IMG/VR virus record: IMGVR_UViG_3300042348_001285
Strand: one strand, 5' to 3'
DNA length: 64,000 nt
DNA from: a virus
Lineage: Duplodnaviria > Heunggongvirae > Uroviricota > Caudoviricetes
Shown: positions 1 through 64,000 of the stretch, in pieces
How positions within the stretch are numbered: position 1 is the first letter of the stretch
How the letters are laid out: every line of letters begins with the position of its first letter
Made by a program: the position numbers and the translations under genes
The notes under the pieces: generated by a model
Databases searched by the model: none
Seen by the model: only the letters and a program-made list of their open reading frames with translations
Told to the model about the DNA's origin: nothing

Positions 1-7
1 CCGCACG

Positions 8-519
8 TCAAGCATTGGCCCTCAGCATGTTGCAAAAAATACGGCCTTGCTCAATGGCATCATCAAGGGCTATATGGGTATGCTTAGACTTTGGGGGAAA
101 CCACGCCTTTGGATAATTACGTTTTGTAGATTGCCTGTACGGTCTCTTCAAGAGAGCCATAGCATATGTCTTGCCATCTAGGGCAGAGAAGCTAAATGGG
201 GATTCCCCTGCGAATTTAATCATATACCAATACACGAACAGGAAGTCAAAGCCTGCGGGAAACGCAACAAATACAGGTTTGCCACTCCCTGTACGTTCTC
301 CCGGCACGCCGCCCAAGCCCCAGGTTGAGACCTCCACCACTCGGCAGTTTGGGGATCTGGTTTTGCCCCTGGCAATGTTTTTAAGTTAATACTAAATGTC
401 CCTAACAAAACACCATCCGAACTAAAAGCAGCTGACCCCAAAGATAACATACTGTGTGGGCCCGGGATTGGCCCGTCAGTTTCTATGTCGGTTGAGAAGT
501 AGATTTCATGGTTTGTCAT
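8..519 (-). pseudogene. DnaQ-like DEDDh 3'-5' exonuclease with the reading frame split by a frameshift near 220-340
   Basis: The ORF at 220..519 carries the Exo I motif 'FSTDIETDG'. The overlapping ORF at 8..340, in another minus frame, carries Exo II-like '[10 protein letters not shown]' and Exo III 'HIALDDAIE'. Together they make one exonuclease domain, so this is a frameshift, a sequencing error, or programmed. Confidence 0.55.
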
Positions 520-579
520 GGGTCGAGTCAGGTGTTTACCGTGGGTGATATAGATGGTGTAGATAACCCCAAACAGCGA

Positions 580-882
580 TTAGCGAGGCAAAATAAGGCG
601 GGACTCTGGTTCGTCTTCGATTCGAATAGCCTCCTTGACGGTTAGATCGTTAGTCCCCTCAATCCGAGTGAATGATAAGGCATAGTTTCCTTCTTCAGCT
701 TGAGATGCTACGGAGTAGAGACCAAGTGAGCGCATGAATAATTCATCTCGGGTCAGTCCCTCTCGTTCTGAGAGCGAATTAAAAGCTTCGGCAAAGTTGG
801 TTGGTAAATTGATTGTGACTGCGGTTTGCTGTGGTTGCTTTGAGTTTTCTGCCGAATAGTCAGGTGGTTCTACAGTTGTCAT
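580..882 (-). CDS. small DNA-binding protein, ribbon-helix-helix (CopG/Arc-like) candidate
   Basis: 'VTINLPTNFAEAFNSLSEREGLTRDELFMRSL' fits the beta-strand plus two-helix RHH pattern. Confidence 0.35.
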   Translation of the reverse strand: MTTVEPPDYSAENSKQPQQTAVTINLPTNFAEAFNSLSEREGLTRDELFMRSLGLYSVASQAEEGNYALSFTRIEGTNDLTVKEAIRIEDEPESRLILPR

Positions 883-1029
883 TTGCTATTTGCGATTTGC
901 GAATGGGTGTTGTTGTTGCCTAGGGTTGTTGTTGCGATGCGTTAAGGACTTTTTCGTTGGCCCTATCAATGTAACTAAGCGTGATTGCCGTTAGCATAGG
1001 GGTCAAGTTTCGGCGTGCGACCACTCATT

Positions 1030-1410
1030 TCAGTTCACGCCTGCAATGTCACCGAAAGTTCTAACTTTCTTGACCGCAGGGGTAGTGGCATTAAACTCAT
1101 CAATGGCTTTTGATAATGACTGCGTTATAATGGTGGTTAGTTCTGCGTGGGTCAAAGCTGTCGAGTCGGAAAATTTGATGGCAGGTTCGATAACAACCGG
1201 TGCGGCAACAACTGGGCTACCCGATGCAGCCTTCATTGCGCGGATAGCATCGAGAGCAGTATTATGATCGGTGGCACCTAGGCACTCCAGAAGTTCACCA
1301 TAGTTCGTCTGAATCTCCTCAGCCTCATCGCGCATATTGCAAACCCGCCTTCTTAAGTCAATGTTTGCATTCTCAATGCCCTGAAGAATCGAATCAAAAT
1401 TAATGGTCAT
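1030..1410 (-). CDS. hypothetical protein (126 aa)
   Basis: Intact ORF. Its ATG is immediately preceded on the minus strand by an A18 tract and a TTGACT-N18-TACAAT promoter. Confidence 0.5.
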   Translation of the reverse strand: MTINFDSILQGIENANIDLRRRVCNMRDEAEEIQTNYGELLECLGATDHNTALDAIRAMKAASGSPVVAAPVVIEPAIKFSDSTALTHAELTTIITQSLSKAIDEFNATTPAVKKVRTFGDIAGVN

Positions 1411-1428
1411 TTTTTTTTTTTTTTTTTG
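1411..1428. repeat. homopolymer T18 (A18 on the coding strand) abutting the start codon of 1030..1410
   Basis: Direct reading of 'ttttttttttttttttttgag'. Confidence 0.9.
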
Positions 1429-1439
1429 AGAAAGTCATT

Positions 1440-1485
1440 GTCATTACCATTGTAACTACTCCCCCCCTACAAAGTCAAGGTTCGG
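1440..1485 (-). promoter_or_regulatory. sigma70-type promoter TTGACT-N18-TACAAT
   Basis: Reverse complement reads 'TTGACTttgtagggggggagtagtTACAAT'. Confidence 0.5.
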
Positions 1486-2029
1486 TTTCCACCCGGCAAA
1501 CGATCAGTCGCTTGCCCCTAACTGCGATGATAGACGCCCGCTCTGATTTTACCAGGTCCCTAAACCATTCCTTGACTTTTGCGGTTGGTAGCTGATGAGT
1601 TTTCGCGAATGTGGTTGCATTTACCCGGTGTGGTAACCCGAAGATACCTTCAAACATAGCAGGCAAACCCTTTGCATTGACTCTGAATAAGTCCTCAGGT
1701 TGCCGTATACCTAGCACAGAGTTATAATATCGAATGGTGCTTGATTTTAGGTTAGGGTTCTTTAAACCTAATCTAGCCCGGATGAGTTCAGGGTATGTCG
1801 CCACTTTGGTTCTGCGGGGCCCTGGCCTAAACATTCCTCCACCACGATGGAATCTAACCACATATTCATTTTCAACCAACCAATTTAATGCGCAGGGCGT
1901 ATACCCCTTGAGTTTACCAATTTGATTGGCATTTAGGGTAGAGTCTGCCAGTGGTGATCTAACCCATTCGAGTAATAGCGCCAGGGGGGCTAAGGGGGCC
2001 TCTATTATTTTCGGGCCGTCCTGCCCCAT
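1475..2029 (-). CDS. hypothetical protein (184 aa)
   Basis: Long ORF with no recognised motifs. Confidence 0.5.
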   Translation of the reverse strand: MGQDGPKIIEAPLAPLALLLEWVRSPLADSTLNANQIGKLKGYTPCALNWLVENEYVVRFHRGGGMFRPGPRRTKVATYPELIRARLGLKNPNLKSSTIRYYNSVLGIRQPEDLFRVNAKGLPAMFEGIFGLPHRVNATTFAKTHQLPTAKVKEWFRDLVKSERASIIAVRGKRLIVCRVETEP

Positions 2030-2150
2030 GCTGCTTGTCTGCCGTGCAATTAGGGTTTACCCTGCACCCTGCTTCGAGGTTGCCGTCGGGATTGATCACC
2101 GCTGGTTAGGCTTCACATTAAGTATCAGTTACAAGCCTTTCATAGTATGG

Positions 2151-2630
2151 TCAATCATGCTCCCCCGAAAAGTCATTCACCTGGAACCCTTCCCGTGTTG
2201 CAATTACAGTGTTGTCTGACCCGAAGGTTGCCTCCATAATCGGTTCCATCACCTTTGAGGTTAAAAGAGAAGAAAGAGATTTTGTTGAGACGGGGTCTAC
2301 TCCTTCGGGGATAATAACCTCTCCATATTTACATGTGAACGAATACTCAGACCAAATGTCCTCTTTTTCCCCGTCGTATTCACCCCACGAGGTGATATCC
2401 TCAAGATCTTTTCCTTCGGCATTCGTGAAGTAAGGATCATTCACACTGAATTCGCATGGGTCTCCATCGTTGAAGTAAGGTGCATATTGGTTCCAAGTTA
2501 CGGCTTTAATAGCAGGGTTCTCTTCCCAGAATTTTACGAAGAACTCTTTAAGTTTTTCCGTAGCTAATTTCCTGAATTGCTCTTGGTAAGAGATAAAATC
2601 TTGAATAAGGGAGTCAAGGGATTGAGTCAT
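2151..2630 (-). CDS. hypothetical acidic protein (159 aa)
   Basis: Intact ORF. Confidence 0.5.
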   Translation of the reverse strand: MTQSLDSLIQDFISYQEQFRKLATEKLKEFFVKFWEENPAIKAVTWNQYAPYFNDGDPCEFSVNDPYFTNAEGKDLEDITSWGEYDGEKEDIWSEYSFTCKYGEVIIPEGVDPVSTKSLSSLLTSKVMEPIMEATFGSDNTVIATREGFQVNDFSGEHD

Positions 2631-2633
2631 GGT

Positions 2634-3053
2634 TTAATCTCCGATTGGGATGAATTTAGTCTGTTTGTTTGGTGATTTGTTAGTTCCTGACATCCATGGT
2701 TGGACAACCATATTGTTCAGGTATTTCTCGACTGTGGGAATAAACCCCAGATCCTGAATAATGTGATCCTCAGCAATGTCTCGCGGAGAGTAAGTTACCC
2801 CCGCAGAGTTTACACGAGTGCGTCCGAACATTTGCTCGACGACGAAACACCCGAAAGAAGAGTGCAACAACGCACGGTGCCGAATGTCGGGGAACGCAAT
2901 TTTACTACTGTCGATAAAGTCGTCGATGTCAGCGTAATCGTCTGGTAATCCGCCGTACTTCTTGGCATGTTTTCGCCCATGTAGAAAAGGTTTCATTTTG
3001 CTTTTGGGTCTAGGGTGTGTATGTATCCAGGTTTCATTGGTACCGCTCATCAC
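2634..3053 (-). CDS. hypothetical protein (139 aa)
   Basis: Intact ORF, 4 nt downstream of the previous gene. Confidence 0.5.
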   Translation of the reverse strand: MMSGTNETWIHTHPRPKSKMKPFLHGRKHAKKYGGLPDDYADIDDFIDSSKIAFPDIRHRALLHSSFGCFVVEQMFGRTRVNSAGVTYSPRDIAEDHIIQDLGFIPTVEKYLNNMVVQPWMSGTNKSPNKQTKFIPIGD

Positions 3054-3076
3054 GGTCTACAAAAGCAGGGACTGAT

Positions 3077-3820
3077 TTACCACACGACCTTATAACGAGT
3101 TGGGCTAATTACCTTGGGGGCACTGACCACATCTAAGGCAGCAACAAAGTTGGCTATGGCATCCTTGCAATACTCAGTTACCTTGCCGATATCGCAACAC
3201 CCATCGATTGTAACATGCGGATACTCCTTAATAAAAGGTAACTTACTTGCATTGTCGTAACCTTCAATAACCCTATCCATAAATGGTCTCCCTTGGGACT
3301 CGAACCGATCTTTGACATCGGATTTCCTGCCATGTTCTTGCCTCAATTGTTTATTCCTCCTTTCAATCCTCAACGCAGCTTCATCGGCAGGAACATCAAA
3401 GTAAATCTCAAAGTCTGGATAAAACAAACCGCACGCAAGTTCATGTGCTTGCTTAACGGCTTGCCACCCTAAGGCTCTACCCCACCCTTGGTATGCCATG
3501 GTGCTGGTATAGAATCGGTCGCATAATACCCAATTGCCTCTTTCAAGTTCAGGCTTAATTACAGTTTCCACATGTTGGGCTCGATCAGCCATCATCAATA
3601 GGAGTTCGGCCCTTGGGGTTAATGCGGTGGCAGGATCTTTAAGTAGGGATCTAACTGCTGGTAGACATCCGGGTTCGCGAGTCTCTACAACCTGTGCTCC
3701 TTCTGGCAATAAACCACTTGACCATAGCCAATCAGCGATAGTTGCTAGTTGAGTTGTCTTTCCGCACCCATCTATGCCTTCGAAGGTTATGAATTTTCCT
3801 TTCTTTGCTTTAGTTTTCAT
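3077..3820 (-). CDS. tmk: thymidylate kinase
   Basis: P-loop 'FEGIDGCGKTTQ', 'TREPG', 'CDRFYTSTMAYQG' and 'LLMMADRAQH' match the dTMP-kinase family signature. Confidence 0.85.
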   Translation of the reverse strand: MKTKAKKGKFITFEGIDGCGKTTQLATIADWLWSSGLLPEGAQVVETREPGCLPAVRSLLKDPATALTPRAELLLMMADRAQHVETVIKPELERGNWVLCDRFYTSTMAYQGWGRALGWQAVKQAHELACGLFYPDFEIYFDVPADEAALRIERRNKQLRQEHGRKSDVKDRFESQGRPFMDRVIEGYDNASKLPFIKEYPHVTIDGCCDIGKVTEYCKDAIANFVAALDVVSAPKVISPTRYKVVW

Positions 3821-3857
3821 TGCTTGTATGTTGTTGATTGGCGTTAGTTGGCGTCCC

Positions 3858-4196
3858 TCAAAGCCACTGCTTGGCTAGTTTTTCAAAGTTCTCCCCGTTC
3901 TCAAAGTCAGCCTCTCCCAGAATCTCAGACGACCCGTCACTGTAGAAGTTCACCATGATGTATCTCTGGTACCCGCAACTGATTCTCCATGAACATTCTT
4001 TAAACTCTTCAGTTTCTTTTTCGGGGTACTTTGGGGTAAAGCGACCATCATCACCCCGAGCATTACAGTCTATGTCGCCCAAAAAGTGCAAATTAACTGC
4101 TTTTCTCAGTTCTCTCTGAGTTTTATCACTAAAGCCATAGCTGATGAAGACCGGGAAGGTCCCCAATAGGGCCTTATTGCGGGGTTCAGATTGCAT
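3858..4196 (-). CDS. hypothetical protein (112 aa)
   Basis: Intact ORF. Confidence 0.45.
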   Translation of the reverse strand: MQSEPRNKALLGTFPVFISYGFSDKTQRELRKAVNLHFLGDIDCNARGDDGRFTPKYPEKETEEFKECSWRISCGYQRYIMVNFYSDGSSEILGEADFENGENFEKLAKQWL

Positions 4197-4379
4197 GTTT
4201 TATCGAATGATTGTCTTTAAATAGGCTTGATATCGCATAAACCTCCCAACCGATGGGTTAACACCTAGGCTCCGACAAACTTCGCAATACGACAAGAATT
4301 CATACCACGGGGTTGTAGGATCTAAGGCTTCTAGGGATCTTGGGACTTTTGACTTTACAGCTGAACTAAGCATTAACAC

Positions 4380-4943
4380 CTATGGAATAATACGATGAAC
4401 CCATGCCCTTCCGACATCAGGTTGAACTTTCTCGGAGTAATAACGAATTGAATCCCATCGGTTTGTCCCAACAACGCAAGAAGCATAGATGATGCGGTCG
4501 CTATAGAACCCATCGAAGAAGTTTACCGAGGGTTTATTATAGCTCCATGTGGGACCATCAAATTCACTCCAAGGGTCCTTTACATTGAAAGCGTGCCCCT
4601 TAGAAGATGCTCCTGTGGTCTTCACTCCATCAAGAGCAATAACGTGACCACTATCAGTAAACCAACCATGAGTTATCAAAAACTCACCATTTTTCAGGTA
4701 GCCAACCATATCATTGATGGAAGCACTTTCGTCATAGATATACTTTTCCCCTTTGTAACGCCTAAGAATCTGCCCCATATTTGATGGGTGGCCTGCATCC
4801 CCTAGTTTCAAAAGCTGAGACCGGATACCATAGATGTCATTACTGCCGATTGCCATTGCGATGCAAGTTGCTTGACATGTGCTGCCATCGGGTTGGGATA
4901 GGTTTAAGGCTCGTACTTTAGTGCCCCATTCTGTTTGTGTCAT
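4380..4943 (-). CDS. papain-like (C39-like) cysteine peptidase candidate
   Basis: 'SQPDGSTCQATC' has a Gln six residues before a Cys. Downstream 'SGHVIALDG' could supply the His. This fits a Cys/His papain-like fold. Confidence 0.35.
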   Translation of the reverse strand: MTQTEWGTKVRALNLSQPDGSTCQATCIAMAIGSNDIYGIRSQLLKLGDAGHPSNMGQILRRYKGEKYIYDESASINDMVGYLKNGEFLITHGWFTDSGHVIALDGVKTTGASSKGHAFNVKDPWSEFDGPTWSYNKPSVNFFDGFYSDRIIYASCVVGTNRWDSIRYYSEKVQPDVGRAWVHRIIP

Positions 4944-5012
4944 GGTATGATAATTATGTAATTGAGTTCTAGTCTATGGCTATTTATTTAATGGTGGTTA
5001 GGACAAAGGCCA

Positions 5013-5321
5013 TCAATCGTTCCTCAACCATGGGGGTGCCTTAAAGAAGTTTGCCAGATCGTCTGGACTTTGGGGGCCAATTAGGTGCCGCTCGGGGTCA
5101 GAAAAGCCGAGATTCATGCTGTCAATGAGTTCATCCATGGATCCCGGCTCAGGCTTTCCCGATATTGCTCTCCGCCTTGCTTTTTCCAGGATTTCATAAG
5201 CATGGCGGTTGTGAGTTGCCCACTTCTGTATAAATGACGCCTCTTCAAATGAAACTTCGTCGCCAGTTGCAATCCTAGCCGCTATATCTTCGAGTCGTAG
5301 CCTAGTTTGGGTTGATATCAT
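5013..5321 (-). CDS. hypothetical protein (102 aa)
   Basis: Intact ORF. Confidence 0.45.
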   Translation of the reverse strand: MISTQTRLRLEDIAARIATGDEVSFEEASFIQKWATHNRHAYEILEKARRRAISGKPEPGSMDELIDSMNLGFSDPERHLIGPQSPDDLANFFKAPPWLRND

Positions 5322-5342
5322 GTTAGGGGGGGAGTTTTGTTA

Positions 5343-5537
5343 CTAGGGCCCCGTAATCAAGGGACGATCACCTTTACCCACCAAAGACTTTACCATGAGT
5401 TCAGTAAATCGCTCTTGCCTGCTGGGGCAAACTGACTGGGGGTAGCCGTCAATTGCTTTTTTCAAGGTAGCAAGCTCTTGCCATTCTGCCAGGCTAATGG
5501 GGGCTGGGCCAATGGGTGCAACTTGTTGTGAATTCAT
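5343..5537 (-). CDS. small hypothetical protein (64 aa), start overlaps the upstream stop (ATGA)
   Basis: 'AAA TGA' stop overlaps 'ATG AAT' start, giving MNSQQVAPIGPA... This indicates translational coupling. Confidence 0.5.
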   Translation of the reverse strand: MNSQQVAPIGPAPISLAEWQELATLKKAIDGYPQSVCPSRQERFTELMVKSLVGKGDRPLITGP

Positions 5538-5863
5538 TTTGAGGTGGATGGTGTTAGAGGTTCGGGGATTACCACAGCGGGTGCCATAACCTTGGGAGCA
5601 TACACAGTTAGGGCACGATCGACGGCAATGATCATACCGACCGGGGGAATACAAGCTGCGAGTTTCCACCAAAACCATGGCGCAATCGCTATCCCAGCAA
5701 ACCACCATGCCATCGTGAGTATAGACAGGGCCTTCGTGATACCGAAATCTACCTTGAGTTCGATGGTCGGTTGGTTGGTGGCGGTTTCGATTGCCTTTAA
5801 TGCAGTGTTGTCATTGGCGGGTTGTCTAGATGCGGAGCTAATTGATGCGGAGCTATCAGTCAT
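5534..5863 (-). CDS. small membrane protein (109 aa)
   Basis: Trp-rich hydrophobic segment 'LTMAWWFAGIAIAPWFWWKLAACIPPV'. Confidence 0.5.
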   Translation of the reverse strand: MTDSSASISSASRQPANDNTALKAIETATNQPTIELKVDFGITKALSILTMAWWFAGIAIAPWFWWKLAACIPPVGMIIAVDRALTVYAPKVMAPAVVIPEPLTPSTSK

Positions 5864-5929
5864 TTTAGTGGGTGTCGTTGGATCGGGTGAGTATCACTGG
5901 GAACTAGAAGCGACGGGCAATCTGATTCT

Positions 5930-5966
5930 GTTCTATTGTAGGGAGTTTACCCCCGAAAGTCAATGG
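5930..5966 (-). promoter_or_regulatory. sigma70-type promoter TTGACT-N17-TACAAT
   Basis: Reverse complement reads 'TTGACTttcgggggtaaactcccTACAAT'. Confidence 0.5.
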
Positions 5967-6365
5967 GTGCCGTTGGGATTACCAGTCACCCTCCCGCGAA
6001 CAACGAACTAGGATCGAACCAGGGCCCGCGAGTTCTAACGCAGTAGTAATTGCGTGAGTTGAGTTGTGGGCCAGTATGTTGTGGGTTTGCGGTCCAATGG
6101 ATGAGTAGGTTGAGTTTGAAGTTATTTCGGTTATGACTCGATACGGGAGAAGTTTGAAGTTTGACATTTGTTGCTCGGGGTTTAATATCGGTGTTGCGCT
6201 TCGGGTGTTGCGCTTCGGGTGAGTTAGCCACCGGGTATCAACACAAAACTTAACATTCCGATGGCAGTTTGACGGCAATGAGTTAGCTACCAGATAGCAA
6301 CACAAAACTTAACATTCCGGTAGTAACCGGGTGCAATGAGTTTGATGACAATTAGTTAAAGTTCC

Positions 6366-6392
6366 AAACGACAAAACCCCCGTTTCCGGGGG
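6366..6392 (-). terminator. Rho-independent terminator
   Basis: Minus strand reads CCCCCGGAAACGGGGG followed by UUUUGUCGUUU, just after the stop of 6414..6629. Confidence 0.7.
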
Positions 6393-6413
6393 CGCTGTGG
6401 GAAGGTATGAGCC

Positions 6414-6629
6414 TCATCCAACCCGGCGAAGGTGGGGGGCGCTGTAGCCGTCACACCAATGCCCTTCAGGTGTGCGGCGGTAGCCCGTAATGCTCTTCGG
6501 ATTGACATAGCGGACGGGGCCCTGATGTCCGCCATCATTCTGCATACAACACCAGATGACAGCCTGTGCGGCGTCGTCGGTGACGTACTCCCAGGTACGG
6601 CCGGTAGCGTCGTCGGTAACGGTGGTCAC
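6414..6629 (-). CDS. small cassette ORF (71 aa) with a GTG start in the conserved start position
   Basis: The promoter cassette TGCTACAAT...CGGAACACACC is followed by GTG ACC ACC. Confidence 0.45.
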   Translation of the reverse strand: MTTVTDDATGRTWEYVTDDAAQAVIWCCMQNDGGHQGPVRYVNPKSITGYRRTPEGHWCDGYSAPHLRRVG

Positions 6630-7055
6630 GGTGTGTTCCGGTGCGGTACTTGCATATTGTAGCACCCTGAGGTGAGGACTGTGGCTCCTGGTACCTAGGC
6701 TCGGGAAATCGTTACGGTTCGTCACATTGCCGTGGATGTCGAAACCATGGGAAAAGCCCCGGAAACCGGGGCGGTAGTGGCGGACCCGGAAAGTTACCAG
6801 CGGGCGGCCCAGACCTTAAGCTCAGCCAGGTTGTAAGTGGCCATTGCGGTCCGGTGCGGATGACTCTGTAATTATAGCATGGTTGCCAGGGGTGCTGACG
6901 GGTCTGTGAACATTCGGTAAGTTTGCGCCTCGGGTGTGATGTTACAAAACTTAACACATCAAGGCAGGGAGTTTAACGGCAAGGAGTTTACCACGAGAGT
7001 AATACACTTGTACTAGCTCACCTAGTGGCATTACCCGGTGGCAATACCCAAACAG

Positions 7056-7079
7056 CAAAAAGCCCCGGCGAACCGGGGC
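7056..7079 (-). terminator. Rho-independent terminator (UUCG-loop hairpin plus U-run)
   Basis: Minus strand reads GCCCCGGTTCGCCGGGGC followed by UUUUU, just after the stop at 7092. Confidence 0.7.
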
Positions 7080-7091
7080 AGGGCCAGATAC

Positions 7092-7277
7092 TCAGCGGCG
7101 GTAGCAAAGTTCCCGGTGGAGTGCATTGGACTTTGCGACGCAGCCCCCAAGGCTCTCGGGGCGGATCCTGGCCTCGATGCCAAGACGACGGATGGCCCGG
7201 TGGATTTCAGGGTCCGTCATCAGGGTGGCCTCTTTCTGCCAAGCGGTGAGATCAGCGATGGTAGCGACGGCGGGCAT
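7092..7277 (-). CDS. small cassette ORF (61 aa)
   Basis: The cassette 'TATAATATGTAAGTACCGCACCGGAACGCACC' is followed by ATG. Confidence 0.5.
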   Translation of the reverse strand: MPAVATIADLTAWQKEATLMTDPEIHRAIRRLGIEARIRPESLGGCVAKSNALHRELCYRR

Positions 7278-7556
7278 GGTGCGTTCCGGTGCGGTACTTA
7301 CATATTATATGCCAGGGATGGATGGGTGTCAAGGCGCTGGGCGGTTTTGTTTGCGCCCTGTAACAATGCCGGTCGGTGAGTTTACGCTTCGGGTGTCGCG
7401 CTTCGGGTGAGTTGACTATCGGGTGCGATGTTACAAAACTTAACATTCCGATGCCAATGAGTTCGACCGCAATGAGTTAAGGGTCCAAGTAGCAAGAACC
7501 CGGATAGCAAAAAGCCCCGGCAAGGCCAGGGCAAGGCAGGCAATGGGCCGGAGCCC

Positions 7557-7808
7557 TTAGGTAAGTGCCTCGATAGACTCGATAGACTGGCTCAGCATTC
7601 CCCTCAGCAGACGCAGGGTCTCAAGGGTTTCAGGGGCAGGACGGAAGATAGCCTCGCCATCGGGCCGGTACACTTCCCTCAGGGACCCAATCAGGTTGGC
7701 CAGGGCGATTCCCTCGGTGACGGCCTTGTTCATAATCCGGTCTACCTCAGCGGCGACGGGTGTGGCGGCAGTGGTTGCCGTGAATGTGATGCCGGTTGCG
7801 GTTGCCAT
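7557..7808 (-). CDS. small cassette ORF (83 aa, begins MATAT)
   Basis: Cassette-derived Met at 7808. The ORF-track N-terminal extension is promoter read-through ('CATITESPT'). Confidence 0.5.
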   Translation of the reverse strand: MATATGITFTATTAATPVAAEVDRIMNKAVTEGIALANLIGSLREVYRPDGEAIFRPAPETLETLRLLRGMLSQSIESIEALT

Positions 7809-8194
7809 TGGTGCGGTGTCGGTTGGTGACTCTGTAATTGTAGCACAGGGCCAAGGGTGCTGTGGGTTTGCCGTTGGTTTGCCGTTGGTTTTGTTTACGT
7901 TCGGTAACAATGCCGTTGAGGGTTGGCCGCTAGGAGTAATACACTTGTACTAGCTTGCCCGGTGTTGCTCTCCGGTGTTGCTCTCCGGTGAGTTAACTAT
8001 CATGTGACAACACAAAACTTTACATATCAGGGCAGGGAGTTTGGCGGCAATGAGTTTACTGTCAGGTGGCGACACAAAACTTAACACACCATGGCAGGGA
8101 GTAATACACTTGTACTAGCTCACCCGGTGAGTTTACGCTTCGTGACGATAGGCATGGCAAGGGGGCCCGGCAGGCAAGACCCCCCTAGGCACCC

Positions 8195-8329
8195 TCAGGC
8201 CTCGCCAACGACTTTCCAGCCCTTGGGTTTCAGGCTAAGGGGACCAGTGTAGACGACTTGCTCAAGGAAACCATCGCGGTTGGTGCGCTCAAGCAGCCAC
8301 TGGCTGGAGGTGGTGGTTTTGGTGGCCAT
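8195..8329 (-). CDS. small cassette ORF (44 aa, MATKTTTSSQWLLER...)
   Basis: The cassette at 8335-8380 is followed by ATG GCC ACC. This ORF is below the track threshold. Confidence 0.4.
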   Translation of the reverse strand: MATKTTTSSQWLLERTNRDGFLEQVVYTGPLSLKPKGWKVVGEA

Positions 8330-8403
8330 TGCGGTTCGGTGGGTGACTCCCGGTTAGTGACTCTGAGATTATAGCACGGATAGGCAGGGGGGCGCAAGCC
8401 CCC

Positions 8404-8616
8404 TCAGGCAGGCATCGTGAAGTATGTATCCTCTTCGTCCCATCCTTGCTCGATAAGTTCTGCGATGCCCAGCTCCCCATCTTCCTTGGAAGGGTGCAGC
8501 CAATTCAGCTCCCAGCTCCCATCGTAGCCAACCCGGAAAGTGGCACAGACGGTACCGGGTAGGAGGTGGTAGGGGTGGCCCTCAGGGCAGTAGCAGATGG
8601 AAGGGATGGTTGCCAT
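8404..8616 (-). CDS. small cassette ORF (70 aa, begins MAT)
   Basis: Cassette at 8620-8660. Confidence 0.5.
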   Translation of the reverse strand: MATIPSICYCPEGHPYHLLPGTVCATFRVGYDGSWELNWLHPSKEDGELGIAELIEQGWDEEDTYFTMPA

Positions 8617-8700
8617 GGTGCGTTGCGGTGTCGGTTGGTGACTCTGTGATTATAGCAGGGATGGGCCAGGGAACACAAGCCCCCCCAATCCCCGTCACCC

Positions 8701-9153
8701 TCAGCCAGCAACCACAGCACCCTTGGCAACCTTACGGGGGGCACGCTTGCGGGCGGGGGCCGGTGCATCGGCGGTCACAGTGGCCTTGGTTGCCTTGGTT
8801 GCCTTGGTTGCCTTAGTCCGTTTCCGTGGTGCCGGGGCCGGTGCAGCAGCCAGCAGGGCGATAGGGCCACTTGCGGCCATCAGGACGGGAACCTCAGCGG
8901 GCACGACAATTTCCTGGAACTCAATAGCGATGCCATCGATGGCTTCAACCGTGGCCCTAGCCAGGGCAGCTAATTGGTCGTTGCGGGCATCGATTGCCTC
9001 GCGGGTTTGACAACCCAGATCATAGGCAGTGTCTGCCGTGATGGTGGCCACGGTGATGATGTAGGCGATCACAATGCCAGCAATGCGGGCAGCCTTCTCA
9101 AGGGTGGGGGCCCAATCGGCCTTCAGGATGGTTGCGATGGTGGTGGTGGCCAT
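8701..9153 (-). CDS. hypothetical protein (150 aa) with a KAT-tripeptide repeat and a basic C-terminus
   Basis: Begins MATTT. A 9-bp 'ggccttggt' DNA repeat run at 8775-8810 encodes KATKATKATKAT. Confidence 0.5.
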   Translation of the reverse strand: MATTTIATILKADWAPTLEKAARIAGIVIAYIITVATITADTAYDLGCQTREAIDARNDQLAALARATVEAIDGIAIEFQEIVVPAEVPVLMAASGPIALLAAAPAPAPRKRTKATKATKATKATVTADAPAPARKRAPRKVAKGAVVAG

Positions 9154-9200
9154 GGTGCGTTGCGGTGTCGGTTGGTTGACTCTGTAATTGTACCATACGG
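9154..9200 (-). promoter_or_regulatory. representative copy of the conserved promoter-leader cassette
   Basis: Reverse complement reads 'TGGTACAATTACAGAGTCAACCAACCGACACCGCAACGCACC ATG GCC ACC'. More than 50 near-identical copies lie between 6.3 and 31.4 kb. Confidence 0.7.
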
Positions 9201-9233
9201 CAGGCAGGGGGCGCAAGCCCCCCGTACCCGCAA

Positions 9234-9425
9234 TCACTCTGCGTCGTAACCGTCGAACCATGGGCCCCTTTGCCGTGTGCGGCGACGGGCGGTAGCACTG
9301 ATGGCGGTCTTGTAGGAAGTCTCAGGGCTTTTGCAGTGGGCTTGGGCCTCAGTCAGGGTTAGACCACGGGCAATGGTGCGATCGGGGCCGTTCATGAAGG
9401 AGCGAACGATCTTGTAGGTGGTCAT
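9234..9425 (-). CDS. small cassette ORF (63 aa)
   Basis: A TACAAT -10 box at about 9445 is followed by ATG. Confidence 0.45.
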   Translation of the reverse strand: MTTYKIVRSFMNGPDRTIARGLTLTEAQAHCKSPETSYKTAISATARRRTRQRGPWFDGYDAE

Positions 9426-9867
9426 GATGCGTTCCGGTTCGGGACCCCCATATTGTATGCCATGGGTGGCCAGGTGTCAAGGTGCCGGGTTGTTTGTTTG
9501 CATTTCGTAATAATGCTAGTGGGAGTAATACAAACGTACTAGCTTACCCGGTGAGTTTGCGCTTCGGGTGTCGCGGTCCGGTGAGTTTGCGCTTCGGGTG
9601 TCGCGGTCCGGTGAGTTTGCCGGTCGGTGAGTTTGCCGGTCGGTGAGTTAACTATCGGGTGCGATGTTACAAAACTTTACATACCGGGGCAGGGAGTTTA
9701 ACCGTAATGAGTTAGCCACCCGGTGACAACACAAAACTTAACATTCCGGTGGTAGCTTCACGGCAATGAGTTAGCCACTCGGTGTCAGCACACCATGGCA
9801 GGGGGCATGTGAAACCAGCATAAAGAAAGGCCGCCGATTGGCAGCCCTTTACTATGCGGACTTTCGT

Positions 9868-10257
9868 TCACAAAGGGTTGAGATTATCATCCACATCATC
9901 CATTCTTTCAAAGGAAGGGCAATGGAGCAGATTGCCGCTTTCCGCATACCCATCGATCACATATTGTGCGTACTGCTTAATCTTCTGCACAGCCACTTTG
10001 CTGTCTACTGTCTCCACGAACTCGCCCATGTTATAGTATGAAATCCGATCACCATTGTGGAAGTGATAAACCCTCTTTAGAATGAGGCGCATCCCGCTAA
10101 CAAAAAACTCCATATCGACTTGACATTCGTCCCCTACCCCAAAGAATACGGGAAATGTATACAAATCGTTAGGGGAGGGATTAGCCCAGGGGCTGGAATT
10201 TTCCCACTGAAGGGTAACTGAAGTCGTCCCACGAGAAATGATCGAGGAGGTGGGCAT
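9868..10257 (-). CDS. hypothetical protein (129 aa)
   Basis: Cassette at 10262-10295. Lower-GC gene body. Confidence 0.5.
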   Translation of the reverse strand: MPTSSIISRGTTSVTLQWENSSPWANPSPNDLYTFPVFFGVGDECQVDMEFFVSGMRLILKRVYHFHNGDRISYYNMGEFVETVDSKVAVQKIKQYAQYVIDGYAESGNLLHCPSFERMDDVDDNLNPL

Positions 10258-10562
10258 GGTGCGTTCCGGTTGACTCTGTAATTATAGCATGGGGCGGGAG
10301 CCTGCTGTGGGTTTCCGGGGGTTTTGTTTGCATTCCGTAATAATGCCGGGTCGGTGAGTTTGCGGTTCGGTGAGTTGACCATCGGGTGAGATGTTACAAA
10401 ACTTAACACACCGGGGCAGGGGGTTTGACCGTAATGAGTTAGCCACTCGGTGTCAACACAAAACTTAACACATCATGGCAGGGGGTTTGACCGTAATGAG
10501 TTAAACCCCCAAACAGCAAGCCCCAGCAAAGCCAGGGCAGTAGCAACAACCTGATGCAACCC

Positions 10563-10766
10563 TCAACCTCGCGCAGCCCGAGAAAAGTCCAACTCAGGGT
10601 AAACCACCAACTCCCTAGGCAGGCTGCGGGCACGACGGGCCCATGCGTACTCATCGGAATACATCGCCTCGATGCGGGCATTATCACAGGCAACGGCAGC
10701 GGTGATACGTTCACGGGCGGCAGCACGACGGTCGGAGGCGATCTGGGTGCGGTAGGTGGTGGCCAT
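10563..10766 (-). CDS. small cassette ORF (67 aa, begins MATT)
   Basis: Cassette at 10775-10800. Confidence 0.5.
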   Translation of the reverse strand: MATTYRTQIASDRRAAARERITAAVACDNARIEAMYSDEYAWARRARSLPRELVVYPELDFSRAARG

Positions 10767-10954
10767 CGGGGCGTTTCGCTTGGGACCCCCTAATTATAGC
10801 ATGGTGGGGCCTGCTGTGGGTTACTAATGGTTTTGTTTGCGTTTTGTGACAGTGCCGTGGGCAATGAGTTTGCTATCGGGTGAGTTGTAACAAAACTTTA
10901 CACACCAGGGCAATGAGTTTGACGGCAATGAGTTAAACCCCGGACAGCAAACAG

Positions 10955-10977
10955 CAAAAAACCCCAGCGAACCGGGG
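10955..10977 (-). terminator. Rho-independent terminator
   Basis: Minus strand reads CCCCGGTTCGCTGGGG followed by UUUUUU. Confidence 0.65.
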
Positions 10978-10998
10978 CGAGATGGAAAGGTCGCGGTA

Positions 10999-11307
10999 TC
11001 ATGCGCAGCGGTAGAGCCAGCCAGTCGTCGGCTGAACCGGGCTAGGATCGGCCAAAATTGAAGCCAGCCATGCCCGAACACCTTTAGCGGGGGCTTTCCA
11101 GCTATCGGCTTTCAAGATGGCCCCGTCTGTCAGGCGTATAAAGCAGTAGACCGAACGCTGCGACTCGCAGGGAACACCACTGTGGATAGGCGCCATTGAT
11201 ACCTTGGCATTGCTGCGGCCCATTTGGTAGGCGTAGGCGTAGGCGCCAGCGCTCTTACTGGTCAAAATGGCGATAAAGGCATCGATCTGGGATGTGGTGG
11301 TGGCCAT
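10999..11307 (-). CDS. hypothetical protein (102 aa) of the WKAPAKG(V/I)R family, paralogous to 30961..31365
   Basis: Begins MATTT. 'FIRLTDGAILKADSWKAPAKGVRAWL' compares with 'FVDRVTGDVYKVANWKAPAKGIRYNL' in the paralogue. Confidence 0.5.
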   Translation of the reverse strand: MATTTSQIDAFIAILTSKSAGAYAYAYQMGRSNAKVSMAPIHSGVPCESQRSVYCFIRLTDGAILKADSWKAPAKGVRAWLASILADPSPVQPTTGWLYRCA

Positions 11308-11384
11308 CGGGGCGTCTCGGGTGGGGACTCTGTAATTGTACCATGGATGGGCTAGGGAACGCAAGCCCCCTAACCCCGTGGCGG

Positions 11385-11546
11385 TCAGGCGACTCTAACG
11401 TGGAGGCCCCGAGCGATCTCTTTAAGTTCGGATTCAGTGCGGAAGATCAGCATGAGCCAGAATTCTCCGGTGACTTCAAGATTGTTGGCCCTGATGACGT
11501 TCATGATGTCGTGGCGGAGGGCTTGCTTGCGTTGGGTGGCGGTCAT
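11385..11546 (-). CDS. small cassette ORF (53 aa)
   Basis: Cassette-derived start MTATQRK. Confidence 0.4.
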   Translation of the reverse strand: MTATQRKQALRHDIMNVIRANNLEVTGEFWLMLIFRTESELKEIARGLHVRVA

Positions 11547-11596
11547 GGGTGGCTCCCGGTTGGTTGACTCTGTAATTATAGCACGGGGCCGTAGAG

Positions 11597-11830
11597 TCAG
11601 CAATAAGCGTTTAGAGATCCGTATGGATTGGACGAAAGATCGAAAAAACCCTCCCAGCTTTCTGCTTCAGCGCGTGCCATTGGCATCAATGGAGAGGGTG
11701 ACTGAGAAGTGCCCCACTGGTGGCGATCATTTGCTCTAGCGAGGTGATGGTGGTGCTTAATCCTGGAGCGTGTTTCACTCCAGTAGCAAGCGGTTCCATG
11801 AAAGTAGCCGTAGCCGGTTGCATTGGTCAT
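11597..11830 (-). CDS. small cassette ORF (77 aa) with a HHHH run
   Basis: Cassette at 11845-11880. Confidence 0.45.
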   Translation of the reverse strand: MTNATGYGYFHGTACYWSETRSRIKHHHHLARANDRHQWGTSQSPSPLMPMARAEAESWEGFFDLSSNPYGSLNAYC

Positions 11831-11971
11831 GGCGGGGCGGGTGGTGGTGGTTGGTGACAGGTGAATTGTAGCATGGGTGCCGGGGCAAAGTCAGCCCCCC
11901 TGGATTCTGCGGTAAGCACGGGGGCCCGAACGGCATCCGCCGAACAGCAACCCCCCCCCCGTTCATACCCC

Positions 11972-12259
11972 TTAAAGCCCCGCAACCCTAGCAAGCTCCT
12001 GCATGGTGCAGGGGGAAGAACCCATCAGGGGCAAGATAGCAACCTCAAAATCCGAATGCAGATTCTGCCAGCGGATAGCAGCAGCGGCGGCATCTTCGAT
12101 GGACCAGCCTTCTACGGGGCCACCCTGCAGGAACCAGCGGCGCTGATGGGCGGTGGGGGTCTCAGGCTTGACGCGAGCCCACAGGCGGTAGGTTGTTGCT
12201 GGGGCGGGGGGTTGCATCGGGGCGGGGGGTTGCATCGGGGCGGCGGTTGCAGTAGCCAT
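11972..12259 (-). CDS. small cassette ORF (95 aa, begins MATATAAPMQPPAPMQPPAP)
   Basis: The cassette and a tandem 15-bp repeat encode the duplicated PMQPPA. Confidence 0.5.
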   Translation of the reverse strand: MATATAAPMQPPAPMQPPAPATTYRLWARVKPETPTAHQRRWFLQGGPVEGWSIEDAAAAAIRWQNLHSDFEVAILPLMGSSPCTMQELARVAGL

Positions 12260-12336
12260 CGTTGCGGTGTCGGTTGGTTGACTTCGGTATTATAGCACAG
12301 GGGGCCAGAGAACACAATCCCTAACCCCCCCGGTCA

Positions 12337-12546
12337 TCAGGCGGCAGCCAGGGCCAGCCAGTCGGCGGGTAGACACGTCGGATAGGGGCAGCGGCTGGTC
12401 CAGCGGACTTCTGCCCGCAGCTCGCCGCAGTCTTCCCACATGTCAACTACTTGCCCCCGCAGGCGGTTCCAGTGGAGGACGCGACCGGCGGTGTCTTCGC
12501 CGTTGTTGGCGGGGCGGACGGTGGCTCCAATGGTGATGGTGGTCAT
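12337..12546 (-). CDS. small cassette ORF (69 aa)
   Basis: Cassette at 12560-12595. Confidence 0.45.
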   Translation of the reverse strand: MTTITIGATVRPANNGEDTAGRVLHWNRLRGQVVDMWEDCGELRAEVRWTSRCPYPTCLPADWLALAAA

Positions 12547-12887
12547 CGCTGGTTGGGGGGGGGGGTGCGTTACCCTGAAATTATAGCACAGGGCCGAGGG
12601 TGCTGGGGTTGCCGGGTGTGCCGTTGGTTTTGTTTACGTTTGGTAACAATGCCGTTGGGAGTAATGCACTTGTACTAGCTTGCCTGTGGTTTGTTTGCGC
12701 TCCGGGTGCGATGTTACAAAACTTAACATTCCGATGGCAGGAAGTTTGACGGCAAGGAGTAATACACTTGTACTAGCTTGCCCGGTAAGTCTACGCTTCG
12801 TGACGGCAGGCAAGGGGCCAACATAGTGTCAACCCCATGGCATTGTCAACCCCATGGCATTGTCAACCCCTGGGCATCGTCAACCCC

Positions 12888-13127
12888 TCAAGCAGCAGCC
12901 AAGGCATCCAGGGCGGTAGCCAGGGCAGTAGCAGGGAAATAGCGGTCCTCACCTTCGCAGATGTCAGACAGGCACCAGCGGAAGCCGTTACGGGTCGCAT
13001 CAGCGGTCAGGATGTAGTCGGCACCTTTGAAGAAGGCACGGGATCCTTCACTGAATTCCACACCGGCAGGGAGGCCTTTGCGGAGAGCAGCGTTAATCAT
13101 GGTGGATGGGGTGGTTGCCGGGCCCAT
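12888..13127 (-). CDS. small cassette ORF (79 aa)
   Basis: Cassette at 13135-13170. Confidence 0.45.
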   Translation of the reverse strand: MGPATTPSTMINAALRKGLPAGVEFSEGSRAFFKGADYILTADATRNGFRWCLSDICEGEDRYFPATALATALDALAAA

Positions 13128-13398
13128 GTTGTCGTTTGGTGCGTTACCTAGTAATTATAGCATGGGGTCGAGGGTACTGTGGGTTGCCGGTGGGTGTCGA
13201 TGGTTTTGTTTACGTTTGGTAACAATGCCGGTCAATGAGTTTGCAGTTCGGTGAGTTAACTAACGGGTGCGATGTTACAAAACTTTACATATCGGGGCAG
13301 GGAGTTTGGCGGCAATGAGTTTACTGCCAGGTGGCGACACAAAACTTAACACATTGAGGCAGGGAGTTTGACGACAAAGAGTTATCGCACCGGCCAAC

Positions 13399-13422
13399 AA
13401 AAAAAACCCCGGCGAACCGGGG
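13399..13422 (-). terminator. Rho-independent terminator (UUCG loop plus U8)
   Basis: Minus strand reads CCCCGGTTCGCCGGGG followed by UUUUUUUU. Confidence 0.75.
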
Positions 13423-13449
13423 CAGGGGCAGGGCAGTATTGGGTGGGTG

Positions 13450-13662
13450 TCAGCCTACGCCTTGTCCCCAGACGGTTAAGCAGCGGTCTCGGGCGACCCG
13501 GTAGGATTCAAGCTCCCTGCGGTTAAGATCCAACATGGGGCGATAACCGTTGATACCGGCTGCACATGCCGCTTTCCAAGCAGCCTCAGCACGGTCAATA
13601 GCACATTGGGCGATATTAGCCCAAGAATCGGCGGAGATGGTTGCGGTGGTGGTGGGAGCCAT
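13450..13662 (-). CDS. small cassette ORF (70 aa, begins MAPTTTAT)
   Basis: Cassette at 13670-13700. Confidence 0.5.
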   Translation of the reverse strand: MAPTTTATISADSWANIAQCAIDRAEAAWKAACAAGINGYRPMLDLNRRELESYRVARDRCLTVWGQGVG

Positions 13663-14281
13663 TTGCCGTTTGGTGCGGTACCCTGTAATTATAGCATGGT
13701 GCAGGGGCAATTGCGGGGTGCCGTTTGATGGCGTTTGGTAACAATGCCGTTCGAGTAGTAGGTTTGTACTAGCGGACTTCGGCGGCAATTTTCGGTTCGA
13801 ACTATCGGGTGTGATGTTACAAAACTTAACATTCCGATGGCAGTTTGACGGCAATGAGTTTACCACAGGAGTAATACAAACGTACTAGCTGACTCCGGCG
13901 GCAATTTGCGGTTGAGAGTGGTACTAACGTACTACCTAACCCGGTGTCAAAATGGGGGCCACGAGGATCGGACTCGTCTTCTATTTGTTATGAGCAAATT
14001 GCATTCACCAGATTGCTAGACCCCCGTGAGTATTACATTACCCTGGCAAGTAAGTTCCGGTCACTATTCCTAGCAGCCATGGCAACCAGCACAGGCAAGC
14101 AAGCCCCTGTAGGCATGGTGCGTCCCAACCGTGCAATGAGTTTGGGGTCCTCACCAGGGAGAACGACCGGTTTCCATGGGCCCGGTGGAAAGGTGGTTTC
14201 GGTGGTCATAAGCCTGGGGGGTGACAGGTTGATTATAGCATAGGGGCCAACACAGTGTCAACCCCTCGGCAACCCCGACCA

Positions 14282-14540
14282 TCAATAACCCAGCCAAACC
14301 AGGGCCTGACCAGCATGGTTAGGGTTGACTTCAGGGTGGGAATCAGCCTTAAGGTCCGCAACATTTGCCTCATGCTGCCGTAGAAGCCGCCCAAGCTCGC
14401 GGTCAGTCAGGATCAGAGACTCGCTGCGGTCCCAAGCTGCGGCCAGAACGCTAGCGGCATAATTGTCGGGATCTTGACCCAGTGCATAATCAAAGCAGTC
14501 GGCCCACTGCTCGTCGGTGAAGGCAACCTGCTCGGCGCTG
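14282..14540 (-). CDS. cassette ORF whose conserved ATG position is lost; start uncertain
   Basis: The cassette 'TGCTACAATTACAGAGTCACTACCTGGACCGCCACC' is present, but I find no in-frame ATG before the body (...HIISAEQVAFTDEQW...). This is either a non-canonical start or a decayed gene. Confidence 0.25.
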
Positions 14541-14689
14541 ATGATGTGGCTGGTAGCGGTGACAGCGGTTGCCGTGGGTGGCGGTCCAGGTAGTGACTCT
14601 GTAATTGTAGCACACGGGGGTAGGGTGCCGTGGGTTCTGTTACGCTTCGTGATGATGGGCACGGCAAGGGGCCAACACAGTGTCAACCA

Positions 14690-14869
14690 TCACCCGATGC
14701 CTTCCCGATCGTATTCCCCGTAAGTCGATTCATATACGGCACGGTCATCGTAGAATTCAGCCTCAGCATTAGGATCGCCGTCAGCCAGTGCTTGGAGGAA
14801 TTTTAGGGTATCTTCGTCAGTGGGGGTAGCGGCGAAGGCGGCGGTAATGGTTGCTGATGTGGGGGCCAT
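14690..14869 (-). CDS. small cassette ORF (59 aa, MAPTSATITAAF...)
   Basis: A TACAAT box at about 14895 is followed by ATG GCC CCC. The ORF is below the track threshold. Confidence 0.4.
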   Translation of the reverse strand: MAPTSATITAAFAATPTDEDTLKFLQALADGDPNAEAEFYDDRAVYESTYGEYDREGIG

Positions 14870-15065
14870 TTTTTCTCCGGGGTGTCCGTCTATTGTAGCA
14901 TAGTGCTGGGGGGGGGGTTGGGGTTTGCGGGTCGGTGTTGTGCTTCGGGTGTTAGGCTTCGGTGAGGTTGCCGGTCGGTGAGTTTGCAGTCCGGTAAGTT
15001 GACTATCGGGTGCGATGTTACAAAACTTAACATTTCATTGGCATCGAGTTTGTGGTATGAGTTAC

Positions 15066-15372
15066 TTAAATGTAATTATAGGGTGCTTTTTGCGAGTAAT
15101 GTAGAATTCCGGGGTGTGTTTTCGGAGTAATGTAGAACGCCCCAAAATAAAAACCCAAAATTCAATCCTTGAGATCGATTGCAGGGGAACGGAGTTACTC
15201 CTAAAAAAATTAAAAATTTTAGGACCTTTTCAAAAACAGCATGAAAAATTCTATATTTGAATGCAAATTCTGCACCCTACTACTATAATCGCATATAAAT
15301 TATTTAATAGAAGACTCTTATCAATGAGTTATGATACATAAGAGTTCCTTATCAATAGGTAATAGCAGTAAA
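15066..15372. repeat. complex intergenic module, copy A (iterons, hairpins, AT-rich tail with IHF-like site)
   Basis: Carries 2x 'GGGTGCTTTTTGCGAGTAATGTAGAA'-type iterons, the hairpin TCCTAAAA-N10-TTTTAGGA, and TTGAAT...TATAAT. Related to the copies at 17.1, 19.9, 21.5, 22.2, 25.2, 25.7 and 29.4 kb. Confidence 0.8.
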
Positions 15373-15430
15373 GCAACAAAAAAAAGGGAGGGTTACCCCT
15401 ACCCATTCTTTGCGCTAAGTTTATCGCCAA

Positions 15431-15781
15431 TCAATCATTCTTGGCACCCCATGCACGCAACCGGCTAATCGCCTCCTCTATGCTGCTGGCATTAGACTTA
15501 CGGAATTTGGCCGTTTTGCTATAGGAGAACATTTCGATCTTCCCACCCCCGACGGAAAACATTGCGTAGCGGGAATTGTGGAAAATTCCGTTAATCCATT
15601 CTTCCTTGGGGTCTAGGGATACCTTGACGATTAGGGAAGCGTTTTGCTCACCGCCAAGTGTGGACCTTTGCACAGAAGAAACCGGGAAGGTGGCATTAAG
15701 GGCAGCAGCCAGGGTCTCACGGTCGGCTTCGGTCGGGATGAAGGCGGTTGCAAGGGTTGCGGTAGTTGCCGGGGCCATCAT
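15431..15781 (-). CDS. hypothetical protein (116 aa, begins MMAPATTAT)
   Basis: Cassette at 15790-15820. Confidence 0.5.
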   Translation of the reverse strand: MMAPATTATLATAFIPTEADRETLAAALNATFPVSSVQRSTLGGEQNASLIVKVSLDPKEEWINGIFHNSRYAMFSVGGGKIEMFSYSKTAKFRKSNASSIEEAISRLRAWGAKND

Positions 15782-15940
15782 TGCCGGTGGTTGGTTGGCT
15801 TCGTAATTATAGCACAGGGCCGAGGGTACTGTGGGTGATGTTACAAGGAGTGACAACAGGCACGGCAGGGTGCCGTCACGGCCTGCAACAACAGGCAAGG
15901 CAGGGGCTACCGGCAGGCAACCCCCCCCCCTGGCCATCAC

Positions 15941-16237
15941 TCACACAGCCGGAACCTGGCAGCCGGCAGCGATCACCCCTTTGCCTTCCATCTCATCCAG
16001 CAGGGTGACGTAAGCGGCAGCGATGGCGTTCTTGGTGGCACGGCCGGTTAGCTCAACCCGGAAACTCCGGCAGCTGAAGGGTAGGCATGTGAACGTGCTG
16101 TAGCCGGTGCTGGTCTCTACAGTGCCCTCACTGGCAGTGACCCTGGCAGGGCGGCCATTGGGTTTGTAGTAGGAGACTTGGAAAACCTTGCCGGGCTGGT
16201 CAAGGCTGTTCACGTAGAAGGAATTGGGGGTTGCCAT
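15941..16237 (-). CDS. hypothetical protein (98 aa, begins MATPNS)
   Basis: Cassette at 16245-16285. Confidence 0.5.
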   Translation of the reverse strand: MATPNSFYVNSLDQPGKVFQVSYYKPNGRPARVTASEGTVETSTGYSTFTCLPFSCRSFRVELTGRATKNAIAAAYVTLLDEMEGKGVIAAGCQVPAV

Positions 16238-16326
16238 TGCGGTTCGGGGTGGTTGCCGTTGGTTGGTTGCTCTGTGATTATAGAATGGAATGGAAGGGGG
16301 CGCAAGCCCCCCTCAACTCCTAGCAA

Positions 16327-16578
16327 TCACACAGCAGGCAGGTAAATTTCCAATGTGTAGGTAACCTCAGCCTCATTATAGGCAGCCAGCGTATCGGCTA
16401 GTTCCCCAAGCGTCACATAGTCGCTGTAGTCTCCATCGTCAATCAGGAATTCCATCTCATCGCCTTCGGCGGGTTCTTCCGATAGGTAGGGGGCACAGAA
16501 GGGGGCCAGTCCGGTGGGCATGGCGACGGGCAATGCAGCGAGGATTTCAGCTAGGGTAGGGGCGGTTGCGGTAGCCAT
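16327..16578 (-). CDS. small acidic cassette ORF (83 aa, begins MATATAPT)
   Basis: Cassette at 16585-16620. Confidence 0.5.
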   Translation of the reverse strand: MATATAPTLAEILAALPVAMPTGLAPFCAPYLSEEPAEGDEMEFLIDDGDYSDYVTLGELADTLAAYNEAEVTYTLEIYLPAV

Positions 16579-16771
16579 GGTGGTCTCGGTGGGTGACGAC
16601 AGGTAAATTGTAGCACACGGGGTCCTGGAACGCAAGGCCCCCCCTACTATTAGTTGCCAACTTTCGGTAGTATAGTCCCATACGTCAAATAGCCATACCT
16701 TTCGATGCCGTACTTGTGCAAAATATGCACACTGGACCATGGTACACCTTGTCCCCAAGTACCTGACTGAC

Positions 16772-16888
16772 TCATACGCTCAAAAGCACATTCAACGCTG
16801 TTACGCAGCCAGGAATGATCAATACGGGATGCTGATGCCGCTTGGTTGCTGCGGTAGTTGCGGTACTTGGGGGGGTGGGGAATGCCAT
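16772..16888 (-). CDS. tiny cassette ORF (38 aa, MAFPTPPSTATTAATKRHQHPVLIIPG...)
   Basis: Cassette at 16895-16925. The remainder of track ORF 16772..17197 is read-through. Confidence 0.3.
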   Translation of the reverse strand: MAFPTPPSTATTAATKRHQHPVLIIPGCVTALNVLLSV

Positions 16889-17027
16889 TGTTGCCGGTGG
16901 TTGGTTGGCTCCGTAATTATAGCACATTGCCTCGGGGGTTGGGGCCCCGGATTGCTGACTCCCAAGGTGTGGTGGACAGTTTGTAAACTGTCTATTTGAC
17001 TTCGTGAGTTTGACTTTTAGGGTTTGA

Positions 17028-17318
17028 TTCTGGGGTGTGTTTTCGGGGTCAATGTGGAATCTCAGAGTGCTTTTTGCAGGTAATGCAGAAACCCCAATTT
17101 GAAAAGTTCGAAAGTCAACCGCTGAGATCGACTGCAGGGGAACGGAGTTACTCCTAAAAAAATTAAAAATTTTAGGACCTACTGAAAAACCATCCAAAAA
17201 ATTCTACATTTGAATGCAAATTCTGCACCCTACTATCATATACTCGCGTAAAAATTATTTAATAGAAGACTCTTATCTAAATGTCTAGACAGATAAGTAA
17301 TTCTTATCAATCTAATCC
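17028..17318. repeat. complex intergenic module, copy B
   Basis: Same iteron, hairpin and AT-rich architecture as copy A. Confidence 0.8.
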
Positions 17319-17449
17319 CCCATCAAACCGCAATGTTGTGGGCTATTCGAGGATGCTAACCGGAGTCTCACACCAAATAGCAAAGGGGGCGATGCCGTAG
17401 CACCAACCCCCAAACATTAAACTAAGGTCAATCTAAGGCCAAACCAAGG

Positions 17450-17638
17450 TCAAACATAGAGACGAACCTGAGCCAGGAAGCACTCCCGGTGTTGCTTGCG
17501 AAGGATGGTGCGGATTCGCTTAGCCTGCTCAAGACTCCATACCCGGTTGCCCCCTACGGGCTCAGACCATGGTTTGCGGGTGATTTCCTGAACAGTGTAG
17601 AAGATTCGGGTTTTCTTGGTTGCGGTTGCGGTGGCCAT
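17450..17638 (-). CDS. small basic cassette ORF (62 aa, begins MATATATKK)
   Basis: Cassette at 17645-17690. Confidence 0.5.
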   Translation of the reverse strand: MATATATKKTRIFYTVQEITRKPWSEPVGGNRVWSLEQAKRIRTILRKQHRECFLAQVRLYV

Positions 17639-17809
17639 TGGTGCGTGTCGGTTGGTTGGTGACAAGTGAATTGTAGCACGGTCGCCGGGGGCTGTCAATG
17701 CTTTTGGGGTAGGGACCCGGCTTCCAAATTTTCGGAGGGGGCGCAAGCCCCTTGCCATCTGGTCATCATTCCCTAGGTATCAATGCCCTTGCAGTAGGAT
17801 CCAGTTCTC

Positions 17810-17880
17810 AAAATTTTCGGAGGGGGCGTTAGCCCCCGACTGGTTCGGGCGCCGTAGGCGGTAACCCGAACCCAATCCCA
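17810..17880. repeat. 71-bp GC-rich structured element, copy 1 (second copy at 39816..39885)
   Basis: Near-identical 'AATTTTCGGAGGGGGCGTTAGCCCCCGACTGGTTCGGGCGCCGTAGGCGGTAACCCGAACCCAATCCCA'. It holds hairpin GGGGGC-GTTA-GCCCCC and a perfect 8-bp stem GGTTCGGG/CCCGAACC that encloses CGCC-GTAG-GCGG. Confidence 0.75.
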
Positions 17881-17930
17881 GGGCATCAATCCCAGGGCAT
17901 CAATCCCAGGGCATCAATCCCATGGGCAAA
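17876..17930. repeat. microsatellite (gggcatcaatccca)x4 directly after the structured element
   Basis: Direct tandem reading. Confidence 0.85.
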
Positions 17931-18012
17931 GTTGCCAGTGGCTGATAACAATGGTAGTATAACAAAAAAGGCCAGGAAGCACAAGCCCCCTGACCATGGT
18001 AGCTAATCCCTA

Positions 18013-18315
18013 TCAGGAACACTGATTTAATGGGGTAGGATCAAAGTGAATATCCCGCTCGATGCGTAGTCCAGCTGGGCCCCGAGTAGCTTCTAGGTCC
18101 CTGAGGTCGAAGTACCCAAGTTCCCGCTCCAGACCGATAACCAACCCAAAGCATAACCCTGTCGCAGGATCCATCTCCGTGAGATACCATGTCCAGTTTG
18201 ACCAGGGGGTGAAAAATTTGGTATAGGCGATTGCTGCCATACCTTTACCGTCCTGTGCGTACAGGGCAGGAACCTTGGTGGCGATTGCCTTGGTTAGTAG
18301 CTTGGTGTTGGCCAT
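18013..18315 (-). CDS. hypothetical protein (100 aa, begins MANT)
   Basis: Cassette at 18320-18360. Confidence 0.5.
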   Translation of the reverse strand: MANTKLLTKAIATKVPALYAQDGKGMAAIAYTKFFTPWSNWTWYLTEMDPATGLCFGLVIGLERELGYFDLRDLEATRGPAGLRIERDIHFDPTPLNQCS

Positions 18316-18695
18316 GGTTGCCGGTGGGTGACGACAGGGTAATCATAGCACAGGCAGGAAGGGGGGGCGCAAGCCCCTTGCCCCCCGGTTTTGTCCCTCA
18401 GTCTGGAATTGATTGGCCGTAGCGGAGGGGTTCGGCTTCTTTCATTACCTAATAGCTGCATGAATGTTTAATAGCCCCATGGTAAACCACGCTCACATTC
18501 TCATATATTCTTTGTTGAAAACAAAGACTTGGCATCATTCATGCAGGTTTTCGGCTCTTACTTCACCTCATTTAACTCTCGCTGAGACAATGCGAGTAGC
18601 CCCGTTGACTTTGCGGTTTGGGTGGTGGTGGTGGGTGACTTCGGTAGTATAGCACTAATGGGAAGGGAACGCAAGCCCCCCCGACATGCCAATAA

Positions 18696-18869
18696 TCACT
18701 TGCTATCGGTCACTTCCCAAGCAGTGATTTCTTGGTCTACCAAGTTGCCTTGACCGGGATGCGGAAAGAAGTTGTAGTCCATATCGCACAGGGCATCTTC
18801 CATGTTCACACCCTCTTTAAGGTCAAAGGTGACCTTCACAGTGACGGTGGCGGTGACTTTGCGGCTCAT
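18696..18869 (-). CDS. small cassette ORF (57 aa) behind two tandem cassettes
   Basis: Two promoter cassettes at 18895-18910 and 18945-18970 have no ORF between them. The Met sits at 18869. Confidence 0.4.
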   Translation of the reverse strand: MSRKVTATVTVKVTFDLKEGVNMEDALCDMDYNFFPHPGQGNLVDQEITAWEVTDSK

Positions 18870-18999
18870 GGCGGTTCGGTGGTTGGTGACAGGGTAATCA
18901 TAGCACGGGCAGGCAGGGGGGCAAGCCCCCTCAACCGCCCGACAAGTTGACTTCGGTATTATAGCACAGGTAGGCAGGCAGGTAGGCAGGCAGGCAGGG

Positions 19000-19248
19000 T
19001 CACTCCTCCCACAGTGGGCCAGCCGACATTGCGCCAACGGGGTCACCTAAGTTTTCTGCGCTAACCGGGACGGCGGCAACATCATAGCTGGGGTGGATTT
19101 CGCCGGCTGCATTACATACCCAGCAATCGACCGTCCAAAAGCGGCCCGTGTAAATCGGGTTATAGCAATCATACTCTGGACGGTTTTCATCGTGCGGAGC
19201 ATCAGCCTGATAGATCAAGCGAGCGGAAACGGTTTTAGCGTCAGCCAT
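19000..19248 (-). CDS. small Cys/Trp-containing cassette ORF (82 aa, begins MADAKT)
   Basis: A variant cassette with a TAATAAT -10 box and a C-run leader lies at 19250-19290. Confidence 0.45.
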   Translation of the reverse strand: MADAKTVSARLIYQADAPHDENRPEYDCYNPIYTGRFWTVDCWVCNAAGEIHPSYDVAAVPVSAENLGDPVGAMSAGPLWEE

Positions 19249-19291
19249 GGTTGGGGGGGGGTGGCGGTTGGTTGGTGTTGTCGAGTAATTA

Positions 19292-19582
19292 TTAGCGTTT
19301 GGCAAGTTTGCCAGTGGCCAGCATTCCATCACCTTGGCCGCGACAATTAAAAACACGACCATCAGGCAAGCGCACAACAAAGGAATACATCCTTGTTGCG
19401 TAAGGGCCGGTACGCCATGATCCAGTTACGGCACCAGTCCCTATTTGATTACCATGCCAATCCGTAAAGGTCCAATGAGAAGTCTGGAAGAAACCTTTTA
19501 CGTTTGACCCATTGGCTGGACGCTTGGCGTAACAAGCAATGCTGTCATTAGCCTTACAATTGGTTTCAACTAAAGTGACCAT
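19292..19582 (-). CDS. hypothetical protein (96 aa)
   Basis: Cassette at 19630-19660. Confidence 0.45.
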   Translation of the reverse strand: MVTLVETNCKANDSIACYAKRPANGSNVKGFFQTSHWTFTDWHGNQIGTGAVTGSWRTGPYATRMYSFVVRLPDGRVFNCRGQGDGMLATGKLAKR

Positions 19583-19744
19583 TGCATAATCCGGCTATCT
19601 GCCGGTGGGAGGAGGGGGCCGGGTTTGTCCCGATGGGTGAATTATAGCACATTGTCGGTGGTGCTGGGGGTCCAGGATTGTTGACTCCTGGGGTGTGGTG
19701 GACAGTTTGTAAACTGTCTATTTGCGTTGGGAGTTATGACTCTG

Positions 19745-20060
19745 GGGTTGGGTGCCGAGGGTGCATTTTGTGAGTAATGTGGAACCTTAGGGTGCGTTTT
19801 CAGGGCAATGTGGAAACTCTGAAATCAAAAACCGAAAATTCAATCCCTGAGATCCGTTGCAGGGCAACGGAGTTACTCCTAAAATTTTTGAATTTTTTAG
19901 GACCTAGTGAAAAATGAGTAAGAAAATTCTACATTTGAATGCATATTCTGCACCCTACTATCATATACTCGCGTAAAAATTATTTATAGTACACTCTTAT
20001 CTAAATATCTAAACAGATAAGAAATTCTTATCCATAAGCACAATCAATGAGTTAAGAACC
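19745..20060. repeat. complex intergenic module, copy C
   Basis: Iterons 'GGGTGCATTTTGTGAGTAATGTGGAA' and 'GGGTGCGTTTTCAGGGCAATGTGGAA'. Also the hairpins, a palindrome CTTATCT-N12-AGATAAG, and 'TTATCCATA', which is DnaA-box-like. Confidence 0.8.
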
Positions 20061-20065
20061 AGGAG

Positions 20066-20093
20066 ACAAAAAAAGGGGGGGCAACCCCCCCCC
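20066..20093 (-). terminator. Rho-independent terminator G7-CAA-C9 plus U7
   Basis: Minus strand reads GGGGGGGGGUUGCCCCCCC followed by UUUUUUU, just after the stop at 20099. Confidence 0.8.
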
Positions 20094-20098
20094 GACCA

Positions 20099-20530
20099 TC
20101 ACAGCTCCTGAACTTCAACCCCGATGCGATCTGCTGCAGCAAGCAGAAGTTCCCGGTAGGAGTCGAACTTGTTGGGAGTTGGCACCCAGAACCTCAAGAC
20201 ACCTGGATCACTAGGAATACCACTGGACCACCCCTGGTAATCGGGAGTTGGGATACCGTCGCTTACTACAACGATTCCATCAGTTGGGTTGTAAGAAATA
20301 TTCGTCTTCACCATTCGGCCAGCAATATAATCGCCACGCAATTCGATAAAGCCATCATTGGCATAAGTAGGGTAATTGTGAACTTGGTCCAGGATTGTAA
20401 GCTCATTGAGACCACGAACAGCCTGAAGGAAACCCATACCAGTTTCAGTGCCACATGCTTCATAAGCAATTAGCAGGTATGTTGCAGCGAGTTTGGCAGT
20501 TTGTGACGGGTCGGATACTTGGAATTTCAT
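20099..20530 (-). CDS. hypothetical protein (143 aa)
   Basis: Intact ORF. Confidence 0.5.
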   Translation of the reverse strand: MKFQVSDPSQTAKLAATYLLIAYEACGTETGMGFLQAVRGLNELTILDQVHNYPTYANDGFIELRGDYIAGRMVKTNISYNPTDGIVVVSDGIPTPDYQGWSSGIPSDPGVLRFWVPTPNKFDSYRELLLAAADRIGVEVQEL

Positions 20531-20591
20531 GGAGTTTGAGAGTGTGTGGTTACAGAGTAGATGGGCCCAGATCGCAACCCCTGACTAACAA

Positions 20592-20789
20592 TCAAGTAGC
20601 CGCCAACGCAGCTTCAGCCTCGACAATACGGGCAGCTTTGTTGTGTGCCATTTCAGCCTGGAGTGCCTTAAGGAGGTCCGTAGATGCTTTCAAGTCCTCA
20701 GCACCGATGACTCCTTGATTGTAAAGGTCGATAGCACCCCCTGCGGCGAAGTGGGAGCGATAGGCTCGTTGGTAACGTGTTTGGGCCAT
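20592..20789 (-). CDS. small helical cassette ORF (65 aa, begins MAQTRYQRAYR)
   Basis: Cassette at 20795-20840. Confidence 0.45.
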   Translation of the reverse strand: MAQTRYQRAYRSHFAAGGAIDLYNQGVIGAEDLKASTDLLKALQAEMAHNKAARIVEAEAALAAT

Positions 20790-20915
20790 TTTGCTGTGGG
20801 GCGGTTGCCCTCGGTTGGTTGTTTGGTGATGGGTGAATTGTAGCATGGTGCCACTGGTTCCGTCAACCCCCTGGATTCTGCGGCAGGAAGGGGACCCGGC
20901 AGGCAAGGACTCCCC

Positions 20916-21116
20916 TCAGTAAGCCCCCAGGGCAATAGGAGAGCTGAAGGTACCATTCCCGTACTGGAAGATAGCATAGAGCTTACGCCCCCTGTGGCGC
21001 TTCACTACATAACGTGTACGGGATTCTTTGATACCACCAAAGCATTCAGCTTCAAACTGTCGGGTACTTACGACGTTGTAGGTGATGCTGTCGATTGTGA
21101 GGGTTGCTGGGGTCAT
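20916..21116 (-). CDS. small cassette ORF (66 aa)
   Basis: Cassette at 21125-21160. Confidence 0.45.
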   Translation of the reverse strand: MTPATLTIDSITYNVVSTRQFEAECFGGIKESRTRYVVKRHRGRKLYAIFQYGNGTFSSPIALGAY

Positions 21117-21439
21117 CGTTGCCGTTTGGTGCGGTTGACTCTGAAATTATAGCACGGTTGCTGGGTCCTGTCGATGCCTTCGTATTGTTGCCTATGGGTC
21201 GTGGTCTCATTGGTCTCAGTTGGGTATCAAGGTGAAATTGCCGGGCAGTGAGTTTGCCGGTCGGTGAGTTGACTATCGGGTGCGGTGTTACAAAACTTAA
21301 CATTTTGGCGACAATTCGCGGCCCAGTGAGTTTACCATCGGGGACAACACAAAACTTAACATTTTATTGTCAATGAGTTTGATGCAATAGTTCCCTATTA
21401 TGGGGGAATTGTGGCTACTTTTTTATTCATTGCCCATTG

Positions 21440-21716
21440 TAATGAGTTTGATTTCGGTTTGACTTTAGGTGTTATGGCACTAGGGTTGAGTGCTAGGGGT
21501 GCATTTTGCAAGTAATGTAGAAACCCCAAAATCAAAAACCCGAAAGTCAATCCCTGAGATCCATTGCAGCGGAACGGAGTTACTCCTAAAAAAATCAAAA
21601 ATTTTAGGACCTAGATGAAATCCATCCAAAAAATTCTACATTTGAATGCATATTATGCACCCTGGGGCTCTTTATATACACTTTTTCGCGAATATATGAA
21701 TAATAAGTGTTTATCT
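21440..21716. repeat. complex intergenic module, copy D (subfamily with 'atgcaccctggggctctttatatacactttttcgcgaatatatg')
   Basis: Shares its core with the other copies but has a distinct right arm, which copy F also has. Confidence 0.8.
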
Positions 21717-21724
21717 TATGTTGT

Positions 21725-22050
21725 TGGACCCGAGTAGTAAACAACTGGGCGTGGTTCCACCAGTCTTAGTTAAGTATCGCAATGAGTCTACATCGAGTAG
21801 TTTACAGTTGGCATCAGTCCCAACAGTCTCGTTTCAGTCCCACAATGAGACCCACCCAAGTAGTAAACAACTGGGATACAGTCCCAACAGTCTCGTTTCA
21901 GTCCCACAATGAGACCCACCCAAGTAGTAAACAACTGGGATACAGTCCCAACAGTCTCGTTTCAGTCCCACAATGAGACCCACCCAAGTAGTAAACAACT
22001 GGGATACGGTCTCAACAGTTTCGTTTCAGTCCCATAATGAGACCACACCT
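21725..22050. repeat. tandem array of a 64-bp unit (about 5 units, 3 near-perfect)
   Basis: Unit 'cccaacagtctcgtttcagtcccacaatgagacccacccaagtagtaaacaactgggatacagt'. The array is sandwiched between modules D and E. Confidence 0.85.
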
Positions 22051-22054
22051 CAGG

Positions 22055-22445
22055 GTAAACATGGCAGGTATTTTCGGAGTTAATGTGGAACCTTGGGGTG
22101 CTTTTTGCCAGCAATGTAGAATACCAGGGTGCGTTTTCCGGTTAATGCAGAAACCACAAAATCAAAAAACCAAAATCCATTCCTTGAAATCGACTGCAGG
22201 GGAACGGAGTTACTTCTAAAATTTTTGAATTTTTTAGGACCTAGTTGAAAACAGCATGAAAAATTCTACATTTGAATGCAAATTCTGCACCCTACTATCA
22301 TATACTCGCGTAAAAATTATTTATAGTACACTCTTATCTAAATATCCATAATCAATAAGTTATCCTTATCTATGTACCAACCAATAGGTAATAGCAGTAA
22401 AGCAACAAAAAAGGGAGGGCCACCTTTCGGCAGCCCCCTTATCAG
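22055..22445. repeat. complex intergenic module, copy E (three iterons)
   Basis: Three 29-31-bp iterons are followed by the conserved hairpins and the AT-rich tail. Confidence 0.8.
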
Positions 22446-22539
22446 TAAATATTTATACTTACGGGGTTAAATTAGACCCCTGAGCCAACGACCCCGGAGC
22501 CAACAACCCCGGAGTCAACAACCCCGGCAGCCTTCACCC

Positions 22540-22863
22540 TCAATAGTCAGCAAAGTCATATCTATCGAAAGGTACTGAATCCCGCTTAATTTCAGATTCG
22601 ACAATTTTGCGTGATTCGCTGTCATAATGGCGCACAATGACAGACTCGGTGGCAAAACCCCAATTTTCATCAGGTTGCCGGGTATAATGGACCCTGGCAT
22701 CATCCAGGCTGGCCCATGCGAATTTTTCCTGAGAGCCGACTACATTCTCCACCGCATCCATGGTTTGGCAGAGGGTAGTGCCATTGGCTCCCCTAACAGT
22801 ATAACCAGCAATGCGCTTGCCAACTTCATCGGTCGTGACGTAGTAGTAGTCGATGGTTGCCAT
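22540..22863 (-). CDS. hypothetical protein (107 aa, begins MATIDYYY)
   Basis: Cassette at 22870-22900. Confidence 0.5.
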   Translation of the reverse strand: MATIDYYYVTTDEVGKRIAGYTVRGANGTTLCQTMDAVENVVGSQEKFAWASLDDARVHYTRQPDENWGFATESVIVRHYDSESRKIVESEIKRDSVPFDRYDFADY

Positions 22864-23007
22864 TGTTGCGGTGCTGGTTGGTTGACTTCGGTATTATAGC
22901 ACAAGGGGCCAGGGTGCGGGGGGGTGATGTTACAAGGGGTAACAACAGGCACGGCAAGGGGCCACCGGATGGCAACCCCCCCCCCCAGCCATCAGACCGT
23001 AATGGCA

Positions 23008-23193
23008 TCAACTCAAACAGACGACAGATTCCCCTACCCGGCCTTCACAATTTCCACAATCGTCTGCCTGTTGTTCGGTGATTTCTGAGGTAGAGCAACA
23101 ATCAACATCAGCTAAACCTCCCCAATTCTCATAAAACATAACCTCAAGATCAGGTCCGGCAAGAAGTTCCTTAGCGAGTTCGTGTGCTTTCAT
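23008..23193 (-). CDS. small acidic Cys-rich cassette ORF (61 aa)
   Basis: Cassette at 23225-23260. Met at 23193. Confidence 0.4.
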   Translation of the reverse strand: MKAHELAKELLAGPDLEVMFYENWGGLADVDCCSTSEITEQQADDCGNCEGRVGESVVCLS

Positions 23194-23323
23194 TGTTGCT
23201 AGCGTAGATGGTCGGAAAGTTGATAACGATGGTAGTATAGCACAGATGGTTAGGGGGCCGTGGTTGCCGTTATGGTTGGTGACGCTTCGTAACGACAGGC
23301 ACGGCAAGTTGCCGGGGGCAGGG

Positions 23324-23566
23324 TCAGCCTGCGTTAAAACTTGCTAGCATTACTCCCTGACGGGTTCCGGGAGCAGCGGTTCCAATTAGCTCAACTGTTA
23401 CTTGGTCTGGGCTATTGCACCATGTTGAAGAATAGGGGGGGTAATCCCAATCACGATCCTCAGGGTGAATGTTCCTGGCCTCTTCCTCATCTTTGGCGCA
23501 AACTATGGCGCTGTCGTAAGTGTCGTACCCTCTGTTTAAGGTTTGGCTGATTTTGTAGAGTTTCAT
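23324..23566 (-). CDS. small cassette ORF (80 aa)
   Basis: Cassette at 23590-23620. Confidence 0.45.
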   Translation of the reverse strand: MKLYKISQTLNRGYDTYDSAIVCAKDEEEARNIHPEDRDWDYPPYSSTWCNSPDQVTVELIGTAAPGTRQGVMLASFNAG

Positions 23567-23730
23567 TGTTGCTTGCGTTTTGGTTGGTGGACTTCGGTAC
23601 TATAGCACAAGGAGGTTAGGGTTACAAGGGGAAACAACAGGCACGGCAAGTTGCCGATGGGTTTTGGGTTTTGTTGCATTTCGCAACAACAGGCAAGGAA
23701 GGGCCACCGGCAGGCAACCCCCCCCCAAGA

Positions 23731-24000
23731 TCATGCCATGAACTTAGCAATAGCCTCTTCGGCATCGGCACCATCGGCACCATGATTTACCATAAACTCC
23801 CACATAAGGTTAGTATCACCATCGAATCGCATCAGAAGGGAATCCAACAGTTCATCTTGACTGATACCACCAGAGGCATTCTGAAGCTCTGACATCCTGC
23901 TGTCCATGGCTGCATTCCTAAGCTCATCAAGGCTCATCGAATCGACATCACGTTGGCAATGGGCCTCGGCGATCTTACGAATCAAGGATTGGTCGATCAT
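23731..24000 (-). CDS. small acidic cassette ORF (89 aa)
   Basis: Cassette at 24010-24045. Confidence 0.45.
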   Translation of the reverse strand: MIDQSLIRKIAEAHCQRDVDSMSLDELRNAAMDSRMSELQNASGGISQDELLDSLLMRFDGDTNLMWEFMVNHGADGADAEEAIAKFMA

Positions 24001-24126
24001 GGTTGCGTGTGCGGTTGGCTGACTTCGGTATTATAGCATGGATAGGCAGGGTGCGAGGGATGTTACAGGGGGGTAACAACAGGCGCGGCAAGGGGCCAGG
24101 GTTCACAACCCCGACCCCCAGGACAG

Positions 24127-24501
24127 TCAACCAAAAGCCACAATGGCCTTTAGACTGGTGCGCCACGTTCCCGGCAGCTTCTCACCACGACGACCTACGA
24201 TCACGGGCAATTCCCCGACCATCTCAACCACGGTAACAATCTCAAATACCTGCAAGGTCGCAGCCAGCCAGGTTCCAAACCAGCGAGTCCGACCCGTGGC
24301 CTTGGCAATGTAACGGCAGCCATGGGGGCCTTCCAAGGCAAACTCTCCTTCCTCAAGGCAAAGATCATGGGGCGCATCAGCCAGGACATCCCAGTGCCCC
24401 CACCAGCCTTTACGGACGCCACCAGGGGCCTTCTCGCAGGGTTCAGCGGTGTGGGAACCGGTGCGGTTGATGGGTGAGGTGGCGGCGGTTGCGAAGGCCA
24501 T
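24127..24501 (-). CDS. hypothetical protein (124 aa, begins MAFATAATS)
   Basis: Cassette at 24510-24540. Confidence 0.45.
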   Translation of the reverse strand: MAFATAATSPINRTGSHTAEPCEKAPGGVRKGWWGHWDVLADAPHDLCLEEGEFALEGPHGCRYIAKATGRTRWFGTWLAATLQVFEIVTVVEMVGELPVIVGRRGEKLPGTWRTSLKAIVAFG

Positions 24502-24593
24502 TTGCCGGGGGGTGCGATACCTTGAAATTATAGCATGTTGCCAATGGGGTCGGGGTGCATCCCAACCACAAAACTGCCTACTAGCAACAAAAC

Positions 24594-24929
24594 TTAACCC
24601 ATAATGCCCCCAGGCCAACGTCCTCCCGGCGGGGTGCGCTCTGATGGGGATAGTTCGGGTGTTTCATCATAATAGCTAGGACGCAACTTGGCGAGGCGCT
24701 CTGCGTCGGAGACGCATTGGCAGTGTGGATTGTGCCCATTTTCCGCCATATAATTAGCGCCGCGCTTTGTTCTGGATGGTCCGATAACTGCCATGTAGTA
24801 CGGGGTATTGGCTTCGGTAGGGGTAACTACCGATTTGAAAACTTCCCGGTTACCTTGGTCGTATAACAAACCCACATAGAATTTTGCCCGTTGGGGTGTG
24901 TTAGTGGTTGAGGGGGTTGCGGTAGCCAT
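24594..24929 (-). CDS. hypothetical protein (111 aa, begins MATATPSTT)
   Basis: Cassette at 24935-24965. Confidence 0.5.
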   Translation of the reverse strand: MATATPSTTNTPQRAKFYVGLLYDQGNREVFKSVVTPTEANTPYYMAVIGPSRTKRGANYMAENGHNPHCQCVSDAERLAKLRPSYYDETPELSPSERTPPGGRWPGGIMG

Positions 24930-25039
24930 CGTTGCGGTGTCGGTTGGTTGGCTTCGTAATTATAGCACATGGCCGGGTGTGGATGCGGTTCGGCATGTTG
25001 ACCCCGGGGTGTGGTGGACAGTTTGTTAAGTGTCTATTT

Positions 25040-25330
25040 GCGTTGGGAGTTTGACTTTAGGGGTTTGATTCCGGGGTGTATTTTCGGAGTTAATGTGGAA
25101 CCTTAGGGTGCGTTTTCAGGGCAATGTGGAAACTCTGAAATCAAAAACCCGAAAGTCAATCCCTGAGATCCATTGCAGGGGAACGGAGTTACTCCTAAAA
25201 AAATTAAAAATTTTAGGACCTAGTTGAAAACCATCCAAAAAATTCTACATTTGAATGCATATTATGCACCCTGGGGTCTTTATATATATACTTTTTCGCG
25301 AATATATGTATAATAAGTGTTTACCTTATG
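25040..25330. repeat. complex intergenic module, copy F
   Basis: Same subfamily as copy D. Confidence 0.8.
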
Positions 25331-25537
25331 TTGTTGGTGAGTTGAATAGTTGACGACTGGGTGTGATCTCGTCGGTCTCAGTTGAGTATCGGAATGAGTT
25401 CACATCGAGTAGTTTACAGTTGGGATACAGTCTCGTTTCAGCCCCACAATAAGACTCATCCAAATAGTCAACAACTAGGGTACGGTCTCAACAGTCTCAC
25501 TTCAATCTCACAATGAGATCACACTTCAAGAGCAAAC
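25331..25537. repeat. degenerate copies of the 64-bp unit between modules F and G
   Basis: Reads '...gatacagtctcgtttcagccccacaataagactcatccaaatagtcaacaactagggtacggtctcaacagtctcac...'. Confidence 0.6.
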
Positions 25538-25865
25538 AGATGGGTGCATTTTAGGAGTAATGTGGAATCTCAGGGTGCATTTTAGGAGTAATGTAGAATG
25601 CCCCAAATCGAAAATCGAAAATCCATTCCTTGAAATCGACTGCAGGGGAACGGAGTTACTCCTAAAAAAATTAAAAATTTTAGGACCTAGTTGAAAACCA
25701 TCCAAAAAATTCTACATTTGAATGCATATTCTGCACCCTACTACTATAATCGCATATAAATTATTTAATAGAAGACTCTTATCAATGAGTTACGATATAT
25801 AAGAGTTCCTTATCAATAGGTAATAGCAGTAAGGCAACAAAAAAAGGGGGGGTAATCACCCTAAG
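25538..25865. repeat. complex intergenic module, copy G
   Basis: Two near-identical iterons 'GGGTGCATTTTAGGAGTAATGT(G/A)GAAT'. The right arm is nearly identical to copy A. Confidence 0.8.
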
Positions 25866-25890
25866 GCAATCCCTCCCCTAAAAACAGCAC

Positions 25891-26076
25891 TTATGCCCAA
25901 ATAGTATCAACCTGTGCCTGATACCCTTTCTGCTTCATCGCTTCGGCAATCCGCTGGGCCACGTTCCGATCATGGTAATCGGCCCTGGTGGTATAACCCG
26001 AAGCCCCAGAACCAGTGGCAATCAAACCAGTGGCAATCGGACTGGGGGCAATGGTGACACGGTGTAGTTGGGCCAT
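25891..26076 (-). CDS. small cassette ORF (61 aa)
   Basis: Cassette at 26085-26115. Confidence 0.45.
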   Translation of the reverse strand: MAQLHRVTIAPSPIATGLIATGSGASGYTTRADYHDRNVAQRIAEAMKQKGYQAQVDTIWA

Positions 26077-26151
26077 GGTGCGGTTTGGTGTGGTACCACG
26101 TAATTATAGCATTATGCCGTGGCATTGGCAAGCATGGGGCCGGGGGGAACG

Positions 26152-26526
26152 TCAACCCCGCCCATACTGGCGAACCCTCTCCAAATAGGTCCCCCAAACC
26201 GACGGATCCATGGCACCTGCCGTTGTCTTAAAGTGATGGGAGAAAAACGTAATGGCAAGCTCCATATTGCGCCTACCAACAGGATTAGCAGAATGAATGA
26301 CCACAGCCGGTGGAATAAACCCACCATCAAAACCATTCTCATACACAATTTGCTCAATCCACTTGCAAACATCCATGCCAGTTCCCCTAGCGTCATCCCC
26401 GAGATCATGATCCAAGGATACAACTTCGACATTGCCAGTCTTCAGCAATTCGATAACCTCATCAGGCCAATAGCAACGGACCCATCCATCAGGGGTAGGC
26501 CTGATATCATCGAGAAATACTTTCAT
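26152..26526 (-). CDS. receiver-fold-like small protein (CPR/REC-like signature LDDxR...DHDLG)
   Basis: 'MKVFLDDIRPTPDGW...VVSLDHDLGDD'. The start overlaps the stop of the cassette mini-ORF (ATGA). Confidence 0.35.
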   Translation of the reverse strand: MKVFLDDIRPTPDGWVRCYWPDEVIELLKTGNVEVVSLDHDLGDDARGTGMDVCKWIEQIVYENGFDGGFIPPAVVIHSANPVGRRNMELAITFFSHHFKTTAGAMDPSVWGTYLERVRQYGRG

Positions 26527-26564
26527 TGCCTTGGGGTTAGGTAGACTGTGGGCGTGGTTGCCAT
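26523..26564 (-). CDS. cassette-encoded mini-ORF (13 aa, MATTPTVYLTPRQ), translationally coupled to 26152..26526
   Basis: ATG GCC ACC in the conserved cassette position. Its stop TGA overlaps the ATG of the next gene. Confidence 0.3.
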   Translation of the reverse strand: MATTPTVYLTPRQ

Positions 26565-26886
26565 TGGGGAGGTCCGGTGGGTTACGGCAGGGGAATCATA
26601 GCATGGCCCTGGCAGGTTAGTTGGTGGCCCCGTAATTATAGCACAGGGGGGCCAGGCTACGGGTGCCGTTACATTCCGTAACAACAGGTACGGCAAGGAG
26701 TCACTGGATGGCAACCCCTGTAAAGAATTGGCCAGGTTGTGGGGTTATGCTTTCGCTCCTGAAGGGTAGCCAGGCGAAGAAGGGCAGCCCTGCGGCTGAT
26801 AGTCCTACTTCCATTTCCCACTATTTGCCTTCACGTCTACCTGTATTTTGGGTTGTGACCCTATTGTAGCATGGGCCGAGGCAGAG

Positions 26887-27081
26887 TCAACCCTCAGGGT
26901 CCTTGGGGCTGCTGTCATCAAGTAAAGCCATTGCGACTATGGATCCAATGAAAAGTAGAAACCATAACGTACTCAATATAGATAATAGCCCTAGGTTTCC
27001 CTTAGCTACCCAATAAGCAGCAGAGAATATGTGACATTGGGTGATAATAAACTTGGTGTTACGTTTGAGGTTTGACAGCAT
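26887..27081 (-). CDS. small membrane cassette ORF (64 aa)
   Basis: Hydrophobic 'LLSILSTLWFLLFIGSIVAMALL'. Confidence 0.4.
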   Translation of the reverse strand: MLSNLKRNTKFIITQCHIFSAAYWVAKGNLGLLSILSTLWFLLFIGSIVAMALLDDSSPKDPEG

Positions 27082-27208
27082 GGTGCGGTTGGGGGTTGGC
27101 GACAGGTGTATTATACCACAGGTCCGGCAGACAGTGGAAAGGGGCCAATGCCAACGGCACCAACCCCCCAAGCAATCGGCCAATGCCAACAGCAGCCAGC
27201 GGCACCAA

Positions 27209-27463
27209 TCAGCTAGCCACTGCAAGCAGCCGATCAGCCACCCTGCCTTTCGCAGTACGCTTCCCATCGAGATAATACAAGGTATAGACCCGCCCCGGCT
27301 TCACACTGGGGGTGACTGTGATGGCTAGGGCCTTGCCGTTGATGCGGATGGCAGTTTCGGCCTTGTTGCCAGCAGCAGCAGCAGCCACGGTATCGGCTTC
27401 GATGGTGGCGAGACGGGTAGCCAGAGTCTCAGGCTTACGGATGGTGAGAGGGGGAGTAGCCAT
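27209..27463 (-). CDS. hypothetical protein (84 aa, begins MATPPLT)
   Basis: Lies downstream of three tandem consensus promoters. Confidence 0.5.
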   Translation of the reverse strand: MATPPLTIRKPETLATRLATIEADTVAAAAAGNKAETAIRINGKALAITVTPSVKPGRVYTLYYLDGKRTAKGRVADRLLAVAS

Positions 27464-27499
27464 GGTTGTGGGTGGGTTGTGTTGTGGGGTGAATCCCTG

Positions 27500-27672
27500 G
27501 GACCTTGCTATTATAGGGTAGGCAATGGATGTTGTCAATACCCGGTTAATGGTGGCGGTGGTCTGGACCTTGCCATTATAGGCGAGACAATAGGTGTTGT
27601 CAATACCCGGTTAATGGTGGGGGCATCGGGAATAGAGCCACTATAGGCAAGGCAATGTGGGGTGCCAATACC
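27500..27672 (-). promoter_or_regulatory. three tandem near-consensus sigma70 promoters (TTGACA-N17-TATAAT) with a 65-bp period
   Basis: Reverse complement of each unit reads 'GTATTGACAACATCCATTGCCTACCCTATAATAGC'. The third copy reads TTGGCA...TATAGT. Confidence 0.7.
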
Positions 27673-28102
27673 AGACGGCAGGATCCCTCAGGGTCACCAT
27701 ATTATGGCATATTGCCCGTGTTATTGCAACCCCTTGGCCCCGGTTTATACCTTGGCTTGTTCGCCCCCGCCACGATGTGTTAAGTTTTGTAACGATCTGG
27801 GGGGGGGTAATTAAGTTTTGTTACGATTCGGAGTTTGTTACCCCGTGGCATCGACTCGGAGTTTGCCATCCGGGGCGTCTACCCATCTCCAAGGCATTGA
27901 CAGCTGCCGGAATCCACGCTATAATACGCAGACAACCAAACGAGGGGCGAGGTAGCCCTGCTGACGAAAAAGGTCGCCACGGAACCTGCCTGCTTATAGT
28001 TATTACCGGATAGTAAAAAAAGGGGGGGGGTTAGCCCCGAGTTTATCCCAGAGTCATAACCCTGGAGTCATAACCCCGAAGCCATAACCCCCAATTCCAA
28101 AG

Positions 28103-28576
28103 TCATACCGCAGCCAACTGCCGACCCCTGGAATAGAACTGCTTACAGCCATACTTGGCCGCAATTTCATCCAAACTACCCGGATTGGAGCGGCTCCGGC
28201 CCAGCCCAGCAGGCTTCCAGAACCAGCATTTCCGGCCACTATGCCAGCGGCACCCTAGCGCCTTCAGGTCTTCCTTAACGGGCTTGGTATCACCCGTGAC
28301 CCATACCCATAACCCAATCAGGTTAATGTCCAGGTTAGGAATCTTAAGCAATTCTGCAATCTGATCCATGATAGCCTGCTCGGTTTTTTCCGTATAGCGA
28401 TAGGTGCGCCCATCGTCCTCTTGACCGTTGCAGCTTGCGAGAGCGGCATGGTAGGCAGCATTAAGGGCCTTCATGGTTTCCAGATCGCCACCAAGATCAG
28501 GGTGGTGCTTGCGAGCCAGATCACGATAGGTGCCTTTAATGGTTTCGACAGTGGTGAGGCCAGTGAAGAATGTCAT
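28103..28576 (-). CDS. J-domain (DnaJ-like) protein
   Basis: 'YRDLARKHHPDLGGD' carries the HPD motif. Confidence 0.7.
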   Translation of the reverse strand: MTFFTGLTTVETIKGTYRDLARKHHPDLGGDLETMKALNAAYHAALASCNGQEDDGRTYRYTEKTEQAIMDQIAELLKIPNLDINLIGLWVWVTGDTKPVKEDLKALGCRWHSGRKCWFWKPAGLGRSRSNPGSLDEIAAKYGCKQFYSRGRQLAAV

Positions 28577-28721
28577 TGCCGGTTCCAGGTGGTGTGTGGG
28601 AACGATGTTAGTGTAGCATGGTTGCCGGTGGGTCGTCAACCCCCCTTTTTTAGGGGAAAGGTTAAAACCGCTACCTGCTGACTCTGGAATTATAGCACAC
28701 TGCACTAAAGGCTGTGGCCCC

Positions 28722-28991
28722 TCAAGGGTAGGTAAATTTTTTGTGCAGAACAAGGGCGCATTTGGAACCCTGTGCCTTCAATGTAAGATAGTATCCGTCA
28801 TCTTTTCTGGAGCAACGAATACCTGTCCACCCGAATATCTTCTTTGCCTTTTGTACAATTTGTCTATTTGTCATACCGCCACAAGCAAACTCATCATATC
28901 TATGGCATTGGCTCACATCTTTGCCAACAAGAGTAACCTCCTCTACGCAAGCCATTTCTTTGGTTCTAAAAACAGATGGGGATGTACTCAT
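28722..28991 (-). CDS. small Cys-containing ORF (89 aa) behind two tandem cassettes
   Basis: Cassettes at 29010-29050 and 29085-29110. Confidence 0.4.
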   Translation of the reverse strand: MSTSPSVFRTKEMACVEEVTLVGKDVSQCHRYDEFACGGMTNRQIVQKAKKIFGWTGIRCSRKDDGYYLTLKAQGSKCALVLHKKFTYP

Positions 28992-29261
28992 GGTGGGACC
29001 CGGTGCGTTTAGTTGGTGGGTGACTTTGGTAGTGTAGCATGGGGCCAGGGGCAATGTCAACACCCTGGTTTTGGTCCCTTGCTTGCTGACCCATGAATTA
29101 TAGCATGTCCGGGGGCCAACTGTGGATGGCCGGGAGTTAATGCTCATGGGCCGACACATTGCCGAAGGGATTGACAAGGCTGGGGGGAGTCGCCCTATAA
29201 TGGGCAAACAATCAGAGAAGGGGCCTTGCCCACAGGTAATAGGTTATGCCACGGGGCTATG

Positions 29262-29545
29262 CCATGGTGCGTTTTGCCGTTAATGTAGAATTTTGGGGTG
29301 TGTTTTCGGGGTTAATGTGGAATCGTCAAAATCAAAAACCCAATTTTCATTTCCCCAAATCCATTGCAAGGGAACGGAGTTACTCCTAAAATTTTTGAAT
29401 TTTTTAGGACCTAATGAAAAACGATCCAAAAAATTCTACATTTGAATGCAAATTCTGCACCCTACTATCATATATTCGCGAAAAATTTATTTATAGTACA
29501 CTCTTATCTAAATACCTATATAGATAAGTTTTGTTTATCAATGAG
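29262..29545. repeat. complex intergenic module, copy H
   Basis: Iterons 'GGTGCGTTTTGCCGTTAATGTAGAAT' and 'GGGGTGTGTTTTCGGGGTTAATGTGGAAT', plus the hairpins and the AT-rich tail. Confidence 0.8.
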
Positions 29546-29653
29546 TTTGCTGTTAGTTCTCATCAGCCATCTAACTATCGTCAAGCCAATTTAAATACCA
29601 TGCCATTTTATTCCCCGAAAGATATAGTCAGTAGGTCATCACCCTATCAGCAA

Positions 29654-29860
29654 TCAGCAATCAATCCCCATAGCCAAGCACCAATTATCAAGGGCACTGT
29701 CCCAAATCCAATGGGTCTCATCTTGGAGCCATCCCTTAGGAAGCCCCAAAATATCAATAGCAGCCTCTGCCAAGGCGGTAGCACAATTGTACTCCCGAGC
29801 GTTGCCATACATCCAGCTTGAGATCGAACGTTGGTTGAAGCTTGAGATTGAGCGAGCCAT
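29654..29860 (-). CDS. small cassette ORF (68 aa)
   Basis: Cassette at 29865-29900. Confidence 0.4.
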   Translation of the reverse strand: MARSISSFNQRSISSWMYGNAREYNCATALAEAAIDILGLPKGWLQDETHWIWDSALDNWCLAMGIDC

Positions 29861-29924
29861 GGTTTCCTCCGTTAGTGACAGGGAAATTGTAGCACGGTGT
29901 CGGCGGGTTGTCAACTTATTGGCA

Positions 29925-30158
29925 TCAATCCCCTTCGGAAACAACCTCGAAGTCCACCTCAAAGGGGCCATCCCACTCCTGAGCCCACTGGGGGGCACAC
30001 TCGCCCATGAAGCGAAGATCATCCGACTGATGAGAGAATGGTTCAGGAACCGTGTCAACTACACAGACCCAAGTTGGAAGATTCCCCCGACGCACAGGGT
30101 GGGCAGTGTCCCCGACCCATTCTTGAGCCAGGAAGGTGCAGCGTAGGGTGTGTGCCAT
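29925..30158 (-). CDS. small acidic cassette ORF (77 aa)
   Basis: Cassette at 30190-30230. Confidence 0.45.
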   Translation of the reverse strand: MAHTLRCTFLAQEWVGDTAHPVRRGNLPTWVCVVDTVPEPFSHQSDDLRFMGECAPQWAQEWDGPFEVDFEVVSEGD

Positions 30159-30324
30159 TGTGAGGTCGGTGGGTTGGTTGCGTTTGGTATGAACCTATTG
30201 TAGCATGGGGCTAGCGGGACCGTCAACCCTTGAGTCTCAGGGACTGGCAATCATGGTTGCCGGTGGGTTGTCTACCGGCTGGCTTTAGCTGCCTGGCTTC
30301 GACCATCGGGCCCCGACCGGAAGC

Positions 30325-30780
30325 CTAATCAATGCAGGCAGATAGCCACCATTGGGGTTCTCCCGTGGTTTCAATCCCGAACTTTCGTACAAATTCTACC
30401 AATCTCCGATGTTCTTCCCCTGAAATTGATAGGGAATCAGGGCCCAATGATACAGGGTCACAATCGCTGCTACTTCTCAACTCCTGCACAGCTAGGATGA
30501 TACAAGGGTTCTGAGCCCATCCATATGCCACTACCTTAACAGGGACCGGATTAGATTTCAGCCATTCCCTCTGATTACGCCACCGAGCATCGGCATCTGC
30601 GCATGTAAAACCATCCTTATATTCACCTTTATCATCAAAGGGGCACTCAACAGGGTTAACGTACCCATTTACATCAACCCACCATTCTTCAATATCGCAG
30701 TCTTCATCATCAGACCAGGGGAATTCAAACCCTTCTTCAAACATGAAGCCGTAACTTAGGCCAGCAGTGGCAGAGGTCAT
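30325..30780 (-). CDS. hypothetical acidic protein (151 aa, begins MTSATAGLSYGF)
   Basis: Cassette at 30810-30850. Confidence 0.5.
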   Translation of the reverse strand: MTSATAGLSYGFMFEEGFEFPWSDDEDCDIEEWWVDVNGYVNPVECPFDDKGEYKDGFTCADADARWRNQREWLKSNPVPVKVVAYGWAQNPCIILAVQELRSSSDCDPVSLGPDSLSISGEEHRRLVEFVRKFGIETTGEPQWWLSACID

Positions 30781-30960
30781 TGGGGGGGTGCGTTTGGTTG
30801 CGGTTGGTTGGTACGGACTTATCTTAGCATGGTGCCGGGGTGGTGTCAACCCCCTAGCTTCAAGGGCTGGCAAGCACGGGGCCGATGGGAACGTCAACCC
30901 TTGGGCTTCGGGGATTGGAAACCTATCGGCAACAACCTATCGGCACCAACCCCACGGCCC

Positions 30961-31365
30961 CTATCGACTGGCATACAAATATCCCCCAGCCCAATCTGCC
31001 CGCTGATAGCAACTTTCCGGGTCTTCCAACAAATTGTAACGAATACCCTTGGCCGGGGCCTTCCAATTAGCTACCTTGTAAACATCCCCGGTTACCCGGT
31101 CCACAAAAGCATGAGCAGAGCGATTGCCGGACGTTGCCATTATGATTTTCAGATACTTGCGCCCTTCCTCCACTGAGAATGTCGGGGCATAATCCTTGCC
31201 AACCCCATTAGGATTAAACCGCGCATAGTTATCAGCCAGAACCGCGCATAGCTTGAGGGTGGCGGTGAGAACCGGGCTAGGAGCCTCAGGGGTGGTAGCC
31301 TCAGGGGTGGTAGCTTCGGGGTTGGCAGTGCCAGGGCCAGCAACCGGGTTAATCATAGCAATCAT
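30961..31365 (-). CDS. WKAPAKG(V/I)R-family protein (134 aa), paralogue of 10999..11307
   Basis: Shared motif. An N-terminal direct repeat PEATTPEATTPEA arises from a 15-bp DNA repeat. Confidence 0.5.
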   Translation of the reverse strand: MIAMINPVAGPGTANPEATTPEATTPEAPSPVLTATLKLCAVLADNYARFNPNGVGKDYAPTFSVEEGRKYLKIIMATSGNRSAHAFVDRVTGDVYKVANWKAPAKGIRYNLLEDPESCYQRADWAGGYLYASR

Positions 31366-32008
31366 GGCGGGTCGGGAACGGTGGTGTTTGGTTCCTGCCT
31401 ATTATACGCCTTAGGGGCTCAAACTGTCAAGGCATCGTCAAGAGGCCACCAGGGGAATTGCCGAGGTATTGTCAAGGCATCGTCAAGGGGCCATCAGGGG
31501 ACTTACCATAGGGAACCAATGGGCATACCAAGGGGCCACCAGGGGGCCAGAATGGCAAAAAAAAGCAAAAAGCCAAGGGACCCCCACCGAGCCGAGGCTC
31601 AGAAACCCAGTCACTGTCAGGGATTTTCCCTTACTGTGGTTGTCTTCATTTGAGAATGCCCTAGGTGGGTGTTCCTAATTGTTGTTACCAAAGTTTCAAA
31701 CCTGAAAAATTGAAAAATTTGAATTTATTATATTTTTCTAAAATACTAACACACTATAATGTCATAATGCCATAACAGTATAACACTATCGTTATACGAT
31801 CATAGAGTCATTTTGATCTTGGGGGGCACCTTGACACTACGGAACCTTAACCTCATAGTACCAACATATCGTGGCACCGTCTCACAGTAACATCATTGCG
31901 CTAACACACTATAATGCCATAACAGTATAACACTATCGTTATACGATCATAGAGTCATTAACCCTGGGGACTAAAGCGTGTCTGGGCAGGCACAGGCAGG
32001 CCCGGCAA
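31366..32008. other. about 640 bp of AT-rich non-coding region at the compositional boundary: direct repeats, palindromes, TTGACA-N18-TATAAT promoter at its left edge
   Basis: Contains 2x 32-bp 'tgtcaaggcatcgtcaag(a/g)ggccaccagggga', 2x about 60-bp 'ctaacacactataatg..ccataacagtataacactatcgttatacgatcatagagtcatt', and the palindrome GTATAAC-N6-GTTATAC. There are no ORFs. Confidence 0.7.
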
Positions 32009-32218
32009 TCAAACAATAGCCAAGACTTCACATCGGCTTCCATCCGTGTTTCCCCATGTGTCACCAATGCTTACACCTTGGCGGAAGACGAAGCCGATTG
32101 AATAACGACGCGGGCTATACCAAAGTTTGGTAATAGCTGCCGGGAGCTGATACCCGTGCATAGCTTTGACTTCCAATGCCCGGTAGATTTGCTCTTGAAT
32201 TTGATCGTTATTGGCCAT
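32009..32218 (-). CDS. hypothetical protein (69 aa)
   Basis: Intact ORF. Confidence 0.45.
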   Translation of the reverse strand: MANNDQIQEQIYRALEVKAMHGYQLPAAITKLWYSPRRYSIGFVFRQGVSIGDTWGNTDGSRCEVLAIV

Positions 32219-32242
32219 AACTTGCGATGCGGTGGGGTCGAT

Positions 32243-32473
32243 TTAATTAAAGCCTTCAATAAACTCGCGCACCTTCCAGCTCGTGGTCAGGTCTCCAAAC
32301 GACATCATGCCCACCCCAAGCGCGATACCTGAGTGATCTACGGTCTCGGGGTGCTTTCTGAGGTCGCTAAACATGGAACTCAGCGCTTGTTGCAAGTAGC
32401 CTTGATCGCAGTAGGCCAATGCTCGCTTCTTGCACCATTCCAGGTGCTGTGCTCGGGTTTGTATGGTTTGCAT
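32243..32473 (-). CDS. hypothetical protein (76 aa)
   Basis: Intact ORF. Confidence 0.45.
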   Translation of the reverse strand: MQTIQTRAQHLEWCKKRALAYCDQGYLQQALSSMFSDLRKHPETVDHSGIALGVGMMSFGDLTTSWKVREFIEGFN

Positions 32474-32592
32474 GGTTTGAATGTGGGTGAAGTTGTGAGT
32501 ATAGGTTATGGATTGAAGCAGTGGTGGCCCTAGTGTGCCAATTTTCTAGGTGTCACTTTAATCTAACTAATCCAACTATTATTATCTGGAAG

Positions 32593-33012
32593 TCAACCAT
32601 CCCTCAAATAAGACGTAACAATGACGGGCACCCTATCGGGCCACATATAAGCTCCATTATCCTCCAGACCTTCCATCACACAGGTAACTTCTACTTCACC
32701 GTCGTCTGGGGTTTCATAGATCTTAGTGTCACACTCTTCTGCTGCGGATGGGCTATAAAATGCTAGTCGTTGCTTGGTAGAGCAAGAGTAGATGAAGCTC
32801 AAAAACTTTGACAGTTTGGCATCATCGTAGAAGCAATCTGCCTCTGCGGGGATAATAATGTAAGGGTACTTTTCCCCTAATCGGGCACTAAGAAACTGCC
32901 CGTATCTTAGACCCCCTTTATGCGCAAGCCATGCAGAGTTTGCATCTCTCAAAAACAATTCGGGGCAGAATGAATCCATTGGGGGTTGCGGTTTGTGGAA
33001 TCTGACTCCCAT
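32593..33012 (-). CDS. hypothetical protein (139 aa)
   Basis: Intact ORF. Confidence 0.5.
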   Translation of the reverse strand: MGVRFHKPQPPMDSFCPELFLRDANSAWLAHKGGLRYGQFLSARLGEKYPYIIIPAEADCFYDDAKLSKFLSFIYSCSTKQRLAFYSPSAAEECDTKIYETPDDGEVEVTCVMEGLEDNGAYMWPDRVPVIVTSYLRDG

Positions 33013-33137
33013 AGTCTAGCACACGGGAGACCTAGCCAGACCCCCCCTATGCCAGTTCTCAGGGTGTCACTACCATCCTGCGTGCGTGCAATAACCGGGA
33101 AGGCAAGTCCCCATAAGATAGGCCCAAGGCCCAAGAC

Positions 33138-33827
33138 TCAATAAGAAACGCACCGGAAAGCTCGCACATTGTAAGTATTGCTTTTGATGCCGGAGCTGCT
33201 CTGGACACCTCCAGCGAAACAGACGGGACAAGCCATGGACCCAATAAACTCGCTAGAACTCCAATACCAGACCCCATTGAACTCACCAGGAATGACCCCA
33301 TACGCTAGCATCAGTTGCTCTACCGTGGGAACAAACCACTGAGAAGGAATAAAACCTAGTTCTGCAAGCCTATCAAAGACTTCCGAAAATTCCTTAGACC
33401 ATTGGCAAGAAACTTCCGTCGATTTCGGTGCAACCACCAGGGCAAGACCGTTCCCTTTCTTTAGAACAATAGAACCATCCCCCAAGGTATCTCCTACTTC
33501 CGCATCTTGAATGTTAGGTGCCGGTTCGGACTCAAGTTGTTCTTTCAGTTTTACCAGTTGTTCTTCTGTGTCCTTAATGGACTGGAGTAATTGCCTGTTG
33601 ATACTCATTGTTTCTACGATCCTCTCGATCTTCACAATATCCTTTGAGTGTTGGCAATCATAGGAAAGATAATATCCCCCAGGGCCCCACATACAATCAC
33701 TAAGTTTGAATGGATAGTAACCACTCTTCAAATTTAATTCAATAGTGCCCGTAAGAACATCACCATTACGCAACGTAACCGTTACTTCTTTGCCGACAAA
33801 TTGTTCAAGATTGATAGAGGTTGCCAT
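33138..33827 (-). CDS. protein with an N-terminal 'NLxQFVGKEVxVxLRxG' beta-barrel-like domain (paralogous to 45959..46648 and 46724..47419) and a coiled-coil middle
   Basis: 'MATSINLEQFVGKEVTVTLRNGDV' compares with 'MTLKLNLSQFVGKEVDVELRDGEI' in the paralogue. Confidence 0.55.
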   Translation of the reverse strand: MATSINLEQFVGKEVTVTLRNGDVLTGTIELNLKSGYYPFKLSDCMWGPGGYYLSYDCQHSKDIVKIERIVETMSINRQLLQSIKDTEEQLVKLKEQLESEPAPNIQDAEVGDTLGDGSIVLKKGNGLALVVAPKSTEVSCQWSKEFSEVFDRLAELGFIPSQWFVPTVEQLMLAYGVIPGEFNGVWYWSSSEFIGSMACPVCFAGGVQSSSGIKSNTYNVRAFRCVSY

Positions 33828-33958
33828 TTAATTGGTTGGTGGTGGATGCCGGTTGGTGGTGGTTTACTCCGGCTATGCACCAATTGTAGCATGATGACGG
33901 GGTAGTGTCAACTCCCCATAGCTTTAACCAAATGGCAAGCATAGGGCCAACGGCAACG

Positions 33959-34234
33959 TCAACCCCCTGGCTCCAAACCCGTATTAAAACACCGGGGCGG
34001 AAACATTTGAACGTAACGGCGAACATCAGCCAAATAAATTGACCTAGACATAACGGTTATGCCGTTCCCCCCATTTAGTCGAAATTGATAGGCCAATTGA
34101 ACAGGATTCCACAGCGGGTTGATAACTTTTCCTGATTCACAATCAACATAAACCCCTATGCCAGGTGTTACAAATTCAACCTCTCTCCAACCATGGGCTA
34201 AAGCTTCTTGAAGGCTATTAAAAGAGTTAATCAT
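33959..34234 (-). CDS. hypothetical protein (91 aa)
   Basis: Intact ORF. Confidence 0.45.
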   Translation of the reverse strand: MINSFNSLQEALAHGWREVEFVTPGIGVYVDCESGKVINPLWNPVQLAYQFRLNGGNGITVMSRSIYLADVRRYVQMFPPRCFNTGLEPGG

Positions 34235-34310
34235 GTTGATGTTGGTTAATATTGGTCAATATTGGTCAATGTCAGTTAATGGGGTGGTGACTGGTCAATG
34301 TTAACACAGA

Positions 34311-34517
34311 TTAGGTCCAAAAAGAAGACTCCGAAATTATAATAACAACCACCTTCAAATCATAAAAATACCTAACCTGACAAACATCGTAAGATACCCC
34401 ACCAATAATAATCATTTCGCCCTTTCGCGGAATAATGCTAGAAAAATAATTTATGTCCAAGATAGGGCCACCATGGATCTTAAAATGAAGTTGAAATTGG
34501 TTAACGATGGAGTTCAT
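34311..34517 (-). CDS. hypothetical protein (68 aa)
   Basis: The stop of the upstream gene overlaps this start (ATGA at 34514-34517). Confidence 0.4.
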   Translation of the reverse strand: MNSIVNQFQLHFKIHGGPILDINYFSSIIPRKGEMIIIGGVSYDVCQVRYFYDLKVVVIIISESSFWT

Positions 34518-35254
34518 TGGTTGCGAGGAGAGTTAATTCCAGTAGTCAGACCAATGACCAGCTGATACATCATGTCACGATGCTTTGTTGTCCATTGTTC
34601 ATCAGAATAAGACGTTCCAACCTTATGCACCCTTCCAGCACCAAGTTCCTTATTAAGATAATTCAACCATGCAGTGCAAAAATTCAATGCGACTCCTCGC
34701 ACACATTCCGGTGATTTACTGCTAAGTAAGTAAACCTTAGAATACTCCTCAGAGAGTGGATAAGGTCTTACATATTTGTACTCGTCGCCACCACCATGCT
34801 CGGTTCTCATTGGGTTATCCTCTTCGTTCACCAGCTGCTGATACAGACTGTCAACCGAAAGGTCATCCGGTGTAATCTCAGGAAAGACATACTTTGCAAG
34901 TTCCCCCTCAATGAATGCCTCTTTGTTCCAGTTACACTCCCTTTCTCTGCCTACTTTTTTGTATATTTTTTCCAGCTCAAGTTCCCATTCTTCTTTCTCT
35001 TCTGCTCTTTTTTCAACCTTCTCTCTCCATCGCGGCACCATCTCTTTCGTCATTTCTTCCTTATTGAAATCAGGAAACAAATGAATTGGGTACCTATCTC
35101 CAATGCCAATAGGCGACTGAGTTTCTTCATCCATCTCATAACCATTACCAATGGTAAAGAAAATGTGACCAAGAACACTTGCAGCACTAGGGAAGATACT
35201 GTGATATTCACCCATTTGGTATGAAATAAAATTACAAATTGATTGGATTGTCAT
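34514..35254 (-). CDS. hypothetical protein (246 aa)
   Basis: Long ORF with a Glu/Lys-rich central segment. Confidence 0.55.
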   Translation of the reverse strand: MTIQSICNFISYQMGEYHSIFPSAASVLGHIFFTIGNGYEMDEETQSPIGIGDRYPIHLFPDFNKEEMTKEMVPRWREKVEKRAEEKEEWELELEKIYKKVGRERECNWNKEAFIEGELAKYVFPEITPDDLSVDSLYQQLVNEEDNPMRTEHGGGDEYKYVRPYPLSEEYSKVYLLSSKSPECVRGVALNFCTAWLNYLNKELGAGRVHKVGTSYSDEQWTTKHRDMMYQLVIGLTTGINSPRNQ

Positions 35255-35330
35255 GGTAGTTGATTAGGGTCAGTTTATAGGGTAGGTTGATGCGGTTGTG
35301 GTTCTATTGTGCCAGGTTTCCAATTGCCTC

Positions 35331-35690
35331 TCACAAATACAACCCGGGGTGAAAATGATCATTGCTATAGGACCTTACTTTCTGATTATCTGACATAAGA
35401 AAATAAGTCAAATTATCAATGAGATTTTTCGTAACCCTGGTAATCATCATCTGCCGATTAAGTTTGTAGTTCAAGTCCTTAAGAAGATCCCTAACAGCAA
35501 CTGCAGAAAGAGTAACTTCAAAACCCCATTGCTTACGGACTGATTCTTGCAAGTTGCTATAAACAAACTCACCTATATCAGTATAAACATAACCAACTTC
35601 TAATACAATCCTAAAGTCGGACAAAAATGCAGCCGCTTCTTGACGTTCAAGAAAAACCGTAAGAGACGATTCCCGTTTTTTGAAGTTCAT
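35331..35690 (-). CDS. hypothetical protein (119 aa)
   Basis: Met follows the promoter at about 35745-35770. Confidence 0.45.
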   Translation of the reverse strand: MNFKKRESSLTVFLERQEAAAFLSDFRIVLEVGYVYTDIGEFVYSNLQESVRKQWGFEVTLSAVAVRDLLKDLNYKLNRQMMITRVTKNLIDNLTYFLMSDNQKVRSYSNDHFHPGLYL

Positions 35691-35820
35691 AGGTGGTAGG
35701 TGGTGGGGGCGGTTGGTTGGTTGGTCCCGGCTGGTCCCGGTGATGAACCCACTATAGCACAATGCCAAGGCAGCGTCAACTCCCGGGAATAAGTAAGTAT
35801 AAATACCTACCACACCCCCC

Positions 35821-36087
35821 CTATAGTGGAAGAGGGGGCAACCATTCCGATTCGGAAGACAGTAAAAACGCAGCCAAACTTAAAACTGCATCCTCTACAT
35901 ATTTAAACTCTTCTGGAGAAACAGAATTAGGTCTAAATACTTTAGCATAGCCTTGAATATCCAAAATAACCCAGCGCCAAATTCTCCCCCTGGTAACATC
36001 CCCACAAGTCGAATCATCCATAACCCGAAATGACCAACCTACAGGCAATCTCTCTCCTATTACAACCAAGGCATCAGGTAATTCCAT
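35821..36087 (-). CDS. hypothetical protein (88 aa)
   Basis: Intact ORF. Confidence 0.45.
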   Translation of the reverse strand: MELPDALVVIGERLPVGWSFRVMDDSTCGDVTRGRIWRWVILDIQGYAKVFRPNSVSPEEFKYVEDAVLSLAAFLLSSESEWLPPLPL

Positions 36088-36131
36088 AGTAAACCATCAA
36101 CAAAAAATAAGCAATCAAACGACACCAAATA

Positions 36132-36401
36132 TCAATTAGCAGGCTCAACCCCACCGGCAGTCACAAGCTCCCGCCAGCGTAAATCCGATGCCTTACCCAC
36201 AAGATAATCCACACACTCCCACCAATCCCCTTCCCTAACCCCATGACTCAACAATCTCTGCAATGCCACAGCTAAAACCTCAGAAGTCGGCAACGGCCTT
36301 CCACTTTCCTTCCGAGACCTTACCAATAAGGATATATCCCGGCAGGCTTCATTGCAGGCGGCTTCAATTTTGCGCGGTTGGTTGGTTGCGGTGGTATCCA
36401 T
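36132..36401 (-). CDS. hypothetical protein (89 aa)
   Basis: Intact ORF. Confidence 0.45.
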   Translation of the reverse strand: MDTTATNQPRKIEAACNEACRDISLLVRSRKESGRPLPTSEVLAVALQRLLSHGVREGDWWECVDYLVGKASDLRWRELVTAGGVEPAN

Positions 36402-36458
36402 GGTTGTTTGCAGTTTGGTAGCGGTTTGGTAGCAGTTTGGTAGCGGTTCGGCACGGGC

Positions 36459-36647
36459 TTAGAATGGCATACCGCCAGATGCCAACAGCCAGTCGCTAAA
36501 GTCGCTAAACTTGATCTTGGGTTCCAATTCGGGGGATTCCGAGCCAAATGCCAACTCATCTTTCGGACCATAAAATCCACGACCACTAGAAAGGGCAACT
36601 TGCATAGCGCCTTCTTTGACCAGAAAGATAAAACCACCTAGTCGCAT
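36459..36647 (-). CDS. hypothetical protein (62 aa)
   Basis: Intact ORF. A further short minus-strand ORF may begin near 36802. Confidence 0.35.
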   Translation of the reverse strand: MRLGGFIFLVKEGAMQVALSSGRGFYGPKDELAFGSESPELEPKIKFSDFSDWLLASGGMPF

Positions 36648-36897
36648 AACAACACGTGTGAACCGGGGGTATCACCATCACCTTTTTCTTGCTGGATATA
36701 GGCAATTAGAGACGGGTCCAGAAAAATTGACTCGCCTGTTTGACTATCGGTCAAAGACAGGAATTCATTTTTGCGCGATTGGTTGCTGGTTGCGGTGTTC
36801 ATTGGTTATCGGGTAGTTGACTTTTAAAGTTTAGGTTACGAGTTGGGAACAGTGGCGGTTCTAGGGTTCCAGTTGATCAAGTGGTTTCAGCTAAAGT

Positions 36898-37086
36898 TTA
36901 TTTCAACATCTCAGTATAATCAAGTTGGCATACAGAAAAAGCGCCTGTATTCATTAACTCCCTAAACGAGTATCTGTAAAAACAGGTAGGCATATTCAAT
37001 TTATTATTATCCCCTGTATATGTACCGTCTTCGTTGCGTGAAAATCTTTCACCATCATCTCTCCATAAGTGGGGAACTTTATTCAT
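36898..37086 (-). CDS. hypothetical protein (62 aa)
   Basis: Start and stop overlap the neighbouring gene (ATGA at 37083-37086). Confidence 0.4.
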   Translation of the reverse strand: MNKVPHLWRDDGERFSRNEDGTYTGDNNKLNMPTCFYRYSFRELMNTGAFSVCQLDYTEMLK

Positions 37087-37301
37087 AATTTCGTTGGTAT
37101 AAGATCACGATCTTCCAAGTGTTCTTCAAAAGACTTATCAGTATATCTCGCCAAGTCATAAGCAGCATCCAATAGGTCATTGAGCATTTCTTGAAGCTCC
37201 CCCTTTGGGTTCGATTTGTGAACCGATGTGATAATCGTAGTTGAACCATCTTCTACAATAATTTCTACATCATCGTAGTGACACTTTGTTGTAAGTTTCA
37301 T
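37083..37301 (-). CDS. hypothetical protein (72 aa)
   Basis: Intact ORF. Confidence 0.45.
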   Translation of the reverse strand: MKLTTKCHYDDVEIIVEDGSTTIITSVHKSNPKGELQEMLNDLLDAAYDLARYTDKSFEEHLEDRDLIPTKL

Positions 37302-37372
37302 TGGCGGTCTGGTTGTTTACTTAGTAATGGTAACAGAGAGCGGGGTCGTTCGGTTGGCTGGGGCACCAGTTC

Positions 37373-37795
37373 TCAGGTTGTTTCCCCCGCAATACTAGAC
37401 ATCAATTCTCTGGCTTGTGAAACAAACTCTTTCGTCTCTTCTTCGTGCCAGTAGTAGTTACCCTGCCAATCGTGAGTTTCCAGAAAAAACAACATTTCCT
37501 TGGCATTAAACCACTTGATTTTATTAACCAAGTCTTGACGAAGCTCTTCTACTTCTTCATATGAATTACAACCTTGGAGCCAATCGCAGCCGCTGCAACT
37601 TCCCCAGCCAAAAATAAGAAAGCCATAACTTTCCCCTTTCTTGAGGATGAGACGGCTATCCCCCTGATAATCACTGTCGTCTACTTGAAGAAGAATTTCG
37701 CCAAAACTCTCAAGTAGGGGTTGATAGTCACAGAAACTGAAATAATCCGATTCATTGTCTAGGGGATACAAACTTTTAACGATGGATAGTTCCAT
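37373..37795 (-). CDS. hypothetical protein (140 aa)
   Basis: Intact ORF. Confidence 0.5.
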   Translation of the reverse strand: MELSIVKSLYPLDNESDYFSFCDYQPLLESFGEILLQVDDSDYQGDSRLILKKGESYGFLIFGWGSCSGCDWLQGCNSYEEVEELRQDLVNKIKWFNAKEMLFFLETHDWQGNYYWHEEETKEFVSQARELMSSIAGETT

Positions 37796-37887
37796 AATGA
37801 ATTTTTCAAGGATAAAGATAGTATGGTCGGTTAAATGGTCGTTTGGTTGGTCAGAAGGGTTAATGGGCCAGTTGTTAAAGTGTCACG

Positions 37888-38619
37888 TCATTTCGATTGA
37901 TTCTCAAGAAAGGGCGCAATTCCTAGCCAATCGTTATGCGTTTCTGGGTAGAACACATGAAGATAACTGCTAATGTGCTCAGAAATTCTACTGGAAAAAT
38001 ACTTATCGGCTTTCACCAATTCGTAAATTTTTGCGTAGGTTTCTTGGTCGGGACGAATGATAACCCTGCTGATGCATTGATCATAATCATATTCACAGTT
38101 ATAATAAGGAATATCTTCAATCTCCAAATCTTCTTTATTAAGAACCCAAGGATGCCCTTTGAGGTACTTCAAAAGTTCGGGGAGATTGCAGTGTTTGTTA
38201 CTGAAGGGGGAGCCAATATAATCAAACCCACGCGGAAGAGTATATGGAACAGCATTTGAATCAAAAATTATATGGCCAGAACTGTAAAACCAAATAAGAT
38301 TCTTTTCAGAAATGTTACCTTCAAGAATCTCTCCATCACTCATTTCGTGGCATTCACAGTCCCAAAATGGATTATTAGTTTTAATGCGTTCAAAGAATGA
38401 GTCCTTAACAAATGTAGGTCGGCACCCCTTAAGAACTTTCAGGTTCCTATCTTTGACCGCATTGATAACTTCAACTACTGCGGAAGTCTTACCTGATGGC
38501 TCCACCGTGGAAGTCGTCACTTGAAGATAGGCAAGACTCTTATCCACACCGGGAATAATGTAAGATGCAATCTCCGTAAATGTTGTGTGACGAGTGATTT
38601 CAATTGATGAAAGTTTCAT
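37888..38619 (-). CDS. hypothetical protein (243 aa); the track ORF 37888..38994 is over-extended
   Basis: The upstream part of the track ORF overlaps gene 38672..39052 in another frame. The likely start is MKLSSIEI at 38619. Confidence 0.45.
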   Translation of the reverse strand: MKLSSIEITRHTTFTEIASYIIPGVDKSLAYLQVTTSTVEPSGKTSAVVEVINAVKDRNLKVLKGCRPTFVKDSFFERIKTNNPFWDCECHEMSDGEILEGNISEKNLIWFYSSGHIIFDSNAVPYTLPRGFDYIGSPFSNKHCNLPELLKYLKGHPWVLNKEDLEIEDIPYYNCEYDYDQCISRVIIRPDQETYAKIYELVKADKYFSSRISEHISSYLHVFYPETHNDWLGIAPFLENQSK

Positions 38620-38671
38620 GGTTGGTTTTGCGAGTTTGGCAGATTTTGCGAGGCCGTCCGAGTACAGCAAC

Positions 38672-39052
38672 TTACTTGATAAGCTCAACAAGGTCTGAAA
38701 ACTTACTATAAATTTCACTAAATCCGTAAGCGTGGCCATCAGCATAGGCAATCGAATAGCAGAGTCCCTTTTTGGGATTATCAGTGACGCCAAATTCTTC
38801 AAAAAGGTCTTGAATAAATTCATTTTCCTTTTTGGCCATGGCACCTCTATGCGCCCCAACCCTTTCCCCATAAGCCTCTTTATCAAAATGACTTTCAATA
38901 AGCGCATCGGGATACTGTTTCCGAACTTCGGCCAAATTCTCTCCCCTACCTTGCCATAAAATTTCACCTTTGCTATACACATAGATGGTGACATATTCAG
39001 ATTTTACCGGGTAAGGAATGTCAGCGGTTCCGTAATAATCAAAGGGTTTCAT
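38672..39052 (-). CDS. hypothetical protein (126 aa)
   Basis: Promoter at 39120-39140. Confidence 0.5.
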   Translation of the reverse strand: MKPFDYYGTADIPYPVKSEYVTIYVYSKGEILWQGRGENLAEVRKQYPDALIESHFDKEAYGERVGAHRGAMAKKENEFIQDLFEEFGVTDNPKKGLCYSIAYADGHAYGFSEIYSKFSDLVELIK

Positions 39053-39183
39053 TTTGGTTTTGGGGTTGGTTGCGGATGGGGTTGGTTTGAAGAAAGTCGG
39101 GGTTGGTGGCAGTTTGGCTTAACCCCACTATAACATGGTGCCAGGTCGTGAACCCGTGCAACCACGTAACCCTATGATTGGTG

Positions 39184-39408
39184 TCAATCTGACCTAAGAC
39201 CATTATAGCACGGTGCCAGAGCAGGGGCAATCCCTTCCCCCACTACATCTAACAACATATCCCTAAGACGGCTCATTTCTTCACGATCACCAGCCATCAA
39301 CCACCCATAGCAAACATAATTCTTACTATATTCCTCATCCAAAATTGTGAACAGAACTTTAGCCGTCCTCTCTGGGAGGACAATTGTAACACCTTTAGAA
39401 ACTTCCAT
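39184..39408 (-). CDS. hypothetical protein (74 aa); 3' end overlaps the next promoter
   Basis: The C-terminal '..APCYNGLRSD' is a translation of a promoter cassette. Confidence 0.4.
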   Translation of the reverse strand: MEVSKGVTIVLPERTAKVLFTILDEEYSKNYVCYGWLMAGDREEMSRLRDMLLDVVGEGIAPALAPCYNGLRSD

Positions 39409-39499
39409 GAACCCTCCGGGGTTGTGATTTGAGGTTGAACAGGCACACACTATAGCACAATGCTAAGGCCCTGTCAATGCGGTCGGGTGTTGTTGGCTG

Positions 39500-39795
39500 T
39501 GTGGGGTTGGTGAGTATTTATACCTAGTGCTTGGCTAGGATGAGAGCCACTAGAAGTCGTTGACTCCTATAAGTTGGTGAGTATTTATACCTAGTGCTGA
39601 TTAGGTTAGGGGCCGTCTAGTGTTGTTGACTCCTGGGGCCCGTAAGTATTTATACTTAGTGCTGGTTAGGTTAGGGGCCGTTTTGTGTCGTTGACTCCTG
39701 AGGGGTCCGTAAGTATTTATACTCACTGCCGGCTAAGTCGGAGTCCCCCCGGTGTCGTTGGCTCCACACAAGTCAGTAAGTATTTATACTCACTG
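39500..39795. repeat. tandem array of about 65 bp, five units, each carrying AAGTATTTATAC (TATAAATA on the minus strand)
   Basis: Units begin at about 39512, 39578, 39642, 39708 and 39772. The inter-unit segments are mutually similar, so this is not CRISPR. Confidence 0.85.
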
Positions 39796-39815
39796 TTTTA
39801 AAACAAAAATCCCAC

Positions 39816-39885
39816 AATTTTCGGAGGGGGCGTTAGCCCCCGACTGGTTCGGGCGCCGTAGGCGGTATCCCGAACCCAATCCCAA
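39816..39885. repeat. 71-bp GC-rich structured element, copy 2
   Basis: Near-identical to 17810..17880. Confidence 0.75.
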
Positions 39886-39927
39886 GGCAATCAACCCTCA
39901 GGCAACTAACCCATCGATCACCAACCC

Positions 39928-39990
39928 ATCGGCAACCATCGGCAACCATCGGCAACCATCGGCAACCATCGGCAACCATCGGCAACCACC
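39928..39990. repeat. microsatellite (ggcaaccatc)x6
   Basis: Direct tandem reading. It sits directly after the structured element, as the microsatellite does at copy 1. Confidence 0.85.
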
Positions 39991-39995
39991 AACAA

Positions 39996-41381
39996 TCACA
40001 AAACCTCAGGTAAAACATAGCCTTTAATCTTCGCAACCCGCTTATTCAAAATAGCCCAATCATCCAAATCCTTAAACCTAAAGTGAGCAGACCCCTTCAG
40101 GAATACCTTAAACTCAAAGAATCCCCAATCTTGCCATACCCCTGGTTCCAATCGGTCTTTGCCACAAACAGGGTCCTTAACGGCATCATAATCTTTGCCA
40201 GTCAAAGTAGATAGGACCTTAATTAGATCCGCCACCTTATGGTAATTAGACTGATAAGATTTAACAGATACAGTGCCCCCACTCCAATCTTTCTCCGCAA
40301 AGTACGGCAAAATAAACTTCTTACCGAATAAATACTGCTCATTGGTTTTCCACCCTTCTACACCATGCCTATTATCGTGATAATGCTTAGTGAAAGCATC
40401 GAAAACTTGCTCTACAGTCCTATCTAATCGCTGATCCTGAGTTGCAATAACGATCTCTAACATCCTGTAGATATTCCGCATTGTAAACGGAACCCTACTT
40501 TGTTGCTCTACAAACCTGTTAATATCTTTAAGCAATTCCGTAGTTGCTAATTTCTCCATTCCCATCTTACTAAATACAAATTCCCACGCTGATCTTTGCA
40601 GGTCTATTTGAAAGTCATTCCTTGCTTTTGCCTGGCCATTTTCCGTACAGACAAATGCGATATTTGATTTGTAAAATCCTTTCAGAACCCTATTTATACC
40701 AACTGCAGACTCAATTTGTTTGTCATAAATCCTGCAGGCTTCCACGTATCGGTTGACAATATCCCTAACGAAATTGTAAGGAATAAGCCCCTCCCCTTCA
40801 GCTTCAATTGCATCGGGACCCATAAAGAACCCATTAAACTCATCATCAGAATCCGGGGCAGGCTTCCTTAGGGTAACTAATCCTATTGCCACATCCGTAG
40901 AACGCTCCGCACCCTTAAAGACCTCACCCAAGTTCTCAACATACCCGTAGTTCCTAATTAGGGACCCCAATTGCCTACGAGCCAAGGAATATTCATTCCG
41001 CACAGTCTCCCAATTACATAAAGACACAATTTGACACCCTGGTGGTGCAATCTCGAAGGCATAGTTAATATGTTTTTCGTCCCCACTGAAAGGGGGATTC
41101 ATTATGATGAAGTCCACATGGCTTATTGCTTCCGGTTTGATATCTAGGAAGTCGGTGCCAATTAGTTTACATTGTTTTGTTGTCAGGATTGCCCTGAGGT
41201 TATCATCAATTTCACACGCCAGAACTTCACTAGCCCCATATTGCAAACAACCTTCTACCAAATTGCCAGAACCTGCGGATGGCTCCAGAATGACTTTATC
41301 AGCCAAATCGAATGGCCCCAGCATTGCGCCTATAACTTGGTCGGGAGTCGGATAATAGTCCTTGTTGTTATAGGATGGCAT
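39996..41381 (-). CDS. DNA methyltransferase domain protein (gamma-class N6-adenine/N4-cytosine type) with an about 300-aa C-terminal extension
   Basis: Motif I 'ILEPSAGSGNL' precedes motif IV 'IIMNPPF'. There is an N-terminal 'YYPTP'. I see no cognate restriction enzyme. Confidence 0.6.
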   Translation of the reverse strand: MPSYNNKDYYPTPDQVIGAMLGPFDLADKVILEPSAGSGNLVEGCLQYGASEVLACEIDDNLRAILTTKQCKLIGTDFLDIKPEAISHVDFIIMNPPFSGDEKHINYAFEIAPPGCQIVSLCNWETVRNEYSLARRQLGSLIRNYGYVENLGEVFKGAERSTDVAIGLVTLRKPAPDSDDEFNGFFMGPDAIEAEGEGLIPYNFVRDIVNRYVEACRIYDKQIESAVGINRVLKGFYKSNIAFVCTENGQAKARNDFQIDLQRSAWEFVFSKMGMEKLATTELLKDINRFVEQQSRVPFTMRNIYRMLEIVIATQDQRLDRTVEQVFDAFTKHYHDNRHGVEGWKTNEQYLFGKKFILPYFAEKDWSGGTVSVKSYQSNYHKVADLIKVLSTLTGKDYDAVKDPVCGKDRLEPGVWQDWGFFEFKVFLKGSAHFRFKDLDDWAILNKRVAKIKGYVLPEVL

Positions 41382-41528
41382 TAGGTTTCGGGGTGGTTGG
41401 TAGCGGGGGGTACGGTGGAAAAGGCAGGGTGCCGGTTAGTTGCGGTGGGAATGATTGATAACGACGATGGCCACAAGCGGTCAGACCCCAATTCCTAGCC
41501 TAAACCAAACAGCAATATTAAAGCAAGG

Positions 41529-42302
41529 TCAAACCCAATCCTCAGCCTCTTTACGAGTCATAAAGAAATGAATACCATTAGTACACTCAATCCGAATATC
41601 GTCATCATAGCTATCTGCAACCACAATCTCGCCTTCCTTGTATTCAAGGGCATTCTGAGTATGGGTAGGGGAGTTGCCGGACCCTTCCAAGACTAGGACA
41701 TAAGATGCTCGGCACTTCCTACCCACCAATGTAGAAGTTCTCTTGGCATCTTCCGGGATCAGGATTTTGATAACCCCTGTATCAACTTTTTTGAACGCAA
41801 TAAATGACCCCTCCTCTGGGACTATTTGAAAGGGGGGAAGAGTTGCACCCTGGAGATTAGCACCCCAGAGATTAGCACCCCGGAGAATTGCACCCTGGAG
41901 ATTAGCACCCCGGAGATTAGCATCCTGGAGATTAGCATCCTGGAGATTAGCACCCCGGAGATCAGCATCCTGGAGATTAGCATCCTGGAGATCAGAATCC
42001 TGGAGATTAGCACCCCGGAGATCAGCACCCCGGAGAATAGCACCCCGGAGATTAGCATCCTGGAGATTAGCATCCTGGAGATTAGCACCCCAGAGATTAG
42101 CATCCTGGAGATTAGCACCCCAGAGATTAGCATCCTGGAGATTAGCACCCCAGAGATTAGCATCCTGGAGATTAGCATCCTGGAGATCAGAAAACGGCCC
42201 AATAACGTACTCAGACCCGTTGATTAGCATTGTTTTGGAAGACATTGTTTTTGGAAAATGGGTATTGGTGGTGGGTTGATTGGGAGCGGTTTGCCGTGGC
42301 AT
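41529..42302 (-). CDS. pentapeptide-repeat protein
   Basis: About 35 consecutive A(N/D)L(Q/R/W)(D/G) pentapeptides. The underlying DNA is a 15/30-bp tandem repeat. The start could instead be at 42245. Confidence 0.85.
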   Translation of the reverse strand: MPRQTAPNQPTTNTHFPKTMSSKTMLINGSEYVIGPFSDLQDANLQDANLWGANLQDANLWGANLQDANLWGANLQDANLQDANLRGAILRGADLRGANLQDSDLQDANLQDADLRGANLQDANLQDANLRGANLQGAILRGANLWGANLQGATLPPFQIVPEEGSFIAFKKVDTGVIKILIPEDAKRTSTLVGRKCRASYVLVLEGSGNSPTHTQNALEYKEGEIVVADSYDDDIRIECTNGIHFFMTRKEAEDWV

Positions 42303-42345
42303 CGGGCCCCACTATCTCACTATAGCATGGTGCCGGGGCAGTGTC
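42303..42345 (-). promoter_or_regulatory. representative second-half promoter TTGACA-N17-TATAGT
   Basis: Reverse complement reads 'GTTGACACTGCCCCGGCACCATGCTATAGTGAGATAG'. This family 'gtcaacc...agcatgg' recurs before most genes from 30 to 62 kb. Confidence 0.65.
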
Positions 42346-42421
42346 AACCCCCATAGCTTCAACCCCTAGGTCAGATAAGTATAAATACCTACCCACCCAA
42401 ACAGTATAAGCACTAAGGCCA

Positions 42422-42856
42422 TCAGTCTATCCTAACAACAATAACCGCACTCTCCAGCAAGGTACCATCTGGCAACCTGCAAACTACAGAGCTAGTATAA
42501 GCCTTGCGCTTGCGATTACCAATCGAAACCACACCTTCCAGCCGATGCCCAGTAGGAAAACAACCCTGCAATTGCCTTTCCCCATACAACGTATAAGACT
42601 CAATGAGTCCACCCTCGCTATGGCAAATCGAAACCGCCGGAGCTTTGAATCCGATAATAGTATCATGGACTCCAACCTTATGACAAATACCCCGACAATC
42701 TTCAAGATTCGGCGAAATGTATTGTTGCCATTGCCCTACAGTTAGAGCCAAGGCGTTTTCTTTCCAGTGGGCTGTAATCGGCGGTTCCCGCTTTTGTGAC
42801 TTTGGGGGTTTTGTGGTTTTTGTGGTCTTGGGGGTGCGAAGGCTAAATGTTTGCAT
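42422..42856 (-). CDS. hypothetical protein (144 aa)
   Basis: Met follows the tandem promoters at 42880-42960. Confidence 0.45.
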   Translation of the reverse strand: MQTFSLRTPKTTKTTKPPKSQKREPPITAHWKENALALTVGQWQQYISPNLEDCRGICHKVGVHDTIIGFKAPAVSICHSEGGLIESYTLYGERQLQGCFPTGHRLEGVVSIGNRKRKAYTSSVVCRLPDGTLLESAVIVVRID

Positions 42857-43009
42857 GGGTGCAGTTTGGTTGCTGTTTGGTTGTGTACCTACCCTAGCAT
42901 GATGCCGTGGCAGTGTCAACCCCCATAGCTTCAACCAAACAGCAAGCATGGGGCCGTGGTATCGTCAACCCCCCCCCGGGTTAAGTAAGTATTTATATTC
43001 AGGCCCCTC

Positions 43010-43693
43010 CTAATCAACCCCCAAAATACCCAAATTCCTTATATCCTGTGGAGTCAACCCCACGGACTTCCTGACCCTGATGTGAACAGTCTCAAACCCC
43101 CTCTTACCTTCTACAATGTGCCGCACTTTATCGGACGGGTCATTATAGAGAACTTCTAAAATTCTATCCGAAACATCCTTACGCCTAGCAATCTCAATAC
43201 GAACTCTCTCTTCACTATCTTTATATAACGCTTCAATGAGCCCCAAAGGGAGATTCGGCTTCTTAGCAACATGAAACCTAACCATTTCATAGCCATACAG
43301 AGCCAACTTCCATAAAATAAAATCAGGAAGATCTGACTTCAGAGCAAGTTCCATTTGAATATGATTGTTGTGCCCTAATTTATCAAAAACAGCAAAATAC
43401 CATTTCTTAGCGTCTCCCCTTTTAAGGATGGCCATTGCGAACTTGAATGCCTTTTTATGGTTAAATGCCTGCTTAATTACATCCTCCGTTAATTCCCTTG
43501 GTGATTTAATAGCCGAAAGAATACGACCCTCAGAGAGTACATTAGGGTCATAGGCACATTTCTGATAACTAAACGTAACCAATTCCTTATCACTCAACCC
43601 ATCCAAAACGCTAATTAACTTATCAGCCTCTTCCTCACTCATTAGGTCGGAATACTCTGAACCCTCATACCAGATGCGAAAAAGTTTGTCCAT
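43010..43693 (-). CDS. hypothetical protein (227 aa)
   Basis: Intact ORF behind tandem promoters at 43720-43800. Confidence 0.55.
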   Translation of the reverse strand: MDKLFRIWYEGSEYSDLMSEEEADKLISVLDGLSDKELVTFSYQKCAYDPNVLSEGRILSAIKSPRELTEDVIKQAFNHKKAFKFAMAILKRGDAKKWYFAVFDKLGHNNHIQMELALKSDLPDFILWKLALYGYEMVRFHVAKKPNLPLGLIEALYKDSEERVRIEIARRKDVSDRILEVLYNDPSDKVRHIVEGKRGFETVHIRVRKSVGLTPQDIRNLGILGVD

Positions 43694-43847
43694 GTTGGTT
43701 GGTTGCTGTTTGGTTGTGGTCCTACCCTAGCATAATGCCGGGGTAGTGTCAACCCCTTGTAGCTTTAACCAAATGGCAAGCATGATGCCGTGGCAGTGTC
43801 AACCCGCCATAATTGCTAACTACTGCGGGTCAAATAAGTATAAATAC

Positions 43848-45290
43848 TTACCCCGAAACCCTGCCATCACTAATCATTATGCCTTCACTTACCAATAACT
43901 CCCGAATCCTATCTGCTTCCTTAAAATCACGATTAGCCCTTGCGATGTTGCGCATTTCAATTAGTGCCTGAATTTCATCACTTTTTGGTTTTTGAGGCTC
44001 GGAAACCTCGTGAACCAGCCCCAAAATCCCAGCTAATTCATGTAAAAGCCCCCAACGATTTAGAATTTCCCTATTTTCATCGCCTGCCGATACAATGGGA
44101 CGAGCCAAATAGAATAATTCGCTGATGGCTACAGACGTATTAAGATCATCATTGATTGCCGAAATGAAGCGGTCTCGGCTATTTTTTAAGTCTGTAGTTA
44201 AAATCAAGGGTTCATTCGTTTGCTGACTAATCCCGTGCCGACTAATTCCATGCTGACTAATTCCATTCCGGCTAGCCCCATGCCAACTATACCCATGCCG
44301 ACTATCACCCCGCCAACCAAACCCCAATGCAGCATTTAATACTTTCCAACCATTGATCGCGGGTATCATTGCCTCTGAATTAAAATCTATCGGCTTCCTG
44401 TAATGGGCTTGTAATACGAATAACCTAATGGTCATGGGACTAATGCCGGATCCAATTAGGTCCCTGATGGTTGTAAAATTCCCTAAGGATTTAGCCATTT
44501 TTTCTTCGCCAACCGTGACAAACCCGTTATGAAGCCAATACCTGGCTAGTTCAGCCCCATTGGCAGCCTCAGATTGGGCTATCTCATTTTCGTGGTGGGG
44601 AAAGATCAGATCGGCTCCACCCAAATGAATGTCAATTGTCTCACCTAGTTCTTCCCTAATCATAGCCGAACATTCAATGTGCCATCCGGGTCGGCCCCAC
44701 CCCCATGGTGACGGAAAGCCGGGTTCACTCGCCATGGCACCCTTCCAGAGGGCAAAATCAAAAGGGTGGCCCTTCTTTGAGTCGCTATTAACCTGTTGTT
44801 GGCCAAGGTTGCGACCACTTAGTTTCCCATACCCCTTAAACCCCATAACCGAGAAGTACATATCACCACCCATAGAATAAGCAAATCCCTTATCGGCAAG
44901 GTCCTGAATCATGGTGCGGATTGCATCAAGACTACGGGTAACCCTTGGCATTTTGTCGGCGGGCAGGATGTTCAATGCACCCATATCCCCCTCAAAGGCC
45001 CTGATATTACGCTCACTGACGGCTTCGATTGTTGTTCCTTCAGAGTTGGCTTTGGCTAGAATTTTATCGTCGATATCCGTATAATTCTGAACAAACGTAA
45101 CCTCATACCCATGCCACATAAAATTACGCCTTAAAACATCCCACACAATATAACTGCGGGCGTGCCCTAAGTGGCATAAATCATAAACGGTAACACCGCA
45201 ACAATACATCGACACTTTGCCTGGAACCAGCGGAGTAAACTTTTCCTTGGCTTTAGTAAGGGTGTTGGTTAGGGTAATGTCGTTAATCAT
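43848..45290 (-). CDS. cysS: cysteinyl-tRNA synthetase with an internal HGIS repeat insertion
   Basis: HIGH region '[15 protein letters not shown]' and KMSKS region 'KMAKSLGNF'. The insertion '..[27 protein letters not shown]..' is encoded by a 15-bp tandem DNA repeat at about 44215-44290. Confidence 0.85.
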
Positions 45291-45423
45291 TGTATTTGCA
45301 GTGGGGGGGGCTGGGGGCTGCGTCAATTACTTATGTGTCCTTGTTAAATGGAGAAATTGCCAACTGAATCGCAAAGTGCTGCAATAAGTGCGGGCACATA
45401 TGAAATATAAATAACCCCCCTTG

Positions 45424-45843
45424 TCAATCCTTGTCAATCTCCCCTTGAGACGAAAGAATCACCAATTTTTGCAGATAAAGAATGTCATCTTCCGTGAGAG
45501 GTTCCAATCCTTCGTAGATTTTCCGCCAATAGCCCTCTCCTTGAGGGGTTTCAAACCAAGCGAAGGCATATATTAAAGATAGGAGATCACCATTCAGAAC
45601 TTCAATGATCACTTCCCGATCTAAACTCGTAGGGAAGTTAGTTTCTTTCGTTTCTTTCATATCTTTTGCCATCTCACTCTTTTCTTCGTCCTTAAGACGC
45701 TCCACTTCTTTTTGGAGATCAGCGAGTTTATGGCCAAATTTTGTGAGATCAACCATTTTCCAAGTTGGTATTGATGTAAAACATTCACCGATTAGAGTCC
45801 GAAATTCCTCAATTTTGGTTTCCAGTTGTTCGTACTTTCTCAT
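45424..45843 (-). CDS. hypothetical coiled-coil protein (139 aa)
   Basis: Intact ORF. Confidence 0.5.
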   Translation of the reverse strand: MRKYEQLETKIEEFRTLIGECFTSIPTWKMVDLTKFGHKLADLQKEVERLKDEEKSEMAKDMKETKETNFPTSLDREVIIEVLNGDLLSLIYAFAWFETPQGEGYWRKIYEGLEPLTEDDILYLQKLVILSSQGEIDKD

Positions 45844-45958
45844 GGGGGGTCGATAGTTGGGTTTGTGGTTGCTGTTTGGTTATGGGCCGATCGTAAATCC
45901 AATGTGGGCCCAATGTAGACTCAATGTGTACCCATTATAGCATGGTTCCGAAGCAAAG

Positions 45959-46648
45959 TCAATCCCTGCCTTTGGCAAGATACACCCGGTCAAAAATCAT
46001 AAACGGCAATTCACCATTTGCATTGCCAAGATTCTTCTCTACATACTCAATAATAAGGGCCTGCATTACTTTGGCGTACTCCGGGTGAGACTCCACAAAC
46101 TTGATTGCCCCTGGTGTTAATGCCGATGCAATCGTGGATAGGGCTTCGGGTTCCAAGGAATTAGCTTCTTTCGGTGTTTGTTGTGGCCCCTGTTCGGGGT
46201 CGGAGGAGTCTGGATCCGCATCCAGAATTTCAATTTCCCTAATATTACGTCCTGTAGAACAATAGTTTTCTCCATTATTGTAATAAAGCAATGTTCCCCT
46301 ACCCTCCGGGTAGAACACATACGAGTTAGTAACATATGGGCGAAGCTTCCCAGTGTAAACTTCATTATGACAAGTAGTTACTTTGACTACATTATCGACA
46401 TACTTAGAAAGGTCAATCATTGGTTGCGGTTTGGGGGTTGATAGTTGGATTTTCACAATGTCATTACCATGGGGGGTCCAGCCTTCGTAGTAACAGCCAT
46501 CTATTTTATAGGATAATCCGCCGATAGTGTAAGGATATGATTCGGGGCCATTGGCTAATAACAGGGTATTAAGAATAATTTCCCCGTCACGAAGCTCAAC
46601 ATCAACTTCTTTGCCGACAAATTGTGAGAGATTTAGTTTCAGTGTCAT
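45959..46648 (-). CDS. protein with two tandem 'FVGKxVxVxLRxG'-type beta-barrel-like domains
   Basis: 'LNLSQFVGKEVDVELRDG' and 'IDLSKYVDNVVKVTTCHN'. Paralogous to 33138..33827 and 46724..47419. Confidence 0.55.
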   Translation of the reverse strand: MTLKLNLSQFVGKEVDVELRDGEIILNTLLLANGPESYPYTIGGLSYKIDGCYYEGWTPHGNDIVKIQLSTPKPQPMIDLSKYVDNVVKVTTCHNEVYTGKLRPYVTNSYVFYPEGRGTLLYYNNGENYCSTGRNIREIEILDADPDSSDPEQGPQQTPKEANSLEPEALSTIASALTPGAIKFVESHPEYAKVMQALIIEYVEKNLGNANGELPFMIFDRVYLAKGRD

Positions 46649-46723
46649 AGTAAAAAAAAGGGGGGGATGATCTGAATGGTTGCTATTTAGCTTTAATCTG
46701 GGGTACGGTTACTGGGGGGTCCA

Positions 46724-47419
46724 TCAATCGTCCATAACCTCAAAAGTTACCTTAATGCGGGAACCCGGTGAAAGATTTCCTTCCATATCAAAATATTCCT
46801 TTGGGATTAAATTTTTGGAGTGGTCAAACATGGTCTCCAGATTCCCTAGGAATTGCAATTTTTCCCTGGTTTCTTCATCATCCCACATCTTAAGGAAAAA
46901 GGAGCTTTTTTTGACTGATGGTTTTACTGATGGTTCGTCCATGGTTGTTATGAGTGGTTCAGGAATTAAGACTTCAATTTTTACAATATCAAAGGGTGAT
47001 AATCCTGAAAAAGGGTCAATTGGATCCAGATAATGGCCGGCATAATGACCACATTGTGTATAACGCGACCCTCCTACAGAGTAAGGATAAAGCGGATTAT
47101 TAGGGGTAGTTTCAACTACACGACAATAGGAAGTCTCTGCATTACGATATGTAACAAAAACGGTTTTTCCAACAAACTTTGAAAGGTCAATAGGCATTGA
47201 TGGCCATGAGCAGTTGTGGTTCTGAACCAATTCCCTCAACTTATCCACAGTAAAACGCTCCCGGCCATACTTAGCGATGTCCCTACCCTCCAGCAGCTTC
47301 CACATCCTACGCTTGGCGCAATCCCAACTCCCATAGGCCCACGCATGGCAAGCAAGCCCGTACTGAGATCGCAGGGAGTCGGTTAGGGGGTTAAGGGGAT
47401 GGTCGAATGGTGTGGGCAT
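46724..47419 (-). CDS. protein with the same 'IDLSKFVGKTVFVTYRN' domain
   Basis: Third member of the paralogue family. Confidence 0.55.
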   Translation of the reverse strand: MPTPFDHPLNPLTDSLRSQYGLACHAWAYGSWDCAKRRMWKLLEGRDIAKYGRERFTVDKLRELVQNHNCSWPSMPIDLSKFVGKTVFVTYRNAETSYCRVVETTPNNPLYPYSVGGSRYTQCGHYAGHYLDPIDPFSGLSPFDIVKIEVLIPEPLITTMDEPSVKPSVKKSSFFLKMWDDEETREKLQFLGNLETMFDHSKNLIPKEYFDMEGNLSPGSRIKVTFEVMDD

Positions 47420-47827
47420 TGGGTTGGTTGGTTGGTTGGTCGGGGTTGGTGGGGGGTACTATAGCACGGATGCGCCACAGGTATGCCCGTGTTGTTAACA
47501 CCCCCGAAGTCAATAAGTATAAATACTTACTTAACCCTGGGGCCAATAACACCCTTCCGTACCAATCCTGGAGTCAATACCCCGAAGTCAACTACCACGC
47601 AGCGCCAACCTACCGCCACCACCACCAACCTGAGTATTCAATCCCACTCCATTGGCCGCCTGAGCACCCATTCGAGTTCCACGGAGATCATTTTGATTGT
47701 CGGGGGGACAGGGATGCTCGGGGCACCAAAGCAGCGCCCTCACCCCGTTATTATACCATGCTGGGGAGACCTTGGCAAGATGCTATCGGGAGTCGTTGAC
47801 TGTTACGGGTGAGATAAGTATTTATAC

Positions 47828-48109
47828 TCAGTGACGTTTCTTTGAGTTTCTGCCACTGTACCCACTGACTGGGATTGGGTTACCGTTTAGCTCTCTTTCA
47901 TCTGCTAAATGCCACGCTATGGCCTCTGCTATTGCGGCTAATTTTTTACGTGCTGGTTTAGTGTAGAGGTATAATCCTTCCGTTTCTTTGTTATTTGGGT
48001 CTCCTTCAATTTCGGATGTCAATTGGACAAGTTCCTGCTTAGAGTATTTTTTATAGTATGTGTTTGAAGTTGGCATTATGTTGGGGGAAAAAGAAGGGGC
48101 CATCGCCAT
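47828..48109 (-). CDS. hypothetical protein (82-93 aa)
   Basis: The start is either 48109 or 48076. Confidence 0.45.
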   Translation of the reverse strand: MAMAPSFSPNIMPTSNTYYKKYSKQELVQLTSEIEGDPNNKETEGLYLYTKPARKKLAAIAEAIAWHLADERELNGNPIPVSGYSGRNSKKRH

Positions 48110-48148
48110 GCAGCAACGACCCTACAAGTATCAATACTTAGGGCAAAA

Positions 48149-48766
48149 TCAAGGGAGCATTACAGCTTTGGTAACTGCCATGTTATGTAGAATGTCCTTA
48201 GCAATTTCCCCACAATGTGGGCACAAAGTAGCATGTTTGATCCTAGATTTGAAAATCGAAGTATTGGTATTGCTATCGCCAGAAATCAAATCTCGATTAT
48301 ACCTATAGACCGCAGTTACCAATTTAAGAACTTGACGGTGCTTGACATTATCCTTATACTTAAGGTGAACTCCCGTCATGTTTTGTAGGTTGTTAGTAAT
48401 CCGAACCTTGGGGAAAATAAAGCTGATCTCATCAATCATTTCCTGGGGAACAAAGTCCCGAATAGACTCAATAATAGCAATCTCAAGTTTGACAATTTGT
48501 TTTACTTTGGTCAGCCTATTCCTAAACTGCTCGACCCTGGATTGCTCAATGGGGTCCCACTGATTGGTTAGAGTTTCTGTAATAACTTCCGTGATTGGCT
48601 TAGCTTGTTCCAGCTCTGATTTACGTGCCAGAAGTTGTTTGTAGATGGATTCAATCTGTGTGGCTTGTGTGGTTTCCATTTTGGAGTTAGTGTGGTTGGA
48701 GCGGTTGGTGTGACCTAGTGTCTTGGGTTGAAGTTTGTTAACCTGGGGTTTAAACCCAGAAGTCAA
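48149..48766 (-). CDS. hypothetical protein with a C-terminal Cys pair (CPHC)
   Basis: The start is either 48766, overlapping the upstream stop (ATGA), or 48679. Confidence 0.5.
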   Translation of the reverse strand: MTSGFKPQVNKLQPKTLGHTNRSNHTNSKMETTQATQIESIYKQLLARKSELEQAKPITEVITETLTNQWDPIEQSRVEQFRNRLTKVKQIVKLEIAIIESIRDFVPQEMIDEISFIFPKVRITNNLQNMTGVHLKYKDNVKHRQVLKLVTAVYRYNRDLISGDSNTNTSIFKSRIKHATLCPHCGEIAKDILHNMAVTKAVMLP

Positions 48767-50142
48767 TCAATGAGGTTAAGTTGCCTAAACTGTGAGACGA
48801 CATTCCTAACAGTCTTGCTATCACTTTTAGCCACATCCCTGATAGTTTCCCGAAGAGATGATGGCTTACCAAAATAGTCATCCCCAAGGATAGCCCGCTT
48901 GTTGAGGCGATAAACAGCAAACGATACTTTAGCAATTTCACGAACTTCGTAGAATTCGGGCCCTTTTACTTTCTGGAAGAATGTTTGGGTCCCTTTGAAA
49001 TTTTTAGTCTCTTGGCAGTGATTAACTGTTCGGAAGAAATCCTTAGCAACATCTTCACCGACTGACTTACTGAGGATAGAATTAATAGAAGTTTTCAGGA
49101 AGAAGTTTCTCTTGTCTTTGTTCAAATTGTCCTCAAACTCCCGCTGCATGGAACCTTCAATTTCGGGCCATTCCTCCCTAAAAGTCTCATCAACTACATC
49201 TTGAATGGGGCGCTTTTTAGACGCTTCCATGGAAGCCTGAAGTTGTGGCAGTAGCTTCTCAATTTCTTCAAGAGAAAGGTTGTCGATTGTTTCCAGGATT
49301 GTGATAGCCGGAATTTTTTCAATCGGTTTCGCAACTACTTTCGGAACATAAATGGTTTGTTTGGGCATTGTTGATGGTTGAGGTTGTGGATGGTCTAGGG
49401 CTGGTGTTAGATGGCTATTAGTTGCTCCCTGTAACCTGAGGAACTCGTTATGCACAAAAGTTGGTAACTCCTCGCCAGAATACACTTTGACTTGCGGGAC
49501 TTCGATAGATGGCTCAGAGTCGGAAATTAGTTCGGGGGGTACTTGGGGAATCTGGCCATTAGGGTCGTAATCAGGTACAGTATCCGGATTGTAAACTCTA
49601 ATTATACACTTTTTAGTTGGTCTATCAGTTTGGGGTAATTCATTAATGATATGGACATCCCGGGTGTCCCAGATTCCAAACCCGCGATTAGAGTGAATTT
49701 TCCACCCGTTATCGAAACTAATCAGCTTACGAAAGTCTAAAGGAGATCCATCTACTTCCCAGGAAAAATTAACATTCAAACTCCCAGAAGCCCTGAAAGC
49801 CCTAACTAGAACATTCAAATTATCTGCTTGTTGCTTTAGTTTTTCTTCTTCGGAGAAATCACAGTCACGTTCATCGGGGCCGTCCACTCTTGTAACTAAG
49901 TGAACTTCTACTTTATTGGTAACCTCTCGATTTACCATCCTCAGGAAATCTGTCAGATTGCTAACTTGGAGGCGAGTGCGAATGTAGGGGTCACGAATAA
50001 TAATGCAACTACACCCTTCCAGGTATTCAGCAAAAATCCTTTTGTAACTCCATCCGGTAGAACCCTCAGGGATGTCAATAGTTTTAATGTGGTCGAGGAA
50101 ACTAGGGATGTCAATAGTTTTAATGTGGTCGAGGAAACTCAT
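48763..50142 (-). CDS. hypothetical protein (459 aa) with a duplicated N-terminal dodecapeptide
   Basis: 'SFLDHIKTIDIP' occurs twice, from a 36-bp tandem duplication at 50083-50140. Confidence 0.55.
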   Translation of the reverse strand: MSFLDHIKTIDIPSFLDHIKTIDIPEGSTGWSYKRIFAEYLEGCSCIIIRDPYIRTRLQVSNLTDFLRMVNREVTNKVEVHLVTRVDGPDERDCDFSEEEKLKQQADNLNVLVRAFRASGSLNVNFSWEVDGSPLDFRKLISFDNGWKIHSNRGFGIWDTRDVHIINELPQTDRPTKKCIIRVYNPDTVPDYDPNGQIPQVPPELISDSEPSIEVPQVKVYSGEELPTFVHNEFLRLQGATNSHLTPALDHPQPQPSTMPKQTIYVPKVVAKPIEKIPAITILETIDNLSLEEIEKLLPQLQASMEASKKRPIQDVVDETFREEWPEIEGSMQREFEDNLNKDKRNFFLKTSINSILSKSVGEDVAKDFFRTVNHCQETKNFKGTQTFFQKVKGPEFYEVREIAKVSFAVYRLNKRAILGDDYFGKPSSLRETIRDVAKSDSKTVRNVVSQFRQLNLID

Positions 50143-50292
50143 GTTGGCCGGTAATTAGGGTTGGGTTTTTGAGTAGGAGTTAAATTCAAGGGGCCATCAC
50201 CATGCAGCAACGACCCCATAGCAATCAGTGGGAGCCCTAGTCAGACCGAGGATTATCACTGTGGCCCCCTAACGGGTATGTCACTTCCTGAT

Positions 50293-51462
50293 TTAAACAG
50301 GCATTACCAAATATGTGTAACATGCCCCATCATTGGAATTAACCGGGGTCAAAACTGCTGGTGTTGTCGGGGCGTTCATTTGAATTTTAACTTTATCTGC
50401 ACCCATAACCTTAGTCTTCAGGACTTCAATTAGGTAACGCACATTAAATGCGATTGTGATTTCCGGACTATTACCAATGACCGTCAAACTCTCATTAAAT
50501 GACATCATTCCTTCGGCTTGAGCACTAATTGTGGCCCCAACCTCAGTAAACTCAAACTTGACTACATTATTATGGGCATTAGCCACAATGGCAGCTTGCT
50601 CAAGTGTAGTCAGCAGAGAAAGACGATCAAAGACAGCAACCGACTTGAAATTATCAGGAATCAACTGCCGATAGTTAGGGTATTGCCCATCTGCCAATCG
50701 GAATTGAACCTTATAGGTGCCGTACACCATGGTAACATCTTGCTTGGATACAGTGAAGGAAACCGGACTAAACTTAGGCTTAGCTCCAATAATCCTGGCA
50801 ATCTCTGCTAGGATCTTAGCGGGCATCGTAAAGTTAAATTCTGTTTCCTCAGTATCAACAATGTCATCCAAAGTCAAAACTGATAACCTGATCCCGTCCG
50901 TAGCAGCAAAAGTCAAAGAATTGCCAGCAAGTTGTAGGTTGACCCCGGTAAGGAGCATCTTGGCCTGGTCCGAACTTGCCGAAAACAGGGTACTTCCCAA
51001 ACCAGAAACAAACTCAGCAGATTGCACACCGAACGTTATTGAATCGGTAGTAATACTGGCTGTGACTGGCACACTCGGAAAATCATCTGCTGAGATCGTA
51101 TTGATCTTAACTGCTGCCCCCTTGTCCGAAGAAACCAACAACTTACCTTCAGAATCACCGGGGTCAAAACTAAGGATGACCGCCGAAGTCTTAGGCATCC
51201 CGTTTACGATATCCTTAAGGGTGGACACCGAAGCAGTAATTGAACCTGGAGACTGCACCGATGCAGCAATATCGACTGATACTTGTTTGATGAAACCGGA
51301 ATTATTTCCCAGATCATACACCGTGGCCACCAACTTACCTGTATCAGGAACAGCGGTAAGCAACACATTGAGGAGAACAGGATGCTTAGCCCGCTTATCA
51401 TAGTTCCGTGCTAGAACTTTCAAGGCTTGGCTGAAATCAGATTGGGCAACTACGGCTTTCAT
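50293..51462 (-). CDS. dnaN: DNA polymerase III beta sliding clamp (bacterial DnaN type, three-domain)
   Basis: 389 aa. 'TDGIRLSV' matches the beta-clamp TDGHRL motif. The C-terminus '..YLVMPV' is typical of DnaN. Confidence 0.8.
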   Translation of the reverse strand: MKAVVAQSDFSQALKVLARNYDKRAKHPVLLNVLLTAVPDTGKLVATVYDLGNNSGFIKQVSVDIAASVQSPGSITASVSTLKDIVNGMPKTSAVILSFDPGDSEGKLLVSSDKGAAVKINTISADDFPSVPVTASITTDSITFGVQSAEFVSGLGSTLFSASSDQAKMLLTGVNLQLAGNSLTFAATDGIRLSVLTLDDIVDTEETEFNFTMPAKILAEIARIIGAKPKFSPVSFTVSKQDVTMVYGTYKVQFRLADGQYPNYRQLIPDNFKSVAVFDRLSLLTTLEQAAIVANAHNNVVKFEFTEVGATISAQAEGMMSFNESLTVIGNSPEITIAFNVRYLIEVLKTKVMGADKVKIQMNAPTTPAVLTPVNSNDGACYTYLVMPV

Positions 51463-51714
51463 GTGACAGGGGGGTAGATGGTTTGGTGACGGTGGGCTTA
51501 AGGGGGGGGGCAGGGGTCCAAAACCCGCTACTCACAAGGTAATTATAGGGGACAGGGGGCCAAATGTCAACCCCCTTGCCCTGGGTATCGGTGTTGGTAT
51601 TGCTGGCATTGCTGGTATTGCTTGCATTGCTGGTATTCGATCAATTCTTAGCCAATTCTTAGCCAACTCGTGGTCAACTATCAATCGGCCATTAGAATTA
51701 ACGCATGGCCACAA

Positions 51715-52026
51715 TCAAACCGCTAGCATAGCCGCTAAACGGGCTGCCTGTTTCTGGCTACGGGTCTGTGCCCGGCGGCGGTATTGGGCCTTTGCAGTTG
51801 CAGCCAAGGTAGTAGCTTCAAGCAAGTTGACTGCAAGGGAGGCAGCACCGATGGCATTGGCCCACTTGAGCAGAGATGCACGATTCATGGCAACCGTGGG
51901 CCAGCCTGGCACATTATACACACCTTTAGCCACAATTTCAAGCGGCTGTTTGAGGATTTCCTGAATTTGGGCGATCGTGGTGATTTTCATGGTTGTTTTC
52001 ATGGTTGTTGCGTTCAATGAATACAA
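51715..52026 (-). CDS. hypothetical protein (103 aa)
   Basis: Intact ORF. Confidence 0.45.
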   Translation of the reverse strand: MYSLNATTMKTTMKITTIAQIQEILKQPLEIVAKGVYNVPGWPTVAMNRASLLKWANAIGAASLAVNLLEATTLAATAKAQYRRRAQTRSQKQAARLAAMLAV

Positions 52027-52408
52027 GTCCGGTGCCGCGTTCCCCGGCGTGATCGGCAGTTGGGTCGAACCGGCGCTTTGCCGATGGGTGCATTATAGGG
52101 TGGATTCCCCGAGGTGTCAACCCCCCATGCCCTGGGCATCGATGTCAACTCCCTGGGCCCCATTTGAGTCACTAGCTCAATTCCTCGAACTCCCCTAATC
52201 CGTCAAAGATGCGAATCTCTAGCGAACTACACAAAAGTAAAATAGCAGCAAAAAGGAACTCACCATGCGCAGCAAGCAGGGCTACCCCAAATCCATGCCC
52301 ATAGGACATCGTTAAAAAGCCACAGATACATGAGGTAAAATTCTGCGCCATTTGTAGCGTACCAAGCTAATGCTCTGGTGGTTTTTTGATTCATTGGGGG
52401 GATAGGGT

Positions 52409-52660
52409 TCAGGGTGCAAGTCGAAGGTAGTTAACCACATGGTTAACGAAGTAGTCATCGGTATGTCCGTTCCCGTTAATCAGAACACACTCACGAAGTC
52501 TATTCCGAATTTCACTGTGAGATACAGTGCCGTTATCGAGAAGATCAATCAGTTCTCCAGCGATGGATACGCAAAGTTCGTTTTCTTCACGAGCACTGAG
52601 GCACTGGATGCTGCCGAAGGAGGTTTCAGTCATTGAAAAGAATTCGTTTTTCATGGTCAT
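52409..52660 (-). CDS. hypothetical protein (83 aa)
   Basis: Intact ORF. Confidence 0.45.
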   Translation of the reverse strand: MTMKNEFFSMTETSFGSIQCLSAREENELCVSIAGELIDLLDNGTVSHSEIRNRLRECVLINGNGHTDDYFVNHVVNYLRLAP

Positions 52661-52853
52661 ATCATAGCATAGGGCGCACGCCTCAGGGTGCCATAGGGTG
52701 CCGCAGCATACCAGTTAGTTAGGTGTCCATCAGCCTGTCAACTTCTTTTTGAGCAAGTTACCTTGATGTCCTGGTCATTCATATCGCAATTATTGAAAAC
52801 CTCTTTGAGAATAAGGTTCCAATACTTTCGGCGGATTCGGCGTTTCATTTTGG

Positions 52854-53201
52854 TTAGATGTATGAAAAGTAAGGATTGTTAACCGAATTAACAAGGTCTA
52901 AATGCGCTTTTACTCTTTCTCTTTCGTACTCAAGGTCTATGCTATTCCATATCCCGTTAGTATGTTGATTTACCCATTGATTATACCTTCGTCGTACTGC
53001 TTCGTGTCCACCATCAGGCTCATTAGTCTCCGGGTTGTAAGACAAACAAATGAAAGTTACCCAAGTTGGTGTTTGCCAAAGAGGAATTTGCGGCCCATCT
53101 TCGCTACTATGTAAAGTAAGATTGAAACTCACTTCAGGAGTCCTCCTGATAACGAAATACTTTGGCAAACTCCTCTGCAGCTTCAAATGATGCTTCTGCA
53201 A
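52854..53201 (-). CDS. hypothetical protein (115 aa)
   Basis: Intact ORF. Confidence 0.45.
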   Translation of the reverse strand: MQKHHLKLQRSLPKYFVIRRTPEVSFNLTLHSSEDGPQIPLWQTPTWVTFICLSYNPETNEPDGGHEAVRRRYNQWVNQHTNGIWNSIDLEYERERVKAHLDLVNSVNNPYFSYI

Positions 53202-53331
53202 TAAACTTGAAGACTAACCTTCGTCCCTCTTCAGTAGTGGATGTGGCATTAGCCATTGAAACTGAACTCAACCACTTAATATAGAGCGTCTGACCCAAAT
53301 CAACAAAGCGGTTTTGAGAAAATTCAGTCAT
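53134..53331 (-). CDS. hypothetical protein (65 aa), overlapping the downstream gene by about 68 nt
   Basis: Intact ORF. Confidence 0.35.
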   Translation of the reverse strand: MTEFSQNRFVDLGQTLYIKWLSSVSMANATSTTEEGRRLVFKFIAEASFEAAEEFAKVFRYQEDS

Positions 53332-53440
53332 TGGTTTTGTGTATGAGGGGGTTGTTCTGGGGACAATAGGTTGAACGGATCCATTATAGCAAGAAGCGTG
53401 TTACTCTGGGGCAACGTGCCAGTTGGTCAAGCGTCTTCAA

Positions 53441-54253
53441 TCACTTAAAGGTATTATCGGAAAGTGAAAGAACGTTAGCGCCGTTAATTAGGATCTTCTG
53501 AATGCTACCATTCTTCATCGCTTCACGAAGAACTTCAAGGCGTTGATACTCAAGAGATTGTGCCGTCACAGTAGATGCTAGTGCCCTGTTTTCCTCTGCT
53601 TTGAGTTGTGCAGTCTGCGTCTTAACTTGCTGTTCTTTATTCGCAGATTGTGCTGCAACCACACGGTTGATAGATTCAACAAGAGTATCAGGAAGGTCTG
53701 CCTTACCTACGATGATGGAATCAATGGTGATCTTACCTTCAAGACCATTTTTCTTCAAGGCATCAGAAAGATTGGCTTTAATTGAGTCTTGAACTTGACC
53801 AAGGCTGCTGTTTACAACCAAAGCCGGGAATTCGTCTACAGATTGGTTTACAGCAGAAGTAATCAGGCGAGCAATGTAACTACTCATAAGTTGAACTTGG
53901 TTACCATCACTAATCGCATGATTAGTCATATCATAACCAGTATAAAACTCATAAAGAGAAGTAGGGTTGATACTGTAGGTTACAGTCACATCCATCTCTT
54001 TCATAATGGTGTTGTCTTTAGTTTTGGGGCGAAGGTCATTTGCCGTTACCGTAATCTTACGTGTATTGAAGACTTTGATGCTACCAAAGCCATCATATTT
54101 AATTCCAGGTGTAAGAACTTCATTCTTCACCTGGCCATCAAAACCTACGAATAGGCCATTTTCACCAGTGCTAATTGTGGTGAATTGTCCTGCCGTAAGT
54201 GCAAGAACAATGACACCAGCGCCAAGACCGATACCGACTTTTGCGAGAGACAT
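53441..54253 (-). CDS. SPFH/band-7 (prohibitin/HflKC-like) membrane protein
   Basis: An N-terminal TM segment 'VGIGLGAGVIVLALTAG' is followed by an about 200-aa SPFH-like region and a C-terminal coiled coil (QQVKTQTAQLKAEENRA). Confidence 0.5.
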   Translation of the reverse strand: MSLAKVGIGLGAGVIVLALTAGQFTTISTGENGLFVGFDGQVKNEVLTPGIKYDGFGSIKVFNTRKITVTANDLRPKTKDNTIMKEMDVTVTYSINPTSLYEFYTGYDMTNHAISDGNQVQLMSSYIARLITSAVNQSVDEFPALVVNSSLGQVQDSIKANLSDALKKNGLEGKITIDSIIVGKADLPDTLVESINRVVAAQSANKEQQVKTQTAQLKAEENRALASTVTAQSLEYQRLEVLREAMKNGSIQKILINGANVLSLSDNTFK

Positions 54254-54292
54254 GATTAAGGGGGGGGTAGTTAAGGGGGGGGTAAAGAACAA

Positions 54293-54598
54293 TTAGTCAG
54301 ATGTTACGCCTGCGTATATAAACGCAATCGCAACAAAGAGTAGAAAAGCGAGAGGAATCATCTTAAGAAAGAACAACACTGGTAGTCCTCTCAAAAGAAG
54401 AATGTAGAGTAGAGAAGCTACTCCGATAGAGATACCTATAATTCGGATTACCATTTTCAATTGTAAGTGCAGAGTTGTGCCATGTGCTTTAGTTGGATGG
54501 AACAAAGATTGCGAATGTTGATTTTCATAAGAGTTCGTGGTTGTTTGGACTGAAGCCAGTATAGCGGGGATTTGGGAGACAAGGTGCCATAACCACAA
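54293..54598 (-). CDS. small two-TM membrane protein adjacent to the SPFH gene
   Basis: 'IIGISIGVASLLYILLL...MIPLAFLLFVAIAFIYAGV'. Confidence 0.45.
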   Translation of the reverse strand: MWLWHLVSQIPAILASVQTTTNSYENQHSQSLFHPTKAHGTTLHLQLKMVIRIIGISIGVASLLYILLLRGLPVLFFLKMIPLAFLLFVAIAFIYAGVTSD

Positions 54599-54601
54599 CA
54601 G

Positions 54602-54811
54602 TCAAGACAACCCCCAGACCCTGCCCACATCCCCAACCATCTTCACAATTGAATCAGCATTGGATTCTTCCGGTGTTAAAATAACGGATGTCCTGCTGTC
54701 AGCAAGTACCAAATCGCCGTCAAAATTGAAAGACAGGTATAAGCCGGGAATCAAACAAAGTTCCCCGTGGTGATCCCCGTGATTCAAAAAGTGTTCAATT
54801 TTGTCTTTCAT
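54602..54811 (-). CDS. hypothetical protein (69 aa)
   Basis: Intact ORF. Confidence 0.4.
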   Translation of the reverse strand: MKDKIEHFLNHGDHHGELCLIPGLYLSFNFDGDLVLADSRTSVILTPEESNADSIVKMVGDVGRVWGLS

Positions 54812-54833
54812 GGCTGGTTGCGGCTAGTTAAAA

Positions 54834-55052
54834 TTACGGTAAGTTCAAAATCTGGAGCAACATCTTTAACTCAATTCGTTCCCCATCATTATAATTACCG
54901 TAGAACCCTTTAAATCTATCGAAAGCACCCATTTGGACTGCAATACTAACAGCAGACAGGTAGGATACTTTACCGTGAGGATCAATAACCATGAGCAATT
55001 GCCCTGGCGGGATCTTATCGGCTTTAACTAAGGGTTGATCGGAAAATTCCAT
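54834..55052 (-). CDS. hypothetical protein (72 aa)
   Basis: Intact ORF. Confidence 0.4.
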   Translation of the reverse strand: MEFSDQPLVKADKIPPGQLLMVIDPHGKVSYLSAVSIAVQMGAFDRFKGFYGNYNDGERIELKMLLQILNLP

Positions 55053-55109
55053 GGTTTTTGAGGTTGTGAACTGAGGTTGTGAACTAATGGCCCCTAATTA
55101 AGCAGGATC

Positions 55110-55379
55110 CTATACGCTACCAACCACCCCTATGTACCGATCAAATTCGTCCATGAAAGCAGTAACGTCATCCTCACAAGAAGAATCAGGATTCACCCAA
55201 TCAAGTTCAACTTTCCGACTGACATTTTCTGAGAAAATCAAATCAAACTTAGCTTCCCAAGATAGGTTAGAGTCGAAGATCTTCCTAGCCTCATTGTAGA
55301 TTAAATGAAGCTCATCGAAGGTTGGTTGGTTTGTCATTGGTTTTGGTAGGGAGTGGTTGTTGGCTGGTAGTGAACCCAT
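55110..55379 (-). CDS. hypothetical protein (89 aa)
   Basis: Intact ORF. Confidence 0.45.
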   Translation of the reverse strand: MGSLPANNHSLPKPMTNQPTFDELHLIYNEARKIFDSNLSWEAKFDLIFSENVSRKVELDWVNPDSSCEDDVTAFMDEFDRYIGVVGSV

Positions 55380-55419
55380 CTTATCACAGTGCCGGGGTCA
55401 GTGTCAACCCCTCATATCT

Positions 55420-56094
55420 TTAACCCAGCAGCAAGCACGATGCCGAAGCATCGTCAACCCATAGGGTTTCCAGATCATAGACAGAATTTGGCTTGCCTTC
55501 TTCCAAGGTAACTCCAAGGTTCCCCGTATAGTAGTTACTGGTTACCCTAGCCACTGTGCCTATGGGCTTTACTGTCTTTTTCTTTTGCCTCCTGTAAACA
55601 GTTTGCCCCTTCAAATATGAATATCCATTAGGATCACATCTGACAGGGCTATCACTAACTTTGGTGTACCCTTCGATATTGACCCCCTTAGTCTCACCAT
55701 CGGCACAATTTGTTTGTTTATTGCCTTTCCTGTTTCTATAGGGTCGGTCACCATTACCCTTCCTAAAGTTACATCCCGCGCACATTGGTTGGAGATTATT
55801 AAGGCTGTCACCACCCCCTTTAGACTTGGGAACAATATGATCAACAGTCAATGGATAAAGATCTTCAGTATAAACATCCCAATGTCTCCCACCACGGCCT
55901 TTACCCAATACTAACCTAGACCCAACTTTGCCGCAAGTTACGCAAGTACACCCTTTGTTTGCAAAAACTCTTAGGCGCGGATGGGAACTAAATGATGGCA
56001 AACTTAATTTCTCAATTGGGGTCTCCCTGAGGACAATATAGTTAAAAATCTGGGTCTTTGCGGTCAGGTTAACCCTTGTGGCTACGGCACCCAT
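55420..56094 (-). CDS. HNH endonuclease
   Basis: 'CTCVTCGK...HWDV...LTVDHIVPKSKGGGDSLNNLQPMCAGCN' carries the Cys and His/Asn residues of the HNH motif. Confidence 0.8.
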   Translation of the reverse strand: MGAVATRVNLTAKTQIFNYIVLRETPIEKLSLPSFSSHPRLRVFANKGCTCVTCGKVGSRLVLGKGRGGRHWDVYTEDLYPLTVDHIVPKSKGGGDSLNNLQPMCAGCNFRKGNGDRPYRNRKGNKQTNCADGETKGVNIEGYTKVSDSPVRCDPNGYSYLKGQTVYRRQKKKTVKPIGTVARVTSNYYTGNLGVTLEEGKPNSVYDLETLWVDDASASCLLLG

Positions 56095-56225
56095 CACTTC
56101 ACCCCCAACTTAACCAGCAGGCAAGTACGGCGAGCCCTAGCGGCCTTAGCCGCCTGTGGCTTACGTTTGCCCTTGGATTTACGACCCTTCTCACGGGGTC
56201 CCAGTTTGCTGTGGTTGCTGGTCAT
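56094..56225 (-). CDS. small basic ORF (43 aa) translationally coupled to the HNH gene (TGATG overlap)
   Basis: A TATAAT promoter at about 56245 is followed by 'MTSNHSKLGPREKGRKSKGKRKPQAAKAARARRTCLLVKLGVK'. Confidence 0.35.
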   Translation of the reverse strand: MTSNHSKLGPREKGRKSKGKRKPQAAKAARARRTCLLVKLGVK

Positions 56226-56348
56226 GGCATTAGCGGTCCGATACTTGTGTATTATAGTGCGTGGGAGTGGCTTTGTCAACCCCCCTGACACTGCGGCAAC
56301 AACCCCTAGCCTTGACCCTGTGGCCACAACTATGGGGGCCAAACCCCA

Positions 56349-56876
56349 TTAGCCGTCCATCAAAATACGATTAGGAACATAAATCCACTTAGCATCATGG
56401 CTAATGTTCGTGTCCAAAATACAAACTTCTAGCTTTTTCCCTTCATTTTTAGACGCAAAATCGGTGAAAGGTTTTTCGTAGGAGCGCATAGTCCCAGCTA
56501 ACTTACCCGTAAACAGATTCCTACTTACATTGTAACCCCTAAAACTTTCTGCAGAAGGGTCAGGCAAGTCAAAATGAGTTTCAATGTAGATACCGCTATC
56601 GGCACACTCAGGTTTGAATTCGCGTTCGATTTTGACCCTGTTAAGGGTGGTCCGATTAAAATGCGAAAGCAAATTCCCAATGTGCCCGATAGCCAATTCA
56701 TCCCTATCAAAAGATGCCTTATATGAGGTCATCCAGTCAACTTGCACCACCTCTTTTCTATGGTTCAAAAGTTCAAAGGCAATAACTGGAATTTGCTGCA
56801 AAGCAGAATAGGGATACGTATTAAGCATTACGATGGCTTCTTTGGGCGCTGTGATGTGAAATTCGTAGGTACTCAT
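56349..56876 (-). CDS. hypothetical protein (175 aa)
   Basis: Intact ORF. Confidence 0.5.
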   Translation of the reverse strand: MSTYEFHITAPKEAIVMLNTYPYSALQQIPVIAFELLNHRKEVVQVDWMTSYKASFDRDELAIGHIGNLLSHFNRTTLNRVKIEREFKPECADSGIYIETHFDLPDPSAESFRGYNVSRNLFTGKLAGTMRSYEKPFTDFASKNEGKKLEVCILDTNISHDAKWIYVPNRILMDG

Positions 56877-56963
56877 GGTTGTTGTTGGTTGTTGCTGGGT
56901 ATGGACATGAGCATGTGCCTGGGACGGTAACTTGTGGTAGACCGTATTGAGGCAAAACCATAT

Positions 56964-57713
56964 TTACATTTTCATTGTAGCATCTAGACGCAAGCCCCCA
57001 GAGAAGATAACCTTAGCCATTGTGTCAGGTAGCGTCCCCAGTAGATGCAGAGAGTCTAAAGTGGAAAACATAAACATTTTGTTAAGCTCCTCCCTTACCC
57101 TTTCTCTGGAGACGCAAGCTAGCATTTCTACTGCCAAGTCACTGCGCAATACGGCATAAGTTTCATCATCGGGGATGAATCCTTTGGTAATTTGGAACCT
57201 GAACCCTCTGAGTACCCTAAGGCCGTCCTCTCTGATTCTGTCAGCAGGGTTCCCAACGAAACGGAGAATTTTGTTCCTAATGTCGAGAACTCCCCCGAAA
57301 GGGTCAATCAGGGATCCATCAATGGCCTTGGCAATTGCCCCACTGGAAAAGTCCCTTCTGGCTAAATCATCATGCAAAGTACCCGGCTTCACCCAATCAG
57401 GGTGACGGCCATCGCTGTAGGGACCATCTTTGCGGGCTAGTACAAAATCTGCGACGGTGGTGCGGGCTTCTAGCGCATGGCCCTTTGGGACCCGCGCACG
57501 GATGGTTAGAAACTCACGGCGAGATTCGAAGATTTGAAAACCTTGTTCAGAGAGTTGAGCTTCCATTGCTAAGAAAGCGCTATCGGCCGTGGCGAAGACA
57601 CCCTTGGGAGCAACAACAGAGAAGTCAATGTCCTTGGATGGAATCCCAAGTAAACTATCCCTGACACAACCCCCTACCTCAAAAAATTGAAATTTTTCCA
57701 CTTGCTTTGCCAT
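56964..57713 (-). CDS. class-II nucleotidyltransferase (CCA-adding enzyme / poly(A) polymerase head-domain family), short form
   Basis: 'FEVGGCVRDSLLGIPSKDIDFSV' matches the GGxVRDxLLGxxxxDxD signature. The protein is only 249 aa, so head and neck domains without the tRNA-binding body. Confidence 0.7.
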   Translation of the reverse strand: MAKQVEKFQFFEVGGCVRDSLLGIPSKDIDFSVVAPKGVFATADSAFLAMEAQLSEQGFQIFESRREFLTIRARVPKGHALEARTTVADFVLARKDGPYSDGRHPDWVKPGTLHDDLARRDFSSGAIAKAIDGSLIDPFGGVLDIRNKILRFVGNPADRIREDGLRVLRGFRFQITKGFIPDDETYAVLRSDLAVEMLACVSRERVREELNKMFMFSTLDSLHLLGTLPDTMAKVIFSGGLRLDATMKM

Positions 57714-58129
57714 TTATGCCTCGGTTTTTGATTACTGGTATTTTAGCATAGGGGGTGGCAAGCTGTCAAGGGGTGGTGCTTATGGGGTAGCCGAGGGTGG
57801 CTGAGGGTGGCCGATGCGGTTGTTTACGCCTACCATGATACATTAAGTTTTGTTACTGTCTTTATTCTGTGGCAAAGTGACGCTTACAAACCTTGAGCAA
57901 CACTAATTCCCCCAAGTATCTATCACTGTGTTCCAAAAATGCACTCATTGCTTCCCCCCTCAGAATTATAACCACCATAGGAATTTAAACGTTTACCAAA
58001 CATAGCCCTATCATCAGGATCTACAAGGCGCCCTTCATCTGTCAATTCTCTCCAAATGTAGGAAGTTGTTATTCTGGTGGCTTTTCTAGATTGATACATT
58101 ATTGGGGGAGGTTAATATACCGAGTACAA

Positions 58130-58924
58130 TCAAATCTTAGGCAATTCAACTACTTTGCCGACAGGTTCTGGGGGTACCATGGCATCAGCCCCACCATCAG
58201 CCCCACCATCGGCCCCACCATCAGCCCCACCATCAGCCCCACCAATCAACTTACTGCCGTCAACCATGGCCGCCATAGCACCTACACCATAACTATGAGC
58301 AGTTTGGATAAAATGGGCTTCAACTTCTGCCTTAGCTTCTTCGACCATGTCTTCAGTTGCCTCCCTAAAGGATTCCACTGCAAAGTTTAGGTCCCCCGGT
58401 AGCTTATTGGCTTCAGATTTTAAATTGCTTACAATTTCCCTTAGTTTAACCTTGCTGATAGACTTATCATTAAGTACCCCCTCTAGTTGGTCTGCAATGT
58501 CATTGATCCCTTGCATAGCCTGTTCAAGTTTAACCCCAAACTCCTCATTGAAACTATCTTTCCGGTTCTTCTCTGGTGGTTTAATCCCAGGAACAGCAAC
58601 CAGTGGCCCCTCAGAAAGGCGATTCAAAGTAATTGGGGTAGCTTGACTTCTACCTGCTCCGCTGACAAATTTCCCCCATTGAGCTTCACTCATTGAGAAC
58701 TCAACAACTTGTCCCCTAGGGAATACCCAATCCCTATGCAAATTCCTTTCCATCTCTGCTGTTTGAATGGTTACCGATATGTAGTGATTATGGCTTAAAT
58801 CAGACCCGAACAAATAAACCCCAGGTGTACATTGCGGGCGAGTAACTGTGATCACCCCATAAGCAGGATGGCTGTAAACTTGGTTGTTGTCTTTGGTGGT
58901 GATGGTAGGTGCTTGATTGCTCAT
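58130..58924 (-). CDS. hypothetical protein (264 aa) with a (GGAD)x5 repeat
   Basis: A 12-bp tandem DNA repeat 'caccatcagccc' lies at 58188-58247. Confidence 0.5.
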   Translation of the reverse strand: MSNQAPTITTKDNNQVYSHPAYGVITVTRPQCTPGVYLFGSDLSHNHYISVTIQTAEMERNLHRDWVFPRGQVVEFSMSEAQWGKFVSGAGRSQATPITLNRLSEGPLVAVPGIKPPEKNRKDSFNEEFGVKLEQAMQGINDIADQLEGVLNDKSISKVKLREIVSNLKSEANKLPGDLNFAVESFREATEDMVEEAKAEVEAHFIQTAHSYGVGAMAAMVDGSKLIGGADGGADGGADGGADGGADAMVPPEPVGKVVELPKI

Positions 58925-59024
58925 TGATTTTGGTGGGGTTGTCTTTGGTGGGGATGTGTGTCGCTGCTGTCGTTGCTGTCGGGTTATATGGAAAGGGCTT
59001 ACATTCACTGCATACTATCGGCGA

Positions 59025-59456
59025 TTAGCGACTAGCAGTAACTTTAGAGCGACTGAGGATCGTAGCAACATAAATGCGCCCCTTTTTAGCCATGGCAGAT
59101 ACTGCTTTGTTACGATTAAATACCGGAACTTTCTTAACGGTGGGCTCCATTTTAGCCTTGGCAGCATCTTCTAGGGCCTTCAGTTTGGCTTTGGCAACTT
59201 CCACCGTTTGGGTAGCCTTTTGGATCTTAGTATTGCCAGAAAAATCATATTCCTTATCCTCCCGCAGAATGAAATTACCAAAAATTGTCTCAATTTTCTT
59301 AAGATCGGCAGCCGTCAGTTTCCCAGCAATGGAAGCTTTAACAGCATTCCTGCGCTCAGTCAGGGCAGCAATACGCTCTTCCAGCGAAGACAAGCGACGG
59401 ACAAGGTTCTCGGTGGTTTGGGCTTGGGTTTGGATTGTAGTTTGGGCGATGGCCAT
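59025..59456 (-). CDS. hypothetical coiled-coil protein (143 aa)
   Basis: Ala/Lys-rich heptad-like sequence. Confidence 0.45.
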   Translation of the reverse strand: MAIAQTTIQTQAQTTENLVRRLSSLEERIAALTERRNAVKASIAGKLTAADLKKIETIFGNFILREDKEYDFSGNTKIQKATQTVEVAKAKLKALEDAAKAKMEPTVKKVPVFNRNKAVSAMAKKGRIYVATILSRSKVTASR

Positions 59457-59578
59457 GGCTTCGGTGTGTGTCAACTGAACCCAGTATAAGGGGTGCCTTG
59501 CCCCCTTGTCAACCCCCCCTAACCAAAACGCAACCATCACCCGTCGTCTTAGTACGGGAGAAGAAGCGACAATGGCTA

Positions 59579-59986
59579 CTAAACCAACTTAGCTTGAATT
59601 TTATCTAACTTTTCCAACAGGGCACCCATGGACTTGGCTTCCTCCACTGCAAGGTCTAATTGCCCCCTGGTCACATAAGTAGCAATCCGCTCACTTTGCC
59701 TTGTGCGAAATACAGAACAAAAAGACTCAGCACATTGTGCTAAGATGCCCCATTCTTCATTACTTAGTTCAATTGAGCGCTTGATTGGGCTATTTGCATC
59801 ATTGTCAAAATCCCTATAGCCCTCAGACTCTATTGCACATGGTTCTAAAAGCAGGCGATGGAGCCTAGGGAGCCGGCGGGGCGGTGCATCAAGGGCGGCA
59901 TTAAATGCGTCCCAATTCGCCGTATCCAAAATAATAGGCTGTTGGTCTCCCTGGTCTCCGCCGGGAAGCCCACTTGGTGTGGTCAT
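59579..59986 (-). CDS. hypothetical protein (135 aa)
   Basis: Intact ORF. Confidence 0.45.
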   Translation of the reverse strand: MTTPSGLPGGDQGDQQPIILDTANWDAFNAALDAPPRRLPRLHRLLLEPCAIESEGYRDFDNDANSPIKRSIELSNEEWGILAQCAESFCSVFRTRQSERIATYVTRGQLDLAVEEAKSMGALLEKLDKIQAKLV

Positions 59987-60279
59987 TTGTTGTTATGCAA
60001 TTTATGTAGTTTATTCAGAAAGAGGAAACCAGCATATTTATGGAAAACCTCAACAGGTCTCCAATCATTGAAGTATTCAGATGACAGAAACCATTTGCCA
60101 CTTTCCGATTTATATACTCTGCCACACTCTGACATTGTATTTGAGCTACGGTAAATGACTAGGGACGGTTTATTTACTGAGATGTAGAGAGGGGATTGGT
60201 ATTTTGTTTGTGGTTTGTCCATGGTGGAGGCGGAAAGGAGGGGGTAGGGTGGATGAGAGTTAAACGAATGTGGTGACAA
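59983..60279 (-). CDS. hypothetical protein (98 aa)
   Basis: Intact ORF. The start overlaps the upstream stop (ATGA). Confidence 0.45.
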   Translation of the reverse strand: MSPHSFNSHPPYPLLSASTMDKPQTKYQSPLYISVNKPSLVIYRSSNTMSECGRVYKSESGKWFLSSEYFNDWRPVEVFHKYAGFLFLNKLHKLHNNK

Positions 60280-60298
60280 TCAACAAATGTAGAGACAA

Positions 60299-61021
60299 TC
60301 AACTAAAGATATCTACTGTTTCTTTTTTCTTAATCTGCCAGTAAGTGTCTCGGGTAGCATTATACGCGGTCAAAATACCTGAAAACACAGCACCAGTATC
60401 AATGCCGATACGGTCCTTGGTTATATCCGGATCTTTACCTACGATAGTATGGCCATGGACAACTTTCTTTATTTTGTCGGTCCATTTATGTAGTTCGGGC
60501 CCCGTGCTCAAAAATGGTTCACGCACCCATAGTAGGTTGTCGGCCTTTTTAGTTTTAATTTGTTCAAAGGGGTCATGCCCAGGAAACACTCCAGCATGAA
60601 TAAACATTGTGTCCCCCACAGTCATGTAGATAGGTAGTTGTTTGATCCATTCATAGTGATTGGCTTTCATGTCTTCAAACTGTTTAAGATTTCCGCCATT
60701 TCTCACCCAAATCGCCAAAGAATTGTATCCCCACATGGTTTCGGATCCTGCAACAACATCGACAAACATACGCTCATGATTGCCCATCAGCACATTGAAA
60801 CTTTCTAGTCCTGCACTTTCGGGGTCATCCATAAGCTCCTTGACTTTGTTAAGGACCTTCATATCTTCCCCGCCACGATCTATCAAGTCCCCCAGCAGAA
60901 TCACTCGCGCCCCAGTTCCATTAAGCCACTTTAATGCGGCAGTTAAAACATCATAACGAGCGTGGATGTCACCAATGGCTACTACATCACCGGCATTTAC
61001 TTTTTTCCTTAGTTTAGTCAT
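60299..61021 (-). CDS. calcineurin-like metallophosphoesterase (lambda-phosphatase/ApaH-type Ser/Thr phosphatase)
   Basis: 'GDIHARYD', 'GDLIDRG' and 'GNHE' motifs. Confidence 0.8.
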   Translation of the reverse strand: MTKLRKKVNAGDVVAIGDIHARYDVLTAALKWLNGTGARVILLGDLIDRGGEDMKVLNKVKELMDDPESAGLESFNVLMGNHERMFVDVVAGSETMWGYNSLAIWVRNGGNLKQFEDMKANHYEWIKQLPIYMTVGDTMFIHAGVFPGHDPFEQIKTKKADNLLWVREPFLSTGPELHKWTDKIKKVVHGHTIVGKDPDITKDRIGIDTGAVFSGILTAYNATRDTYWQIKKKETVDIFS

Positions 61022-61132
61022 TTTACTTCGGGGGTTTTACTTTGGGGGTTAATACTTCGGTATTTACCCTGTGGATATCCTATGGGTAATCCTACAGAGC
61101 CACCCTGCGGGGCCACCCTGCGGGTTCATAAC

Positions 61133-61618
61133 CTAGCAACCAACATATTCTACCATAGAGAAACCTTCCGTGTCAACCCCCCTTAAGGACGCTTGCAAGG
61201 CAGAGTGCATCTTTTCAATAACCAACTCAGGTACATTGCGAACCCTGGCTGAGTTTTGCTTAAGGCAAATGTCTAAGGGTGGGTTCACTACGATGGCCCT
61301 AATGTCAGGGTACCCATAACTCTGGAGCAAAGCAATTGCGTCCTTGCGGTATTTTGCCCTATAATGGGTGCCATCCATAATGAGTACCTTGCCAACATTT
61401 TCCTCAATTAAGTTCTCAATACGGTTCTGAATAACCATCCATTCGCCTTGAATGTTGGCGTCCCCATATAATTCTGCTCGGATTTGGTCCCCGGAAATTA
61501 TTACCGCATTTTCACGCTTAGCAATCCCAGCAGCATAGGTGGATTTACCGGAGCCAGGGGGCCCTACCATGATGTAGGCATAGTTGTGGTTGTGGGTGAG
61601 GGTGTTTATGGGGGCCAT
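61133..61618 (-). CDS. polynucleotide 5'-kinase (T4 Pnk kinase-domain-like P-loop kinase)
   Basis: 'IMVGPPGSGKSTYA', then 'ISGDQIRAEL' (like DxxR), 'LIMDGTH' and 'NSARVRNVPELVIEKM'. These are co-linear with T4 Pnk 'GCPGSGKSTWA / NRDDYR / ISDTNL / NSKRGTKAVPIDV'. Confidence 0.6.
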   Translation of the reverse strand: MAPINTLTHNHNYAYIMVGPPGSGKSTYAAGIAKRENAVIISGDQIRAELYGDANIQGEWMVIQNRIENLIEENVGKVLIMDGTHYRAKYRKDAIALLQSYGYPDIRAIVVNPPLDICLKQNSARVRNVPELVIEKMHSALQASLRGVDTEGFSMVEYVGC

Positions 61619-61727
61619 AATGGGATCCAAGGGGTATAGGTAGGTGCAGGGACCTAAGGACCGGGTGTCAAACCGCATCAATTACACTTAGTATAGCATA
61701 CCGCTAACCAAAGTCAATGCCCTAAGG

Positions 61728-61970
61728 TCAACGCCCCAAAATCAAAAACCTATATCTATCCAACCAATCCTTAAGCAAATCATCATCTTCGACTACTTGG
61801 GAGTTTTGATTTACAAAATCTTCAACTATCCACGCAACCTCTTTAAATTGCAATTCATTGCAGTCGGGTTTGAATGATACTTTGAGATTAGGATATTTCG
61901 GCAGTATCGCAATTAGTTGCGACTTTAGGCTTGATGGTGTGCTCATTTTGCAACTGACGGGATTCAACAA
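61728..61970 (-). CDS. hypothetical protein (80 aa)
   Basis: Intact ORF. Confidence 0.45.
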   Translation of the reverse strand: MLNPVSCKMSTPSSLKSQLIAILPKYPNLKVSFKPDCNELQFKEVAWIVEDFVNQNSQVVEDDDLLKDWLDRYRFLILGR

Positions 61971-61985
61971 ACTTACCCATTGCCA

Positions 61986-62216
61986 TCAAAGGTCAGTCTC
62001 TAAGGCAATTTCCCCCAAGTTAAACTTTTCCATAATATCCAAATAACCAGCATTCAAGATACCTTGAATAAGGTCACCGTCATCTAGTTCCTTCAGATTT
62101 GCAGTCAAGGCTTCGCAATAAACACGAATAAGCTCTTTAACTGGTGCATTTTCTGCAACACGGGACACTAAAATGTCGATCAGTTCGTTGCGATTTTCAA
62201 TAGATTCAGGAGCCAT
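61986..62216 (-). CDS. hypothetical protein (76 aa)
   Basis: Intact ORF. Confidence 0.45.
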   Translation of the reverse strand: MAPESIENRNELIDILVSRVAENAPVKELIRVYCEALTANLKELDDGDLIQGILNAGYLDIMEKFNLGEIALETDL

Positions 62217-62327
62217 TTTTTGTTGGGTTTGCTTGGTCTGTTTGGTTTGCTTGGTCTGTTTGGTCTATCAATGTAATTTTACAATTACCTTAATATAACC
62301 GTGATGTAACCCCCATGGATTACAATA

Positions 62328-62412
62328 AGGAAGAGGGGAGATTCGAACTCCCGGAGGTTTAACCCCCTGCAGTTTTCAAGACTGCTGCTATCAACCACTC
62401 AGCCACTCTTCC
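62328..62412 (-). tRNA. trnS(UGA): tRNA-Ser (anticodon UGA), class II with long variable arm; 3' CCA not encoded
   Basis: Minus strand folds as follows. Acceptor GGAAGAG/CTCTTCC. D-stem GCTG/TAGC with loop AGTGGTTGA. Anticodon stem GCAGT/ACTGC with loop CUUGAAA, anticodon UGA. Variable arm of 16 nt. T-stem GGGAG/CUCCC with loop UUCGAAU. It is followed by UUAU, not CCA. Confidence 0.9.
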
Positions 62413-62422
62413 AATAGCTCAC

Positions 62423-62629
62423 CTAAGGGGCTTTAATGTTGCTCTTTGCAAGGTCTAACCTAATCCAATTTTTCAAGGTTTGAACACTGCGAATTTTTGC
62501 CTGAAGGTGTGATAATCCTTCTTCGGAAAAAGACTCAGGACATAACTCTCGTTCGGCAATTAGTTCCCCCGCATACATTTCAAGGGCTTCGATTGCGAGT
62601 TCTTTATCTTGTTTGGAAATTAGTGACAT
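62423..62629 (-). CDS. hypothetical protein (68 aa)
   Basis: Intact ORF. Confidence 0.45.
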   Translation of the reverse strand: MSLISKQDKELAIEALEMYAGELIAERELCPESFSEEGLSHLQAKIRSVQTLKNWIRLDLAKSNIKAP

Positions 62630-62632
62630 GGC

Positions 62633-63973
62633 CTATGAGTTGAAACCTTTGGGTGCGTTGAATCTGCGGTTTTCATGAATTTTTTCTATTTTACCCGAGA
62701 TAGCCCATTCAGACCCTTCTTTCGAAGATGAATTTTCTAGATTGCAAAATGATAAGGGCTGTACATAATAATCTTGCTTTAGGGCATTCACCAGTTCGTG
62801 GAACTTTTTATCTGCTTCTGTGTCAGGTCCTAGTTTAGGCACTCGGATCCGTAAAGTTCCGAAAAATCTCCCCTTGCCAACTTCGTAGGTTTCCCTAATC
62901 TTCCCCCAAGCCAGTTCGTTTACTATGTCATCTACAGATAGGTCCAATTCACCTTCAACCATTTCCTTTGTGGCCTCTCTTTTTACTTCGGGGTCATTAG
63001 AGAAGCGGCTGAAAATGAAGTTATTAGAGATGCGGTAGAATCGGCTGATAGCGCCTGACACAGATTGTTTATATTCTGTAAGTTTCCGTTGAGCTTTCCT
63101 TAGGGTGTTACCCTTGGTGGGGTCATAACTCAAGAGCTTACAAAAGTATAAATCTTCAAAACTTTTCCCTTCACCCAAGGTTTGGATTTCGTTAGTGGCG
63201 CAGGCGTAAACACTTTTATATCCCCCCATACAGTCATTGGTAGCAATCCAACCGAAGAACGCACGAGAGTAATCCCCTACAATAATAGTGTCATAAAGAT
63301 CATGCTCACCATCTGGGACTGCTAGGTAAAGGGGCCTTTGTTGATTGTTTGTATGAACTATTTTAAATCCAGGATTCGTTTTTAAAGTCTCTTCTTCTGT
63401 CTGTCTTTTCACTCTGGCAATATCTACAGGTTTCGAGGAAACACCAGGTATGTAATACAAGTCTGGAGCTATAATGTCCAAAGACTCTGCCAAAGTTTTT
63501 AACTTTGCCTTTCGATCTTCGAATTCTCTCCAGCACTTTACTTTACTAACCCAATTTTTTTCAAGTGAAGTTTCGTCATCTCTGGATAGAGCACTTAAAA
63601 AGTACCAAAATTCCAAAACTTTATCCCAATTCTTCCCAAGAACTCTTTCAGGCTCGTTAAGTACGATGGCAGGGTTTAGGCTTGAAAGGTCGTTGAACCT
63701 TTTTAAGAGAACAGCGTGAATAAAACTGATCCCAAGGGTTTTAGCGGTGGTGGCGCTTAAACTTGGATTGTTACCTCGGAGTCCATTAGCCGCCCCCATC
63801 CAGAAAGCCTGAAAGTCCATCACCCCCATGCCCTTAGAGAGCATAATCGCTTCACTCTGGGCACAAGGGCTGAGACCTTTTTCTTCTCTCACCAGTTCGT
63901 AACCCTTACCGGGCATACCCCCAGGCTGAGACCATTTTTTAGTTAGTTTGTTTATTAGTCCGGTGTTTGCCAT
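62633..63973 (-). CDS. large hypothetical protein (446 aa); speculative nucleotidyltransferase/RNA-ligase-like
   Basis: No firm motif. 'GFKIVHTNN' weakly recalls Rnl2 motif I KIHGTN but lacks the Gly. The position next to the PNK/phosphatase/tRNA genes is suggestive only. Confidence 0.5.
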   Translation of the reverse strand: MANTGLINKLTKKWSQPGGMPGKGYELVREEKGLSPCAQSEAIMLSKGMGVMDFQAFWMGAANGLRGNNPSLSATTAKTLGISFIHAVLLKRFNDLSSLNPAIVLNEPERVLGKNWDKVLEFWYFLSALSRDDETSLEKNWVSKVKCWREFEDRKAKLKTLAESLDIIAPDLYYIPGVSSKPVDIARVKRQTEEETLKTNPGFKIVHTNNQQRPLYLAVPDGEHDLYDTIIVGDYSRAFFGWIATNDCMGGYKSVYACATNEIQTLGEGKSFEDLYFCKLLSYDPTKGNTLRKAQRKLTEYKQSVSGAISRFYRISNNFIFSRFSNDPEVKREATKEMVEGELDLSVDDIVNELAWGKIRETYEVGKGRFFGTLRIRVPKLGPDTEADKKFHELVNALKQDYYVQPLSFCNLENSSSKEGSEWAISGKIEKIHENRRFNAPKGFNS

Positions 63974-64000
63974 TTTTTTTTGTAGTTGTTAGCGTAGGTT

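Follow-up and report, generated by a model that had tools for sequence, protein, structure and literature searches.

The recurrent motif of this 64,000-nt stretch of viral DNA (hereafter the window) is best read, tentatively, as the apex of a short intergenic quasi-palindrome (at most ~34-44 nt) that would close early-gene cassettes at their 3′ side. A T4-style late promoter is most probably not what it represents. What is conserved is a palindrome, GTAT-WW-ATAC, with symmetric flanks, rather than a directional 8-mer. The reading that we favor, by analogy and with some reserve, is that of a cassette element combining a stem-loop with an early promoter, similar in concept to PeSL or REP sequences. 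The window is a hyperplastic early region of a jumbo phage, with all genes here on the minus strand and most ORFs matching no family at all. Its source belongs to a clade of uncultured 270-285-kb phages whose hosts are probably freshwater picocyanobacteria. Comparison with 50,697 phage records gave no DNA match, the sliding clamp is DnaN-type rather than gp45-type and closest to picocyanobacterial DnaN, and no T4 core genes were seen in ~84 kb.

A symmetric core and its copies

Recurrence of the motif, claimed in an earlier note on this DNA, is real: AAGTATAAATACTT with at most one mismatch was matched 10 times against 0.01 expected from shuffles, and the 8-mer TATAAATA occurs 17 times against 2.0 expected. 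The positions first reported were correct to within a few bases, and both orientations as well as the five-copy array were found, with plus-strand cores at 35797, 42379, 43838, and 47517 and minus-strand cores elsewhere. One further copy, GTATAAATAT at 22449-22458 (minus), had been overlooked. Ten related genomes contain 70 distinct copies, in which the 10-bp core, loop included, is near-invariant and the flanks vary; these counts exaggerate independence because common descent links many of the 70. The core is a palindrome, GTAT-(AA|TT)-ATAC, with TRR to its left and YYAC to its right. An alignment of 41 distinct copies showed information peaking over TRR-GTATWWATAC-YYAC, with a weaker CCC 9-11 nt downstream, and the pattern was identical for either direction of the center. 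The half-sites, with their extended arms, are inverted around a central dinucleotide that is always AA or TT, and among 36 distinct single copies from the ten genomes, the coding-strand center is AA in 19 and TT in 17. At orthologues of the 42379 locus, the center is TT in six genomes and AA in one (L258) with the right arm unchanged, so that the flanks hold their polarity where the center flips. Free flipping of the 4-nt loop, either TAAA or TTTA, thus produces the apparent "two orientations."

This symmetry bears directly on the headline claim of the earlier note, a gp55-type late promoter, which is not supported. On such a reading, host RNA polymerase with a gp55-like phage sigma would use TATAAATA as the -10 element of a T4-type late or middle promoter. 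The array would then hold five such late promoters in tandem, and copies on the other strand would drive antisense transcription. The exact TATAAATA is present in every copy, and the array copies are all oriented with the genes. The 8-mer is identical to that of the gp55/gp33/gp45-dependent late promoter of T4, and even the common TATAAATAC(T) extension is shared. In addition, TATAAATA late promoters have been reported not just from T4 but also from ViI-like, rV5-like, and CBB jumbo phages, and the same 17-mer stands 0-25 nt ahead of start codons in other viral contigs. However, rather than lying shortly upstream of a driven gene and in its direction, half of the single copies (19 AA versus 17 TT) face against all genes and are equally conserved, confirming the mixed orientation that the earlier note had itself flagged as a counterargument. 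The center is flipped at one orthologous locus (42379 in L258), conservation runs symmetrically past the 8-mer, downstream of every copy comes a sigma70-type -35 box or promoter and not a start codon, and the 22449 copy sits directly ahead of a terminator-like hairpin. The motif also appears regionally confined (~8 loci within ~25 kb), the exact 17-mer being found in this region only of a 279-kb relative, with no motif copies in 20 kb of flanks. The proposed search for gp55, gp33, and gp45 homologues returned none among the 117 window ORFs and flanks (~84 kb), nor was any sigma-like protein found there. We therefore consider a late promoter very improbable, the TATAAATA match being more plausibly a by-product of the AT-rich apex of the palindrome, and the evidence favors two readings that the same note had listed as alternatives, namely, AU-rich 3′ hairpins and a palindromic protein site.

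A related sequence, ACTATAAATAATT, had been assigned to modules in the first half of the window. It does occur there, at 19981, 22318, and 29488 (minus), but belongs to a different repeat of ~300 nt that has eight copies. Six of these copies align through the stretch and are split between three with TATAAATA and three with TATTAAATA; hence, this family does not conserve the 8-mer.

Hairpins between stop codons and early promoters

Each element separates the stop codon of a minus-strand gene from the sigma70-type promoter of the gene that follows, on a strand that carries 35 near-consensus promoters of this type. The observation that copies lie just beyond a stop codon was borne out, with copies 0-33 nt past it and individual gaps as given below, whereas the distance of 100-150 bp to the next promoter was wrong, since in most copies a -35-like box follows the core by 16-20 nt (~17 nt) and the next complete promoter comes after 17-85 nt. 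Spacing to this GTYRAC or -35-like box is constant at 16-18 nt in single copies and array units alike, and such constancy for either orientation of the box suggests that the two are coupled in the DNA itself.

On the minus strand, the first copy (47814-47831, core 47818-47827; coding strand GTATAAATAC) is abutted by the TGA stop of gene 47828-48109 (gap, 0 nt), with an inverted box, GTCAAC, 17 nt downstream. A TTGCCA-N17-TATAAT promoter (47750-47778) follows 39 nt downstream, between this copy and the next (47500-47543, core 47517-47526; coding strand GTATTTATAC). The TAA stop of the CysRS gene (43848-45326) likewise abuts the core at 43838-43847 (copy, 43825-43864; gap, 0 nt). The copy at 42985-43001 (core 42989-42998; ATATAAATAC) has its core 11 nt past the stop of gene 43010-43693, with a TTGACG box 20 nt downstream. 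A discrete palindromic element of 34 nt (42365-42398, core 42379-42388) places its core 33 nt past a stop codon and is followed, 31 nt past the element, by a TTGACA-N17-TATAGT early promoter (42319-42347). Finally, the core at 35797-35806 (copy, 35785-35819; TATAAATA on the plus strand) stands 14 nt past the stop of an 88-aa gene (35821-36087), with the promoter box TTGACG 17 nt downstream; the corresponding early promoter, TTGACG-N17-TATAGT (35751-35779), makes up the downstream half of a composite module. The outlying copy (22441-22466, core 22449-22458), also on the minus strand, has its core 82 nt past a stop codon, with three 15-nt GGGGTTGTTGACTCC repeats on one side and, on the other, a hairpin that resembles an intrinsic terminator and has a T-run.

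Most single copies extend to stems of 13-17 bp, and as G·U pairs are needed, these stems can form only in the sense transcript (or non-template DNA strand). The sense fold beats the antisense fold in 10 of 12 independent loci (Stouffer z of -7 against shuffled flanks), with means of -11.9 and -7.0, respectively, over the 36 single copies. For example, the 47517 core sits within an 18-bp interrupted hairpin on the sense strand (-18.4 sense and -11.3 antisense kcal/mol; -17 to -23 and -6 to -10 in its orthologues), and the 42379 element forms a sense hairpin of ~13 bp (-15.1 and -2.2 kcal/mol); the values are -14.0 and -8.6 kcal/mol at 43838 and -15.6 and -5.5 kcal/mol at 35797. Despite substitutions, the hairpin is retained in all orthologues that carry the element. 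Stems are just 6-7 bp and AU-rich in 47818, 42989, and array units 3-5. The element is not a canonical intrinsic terminator, because the stems are not followed by a U-tract; a terminator scan gave 17 hits against 16.5 expected, that is, no enrichment.

The five-unit tandem array (39514-39791, minus) has cores at 39514, 39581, 39646, 39713, and 39780, a period of 65-67 nt, and a unit made of the core, reading TATAAATA on the minus strand, then GGAGTCAACGACAC 15-17 nt later. Its gap from stop codon to core is 206 nt, and it is flanked by a GC hairpin element and by a TTGACA-N17-TATAGT early promoter (39449-39477, minus). The former, a GC hairpin GGGGGCTAACGCCCCC followed by an TCCGAAAATT element (39800-39897, minus), always precedes the array and has a duplicate at 17806-17921. 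Copy numbers in relatives are 5, 4, 4, 4, 4, 2, 4, 3+4, and 4, with arrays on either side of a methyltransferase gene in L260. Array-internal units have no extended hairpin, yet their cores are perfect, and core invariance in units that do not pair, behind a terminator-like hairpin, points to sequence-specific recognition or recombinational homogenization. A near-invariant 10-bp core is also not what simple selection for an RNA hairpin predicts.

A site for a dimeric protein is accordingly a serious rival, especially for the array of two to five copies, even if we judge it on the whole rather unlikely. The 16-18-bp dyad TRRGTAT-WW-ATACYYA would here be an operator, bound as double-stranded DNA by a dimeric phage or host protein and centered ~57 bp upstream of the start at a subset of early promoters. 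The array would then offer clustered sites of high affinity, and the bound protein, as at a stoperator, would either switch these promoters or prevent read-through. An operator would account for a core that hardly varies among the 70 copies while the flanks do, for the perfect cores of array units without extended RNA pairing, and for the constant 16-18 nt between an 18-bp dyad and the -35-like box. Indifference to the direction of the center (19:17, and the flip at one locus) is also expected of a symmetric dimer that leaves an A/T center uncontacted. Placement next to stop codons recalls the stoperators of mycobacteriophage L5-type phages, short conserved sites near stop codons in short intergenic gaps between co-oriented genes. 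These are, however, asymmetric 13-mers that face a single way with respect to transcription and have a known repressor, whereas the site described here is a palindrome without a known repressor in a phage that is probably lytic. Furthermore, neither the 117 window ORFs nor the flanks yielded an HTH, RHH, or other DNA-binding family, binding to double-stranded DNA leaves the strand-specific, G·U-dependent extension of the stems unexplained, the array period of 65-68 bp is not a whole number of helical turns, and neither precise excision nor a half-site remnant (see below) is predicted.

A host global regulator such as NtcA (GTA-N8-TAC), through which a subset of early promoters would depend on the nitrogen status of the host, is the least probable candidate and highly unlikely. 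The 18-mer does contain GTA-N8-TAC twice (as GTATAAATACTTAC and as GTAAGTATAAATAC), a picocyanobacterium is the probable host, and NtcA sites have been predicted in cyanophage genomes. Such sites usually read TGTA-N8-TACA and are centered at -41.5; here, by contrast, the flanking T and A are missing, the center lies near -56 to -60, the N8 is invariant although NtcA does not require this, and the symmetry axis of the conserved 18-mer is 2 bp off either match.

Cassette boundaries in related genomes

Gene-content differences between related genomes start and stop at or beside the elements, which, as judged from these genome comparisons, mark sites of cassette exchange between related phages. 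The 47818 copy is kept in seven relatives (L174, L185, L187, and L258-L261), and in L185, the neighboring 47517 copy is reduced to its left half, the breakpoint being the palindrome center. In L259, the 43838 core, its downstream flank, and its promoter stand behind another gene, and the left edge of the 18-mer marks the junction. Gene 43010-43693 and the 42989 copy are both missing from L174, where other genes take their place, and so are the 88-aa gene and the 35797 copy at their place; in L187, this gene and its motif have moved elsewhere, with the center flipped. The 42379 element is present in seven genomes (with its center flipped to AA in L258) and absent from L187 as a precise 34-nt gap.

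Junctions of this precision could reflect a site for a dedicated recombination machine that inserts, excises, and moves gene cassettes, an explanation that we regard as improbable. Presence or absence of exactly 34 nt at the hairpin base, the breakpoint at the palindrome center in L185, the joint movement of cassette and motif in L187, and the junctions on either side of the core in L174 and L259 would all fit. The inverted half-sites around an asymmetric dinucleotide, invariably AA or TT, resemble a serine-recombinase-type crossover site (hix/gix/res), and a strand-specific hairpin would suit an HUH or integron-type enzyme, which would recognize it on a single strand. Against this, searches of the window and flanks turned up no recombinase, integrase, resolvase, or Y1/HUH transposase family, nine relatives showed no inverted alignments between oppositely oriented copies, and none of 185,579 reference genomes holds a multi-copy family of the motif. 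The same junctions are accounted for by template switching at quasi-palindromes and by recombination between the near-identical promoters, with no need for a dedicated enzyme.

Resemblance to PeSL and REP elements

T4-type phages carry promoter-early stem-loop (PeSL) regulatory cassettes (Arbiol et al. 2010, PMC2839356), described as composites of a stem-loop and an early promoter through which indels arise in hyperplastic regions (Comeau et al. 2014, PMC4122927). The elements described here share with them a stem-loop beside a near-consensus sigma70 early promoter between small ORFan genes, concentration in a hyperplastic region, and indels, replacements, and relocations between close relatives that start and stop at the motifs. 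They differ in that the PeSL stem is a GC-rich bidirectional terminator, whereas the present stems have an AU-rich, sequence-invariant apex over a G·U-rich lower stem without flanking A/T runs. The flipping loop and the tandem array of two to five units are further differences, as is a phage that is not T4-like in the parts seen (DnaN clamp, no T4 core genes). REP/BIME sequences are also short imperfect extragenic palindromes, often directly after stop codons, that form mRNA hairpins, occur singly or in clusters, and show presence/absence polymorphisms. REP copies, however, number in the hundreds genome-wide, compared with ~8 loci here, all within ~25 kb of a single phage genome. Furthermore, no bacterial reference genome contained a copy, the array consists of direct and not alternating repeats, and no RAYT/Y1 transposase (Y1_Tnp) match accompanies it.

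Read as a cassette element of this kind, the stem-loop may act in early transcripts as a cistron-end signal. It could serve as a pause or insulator before the next promoter, or as a 3′ barrier or processing site that stabilizes the upstream message. At the DNA level, the element and its near-identical promoter would supply the short homology or secondary structure for cassettes to be gained, lost, and moved, as is thought to be the case for the PeSL cassettes of T4-type phages.

Symmetry and position of the intergenic element

The ORFs of the window lie nearly all on the minus strand, taken here as the coding strand, where the promoter pattern TTGAC-N16-18-TAnnnT was found 35 times versus 7 times on the other strand; many of these minus-strand promoters follow the longer consensus ggggTTGACA-N17-(catgc)TAnnnT. 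Within the window, AAGTATAAATACTT (at most one mismatch) was matched 10 times against 0.01 expected from dinucleotide-preserving shuffles, and TATAAATA 17 times against 2.0 expected, an enrichment that is real and well above chance. A search with the 10-mer GTATAAATAC, again with at most one mismatch, returned 12 intergenic copies, which we name by the start of their core: 22449 (minus), 35797 (plus), a tandem array of five copies at 39514-39789 (minus, period 65-67 nt), 42379 (plus), 42989 (minus), 43838 (plus), 47517 (plus), and 47818 (minus). Apart from the 22449 copy, which the earlier note lacked, this listing matches the coordinates and the five-copy array of that note. The interval of 100-150 nt that it gave to the next promoter did not hold, complete promoters being found 17-85 nt after the copies.

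The region was then compared with two near-identical contigs and nine diverged relatives that span it, all read with the coding strand as plus (L017/L174, from a 279-kb IMG/VR contig, and L182, L183, L185, L187, L258, L259, L260, and L261). The window and the nine relatives together hold 77 copies, with 70 distinct sequences. Aligned on the coding strand, the copies define a symmetric unit, TRR-GTAT-(AA or TT)-ATAC-YYAC, an 18-bp imperfect palindrome that continues, more weakly, on its promoter side as a run rich in pyrimidines with CCC at its end. The central dinucleotide of the 36 distinct single copies is AA in 19 and TT in 17, and it changes at corresponding sites: the locus orthologous to 42379 carries GTATTTATAC in six genomes and GTATAAATAC in L258, where the right arm is unchanged and the left arm has been rebuilt with increased complementarity to it. 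Likewise, the copy behind the 88-aa gene at 35821-36087 has a TT centre in the window and an AA centre in L187. The "orientation" of the element is thus set by the centre alone and carries no information. Such flipping is not how a directional promoter element behaves; it fits a hairpin loop, which may be inverted via template switching or intra-palindrome recombination, as in known quasi-palindromes.

In the window, the distance from the stop codon to the core is 0 nt at 47818 and 43838, 11 nt at 42989, 14 nt at 35797, and 33 nt at 42379, and at 47818 and 43838 the TRR of the left arm is itself the stop codon of the upstream gene. A GTYRAC-type hexamer lies 16-18 nt downstream of the core in most copies, either as GTTGAC, which is the next promoter's -35 box, or as GTCAAC, an inverted -35 box found in all array units, at 47818, and in the L187 copy at 9500.

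These features make it highly improbable that TATAAATA marks T4-type late promoters, a reading that the earlier note had raised alongside others. Late promoters with this sequence are known from T4-like, ViI-like, rV5-like, and some jumbo phages, but here the conserved unit is symmetric, its centre flips at an orthologous site, and half of its single copies point away from every gene. Each copy is followed by a sigma70-type promoter rather than by a gene start, the 22449 copy stands directly ahead of a terminator-like hairpin, and the sliding clamp is of the DnaN rather than the gp45 type. The search for gp55 and gp33 homologues that the earlier note had suggested gave no match to these or to sigma-like proteins among the 117 window ORFs (Pfam, PHROGs) or the gene calls of 10 kb on each side. 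The motif is moreover regional: when 2.9 million viral contigs were scanned in full for the exact 17-mer TAAGTATAAATACTTAC, the 279-kb relative had it in this region only, and no motif copy lies in the 20 kb of sequence that flank the window. Classical late promoters lie shortly before a start codon, and in other viral contigs the 17-mer does occur 0-25 nt before one, unlike the context here. The case is a warning about taking TATAAATA outside T4-like genomes for a late promoter. Antisense sigma70 promoters on the plus strand of the array (TTGACT-N15-17-TATTTA) were also discarded, their -10 candidate lacking the T at -7 that is present in all 35 promoters of this phage.

Strand-specific pairing of the arms

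On the coding strand, the palindrome of each of the window's four TT copies runs past the 18-mer into a stem of 13-17 bp that includes several G·U pairs. The sense folds reach -18.0 kcal/mol at 47517 (z -3.1), -14.0 at 43838 (z -2.7), -14.9 at 42379 (z -2.7), and -15.6 at 35797 (z -2.5), versus -11.3, -8.6, -2.2, and -5.5 kcal/mol, respectively, for the reverse complements, which fold more weakly because G·U turns into C·A. Some AA copies in relatives show the same sense-strand bias (among them L187-9500, L187-11519, L183-528, L258-18982, L258-19861, and L259-16641), so the effect is independent of the centre. With one representative per independent locus, the sense fold was the stronger in 10 of 12 loci, with a combined z of -7.0 against shuffled flanks with the core retained; over all distinct single copies, the mean energy was -11.9 kcal/mol sense and -7.0 kcal/mol antisense.

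The hairpin is retained in the orthologues that carry the element. A hand count at the 47517-type locus found six substitutions compatible with pairing on the sense strand; on the antisense strand, five of them would disrupt the stem. One or two changes at the very base of the stem do not keep the pairing. An automated ungapped count of pair-preserving substitutions across orthologues, distorted by indels and register shifts and therefore given no weight, had 16 kept and 28 broken for the sense strand and the same result for the antisense strand. The array-internal units and the copies at 47818 and 42989, both of which have their left arm within coding sequence, form an apex stem of only 6-9 bp and show no strand preference. 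Folds of the whole array gave modest z values of -2.1 and -2.9 on the two strands, and a larger structure is not convincing. The stems are not followed by a U-tract, and terminators were not enriched in a generic scan.

Some features are left unexplained by a hairpin and favour a dimeric protein that would recognize the double-stranded core and replace or add to a function in RNA, a reading that we rank as less probable than the hairpin. The 10-bp core is near-invariant, loop included; it is kept in array units that lack extended pairing and stand behind a terminator-like GC hairpin; and it keeps a fixed distance of ~17 nt to the -35-like box in either orientation of that box. To our knowledge, the consensus sequences of LexA, CRP, CIRCE, HLR1, and the Pho box do not fit the element.

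With its symmetry, sense-strand-specific pairing, position, flipping loop, and association with junctions, the element is best supported as a composite cassette-end element, in which a near-consensus early promoter directly follows a quasi-palindromic stem-loop. Once transcribed, this stem-loop would punctuate the RNA that reads through from the preceding cassette; it may cause pausing or insulation ahead of the next promoter, or serve as a 3′ barrier or processing site. The same concept has been described for the promoter-early stem-loop (PeSL) cassettes of T4-type phages (PMC2839356; PMC4122927), although the stem here is not a GC-rich terminator and the genome is not demonstrably T4-type. 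The element also overlaps with bacterial repetitive extragenic palindromes (REPs) but has a small, regional copy number, and no RAYT gene was found. It belongs to neither family; it is a new form, from a poorly known clade of jumbo cyanophages, of a kind already recognized, the intergenic cassettes built on a palindrome or on a stem-loop and promoter.

Mosaic junctions at the element

Comparison of the genomes revealed a mosaic of conserved blocks with breakpoints recurrently at the element. The 34-nt element at 42365-42398 is exactly missing in L187 and undetectable in L185, and the flanks still align. L185 keeps only the left half of the 47517 copy (…GTAGGTATT) and continues into unrelated sequence, the breakpoint being the palindrome centre. 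L174 has other genes in place of the gene at 43010-43693 and its copy, with homology restarting just past the element, and lacks the 88-aa gene and its copy at their position; in L187, this last pair lies between two other cassettes. L259 carries the CysRS-type core and its downstream flank behind a different gene, with the junction at the left edge of the 18-mer. The arrays have between 2 and 5 units, depending on the genome. On the same best-supported reading, the element and the adjoining promoter would be where cassettes recombine at the DNA level.

A further reading, which we consider improbable, is that an active, strand-specific system dedicated to mobilizing cassettes in a jumbo cyanophage recognizes the element as a hairpin. 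If true, such a system, resembling integron attC sites, REP/RAYT, or a serine-recombinase site, would insert, excise, and shuffle promoter-gene units, and its enzyme would be encoded elsewhere in the ~280-kb genome. No inverted segments between oppositely oriented copies were seen in the nine relatives. An invertible promoter segment at 47818-47517 was rejected, since no relative shows the inversion and a gene lies between both copies in relatives.

In L260, motif arrays of three and four units (15644-15787 and 17468-17677) flank the DUF4942 methyltransferase gene, and both are preceded by the same GC-hairpin element; in that genome, the gene lies between direct repeats. In the window, the GC hairpin (GGGGGCTAACGCCCCC) followed by TCCGAAAATT occupies 39800-39897 and is duplicated at 17806-17921 (92% identity), with a related copy at ~17740-17760; it directly precedes the motif array in every relative. 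A perfect 10-nt tandem repeat, CCATCGGCAA (6.3 copies, 39926-39988), lies just past the methyltransferase stop codon, and a 64-nt tandem repeat (3.7 copies, 97% identity, 21815-22049) lies downstream of the 22449 copy. Tandem "pseudo-promoter" units (TTGACA-N13-ATGCTTGCC, then aTTTGGTTaAAGCTAyrGGGG), with a -35 box and no -10 box, stand upstream of true promoters at 42866-42973, 43700-43808, and 33887-33965. The pentapeptide-repeat gene at 41529-42302 contains a 15-nt tandem repeat encoding the pentapeptides (22.9 copies, 41845-42187), and its product has 257 aa in the window and 198 aa in the near-identical contig L002, the gene being split in L001, another such contig.

The first half of the window is made of other repeated intergenic modules. 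An AT-rich repeat of ~250-300 nt occurs in eight minus-strand copies within 15020-29570 (15020-15380, 16980-17340, 19700-20060, 21400-21700, 22040-22400, 24940-25300, 25480-25840, and 29210-29570), with the long invariant blocks AGGGTGCAGAATaTGCATTCAAATGTAGAATTTT and AGGTCCTAAAA…TTTTAGGAGTAACTCCGTTCCCCTGCA. It has no Rfam match; an ncRNA and a second kind of regulatory module are both possible readings. The 'ACTATAAATAATT' that had been noted earlier in these modules is present within gtgtacTATAAATAattt in three of its copies; three others have TATTAAATA instead. Between 6243 and 27790, the 12-mer ACAAAACTTAAC occurs 15 times on the plus strand and once on the minus strand, and GTAATTATAGCA occurs 10 times on the plus strand, corresponding to the TGCTATAATTAC -10 regions of minus-strand promoters.

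Source clade and significance

The window encodes cysteinyl-tRNA synthetase, a DUF4942 DNA methyltransferase, a pentapeptide-repeat protein, a DnaN-type sliding clamp, CCA/poly(A) polymerase, polynucleotide kinase, RNA ligase, thymidylate kinase, an HNH endonuclease, and two tRNAs. This is the gene set of a large phage's accessory early region. A cluster of functions in RNA and tRNA upkeep (CCA/poly(A) polymerase, AAA_33 kinase, metallophosphatase, RNA ligase, CysRS, and the two tRNAs) is located at 56964-57713, 61133-61681, 43848-45326, 13953-14025, and 62328-62412 in the window and at 14663-15295 in L228, which suggests a tRNA repair and supply module. Rfam matched a single tRNA in the whole window.

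No DNA match to the region turned up in a megablast search of 50,697 phage records. The clamp gene (50293-51462, minus) has homologues of 79-100% identity on metagenomic contigs of up to 272-284 kb, and the nearest cellular relatives of its product, at 40% identity, are the DnaN proteins of Cyanobium and Prochlorococcaceae. Together, these results point to a clade of jumbo phages that probably infect freshwater picocyanobacteria. An 18-mer common to three loci gave 26 single hits in 185,579 reference genomes, about the number expected by chance, with no multi-copy host family and no clue to the host. Scanning the viral collection for two cores 50-62 nt apart recovered one true relative and otherwise mostly unrelated CRISPR arrays, picked up solely through the 10-mer GTATAAATAC. 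The CRISPR-like arrays with a repeat starting with GTATAAATAC lie on unrelated viral contigs, namely IMGVR 3300042503 contigs (L012, L024, L026, L031, and L052) and 3300045988 contigs (L016, L018, and L053), with repeats GTATAAATACTCCCTTGATAGGGAGTTGGATTGAAAC and a second type with GGAAGTATAAATACGGCAGTCTTCCAATC.

The element makes visible how the early accessory genes of a clade of very large, uncultured freshwater cyanophages are organized and reshuffled, the unit being a promoter, a gene, and a palindromic end element. It carries the idea of the "mobile regulatory cassette" beyond T4-type coliphages into a lineage of jumbo phages unrelated to them, and its sites offer concrete places at which passive shuffling, by template switching or short homology, can be tested against enzyme-driven shuffling.

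Follow-up and report, generated by a model that had tools for sequence, protein, structure and literature searches.

A cysteinyl-tRNA synthetase gene carrying a coding variable-number tandem repeat in a phage-like genome

Introduction

Huge phages can carry up to 15 aminoacyl-tRNA synthetase genes per genome, and these genes are host-related yet distinct (Al-Shayeb et al. 2020, PMC7162821). The 64,000-nucleotide stretch of DNA that we analyzed here, referred to as the window, comes from the virus record IMGVR_UViG_3300042348_001285 and contains cysS, a cysteinyl-tRNA synthetase (CysRS) gene with a 15-bp tandem repeat in its coding sequence. CysRS is built from five domains: a Rossmann fold, a connective peptide (CP) domain, a stem-contact fold, a helical bundle and an anticodon-binding domain (PMC4519929). 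The locus therefore raises two questions, namely whether the phage gene encodes a working synthetase and whether the repeat confers a new property on it. We consider it likely that phages of about 280 kb captured a picocyanobacterial CysRS, which was trimmed but stayed functional, and that the variable-number tandem repeat in its linker is tolerated.

Results and Discussion

The window encodes a complete CysRS

The features discussed in this work are listed below with their positions in the window.

43848-45290, minus strand: cysteinyl-tRNA synthetase gene, 480 amino acids plus stop (TIGR00435, Pfam, 1u0b_B)
44364-45239, minus strand: catalytic part (Rossmann fold, CP domain, stem-contact fold), residues 18-309 (PF01406)
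44169-44324, minus strand: linker connecting the stem-contact fold (last helix) with the helical bundle (first helix), residues 323-374 (52 residues)
44226-44315, minus strand: six in-frame 15-bp units, residues 326-355 (Tandem Repeats Finder and unit-by-unit reading)
44013-44171, minus strand: helical-bundle (DALR_2) domain, residues 374-426 (PF09190)
43851-43982, minus strand: truncated C-terminal anticodon-binding domain, residues 437-480, without the last GTxW strand
50293-51462: dnaN (Pfam)
3077-3820: tmk (Pfam)
41529-42302: pentapeptide-repeat gene, a separate open reading frame

The cysS reading frame ends at a TAA codon (43848-43850) and, read mechanically, extends back to a TTG at 45326. 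We took the ATG at 45290 as the start codon because its product begins with MIND..., a start that is common to the relatives. The resulting 480-residue protein scored 479.4 bits against the NCBIfam cysS model TIGR00435 (cut-off 340), matching profile positions 2-457 of 466. Pfam identified the tRNA-synt_1e family (PF01406) at residues 18-309 (E=5.7e-122) and DALR_2 (PF09190) at residues 374-426 (E=1.1e-09). CysS_C remained below threshold: its match to profile positions 5-43 of 51 reached 19.9 bits, whereas the cut-off is 23. The top structure match was 1u0b_B, the E. coli CysRS-tRNA complex (E=2.6e-34), and the nearest solved sequences are the bacterial CysRS 8qhp, 3tqo and 1li5/1u0b. The match above the TIGR00435 cut-off, together with the synteny to a 279-kb viral contig described below, upholds the claim of a preliminary description that a complete CysRS-type gene is present in a phage-like genome.

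Several other identities and elements were considered. The CysRS paralogue MshC (Cys:GlcN-Ins ligase) has the same catalytic core but lacks the DALR and anticodon-binding helices, whereas the phage protein has both; its score against TIGR03447 was 254.7 bits (residues 10-311), well under the cut-off of 485.1, and we rejected an MshC identity. The Pfam scan of the CysRS returned no Pentapeptide match, so membership in the pentapeptide-repeat family (PF00805) was also discarded, as was a reading of the cysS locus as a defence system. Rfam reported no regulatory RNA near cysS, and we saw no convincing candidate for a sigma-70 promoter or a terminator adjoining the gene.

The gene resides in a phage-like genome

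Most of the 121 non-overlapping open reading frames in the window are small, and 103 of them lie on the minus strand. Their products match PHROG families, including phrog_32703 (E=7e-139) and families for a processivity factor, a thymidylate kinase, a tRNA nucleotidyltransferase, a polynucleotide kinase and a phosphatase. The previously proposed presence of dnaN and tmk is borne out by Pfam. At the DNA level, 21 kb of the IMG/VR contig IMGVR_UViG_3300044846_005229 (279,339 bp) is collinear with the window from about 34 to 56 kb at 88-95% nucleotide identity. The exact 480-residue protein occurs on four contigs, the longest of 166,790 bp, and cluster mates of the CysRS are found on contigs of 279,339 and 284,095 bp, the latter being Ga0453110_0000004. 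More distant contigs repeat the gene order dnaN, MIT_C protein, cysS, pentapeptide-repeat protein and DUF4942 methyltransferase. The source genome would appear to be a phage of roughly 280 kb, an assignment that is strong but incomplete because no capsid, portal, terminase or other virion gene lies within the 64-kb window. Among phage proteins, DnaN best matches those of the cyanophages Synechococcus phage S-H1 and several Nodularia phages, with identities of 26-31%, and the host is probably a cyanobacterium.

The missing virion genes could also be taken to mean that the window is cellular or plasmid DNA, as could the host-like character of the CysRS and a megablast of the 20 kb around cysS, which found no DNA-level match to cultured phages. 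This explanation, which we group with assembly artefact and pseudogene decay, is highly improbable. The synteny with the 279-kb viral contig, the PHROG matches and the one-stranded layout of small genes all argue against non-phage DNA, and no repeat-bearing allele was present in cellular-genome loci among the matches listed. The identical protein on four contigs and the shortness of the array (90 bp) argue against an artefact, and decay of the gene is contradicted by the selection analysis presented below.

The CysRS resembles picocyanobacterial enzymes

The best cellular matches to the phage protein are CysRS from Cyanobium, Synechococcus and Vulcanococcus, which are 57-60% identical to it across 96-98% of the length, whereas other cyanobacteria (among them Synechocystis, Nostoc, Leptolyngbya and Prochlorococcus) reached 43-49% among the matches listed. 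The phage and picocyanobacterial enzymes have the same domain order, the same HLGH motif and a phenylalanine where the E. coli enzyme has W432. Both also have an extended linker of low complexity at the corresponding site. Five protein clusters are closer to the window protein, at 93, 84, 81, 68 and 68% identity. The 68% group occupies a different, T4-like neighborhood with genes for ribonucleotide reductase, SegE, EF-Ts and Thg1. A scan of metagenome contigs and cellular genome contigs yielded no further close members of the clade among the matches listed.

How common is cysS in phages? Matches of any sort to CysRS were found in 21 of the 50,697 records of a phage collection, several of them short unannotated contigs, and annotated cysS genes occur in Acinetobacter phage MD-2021a and Sinorhizobium phage Phosso. 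The gene is thus rare but not new in kind. The suggestion that a phage CysRS is unusual holds as far as rarity is concerned, but aminoacyl-tRNA synthetases were already known from huge phages (PMC7162821). As in those phages, a host-related synthetase gene sits in a genome of more than 200 kb, here probably that of a phage, and is accompanied by genes for tRNAs, for a tRNA nucleotidyltransferase and for other functions related to tRNA. The MD-2021a and Phosso enzymes are 35-40% identical to the window CysRS, which indicates that they were acquired independently, and none of the other phage CysRS examined carries the repeat seen in the window.

Catalytic and anticodon-contacting residues are retained

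The phage CysRS and the E. coli enzyme (1LI5/1U0B) are 39% identical and have the same five-domain layout (PMC4519929). Class I synthetases are recognized by two signature motifs, which had been described as intact HIGH and KMSKS sequences. The first is indeed intact, as HLGH (residues 40-43, nt 45162-45173), which is also the state of the cyanobacterial homologues. The second reads KMAKS (residues 264-268, nt 44487-44501), a Ser-to-Ala difference from KMSKS that separates the phage clade from the picocyanobacterial enzymes and recurs in several other viral-contig CysRS. By alignment, the zinc ligands C28, C209, H234 and E238 of the E. coli protein correspond to C31, C207, H232 and E236 of the phage protein, and the cysteine-pocket residue W205 corresponds to W203. 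The zinc ligands and W203 are invariant in a multiple alignment of homologues. Based on 1U0B, the E. coli enzyme contacts the anticodon through R427, W432, D436 and R439 (PMC13449415), and these residues map to R451, F456, D460 and R463. The only substitution, from tryptophan to phenylalanine, is the cyanobacterial state too. All four contact residues are thus kept; their loss had been named as a sign by which a pseudogene would be recognized.

We then estimated dN/dS by the Nei-Gojobori method from six phage alleles, of which the near-identical pair L084/L086 was uninformative. The ratio is about 0.1 for the whole gene and 0.06-0.09 for the catalytic part among phage relatives. For the helical-bundle (DALR_2) domain it ranges from 0.07 to 0.36, and the helical-bundle and anticodon-binding parts lie at about 0.1-0.3. 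Phage cysS is under purifying selection. This low ratio, together with a reading frame that is intact in more than ten alleles, leads us to reject a pseudogene.

The phage clade has lost three conserved segments

Alignment with cellular CysRS revealed three derived deletions that are common to the whole phage clade and separate it from its picocyanobacterial relatives. The first removes eight residues of the CP domain (DNASGRVA in cellular homologues), including a G-x-R-V element that is conserved from E. coli to cyanobacteria. The second shortens the helical bundle by about 15 residues. The third eliminates the C-terminal GGxTxWLR sequence, which forms the conserved GTxW strand of the anticodon-binding domain. 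As a consequence, W458 of the E. coli enzyme has no counterpart in the phage protein; E. coli CysRS keeps both its terminal TTWRR strand and an AGARV segment, and the phage enzyme is without either. The GTxW strand is present in 44 of 44 cellular picocyanobacterial homologues. It is also kept by independently acquired CysRS on viral contigs of more than 200 kb (35-40% identity) and by the enzymes of MD-2021a and Phosso, and its loss is therefore specific to this phage clade. The earlier reading of the gene had overlooked all three losses.

These deletions bear on whether the protein is a standard CysRS at all. A repurposed enzyme, with relaxed or altered tRNA recognition, a role in charging phage tRNAs, or a ligase or moonlighting activity, would be compatible with the clade-specific loss of a strand that both cellular enzymes and independent viral ones retain. 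It would also fit the deletion of the CP segment with its conserved G-x-R-V, the sub-threshold CysS_C match and the low AlphaFold confidence in the CP region (residues 148-184). We nevertheless regard repurposing as quite unlikely. The TIGR00435 score is well over the equivalog cut-off, and the zinc site, W203, HLGH, KMAKS and the four anticodon-contact residues have all been preserved. Moreover, MshC-type paralogues have dispensed with the entire anticodon-binding part, whereas the phage protein retains one, and its C-terminal domains are still under purifying selection. The dN/dS values of these domains further indicate that the truncated C terminus is a maintained state.

Charging of tRNA-Cys (anticodon GCA) is most likely still the task of the enzyme in infected cells, where it would work together with the products of other tRNA-related phage genes. 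Normal charging is only assumed, because the clade lacks the GTxW strand and the CP segment that contains G-x-R-V. No tRNA-Cys gene was detected in the window, nor in any of 13 related loci. The C-terminal truncation of the clade is worth more attention than the repeat itself. The loss of this strand throughout a clade provides a test of what anticodon recognition really needs. The gene also illustrates that a captured synthetase gene can be trimmed and yet stay under purifying selection.

The array occupies a linker of variable length

The DNA array consists of six 15-bp units in frame, which together encode 30 residues with the pattern (W/R/Q)-H-G-x-S repeated six times, followed by the start of a seventh, degenerate unit (CAGCAA). 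Tandem Repeats Finder (TRF) reported a period of 15 and 5.6 copies with 76% matches at 44221-44304 (score 84). When the codons of cysS were shuffled (n = 500), the best score was 52, compared to 84-91 for the real sequence. A 15-bp tandem repeat in the DNA is therefore the source of the insertion, as had been proposed. The size given at the time, about 27 residues, was too small, and the array begins and ends 10-25 nt further upstream in the gene (44226-44315) than the interval of 44215-44290 in which it had been placed. The unit is found only inside the array and nowhere else in the window, which excludes a dispersed element.

An AlphaFold2 model of the phage CysRS (mean pLDDT 70.7) places helices at residues 305-322 and 324-328. 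Residues 329-359 form a coil whose pLDDT is below 50, and the helix that starts the DALR domain lies at residues 366-380. The repeat-bearing loop is thus predicted to be unstructured or disordered. In a pairwise alignment the whole array falls into a gap after residue 324 of E. coli CysRS, where the stem-contact fold meets the helical bundle. In the E. coli enzyme this loop is a short segment, and the linker is about 30 residues shorter than in the phage enzyme. Pfam, AlphaFold and the alignment agree that the insertion follows the stem-contact fold and precedes the helical bundle, in accord with its earlier placement between the catalytic core and the anticodon-binding region. Disruption of a conserved element had been considered a further sign of a pseudogene, but none is disrupted, and the array interrupts no predicted helix.

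We measured the length of the linker between an invariant A-L pair (residues 321-322) and F375. In 44 cellular picocyanobacterial CysRS it spans 16-53 residues, with a median of 34. The window allele, with 52, is therefore normal for the family, and the site has no special status as a place of insertion. Repeat-free phage alleles have linkers of 22-24 residues. The cellular linkers are of low complexity and some are repetitive (SAADHSAADH, ATATATATA, poly-Gly); they are irregular, in contrast to the regular 15-bp array of the window allele. About 10 of the 44 begin with G-x-RHGA(A/S)LGW at the position equivalent to the phage array, and the linker of a phage allele with two units, GFGIGRHGASWQGVSRQTNE, includes GRHGASWQGVS. 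From these two motifs, the (R/W/Q)HGxS unit most likely originated within the donor enzyme, from its native RHGA(A/S)LGW motif, as opposed to being brought in from elsewhere.

Coupling between anticodon recognition and catalysis has been reported for the domains that this loop joins (PMC9976931; bioRxiv 10.1101/2025.02.14.638259). Given such inter-domain coupling, changes in linker length might not necessarily be silent.

Repeat copy number differs among related phages

Variation in repeat number had been put forward as a check on the array. We read the number of units from the DNA of ten cysS alleles, and the outcome was positive.

6 units: window allele
5 units: L004, L089, L172
4 units: L170, L171, L173
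about 2 units: L084
0 units: L086, L080

Alleles with four, five or six units occur within a single 90%-identity protein cluster, in which the flanks of the array align. About two units are present at 84% identity to the window protein, and none at 81% and 68% identity. The relatives between which the array varies are otherwise 81-94% identical. All arrays draw on the same few unit variants, among them TGGCATGGGGCTAGC, CGGAATGGAATTAGT and CGGCACGGGATTAGT, and arrange them in different permutations; a single QHGIS unit distinguishes L172 from L170. Permutation of shared variants is the pattern that would be expected from slippage or unequal exchange. Because every length change is a multiple of 15 bp, the array is not a frame-shifting switch. 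Together, these results establish the array as a genuine coding variable-number tandem repeat. We encountered no report of a copy-number-variable repeat in the linker of an aminoacyl-tRNA synthetase, in literature that was not targeted at this topic specifically.

Is the repeat tolerated or adaptive?

The gene and its array probably arose in the following way. An ancestor of the phage group would have captured cysS from a picocyanobacterium of the Cyanobium/Synechococcus type, and the captured gene would then have been streamlined through the three clade-wide deletions. A linker motif of the donor (RHGAS..W), situated in a surface loop that leads from the stem-contact fold to the helical-bundle domain, would have been amplified in frame-preserving steps of 15 bp by replication slippage or unequal recombination. 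Gains and losses of units may thus affect the enzyme little, given that the loop is predicted to be unstructured and that its length is already highly variable in cellular enzymes.

The repeat itself is thus probably a tolerated, near-neutral expansion and not a new function. We favor this explanation because sister alleles that lack the array experience the same purifying selection. It had been left open whether the insertion is neutral or alters tRNA recognition, and the evidence speaks more for neutral expansion.

An adaptive repeat would be a hinge loop rich in His, Arg and Trp, spaced by Gly and Ser, that modulates how tRNA is bound or how the domains communicate, or that attracts a metal ion or partner, with copy number acting as a tuning knob. 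In keeping with such a role, the 30-residue insert contains four Arg, four His and two Trp versus a single acidic residue, and at least four units (four to six) are present in 8 of 8 genomes sampled from the protein cluster of more than 90% identity. The x-H-G-x-S pattern is also conserved. Across 18 units, His (14), Gly (17) and Ser (16) are nearly fixed, while positions 1 and 4 vary, and changes in the Gly codon are synonymous only, with T, G, A or C as the third base (GGT/GGG/GGA/GGC) after two first bases that almost never change. Fixed residues combined with a free third base hint at some constraint on the peptide, but this signal is weak because the units are mutual copies common to several genomes, so that the apparent conservation reflects few independent events. 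An adaptive role further has to contend with the sister alleles that carry no units or about two, with the predicted disorder of the loop and with a loop length inside the range of the cellular enzymes, whose linkers have nothing but the seed motif in common with the array. On balance, we consider an adaptive repeat unlikely, although it is the main rival to a near-neutral one.

CysRS of Halobacterium NRC-1 carries a 19-residue insertion peptide that is described as located near the active site and as adapting the enzyme to salt. Aminoacylation reportedly depends on this peptide to some extent (Evilia & Hou 2006, cited in PMC3940603), a precedent that would favor an adaptive role. Like the phage protein, it is a lineage-specific insertion into an enzyme that is still active, as we infer for the phage CysRS. 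In the cited description, on which our comparison is based, the Halobacterium insertion has no tandem repeat, and copy-number variation is not known for it.

The two departures from a conventional CysRS could also be joined in one history. The clade would first have remodelled the enzyme by losing the terminal strand and shortening the CP domain and helical bundle, after which the lineage of the window would have evolved a selectable His-Gly-x-Ser hinge repeat whose copy number tunes recognition of tRNA-Cys or binds a metal ion or partner. We hold this combined history to be distinctly improbable. If it were true, the enzyme could, for example, sustain translation while the host restricts tRNA charging.

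Neither the phage CysRS nor its repeat overturns current understanding. The locus adds a well-characterized example of a synthetase captured by a huge phage that probably infects cyanobacteria. In addition, the natural alleles with 0, 2, 4, 5 and 6 units amount to a ready experiment on how much variation in hinge length a class I synthetase tolerates.

Tandem repeats elsewhere in the window

Tandem repeats are frequent in the window generally: across its 64 kb, TRF gave 28 rows that score at least 60. The pentapeptide-repeat gene that neighbors cysS holds a 15-bp repeat of its own, present in 22.9 copies.

The cysS gene in other loci

We examined the surroundings of phage cysS, the cysteinyl-tRNA synthetase (CysRS) gene, in L080, a locus of the sister lineage whose cysS forms the 68%-identity clade. 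Over positions 1-21332 of this locus, the cysS neighbourhood is T4-like and includes an intein-containing ribonucleotide reductase and a SegE GIY-YIG endonuclease. Also present are genes for an EF-Ts domain protein, a Val_tRNA-synt_C domain protein and a Thg1-like protein, and therefore several translation-related genes are clustered in that lineage. The matches listed from the scan of cellular genomes include a further CysRS, 58% identical to the window protein, whose contig (L174, CALRKZ020000018.1) bears the label of a Mesorhizobium MAG. This level of identity is that of picocyanobacterial CysRS, and the contig is probably mis-binned.

Tandem repeats and a recurrent hairpin

Tandem repeats are unusually abundant in the window, with 28 rows reported by Tandem Repeats Finder (TRF) at a score of at least 60; examples lie at 9548-9620, 21815-22049, 39926-39988 and 58183-58244. 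In one of the TRF repeats a 64-bp unit is present in 3.7 copies (97% identity), and in another a 10-bp unit is repeated perfectly 6.3 times. The genome seems to be prone to repeat expansion in general. One array lies within the following gene:

41529-42302 (-), pentapeptide-repeat protein with PF00805 and DUF5758

Its array (41845-42187) comprises 22.9 copies of a 15-bp unit at 85% DNA identity, from which we conclude that it has recently expanded. The length of the protein varies among relatives, with 257 aa in the window versus 208 aa in L086, a locus that carries a related phage cysS allele.

The window contains 13 copies, each with no more than one mismatch, of the 12-mer AGTATTTATACT, which forms a small hairpin (AGTAT-TT-ATACT); the expected number is 0.17. 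One copy (43837-43848) overlaps the cysS stop codon, and the 12 others include copies within 39513-39790 and at 42378-42389, 47516-47527 and 47817-47828. The sampled copies are intergenic, falling between ORFs, and five are contained in 65-67-bp tandem repeats at 39580-39795. This element may serve the phage as a promoter, as a terminator or as a regulatory motif.

tRNA-related genes

Genes related to tRNA are grouped on the minus strand at 56964-63973:

56964-57713 (-), tRNA nucleotidyltransferase (PolyA_pol head domain, phrog_24229)
60299-61021 (-), NinI-like phosphoesterase
61133-61681 (-), polynucleotide-kinase-like AAA_33 protein
62328-62412 (-), tRNA-Ser(TGA)
62633-63973 (-), orphan ORF of 446 aa, after tRNA-Ser(TGA)

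This cluster resembles a module for the repair and maturation of tRNA. The 446-aa ORF had no match in Pfam, PHROGs, PADLOC or the phage collection, and it could encode the ligase of the putative module. ARAGORN also predicted a tRNA-Met(CAT) at 13953-14025 (-). A search of 13800-14200 with the Rfam tRNA model gave no hit, even with the threshold relaxed to E ≤ 1, and the predicted tRNA is either doubtful or highly divergent.

Base composition and other genes

Positions 6001-20000 have a G+C content of 0.51-0.57 with positive GC skew, and most of the remaining window has a G+C content of 0.41-0.48. This region may be mosaic or separately acquired. Other genes in the window are:

39996-41381 (-), DUF4942 DNA methyltransferase (45.9% identity with a gene of a Leeuwenhoekiella phage)
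48763-50142 (-), MIT_C (phospholipase-D-like) domain protein, 459 aa
53441-54292 (-), SPFH/Band 7 protein
55420-56097 (-), HNH endonuclease
59579-59986 (-), TacA-like antitoxin (weak match)

In PADLOC the MIT_C protein has a further match, to the C-terminal part of BrxL (E = 1.4e-22), and its gene adjoins dnaN, a position that is kept in relatives.

Follow-up and report, generated by a model that had tools for sequence, protein, structure and literature searches.

In bacteriophage T4, damage by the anticodon nuclease PrrC is reversed by Pnkp (PseT) and Rnl1, and the kinase, a P-loop enzyme with the D-x-x-R motif, is fused to a 3' phosphatase of the HAD (DxDxT) type. The bacterial Pnkp proteins (Clostridium thermocellum, Anabaena; Pnkp-Hen1) carry the kinase, then a phosphatase of the lambda-phosphatase-like class and a C-terminal ligase domain of their own in one polypeptide, which works with the Hen1 2'-O-methyltransferase. 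Both lambda-Pase and the CthPnkp phosphatase are 2',3'-cyclic phosphodiesterases (PMC2190708). Jumbo phages have been described that combine tRNAs with RNA ligase, PNK, phosphatase and CCA enzyme (Iyer, Anantharaman, Krishnan, Burroughs and Aravind 2021, PMC7824862).

The locus studied here lies in the accessory arm of an uncultivated jumbo phage of ~280 kb. The window, i.e. the whole stretch of DNA that was analysed, comprises 64,000 nucleotides and ends 27 bp past a gene for a 446-aa protein. The initial annotation had placed a CCA-adding enzyme, a metallophosphatase, a polynucleotide kinase, a tRNA-Ser gene and this 446-aa ORF within 7 kb, and all five were found where it had put them, on the minus strand.

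A kinase and a phosphatase encoded side by side

The open frame of the kinase gene (61133..61618, minus strand) reaches a TTG at 61681, and the homologues begin near the ATG from which its 161 aa are counted. The protein matched AAA_33 (6.6e-21), its best solved structure was the kinase domain of C. thermocellum Pnkp (4GP6, 2.2e-11) and its top NCBIfam match was the kinase segment of bacter_Pnkp (2.7e-15), whereas the matches to adenylate and gluconate kinases were confined to the P-loop. Residues K25, S26, D44, R47, T84, R125 and R127 correspond to K21, S22, D38, R41, T80, R120 and R123 of CthPnk, which are essential or contact residues (PMC3902929). In an alignment of 28 homologues (A4) all of them were invariant except T84, which was kept in at least 90%. 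The acceptor-site D-x-x-R plus Thr, specific to polynucleotide and tRNA kinases, is thereby retained, and the protein shares 32–35% identity with the kinase domains of enzymes that are annotated as polynucleotide kinase in actinophages and Bacillus phages. The earlier assignment as a polynucleotide 5'-kinase was thus upheld, and the protein is predicted to be a stand-alone 5'-OH polynucleotide kinase of the Pnkp type, in which no catalytic residue of the C. thermocellum enzyme is missing.

The neighbouring gene (60299..61021, minus strand) encodes a predicted binuclear metallophosphoesterase of the lambda-phosphatase type (240 aa; Metallophos, 5.3e-12) in which all the metal-binding motifs are kept. 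Its best solved structure was lambda phosphatase (1G5B, 1e-7), with the D/H/D/R/N/H/H/H motif residues aligned, and at least 95% of the 34 distinct sequences from the clade share residues D18, H20, D45, R49, N81, H82, H142, H191 and D208. Among the PHROG profiles it matched phrog_246 (6e-42) and phrog_8238, named 'RNA ligase' (1.3e-8). By sequence alone this protein is as near to ApaH and to protein phosphatases of the PrpA/B type as to the Pnkp phosphatase (NCBIfam: ApaH, 2e-16; PrpA/B, 9e-12; bacter_Pnkp, 1.4e-9), an observation that tells against the RNA-repair explanation preferred below, and the PHROG name of its family is 'NinI-like serine-threonine phosphatase'.

The phosphatase gene was found immediately downstream of the kinase gene in ~40 loci from IMG/VR and metagenomes whose kinases are at least 49% identical, with a gap that ranged from 4 bp (L008, called genes) to ~190 bp and with overlapping matches in L048. 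The two genes were next to each other in all related contigs long enough to show it, and their grouping is hence more than chance. Four loci with kinases only 37–42% identical (L050, L053–L055) have the gene order inverted and still hold the two genes as neighbours, while the genes that flank the pair vary, the 5'-3' exonuclease (FEN), the CCA enzyme and the 446-aa gene each being present or absent. In another phage (L087) one single protein of 745 aa comprises, in this order, an AAA_33 kinase, a Metallophos and an RNA_lig_T4_1 domain; the phrog_8238 and phrog_246 profiles each cover kinase and phosphatase domains, and more distant relatives of the kinase are fused to HD or HAD_PNKP phosphatases. 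The proposal that a split kinase and metallophosphatase resemble bacterial Pnkp was borne out by the catalytic residues, by the strict adjacency and by the kinase-phosphatase-Rnl1 fusion, and the comparisons support a split, Pnkp-like pair that would heal RNA ends, in which the phosphatase probably acts as 2',3'-cyclic phosphodiesterase and 3'-phosphatase.

Small conserved ORFs of unknown function surround the pair on the minus strand. An ORF of ~72–80 aa (p80, 61728..61970) is directly upstream of the kinase in most of the clade loci that hold upstream sequence (L005–L047), and one of 76 aa (p76, 61986..62216) follows the tRNA-Ser gene in the window and directly downstream of it in clade loci. 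Two others, p98 (98 aa, 59983..60279) and p135 (135 aa, 59579..59986), lie downstream of the phosphatase and recur 2–4 kb downstream of it in most clade loci (all by tblastn). Family searches gave no match for p80, p76 or p98, and the sole family match of p135 was a short TacA1-like one (residues 14–46, 9.9e-5), just above Pfam's cut-off.

The tRNA genes, the CCA-adding enzyme and the RNA ligase

The class II tRNA-Ser(UGA) gene (62328..62412, minus strand) was identified by ARAGORN and scored 59.9 bits with the Rfam tRNA model. Its acceptor stem (GGAAGAG/CTCTTCC) is followed by T73 and then by TATTG, and hence the tRNA has U73 and no encoded CCA. Orthologues with the UGA or CGA anticodon occupy the same place in the relatives, where the gene is invariably accompanied by tRNA-Arg(UCU) and by a tRNA with UAU or CAU; the conserved mini-cluster of which it is part (Arg-UCU, UAU, Ser) is located 1–6 kb upstream of the kinase-phosphatase pair in nearly all clade loci. 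Relatives carry up to 29 more tRNAs, and in L101 a 29-tRNA array abuts the ligase. CCA was encoded in none of 127 distinct clade tRNAs, and most relatives have G73, U73 being lineage-specific.

Between the tRNA genes lies the 446-aa gene (62633..63973, minus strand), in a variable insertion that also includes a 68-aa partner ORF downstream of it (62423..62629, minus strand). The suggestion that this protein might be ligase-like is the only part of the earlier description of the five features that failed. No ligase or RtcB family was found in profile searches, no ligase or RtcB fold was found in its confidently predicted structure (pLDDT 83), and the KxDG motif was not found in its sequence; moreover, many relatives lack the gene and have tRNA(UAU) directly beside tRNA-Ser. 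The lack of such a family or fold and the variable presence rule this protein out as the RNA ligase.

The CCA enzyme (249 aa, 56964..57713, minus strand) is a short class II tRNA nucleotidyltransferase that consists of head and neck, without body and tail. It matched the Pfam PolyA_pol head (9.6e-17), phrog_24229 'tRNA nucleotidyltransferase' (3.4e-49, a profile just 245 long), CCA tRNA nucleotidyltransferase as the top NCBIfam family (2.1e-32, partial) and the CCA-adding enzymes 6IBP (5e-25) and 1MIV (4e-22); motifs GGxVRD, DxD, RRDF and EDGLR were invariant (alignment A7). Homologues are present in 492 phage records. In the window the gene is 2.6 kb downstream of the pair. Such proximity, with all three genes on one strand, is otherwise limited to L018 and the nearest relatives of the window; a further clade genome has the gene ~21 kb from the pair and on the opposite strand, and among the best 80 CCA-enzyme loci elsewhere the pair was found within 4 kb in the closest relative only. 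This is a common short phage enzyme loosely linked to the pair, and its inclusion with the pair in one module, as first proposed, was not supported by the linkage. The same inconsistent linkage is a point against the RNA-repair explanation.

Rnl1-type ligases were also found on contigs that carry the clade kinases. In the closest relative, a contig of 279,339 bp identified through an exact 40-mer, the gene for a canonical ligase of this type shares the strand of the kinase gene and lies 26.5 kb upstream of it, and its product (PF09511, 1.3e-14) keeps the motif I lysine, the EG of motif IV and the KxK of motif V. Because the window stops just past the 446-aa gene, the ligase was seen only in relatives; this and its distance of tens of kb from the pair count against the preferred explanation. 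The phage lineage is nevertheless predicted to encode an RNA ligase, so that the heal-and-seal toolkit would be complete in the closest relative. Of the earlier claim of a repair toolkit with a ligase, the ligase itself was found there, although it is not the 446-aa protein.

A candidate RNA-repair pathway and the alternatives to it

We favour, with some confidence as a whole, an explanation in which the locus is part of an island of tRNA and RNA-repair genes in the accessory arm, with the end-healing pair as its core and with the upstream Rnl1 ligase and a supply of tRNAs. Gene content and conserved linkage support such a repair and tRNA-provisioning set. [quoted passage not shown] The metallophosphatase would then leave a 3'-OH by opening the cyclic phosphate and removing it, the kinase would phosphorylate the 5'-OH, and the break would be sealed by the ATP-dependent Rnl1-type ligase encoded ~23–27 kb further upstream, outside the window. 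The tRNA-Ser(UGA) would belong to a small, conserved group of tRNAs with which the phage supplements or replaces those of its host, and the CCA-adding enzyme would mature these CCA-less tRNAs and may also restore 3' ends that have been damaged. The 446-aa gene, a rapidly diverging and unrelated accessory insertion between tRNA genes, would take no part in repair. The sequences themselves show what the genes are, that the catalytic residues and the linkage are conserved, the fusion, and the ligase of the closest relative; the RNA substrates, the order of these reactions and a role in counter-defence are inferred.

It is unlikely that the pair heals DNA ends (5'-OH, 3'-phosphate) instead of tRNA, in replication or repair or after attack by a host nuclease, in concert with the 5'-3' exonuclease. 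An ORF for FEN was present in 9 of 15 sampled relatives, directly after the phosphatase in the loci inspected (L008, L010 and L018), genes for thymidylate synthase, thymidylate kinase, DNA polymerase A and DNA modification are nearby, and the phosphate acceptors in the crystals of CthPnk were DNA oligonucleotides (PMC3902929). The exonuclease after the pair in most relatives and these DNA-metabolism genes are compatible with a DNA-end role and speak against RNA repair. However, FEN is absent from this position in the window and in the closest relative, the sole natural fusion of the pair that was found is with an Rnl1-type RNA ligase, tRNA genes are consistently near the pair and the clade carries Rnl1. 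The genes could also be functionally unrelated accessory genes that only descent has kept together. The phosphatase would then be an ApaH-like (di)nucleotide hydrolase or a Ser/Thr protein phosphatase of the NinI type, and the kinase would act on small molecules or be some other P-loop kinase. The NCBIfam ranking and the PHROG family name of the phosphatase agree with this, and synteny is expected, as most loci come from a single phage clade; nonetheless, adjacency that outlasts the inversion of gene order and the turnover of flanking genes, the fusions in other phages and the conserved acceptor site of the kinase make it improbable.

The tRNA-Ser gene is central to the two explanations to which we give least weight. 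The kinase would be PSTK-like, and phosphorylate an aminoacyl-tRNA (e.g. the Ser-tRNA from the neighbouring gene, 650 bp upstream) and not a 5'-OH end, if the second-best matches in PDB (L-seryl-tRNA(Sec) kinase, 3ADB, 1e-8) and NCBIfam (selen_PSTK, 2.7e-13) were indicative of its function. Pnkp outscores PSTK in both, the 161-aa protein lacks the C-terminal part of the 249–260-aa PSTK proteins and matches only their first ~140 residues, the anticodon is UGA and not the UCA of tRNA(Sec), and what accompanies it is a conserved phosphatase and, in fusions, an RNA ligase, all of which makes this explanation extremely improbable. Hardly more credible is the initial proposal of a module dedicated to countering a host nuclease aimed at tRNA-Ser, with the 446-aa protein as ligase and the CCA-less U73 tRNA-Ser and the CCA enzyme as the source of a replacement tRNA. 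In its favour, all genes are on one strand within 7 kb, most relatives retain the tRNA-Ser orthologue at the same position, and phage tRNAs have been proposed as substitutes for host tRNAs cleaved by host defences (PMC7824862). Yet the putative ligase is not one and is gone from many relatives, anticodon (UGA/CGA) and discriminator (U73/G73) alternate among them, CCA is missing throughout the clade, and tRNA-Ser is one member of a conserved small cluster, with 29-tRNA arrays in some relatives. A module directed to tRNA-Ser is not supported.

Comparison with described systems

Together, the tRNA gene, the enzyme for CCA addition and the two genes for healing RNA ends would form a phage toolkit of an already known kind, which keeps tRNAs functional. 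The short phage tRNA nucleotidyltransferases of phrog_24229 have the same ~245-aa head-plus-neck architecture as the window enzyme, keep motifs A, B and D and show no notable difference otherwise; Synechococcus phage B23 gp209 and S-CBWM1 gp17 are 54% and 42% identical to it over the full length. In S-CBWM1, unlike the window, the neighbours of the CCA gene are a 23-tRNA array and a different phosphoesterase, which is calcineurin-like.

The logic of the T4 system, namely a P-loop D-x-x-R kinase, a 3' phosphatase and a ligase of the Rnl1 family, is the same, but in the window the HAD phosphatase is replaced by a separate lambda-type binuclear metallophosphatase and in its lineage the ligase gene is tens of kb from the pair. 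Bacterial Pnkp shares with the window the phosphatase class, the order of kinase and phosphatase and, in CthPnkp, the best solved match of the kinase with all catalytic residues; in the window, however, the two are separate proteins, the ligase of the lineage is a separate enzyme of the Rnl1 type, and Hen1 was not detected within the window. The likeness to the jumbo-phage sets (PMC7824862) extends to a DUF2828/DUF7788 protein ~8 kb upstream in the window's relatives. That survey covered cultured and deposited jumbo phages, whereas the window's clade is known from metagenomes only, and this clade consistently uses the split kinase and lambda-type phosphatase.

Kinase and phosphatase genes

The features listed in the initial annotation were all recovered with the same ends, on the minus strand. 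The kinase gene (61133..61618) encodes a protein of 161 aa that matches AAA_33. Its top solved structure was the kinase domain of Clostridium thermocellum Pnkp (CthPnkp; 4GP6, 2.2e-11), which aligned end to end and was followed by L-seryl-tRNA(Sec) kinase and Capnocytophaga Pnkp1; in NCBIfam, bacter_Pnkp ranked first (2.7e-15). Residues K21, S22, D38, R41, T80, R120 and R123 of the C. thermocellum kinase (CthPnk) are important for its mechanism (PMC3902929). In the alignment they correspond to K25, S26, D44, R47, T84, R125 and R127 of the phage kinase. Among 28 homologues (51-87% identity), T84 is conserved in at least 90% and the other six residues are invariant. The P-loop of a Pnkp-type kinase is present (GPPGSGKST, with K25 and S26 as the NTP- and Mg-binding lysine and serine). 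In the acceptor site, D44-Q-I-R47 corresponds to the general-base Asp and the orienting Arg (D38/R41, D-x-x-R) and D82-G-T84 to D78/T80; D82 is also invariant, and T84 is the counterpart of the threonine that anchors the first phosphodiester. R125 and R127 are the lid arginines for the gamma phosphate, and the position of the stacking residue R116 of CthPnk is occupied by Gln or Arg across the family. With its P-loop, acceptor site and lid all of this kind, the protein is a kinase of the Pnkp/T4-Pnk type and a predicted 5'-OH polynucleotide kinase. An NMP/shikimate-type enzyme, the alternative that the initial annotation had set against this assignment, was rejected, as the adenylate and gluconate kinase matches in NCBIfam were confined to the P-loop. 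Relatives of the kinase family in bacterial genomes (Saccharibacteria, Capnocytophaga and others) showed at most 32% full-domain identity and therefore gave no clue to the host.

The phosphatase gene (60299..61021) encodes a protein of 240 aa with all five metallophosphoesterase motifs. When aligned with lambda phosphatase (1G5B), GDIHA, GDLIDRG, GNHE, IHAG and HGHT fell on D20/H22, D49/R53, N75/H76, H139 and H186, respectively, and the metal ligands were shared by at least 95% of 34 distinct sequences from the clade of related phages. These two-metal motifs are those of a lambda-phosphatase-like binuclear metallophosphoesterase; judged by its sequence alone, the protein is a generic lambda/ApaH/PrpA-like enzyme, and its predicted role in RNA end healing is assigned from context. 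Lambda phosphatase and the CthPnkp phosphatase both hydrolyse 2',3'-cyclic phosphates (PMC2190708). A phosphoesterase that adjoins the CCA-enzyme gene of phage S-CBWM1 (gp16) was considered as a counterpart and discarded, since it is not homologous to the window phosphatase.

Both proteins are encoded by separate ORFs, 111 bp apart and without a ligase domain. The spacer (61021-61124) contains two small direct repeats, and no significant RNA structure was found in it (z = -1.2). Linkage was scored by tblastn and ARAGORN in 80 IMG/VR loci with a kinase alignment. The phosphatase gene directly followed the kinase gene in every sufficiently long locus whose kinase was at least 49% identical (~40 loci), with gaps from 4 bp (locus L008) to ~190 bp and overlapping matches in one case (L048). 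The order was inverted, with the two genes still neighbours, in four more remote loci, whose kinases are 37-42% identical. The surrounding genes vary, the CCA enzyme and the gene for a 446-aa protein being present or absent depending on the relative. A gene for a FEN-type 5'-3' exonuclease lies directly after the pair in most clade members (L008, 17049-17945; equivalent site in L010, L018, L026, L038, L040, L045 and L047) and is missing there in the window and in the closest relative. L008 also carries a stand-alone HAD_PNKP phosphatase 2.7 kb beyond its FEN gene.

Natural fusions were found as well. Viral contig L087 encodes a 745-aa kinase-Metallophos-RNA_lig_T4_1 protein, and PHROG profiles 8238 ('RNA ligase', 737 positions) and 246 (417 positions) resemble the window kinase in their N-terminal part and the window phosphatase in a later part. 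HD or HAD_PNKP phosphatases are fused to other relatives of the kinase, and such fusions to varied phosphatases are the familiar modular pattern of end-healing enzymes. From the adjacency kept despite inversion and turnover of the flanks, together with the fusions, we conclude that the two genes encode a predicted split Pnkp-like healing pair. The likeness to bacterial Pnkp that had been noted from the sequence is upheld by the catalytic residues, the constant adjacency and the L087 fusion.

tRNA genes, CCA-adding enzyme and the 446-aa protein

The tRNA-Ser(UGA) gene (62328..62412) is genuine (Rfam, 59.9 bits) and, as first described, has U73 and no encoded CCA. The proposal of a module aimed at this tRNA lost its ground in the comparison with the relatives. 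The gene is part of a conserved mini-cluster in which Arg-UCU is followed by a tRNA with anticodon UAU or CAU, in some cases by Leu-UAA, and then by Ser-UGA or Ser-CGA; nearly all clade loci have this cluster 1-6 kb upstream of the kinase. An encoded CCA is found in none of 127 distinct clade tRNAs, and most relatives have G73 in place of U73. No feature singles tRNA-Ser out. UCA makes up 16% of the Ser codons, a figure from which codon supplementation cannot be judged without a host. One subclade has an extra array of 29 tRNAs adjoining its RNA ligase gene. An 18-nt tandem repeat (2.4 copies, 62221-62264) separates tRNA-Ser from the next ORF. The tRNA-Met(CAU) called by ARAGORN at 13953..14025 (minus strand) had no Rfam tRNA match even at E<=1 and was not used as evidence; its T-loop reads UCCGAUC, compared with the usual TTCRANY-type loop, and it is a doubtful or degenerate tRNA.

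A UAU-anticodon tRNA of 89-92 nt with a long class-II-like variable arm was observed in the closest relative (L005, 9825-9914) and in L008 (9790-9878), L037 (1698-1789), L052 (7275-7363), L016 and L023-L046. The arm loop CAGAUUA is conserved and the stem covaries (CCGG/CCGG, CCCC/GGGA, GGAG/CUCC); there is no sequence kinship with the 74-75-nt tRNA-Ile(UAU) of a sister subclade. In the relatives this tRNA lies just upstream of the homologue of the 446-aa gene, so the counterpart in the window phage is probably located just past the window end.

The CCA enzyme (56964..57713, 249 aa) has the motifs VGGCVRD, KDIDF, RRDF and REDGLR (motifs A, B and D), invariant in the alignment of its homologues, and a PolyA_pol match (9.6e-17), which identify the catalytic head of a class II CCA-adding enzyme. 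It consists of head and neck without body and tail, its matches stopping at about residue 220-250 of chains of 390-450 aa; full-size class II enzymes have ~400 aa in total, and their body and tail hold the tRNA. Its family, phrog_24229, comprises short phage proteins (the profile itself is 245 long), and homologues were present in 492 phage records, the best being that of Synechococcus phage B23 (54%). The best family matches are CCA enzymes rather than PcnB or A-adding enzymes, and the predicted specificity is of the CCA-adding type. Where it lies relative to the pair varies: 2.6 kb downstream of the phosphatase in the window and in the closest relative, and ~21 kb off, on the opposite strand, in a 277-kb contig. 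Of the 80 best CCA-enzyme loci, a single one has the pair within 4 kb. Maturation of the CCA-less phage tRNAs is its simplest predicted role; a role in 3'-end repair is possible. An HNH endonuclease gene (55420-56097, minus strand) was observed near the CCA-enzyme gene, and a different HNH gene is inserted right after that of a relative (L007, 8190-8636), which suggests homing-endonuclease traffic in the region.

The 446-aa protein (62633..63973) gave no match in Pfam, PHROGs, NCBIfam, PADLOC or PDB sequences, nor in phages by tblastn. A first AF2 model built with 26 close homologues was poor (pLDDT 47), whereas addition of remote relatives, obtained in a profile search of 1.8 billion representatives, raised the AlphaFold model to a pLDDT of 83 (pTM 0.71). 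Neither a nucleotidyltransferase motif I (KxDG/KxxG) with a ligase fold nor an RtcB fold was found in this protein, and the gene varies among the relatives: it occurs in only some of them, and where it is absent the flanking tRNA genes are contiguous. The earlier suggestion that it was possibly ligase-like, as an ATP-dependent RNA ligase or RtcB, was rejected on these grounds. Its identity with the closest relative's homologue (L005, 10001-11377) is 61%, as against 78-97% for the neighbouring proteins; in 40-residue blocks, residues 1-120 are 62-95% identical and residues 121-240 only 33-53%, a pattern that suggests diversifying selection or allele replacement. The conserved N-terminal domain (~140 residues) is common to more than 100 small uncharacterised metagenome proteins, for which Pfam and PHROG scans gave only phrog_8332 (no assigned function), and the C-terminal part weakly resembles Alba/Pop7. 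As a hypervariable gene between tRNA genes, it might encode a new tRNA-directed factor that inhibits a host tRNA nuclease or acts as its decoy, or one that confers specificity as a subunit by guiding the healing enzymes, or the CCA enzyme that lacks a body, to certain tRNAs, although we regard this as very improbable. In that case the central region would diversify in an arms race.

Source phage and its RNA ligase

The minus strand carries 110 of the 135 non-overlapping ORFs of the window in a long one-directional array of mostly small genes, numerous ones with PHROG matches. None of 50,697 records of deposited phages matched the region in a megablast search, and all the relatives are metagenomic. 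Homologues of the window genes were found on metagenomic contigs of 277-282 kb, and the window is therefore a piece of an uncultivated jumbo phage. Among the relatives found, a contig of 279,339 bp (L005, L122, L134 and L135) is the closest, and most of its proteins in the region are 78-97% identical to those of the window. Among the accessory genes is one for a cysteinyl-tRNA synthetase (CysRS) of 492 aa (43848..45326, minus strand; tRNA-synt_1e, 6e-122, DALR_2 and CysS anticodon-binding domain). No meaningful PADLOC matches to defence families were obtained, and promoter-like sites were not above chance in number.

Other observations concern the composition and neighbourhood of the region. 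A segment at ~6000-20000 is richer in G+C (0.51-0.57 vs 0.41-0.49 in most other parts), has a positive GC skew and, unlike the remaining window, contains only short ORFs (up to 186 aa) on both strands. A 12-nt tandem repeat (5.2 copies, 58183-58244) encodes (GGAD)n at the C-terminus of a 292-aa phrog_6452 protein. About 8 kb upstream of the homologue of the 446-aa gene, relatives encode a protein of ~500 aa with DUF2828 and DUF7788 (L005, 739-2274; L008, 2731-4200), a possible counterpart of the ROT/TROVE-like RNA-binding protein that has been described in some jumbo phages.

No ligase family was found in the window when 84 further ORFs were screened with Pfam and PHROG. By jackhmmer seeded with an actinophage Rnl1, Rnl1-type genes were found near the kinase in L047, L050, L053 and L055, and follow-up searches with that Rnl1-type ligase located it on the same contigs as clade kinases, including the 279-kb contig of the closest relative, whose identity was confirmed by an exact 40-mer. 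On this contig the ligase gene is on the same strand as the kinase gene and the 446-aa homologue and is located upstream of both, at distances of 26.5 and 23 kb, respectively. Its product scores above the Pfam RNA_lig_T4_1 threshold (PF09511, 1.3e-14) and retains the motif I lysine, the EG of motif IV and the KxK of motif V. By these motifs, the phage lineage does carry a canonical Rnl1-type ligase. The corresponding site is outside the window, because the window ends 27 bp past the 446-aa gene. Of the repair set originally proposed, the predicted healing pair in the window and, in the closest relative, a ligase (Rnl1) were found, and the part assigned to the 446-aa protein fell.

Proposed function and known systems

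Heal-and-seal RNA repair combined with tRNA provisioning is the best-supported reading, and we consider it fairly probable. The phosphatase would take off the 2',3'-cyclic phosphate, the kinase would add a phosphate to the 5'-OH and Rnl1, encoded elsewhere in the genome, would close the break; translation would be kept supplied by the phage tRNAs, the CCA enzyme and the phage CysRS. The form of this idea that had held most interest, a tRNA-Ser-directed module with a new ligase, was not borne out by the mini-cluster or by the fold of the 446-aa protein. Action of the pair on DNA ends is suggested by the FEN gene after the pair in most relatives, a neighbour that the window and the closest relative do without. 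Another rival takes the genes as unrelated accessory functions, the phosphatase being a protein phosphatase or an ApaH-like hydrolase; its generic sequence agrees with this, and the constant adjacency to the kinase and the fusions speak for the pair. A PSTK-like activity of the kinase on aminoacyl-tRNA would accord with the L-seryl-tRNA(Sec) kinase among its structural matches, the first of which is CthPnkp, with its acceptor-site and lid residues retained.

Phage lineages with gene sets of this sort probably infect hosts that use tRNA-cleaving defences. As two small soluble proteins, the members of the pair would be easy biochemical targets, and so would the natural fusion of 745 aa; the hypervariable 446-aa protein and the relatives' 90-nt tRNA(UAU) with its long covarying variable arm are left to explain.

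The working logic proposed here would be that of T4 Pnkp and Rnl1; an Rnl1-family gene is absent from the 64-kb window and present on the closest relative's 279-kb contig and other clade contigs. Kinase and phosphatase are of the same types as in bacterial Pnkp, but here they are two separate proteins. Trifunctional Pnkp is one polypeptide with kinase, metallophosphatase and ligase, whereas the window set consists of separate proteins and showed no Pnkp-type ligase domain; the kinase and phosphatase reached 55.6 and 36.7 bits with NCBIfam bacter_Pnkp, against a cut-off of 750. Hen1 (RNA 2'-O-methyltransferase) or methyltransferase families were not detected in the Pfam screen of the 84 further window ORFs and 10 ORFs around the pair. 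The set matches the jumbo-phage RNA-repair inventories of Iyer et al. 2021 (PMC7824862), in which calcineurin-like phosphatases were already recorded for a few jumbo phages, and this kind of set is therefore already known. What is new is that a metagenome-only clade of ~280-kb phages joins the phages with their own tRNA supply and RNA-repair enzymes, and that its predicted healing step combines a split bacterial-Pnkp-like kinase and a lambda-type phosphatase with a T4-type Rnl1 ligase.
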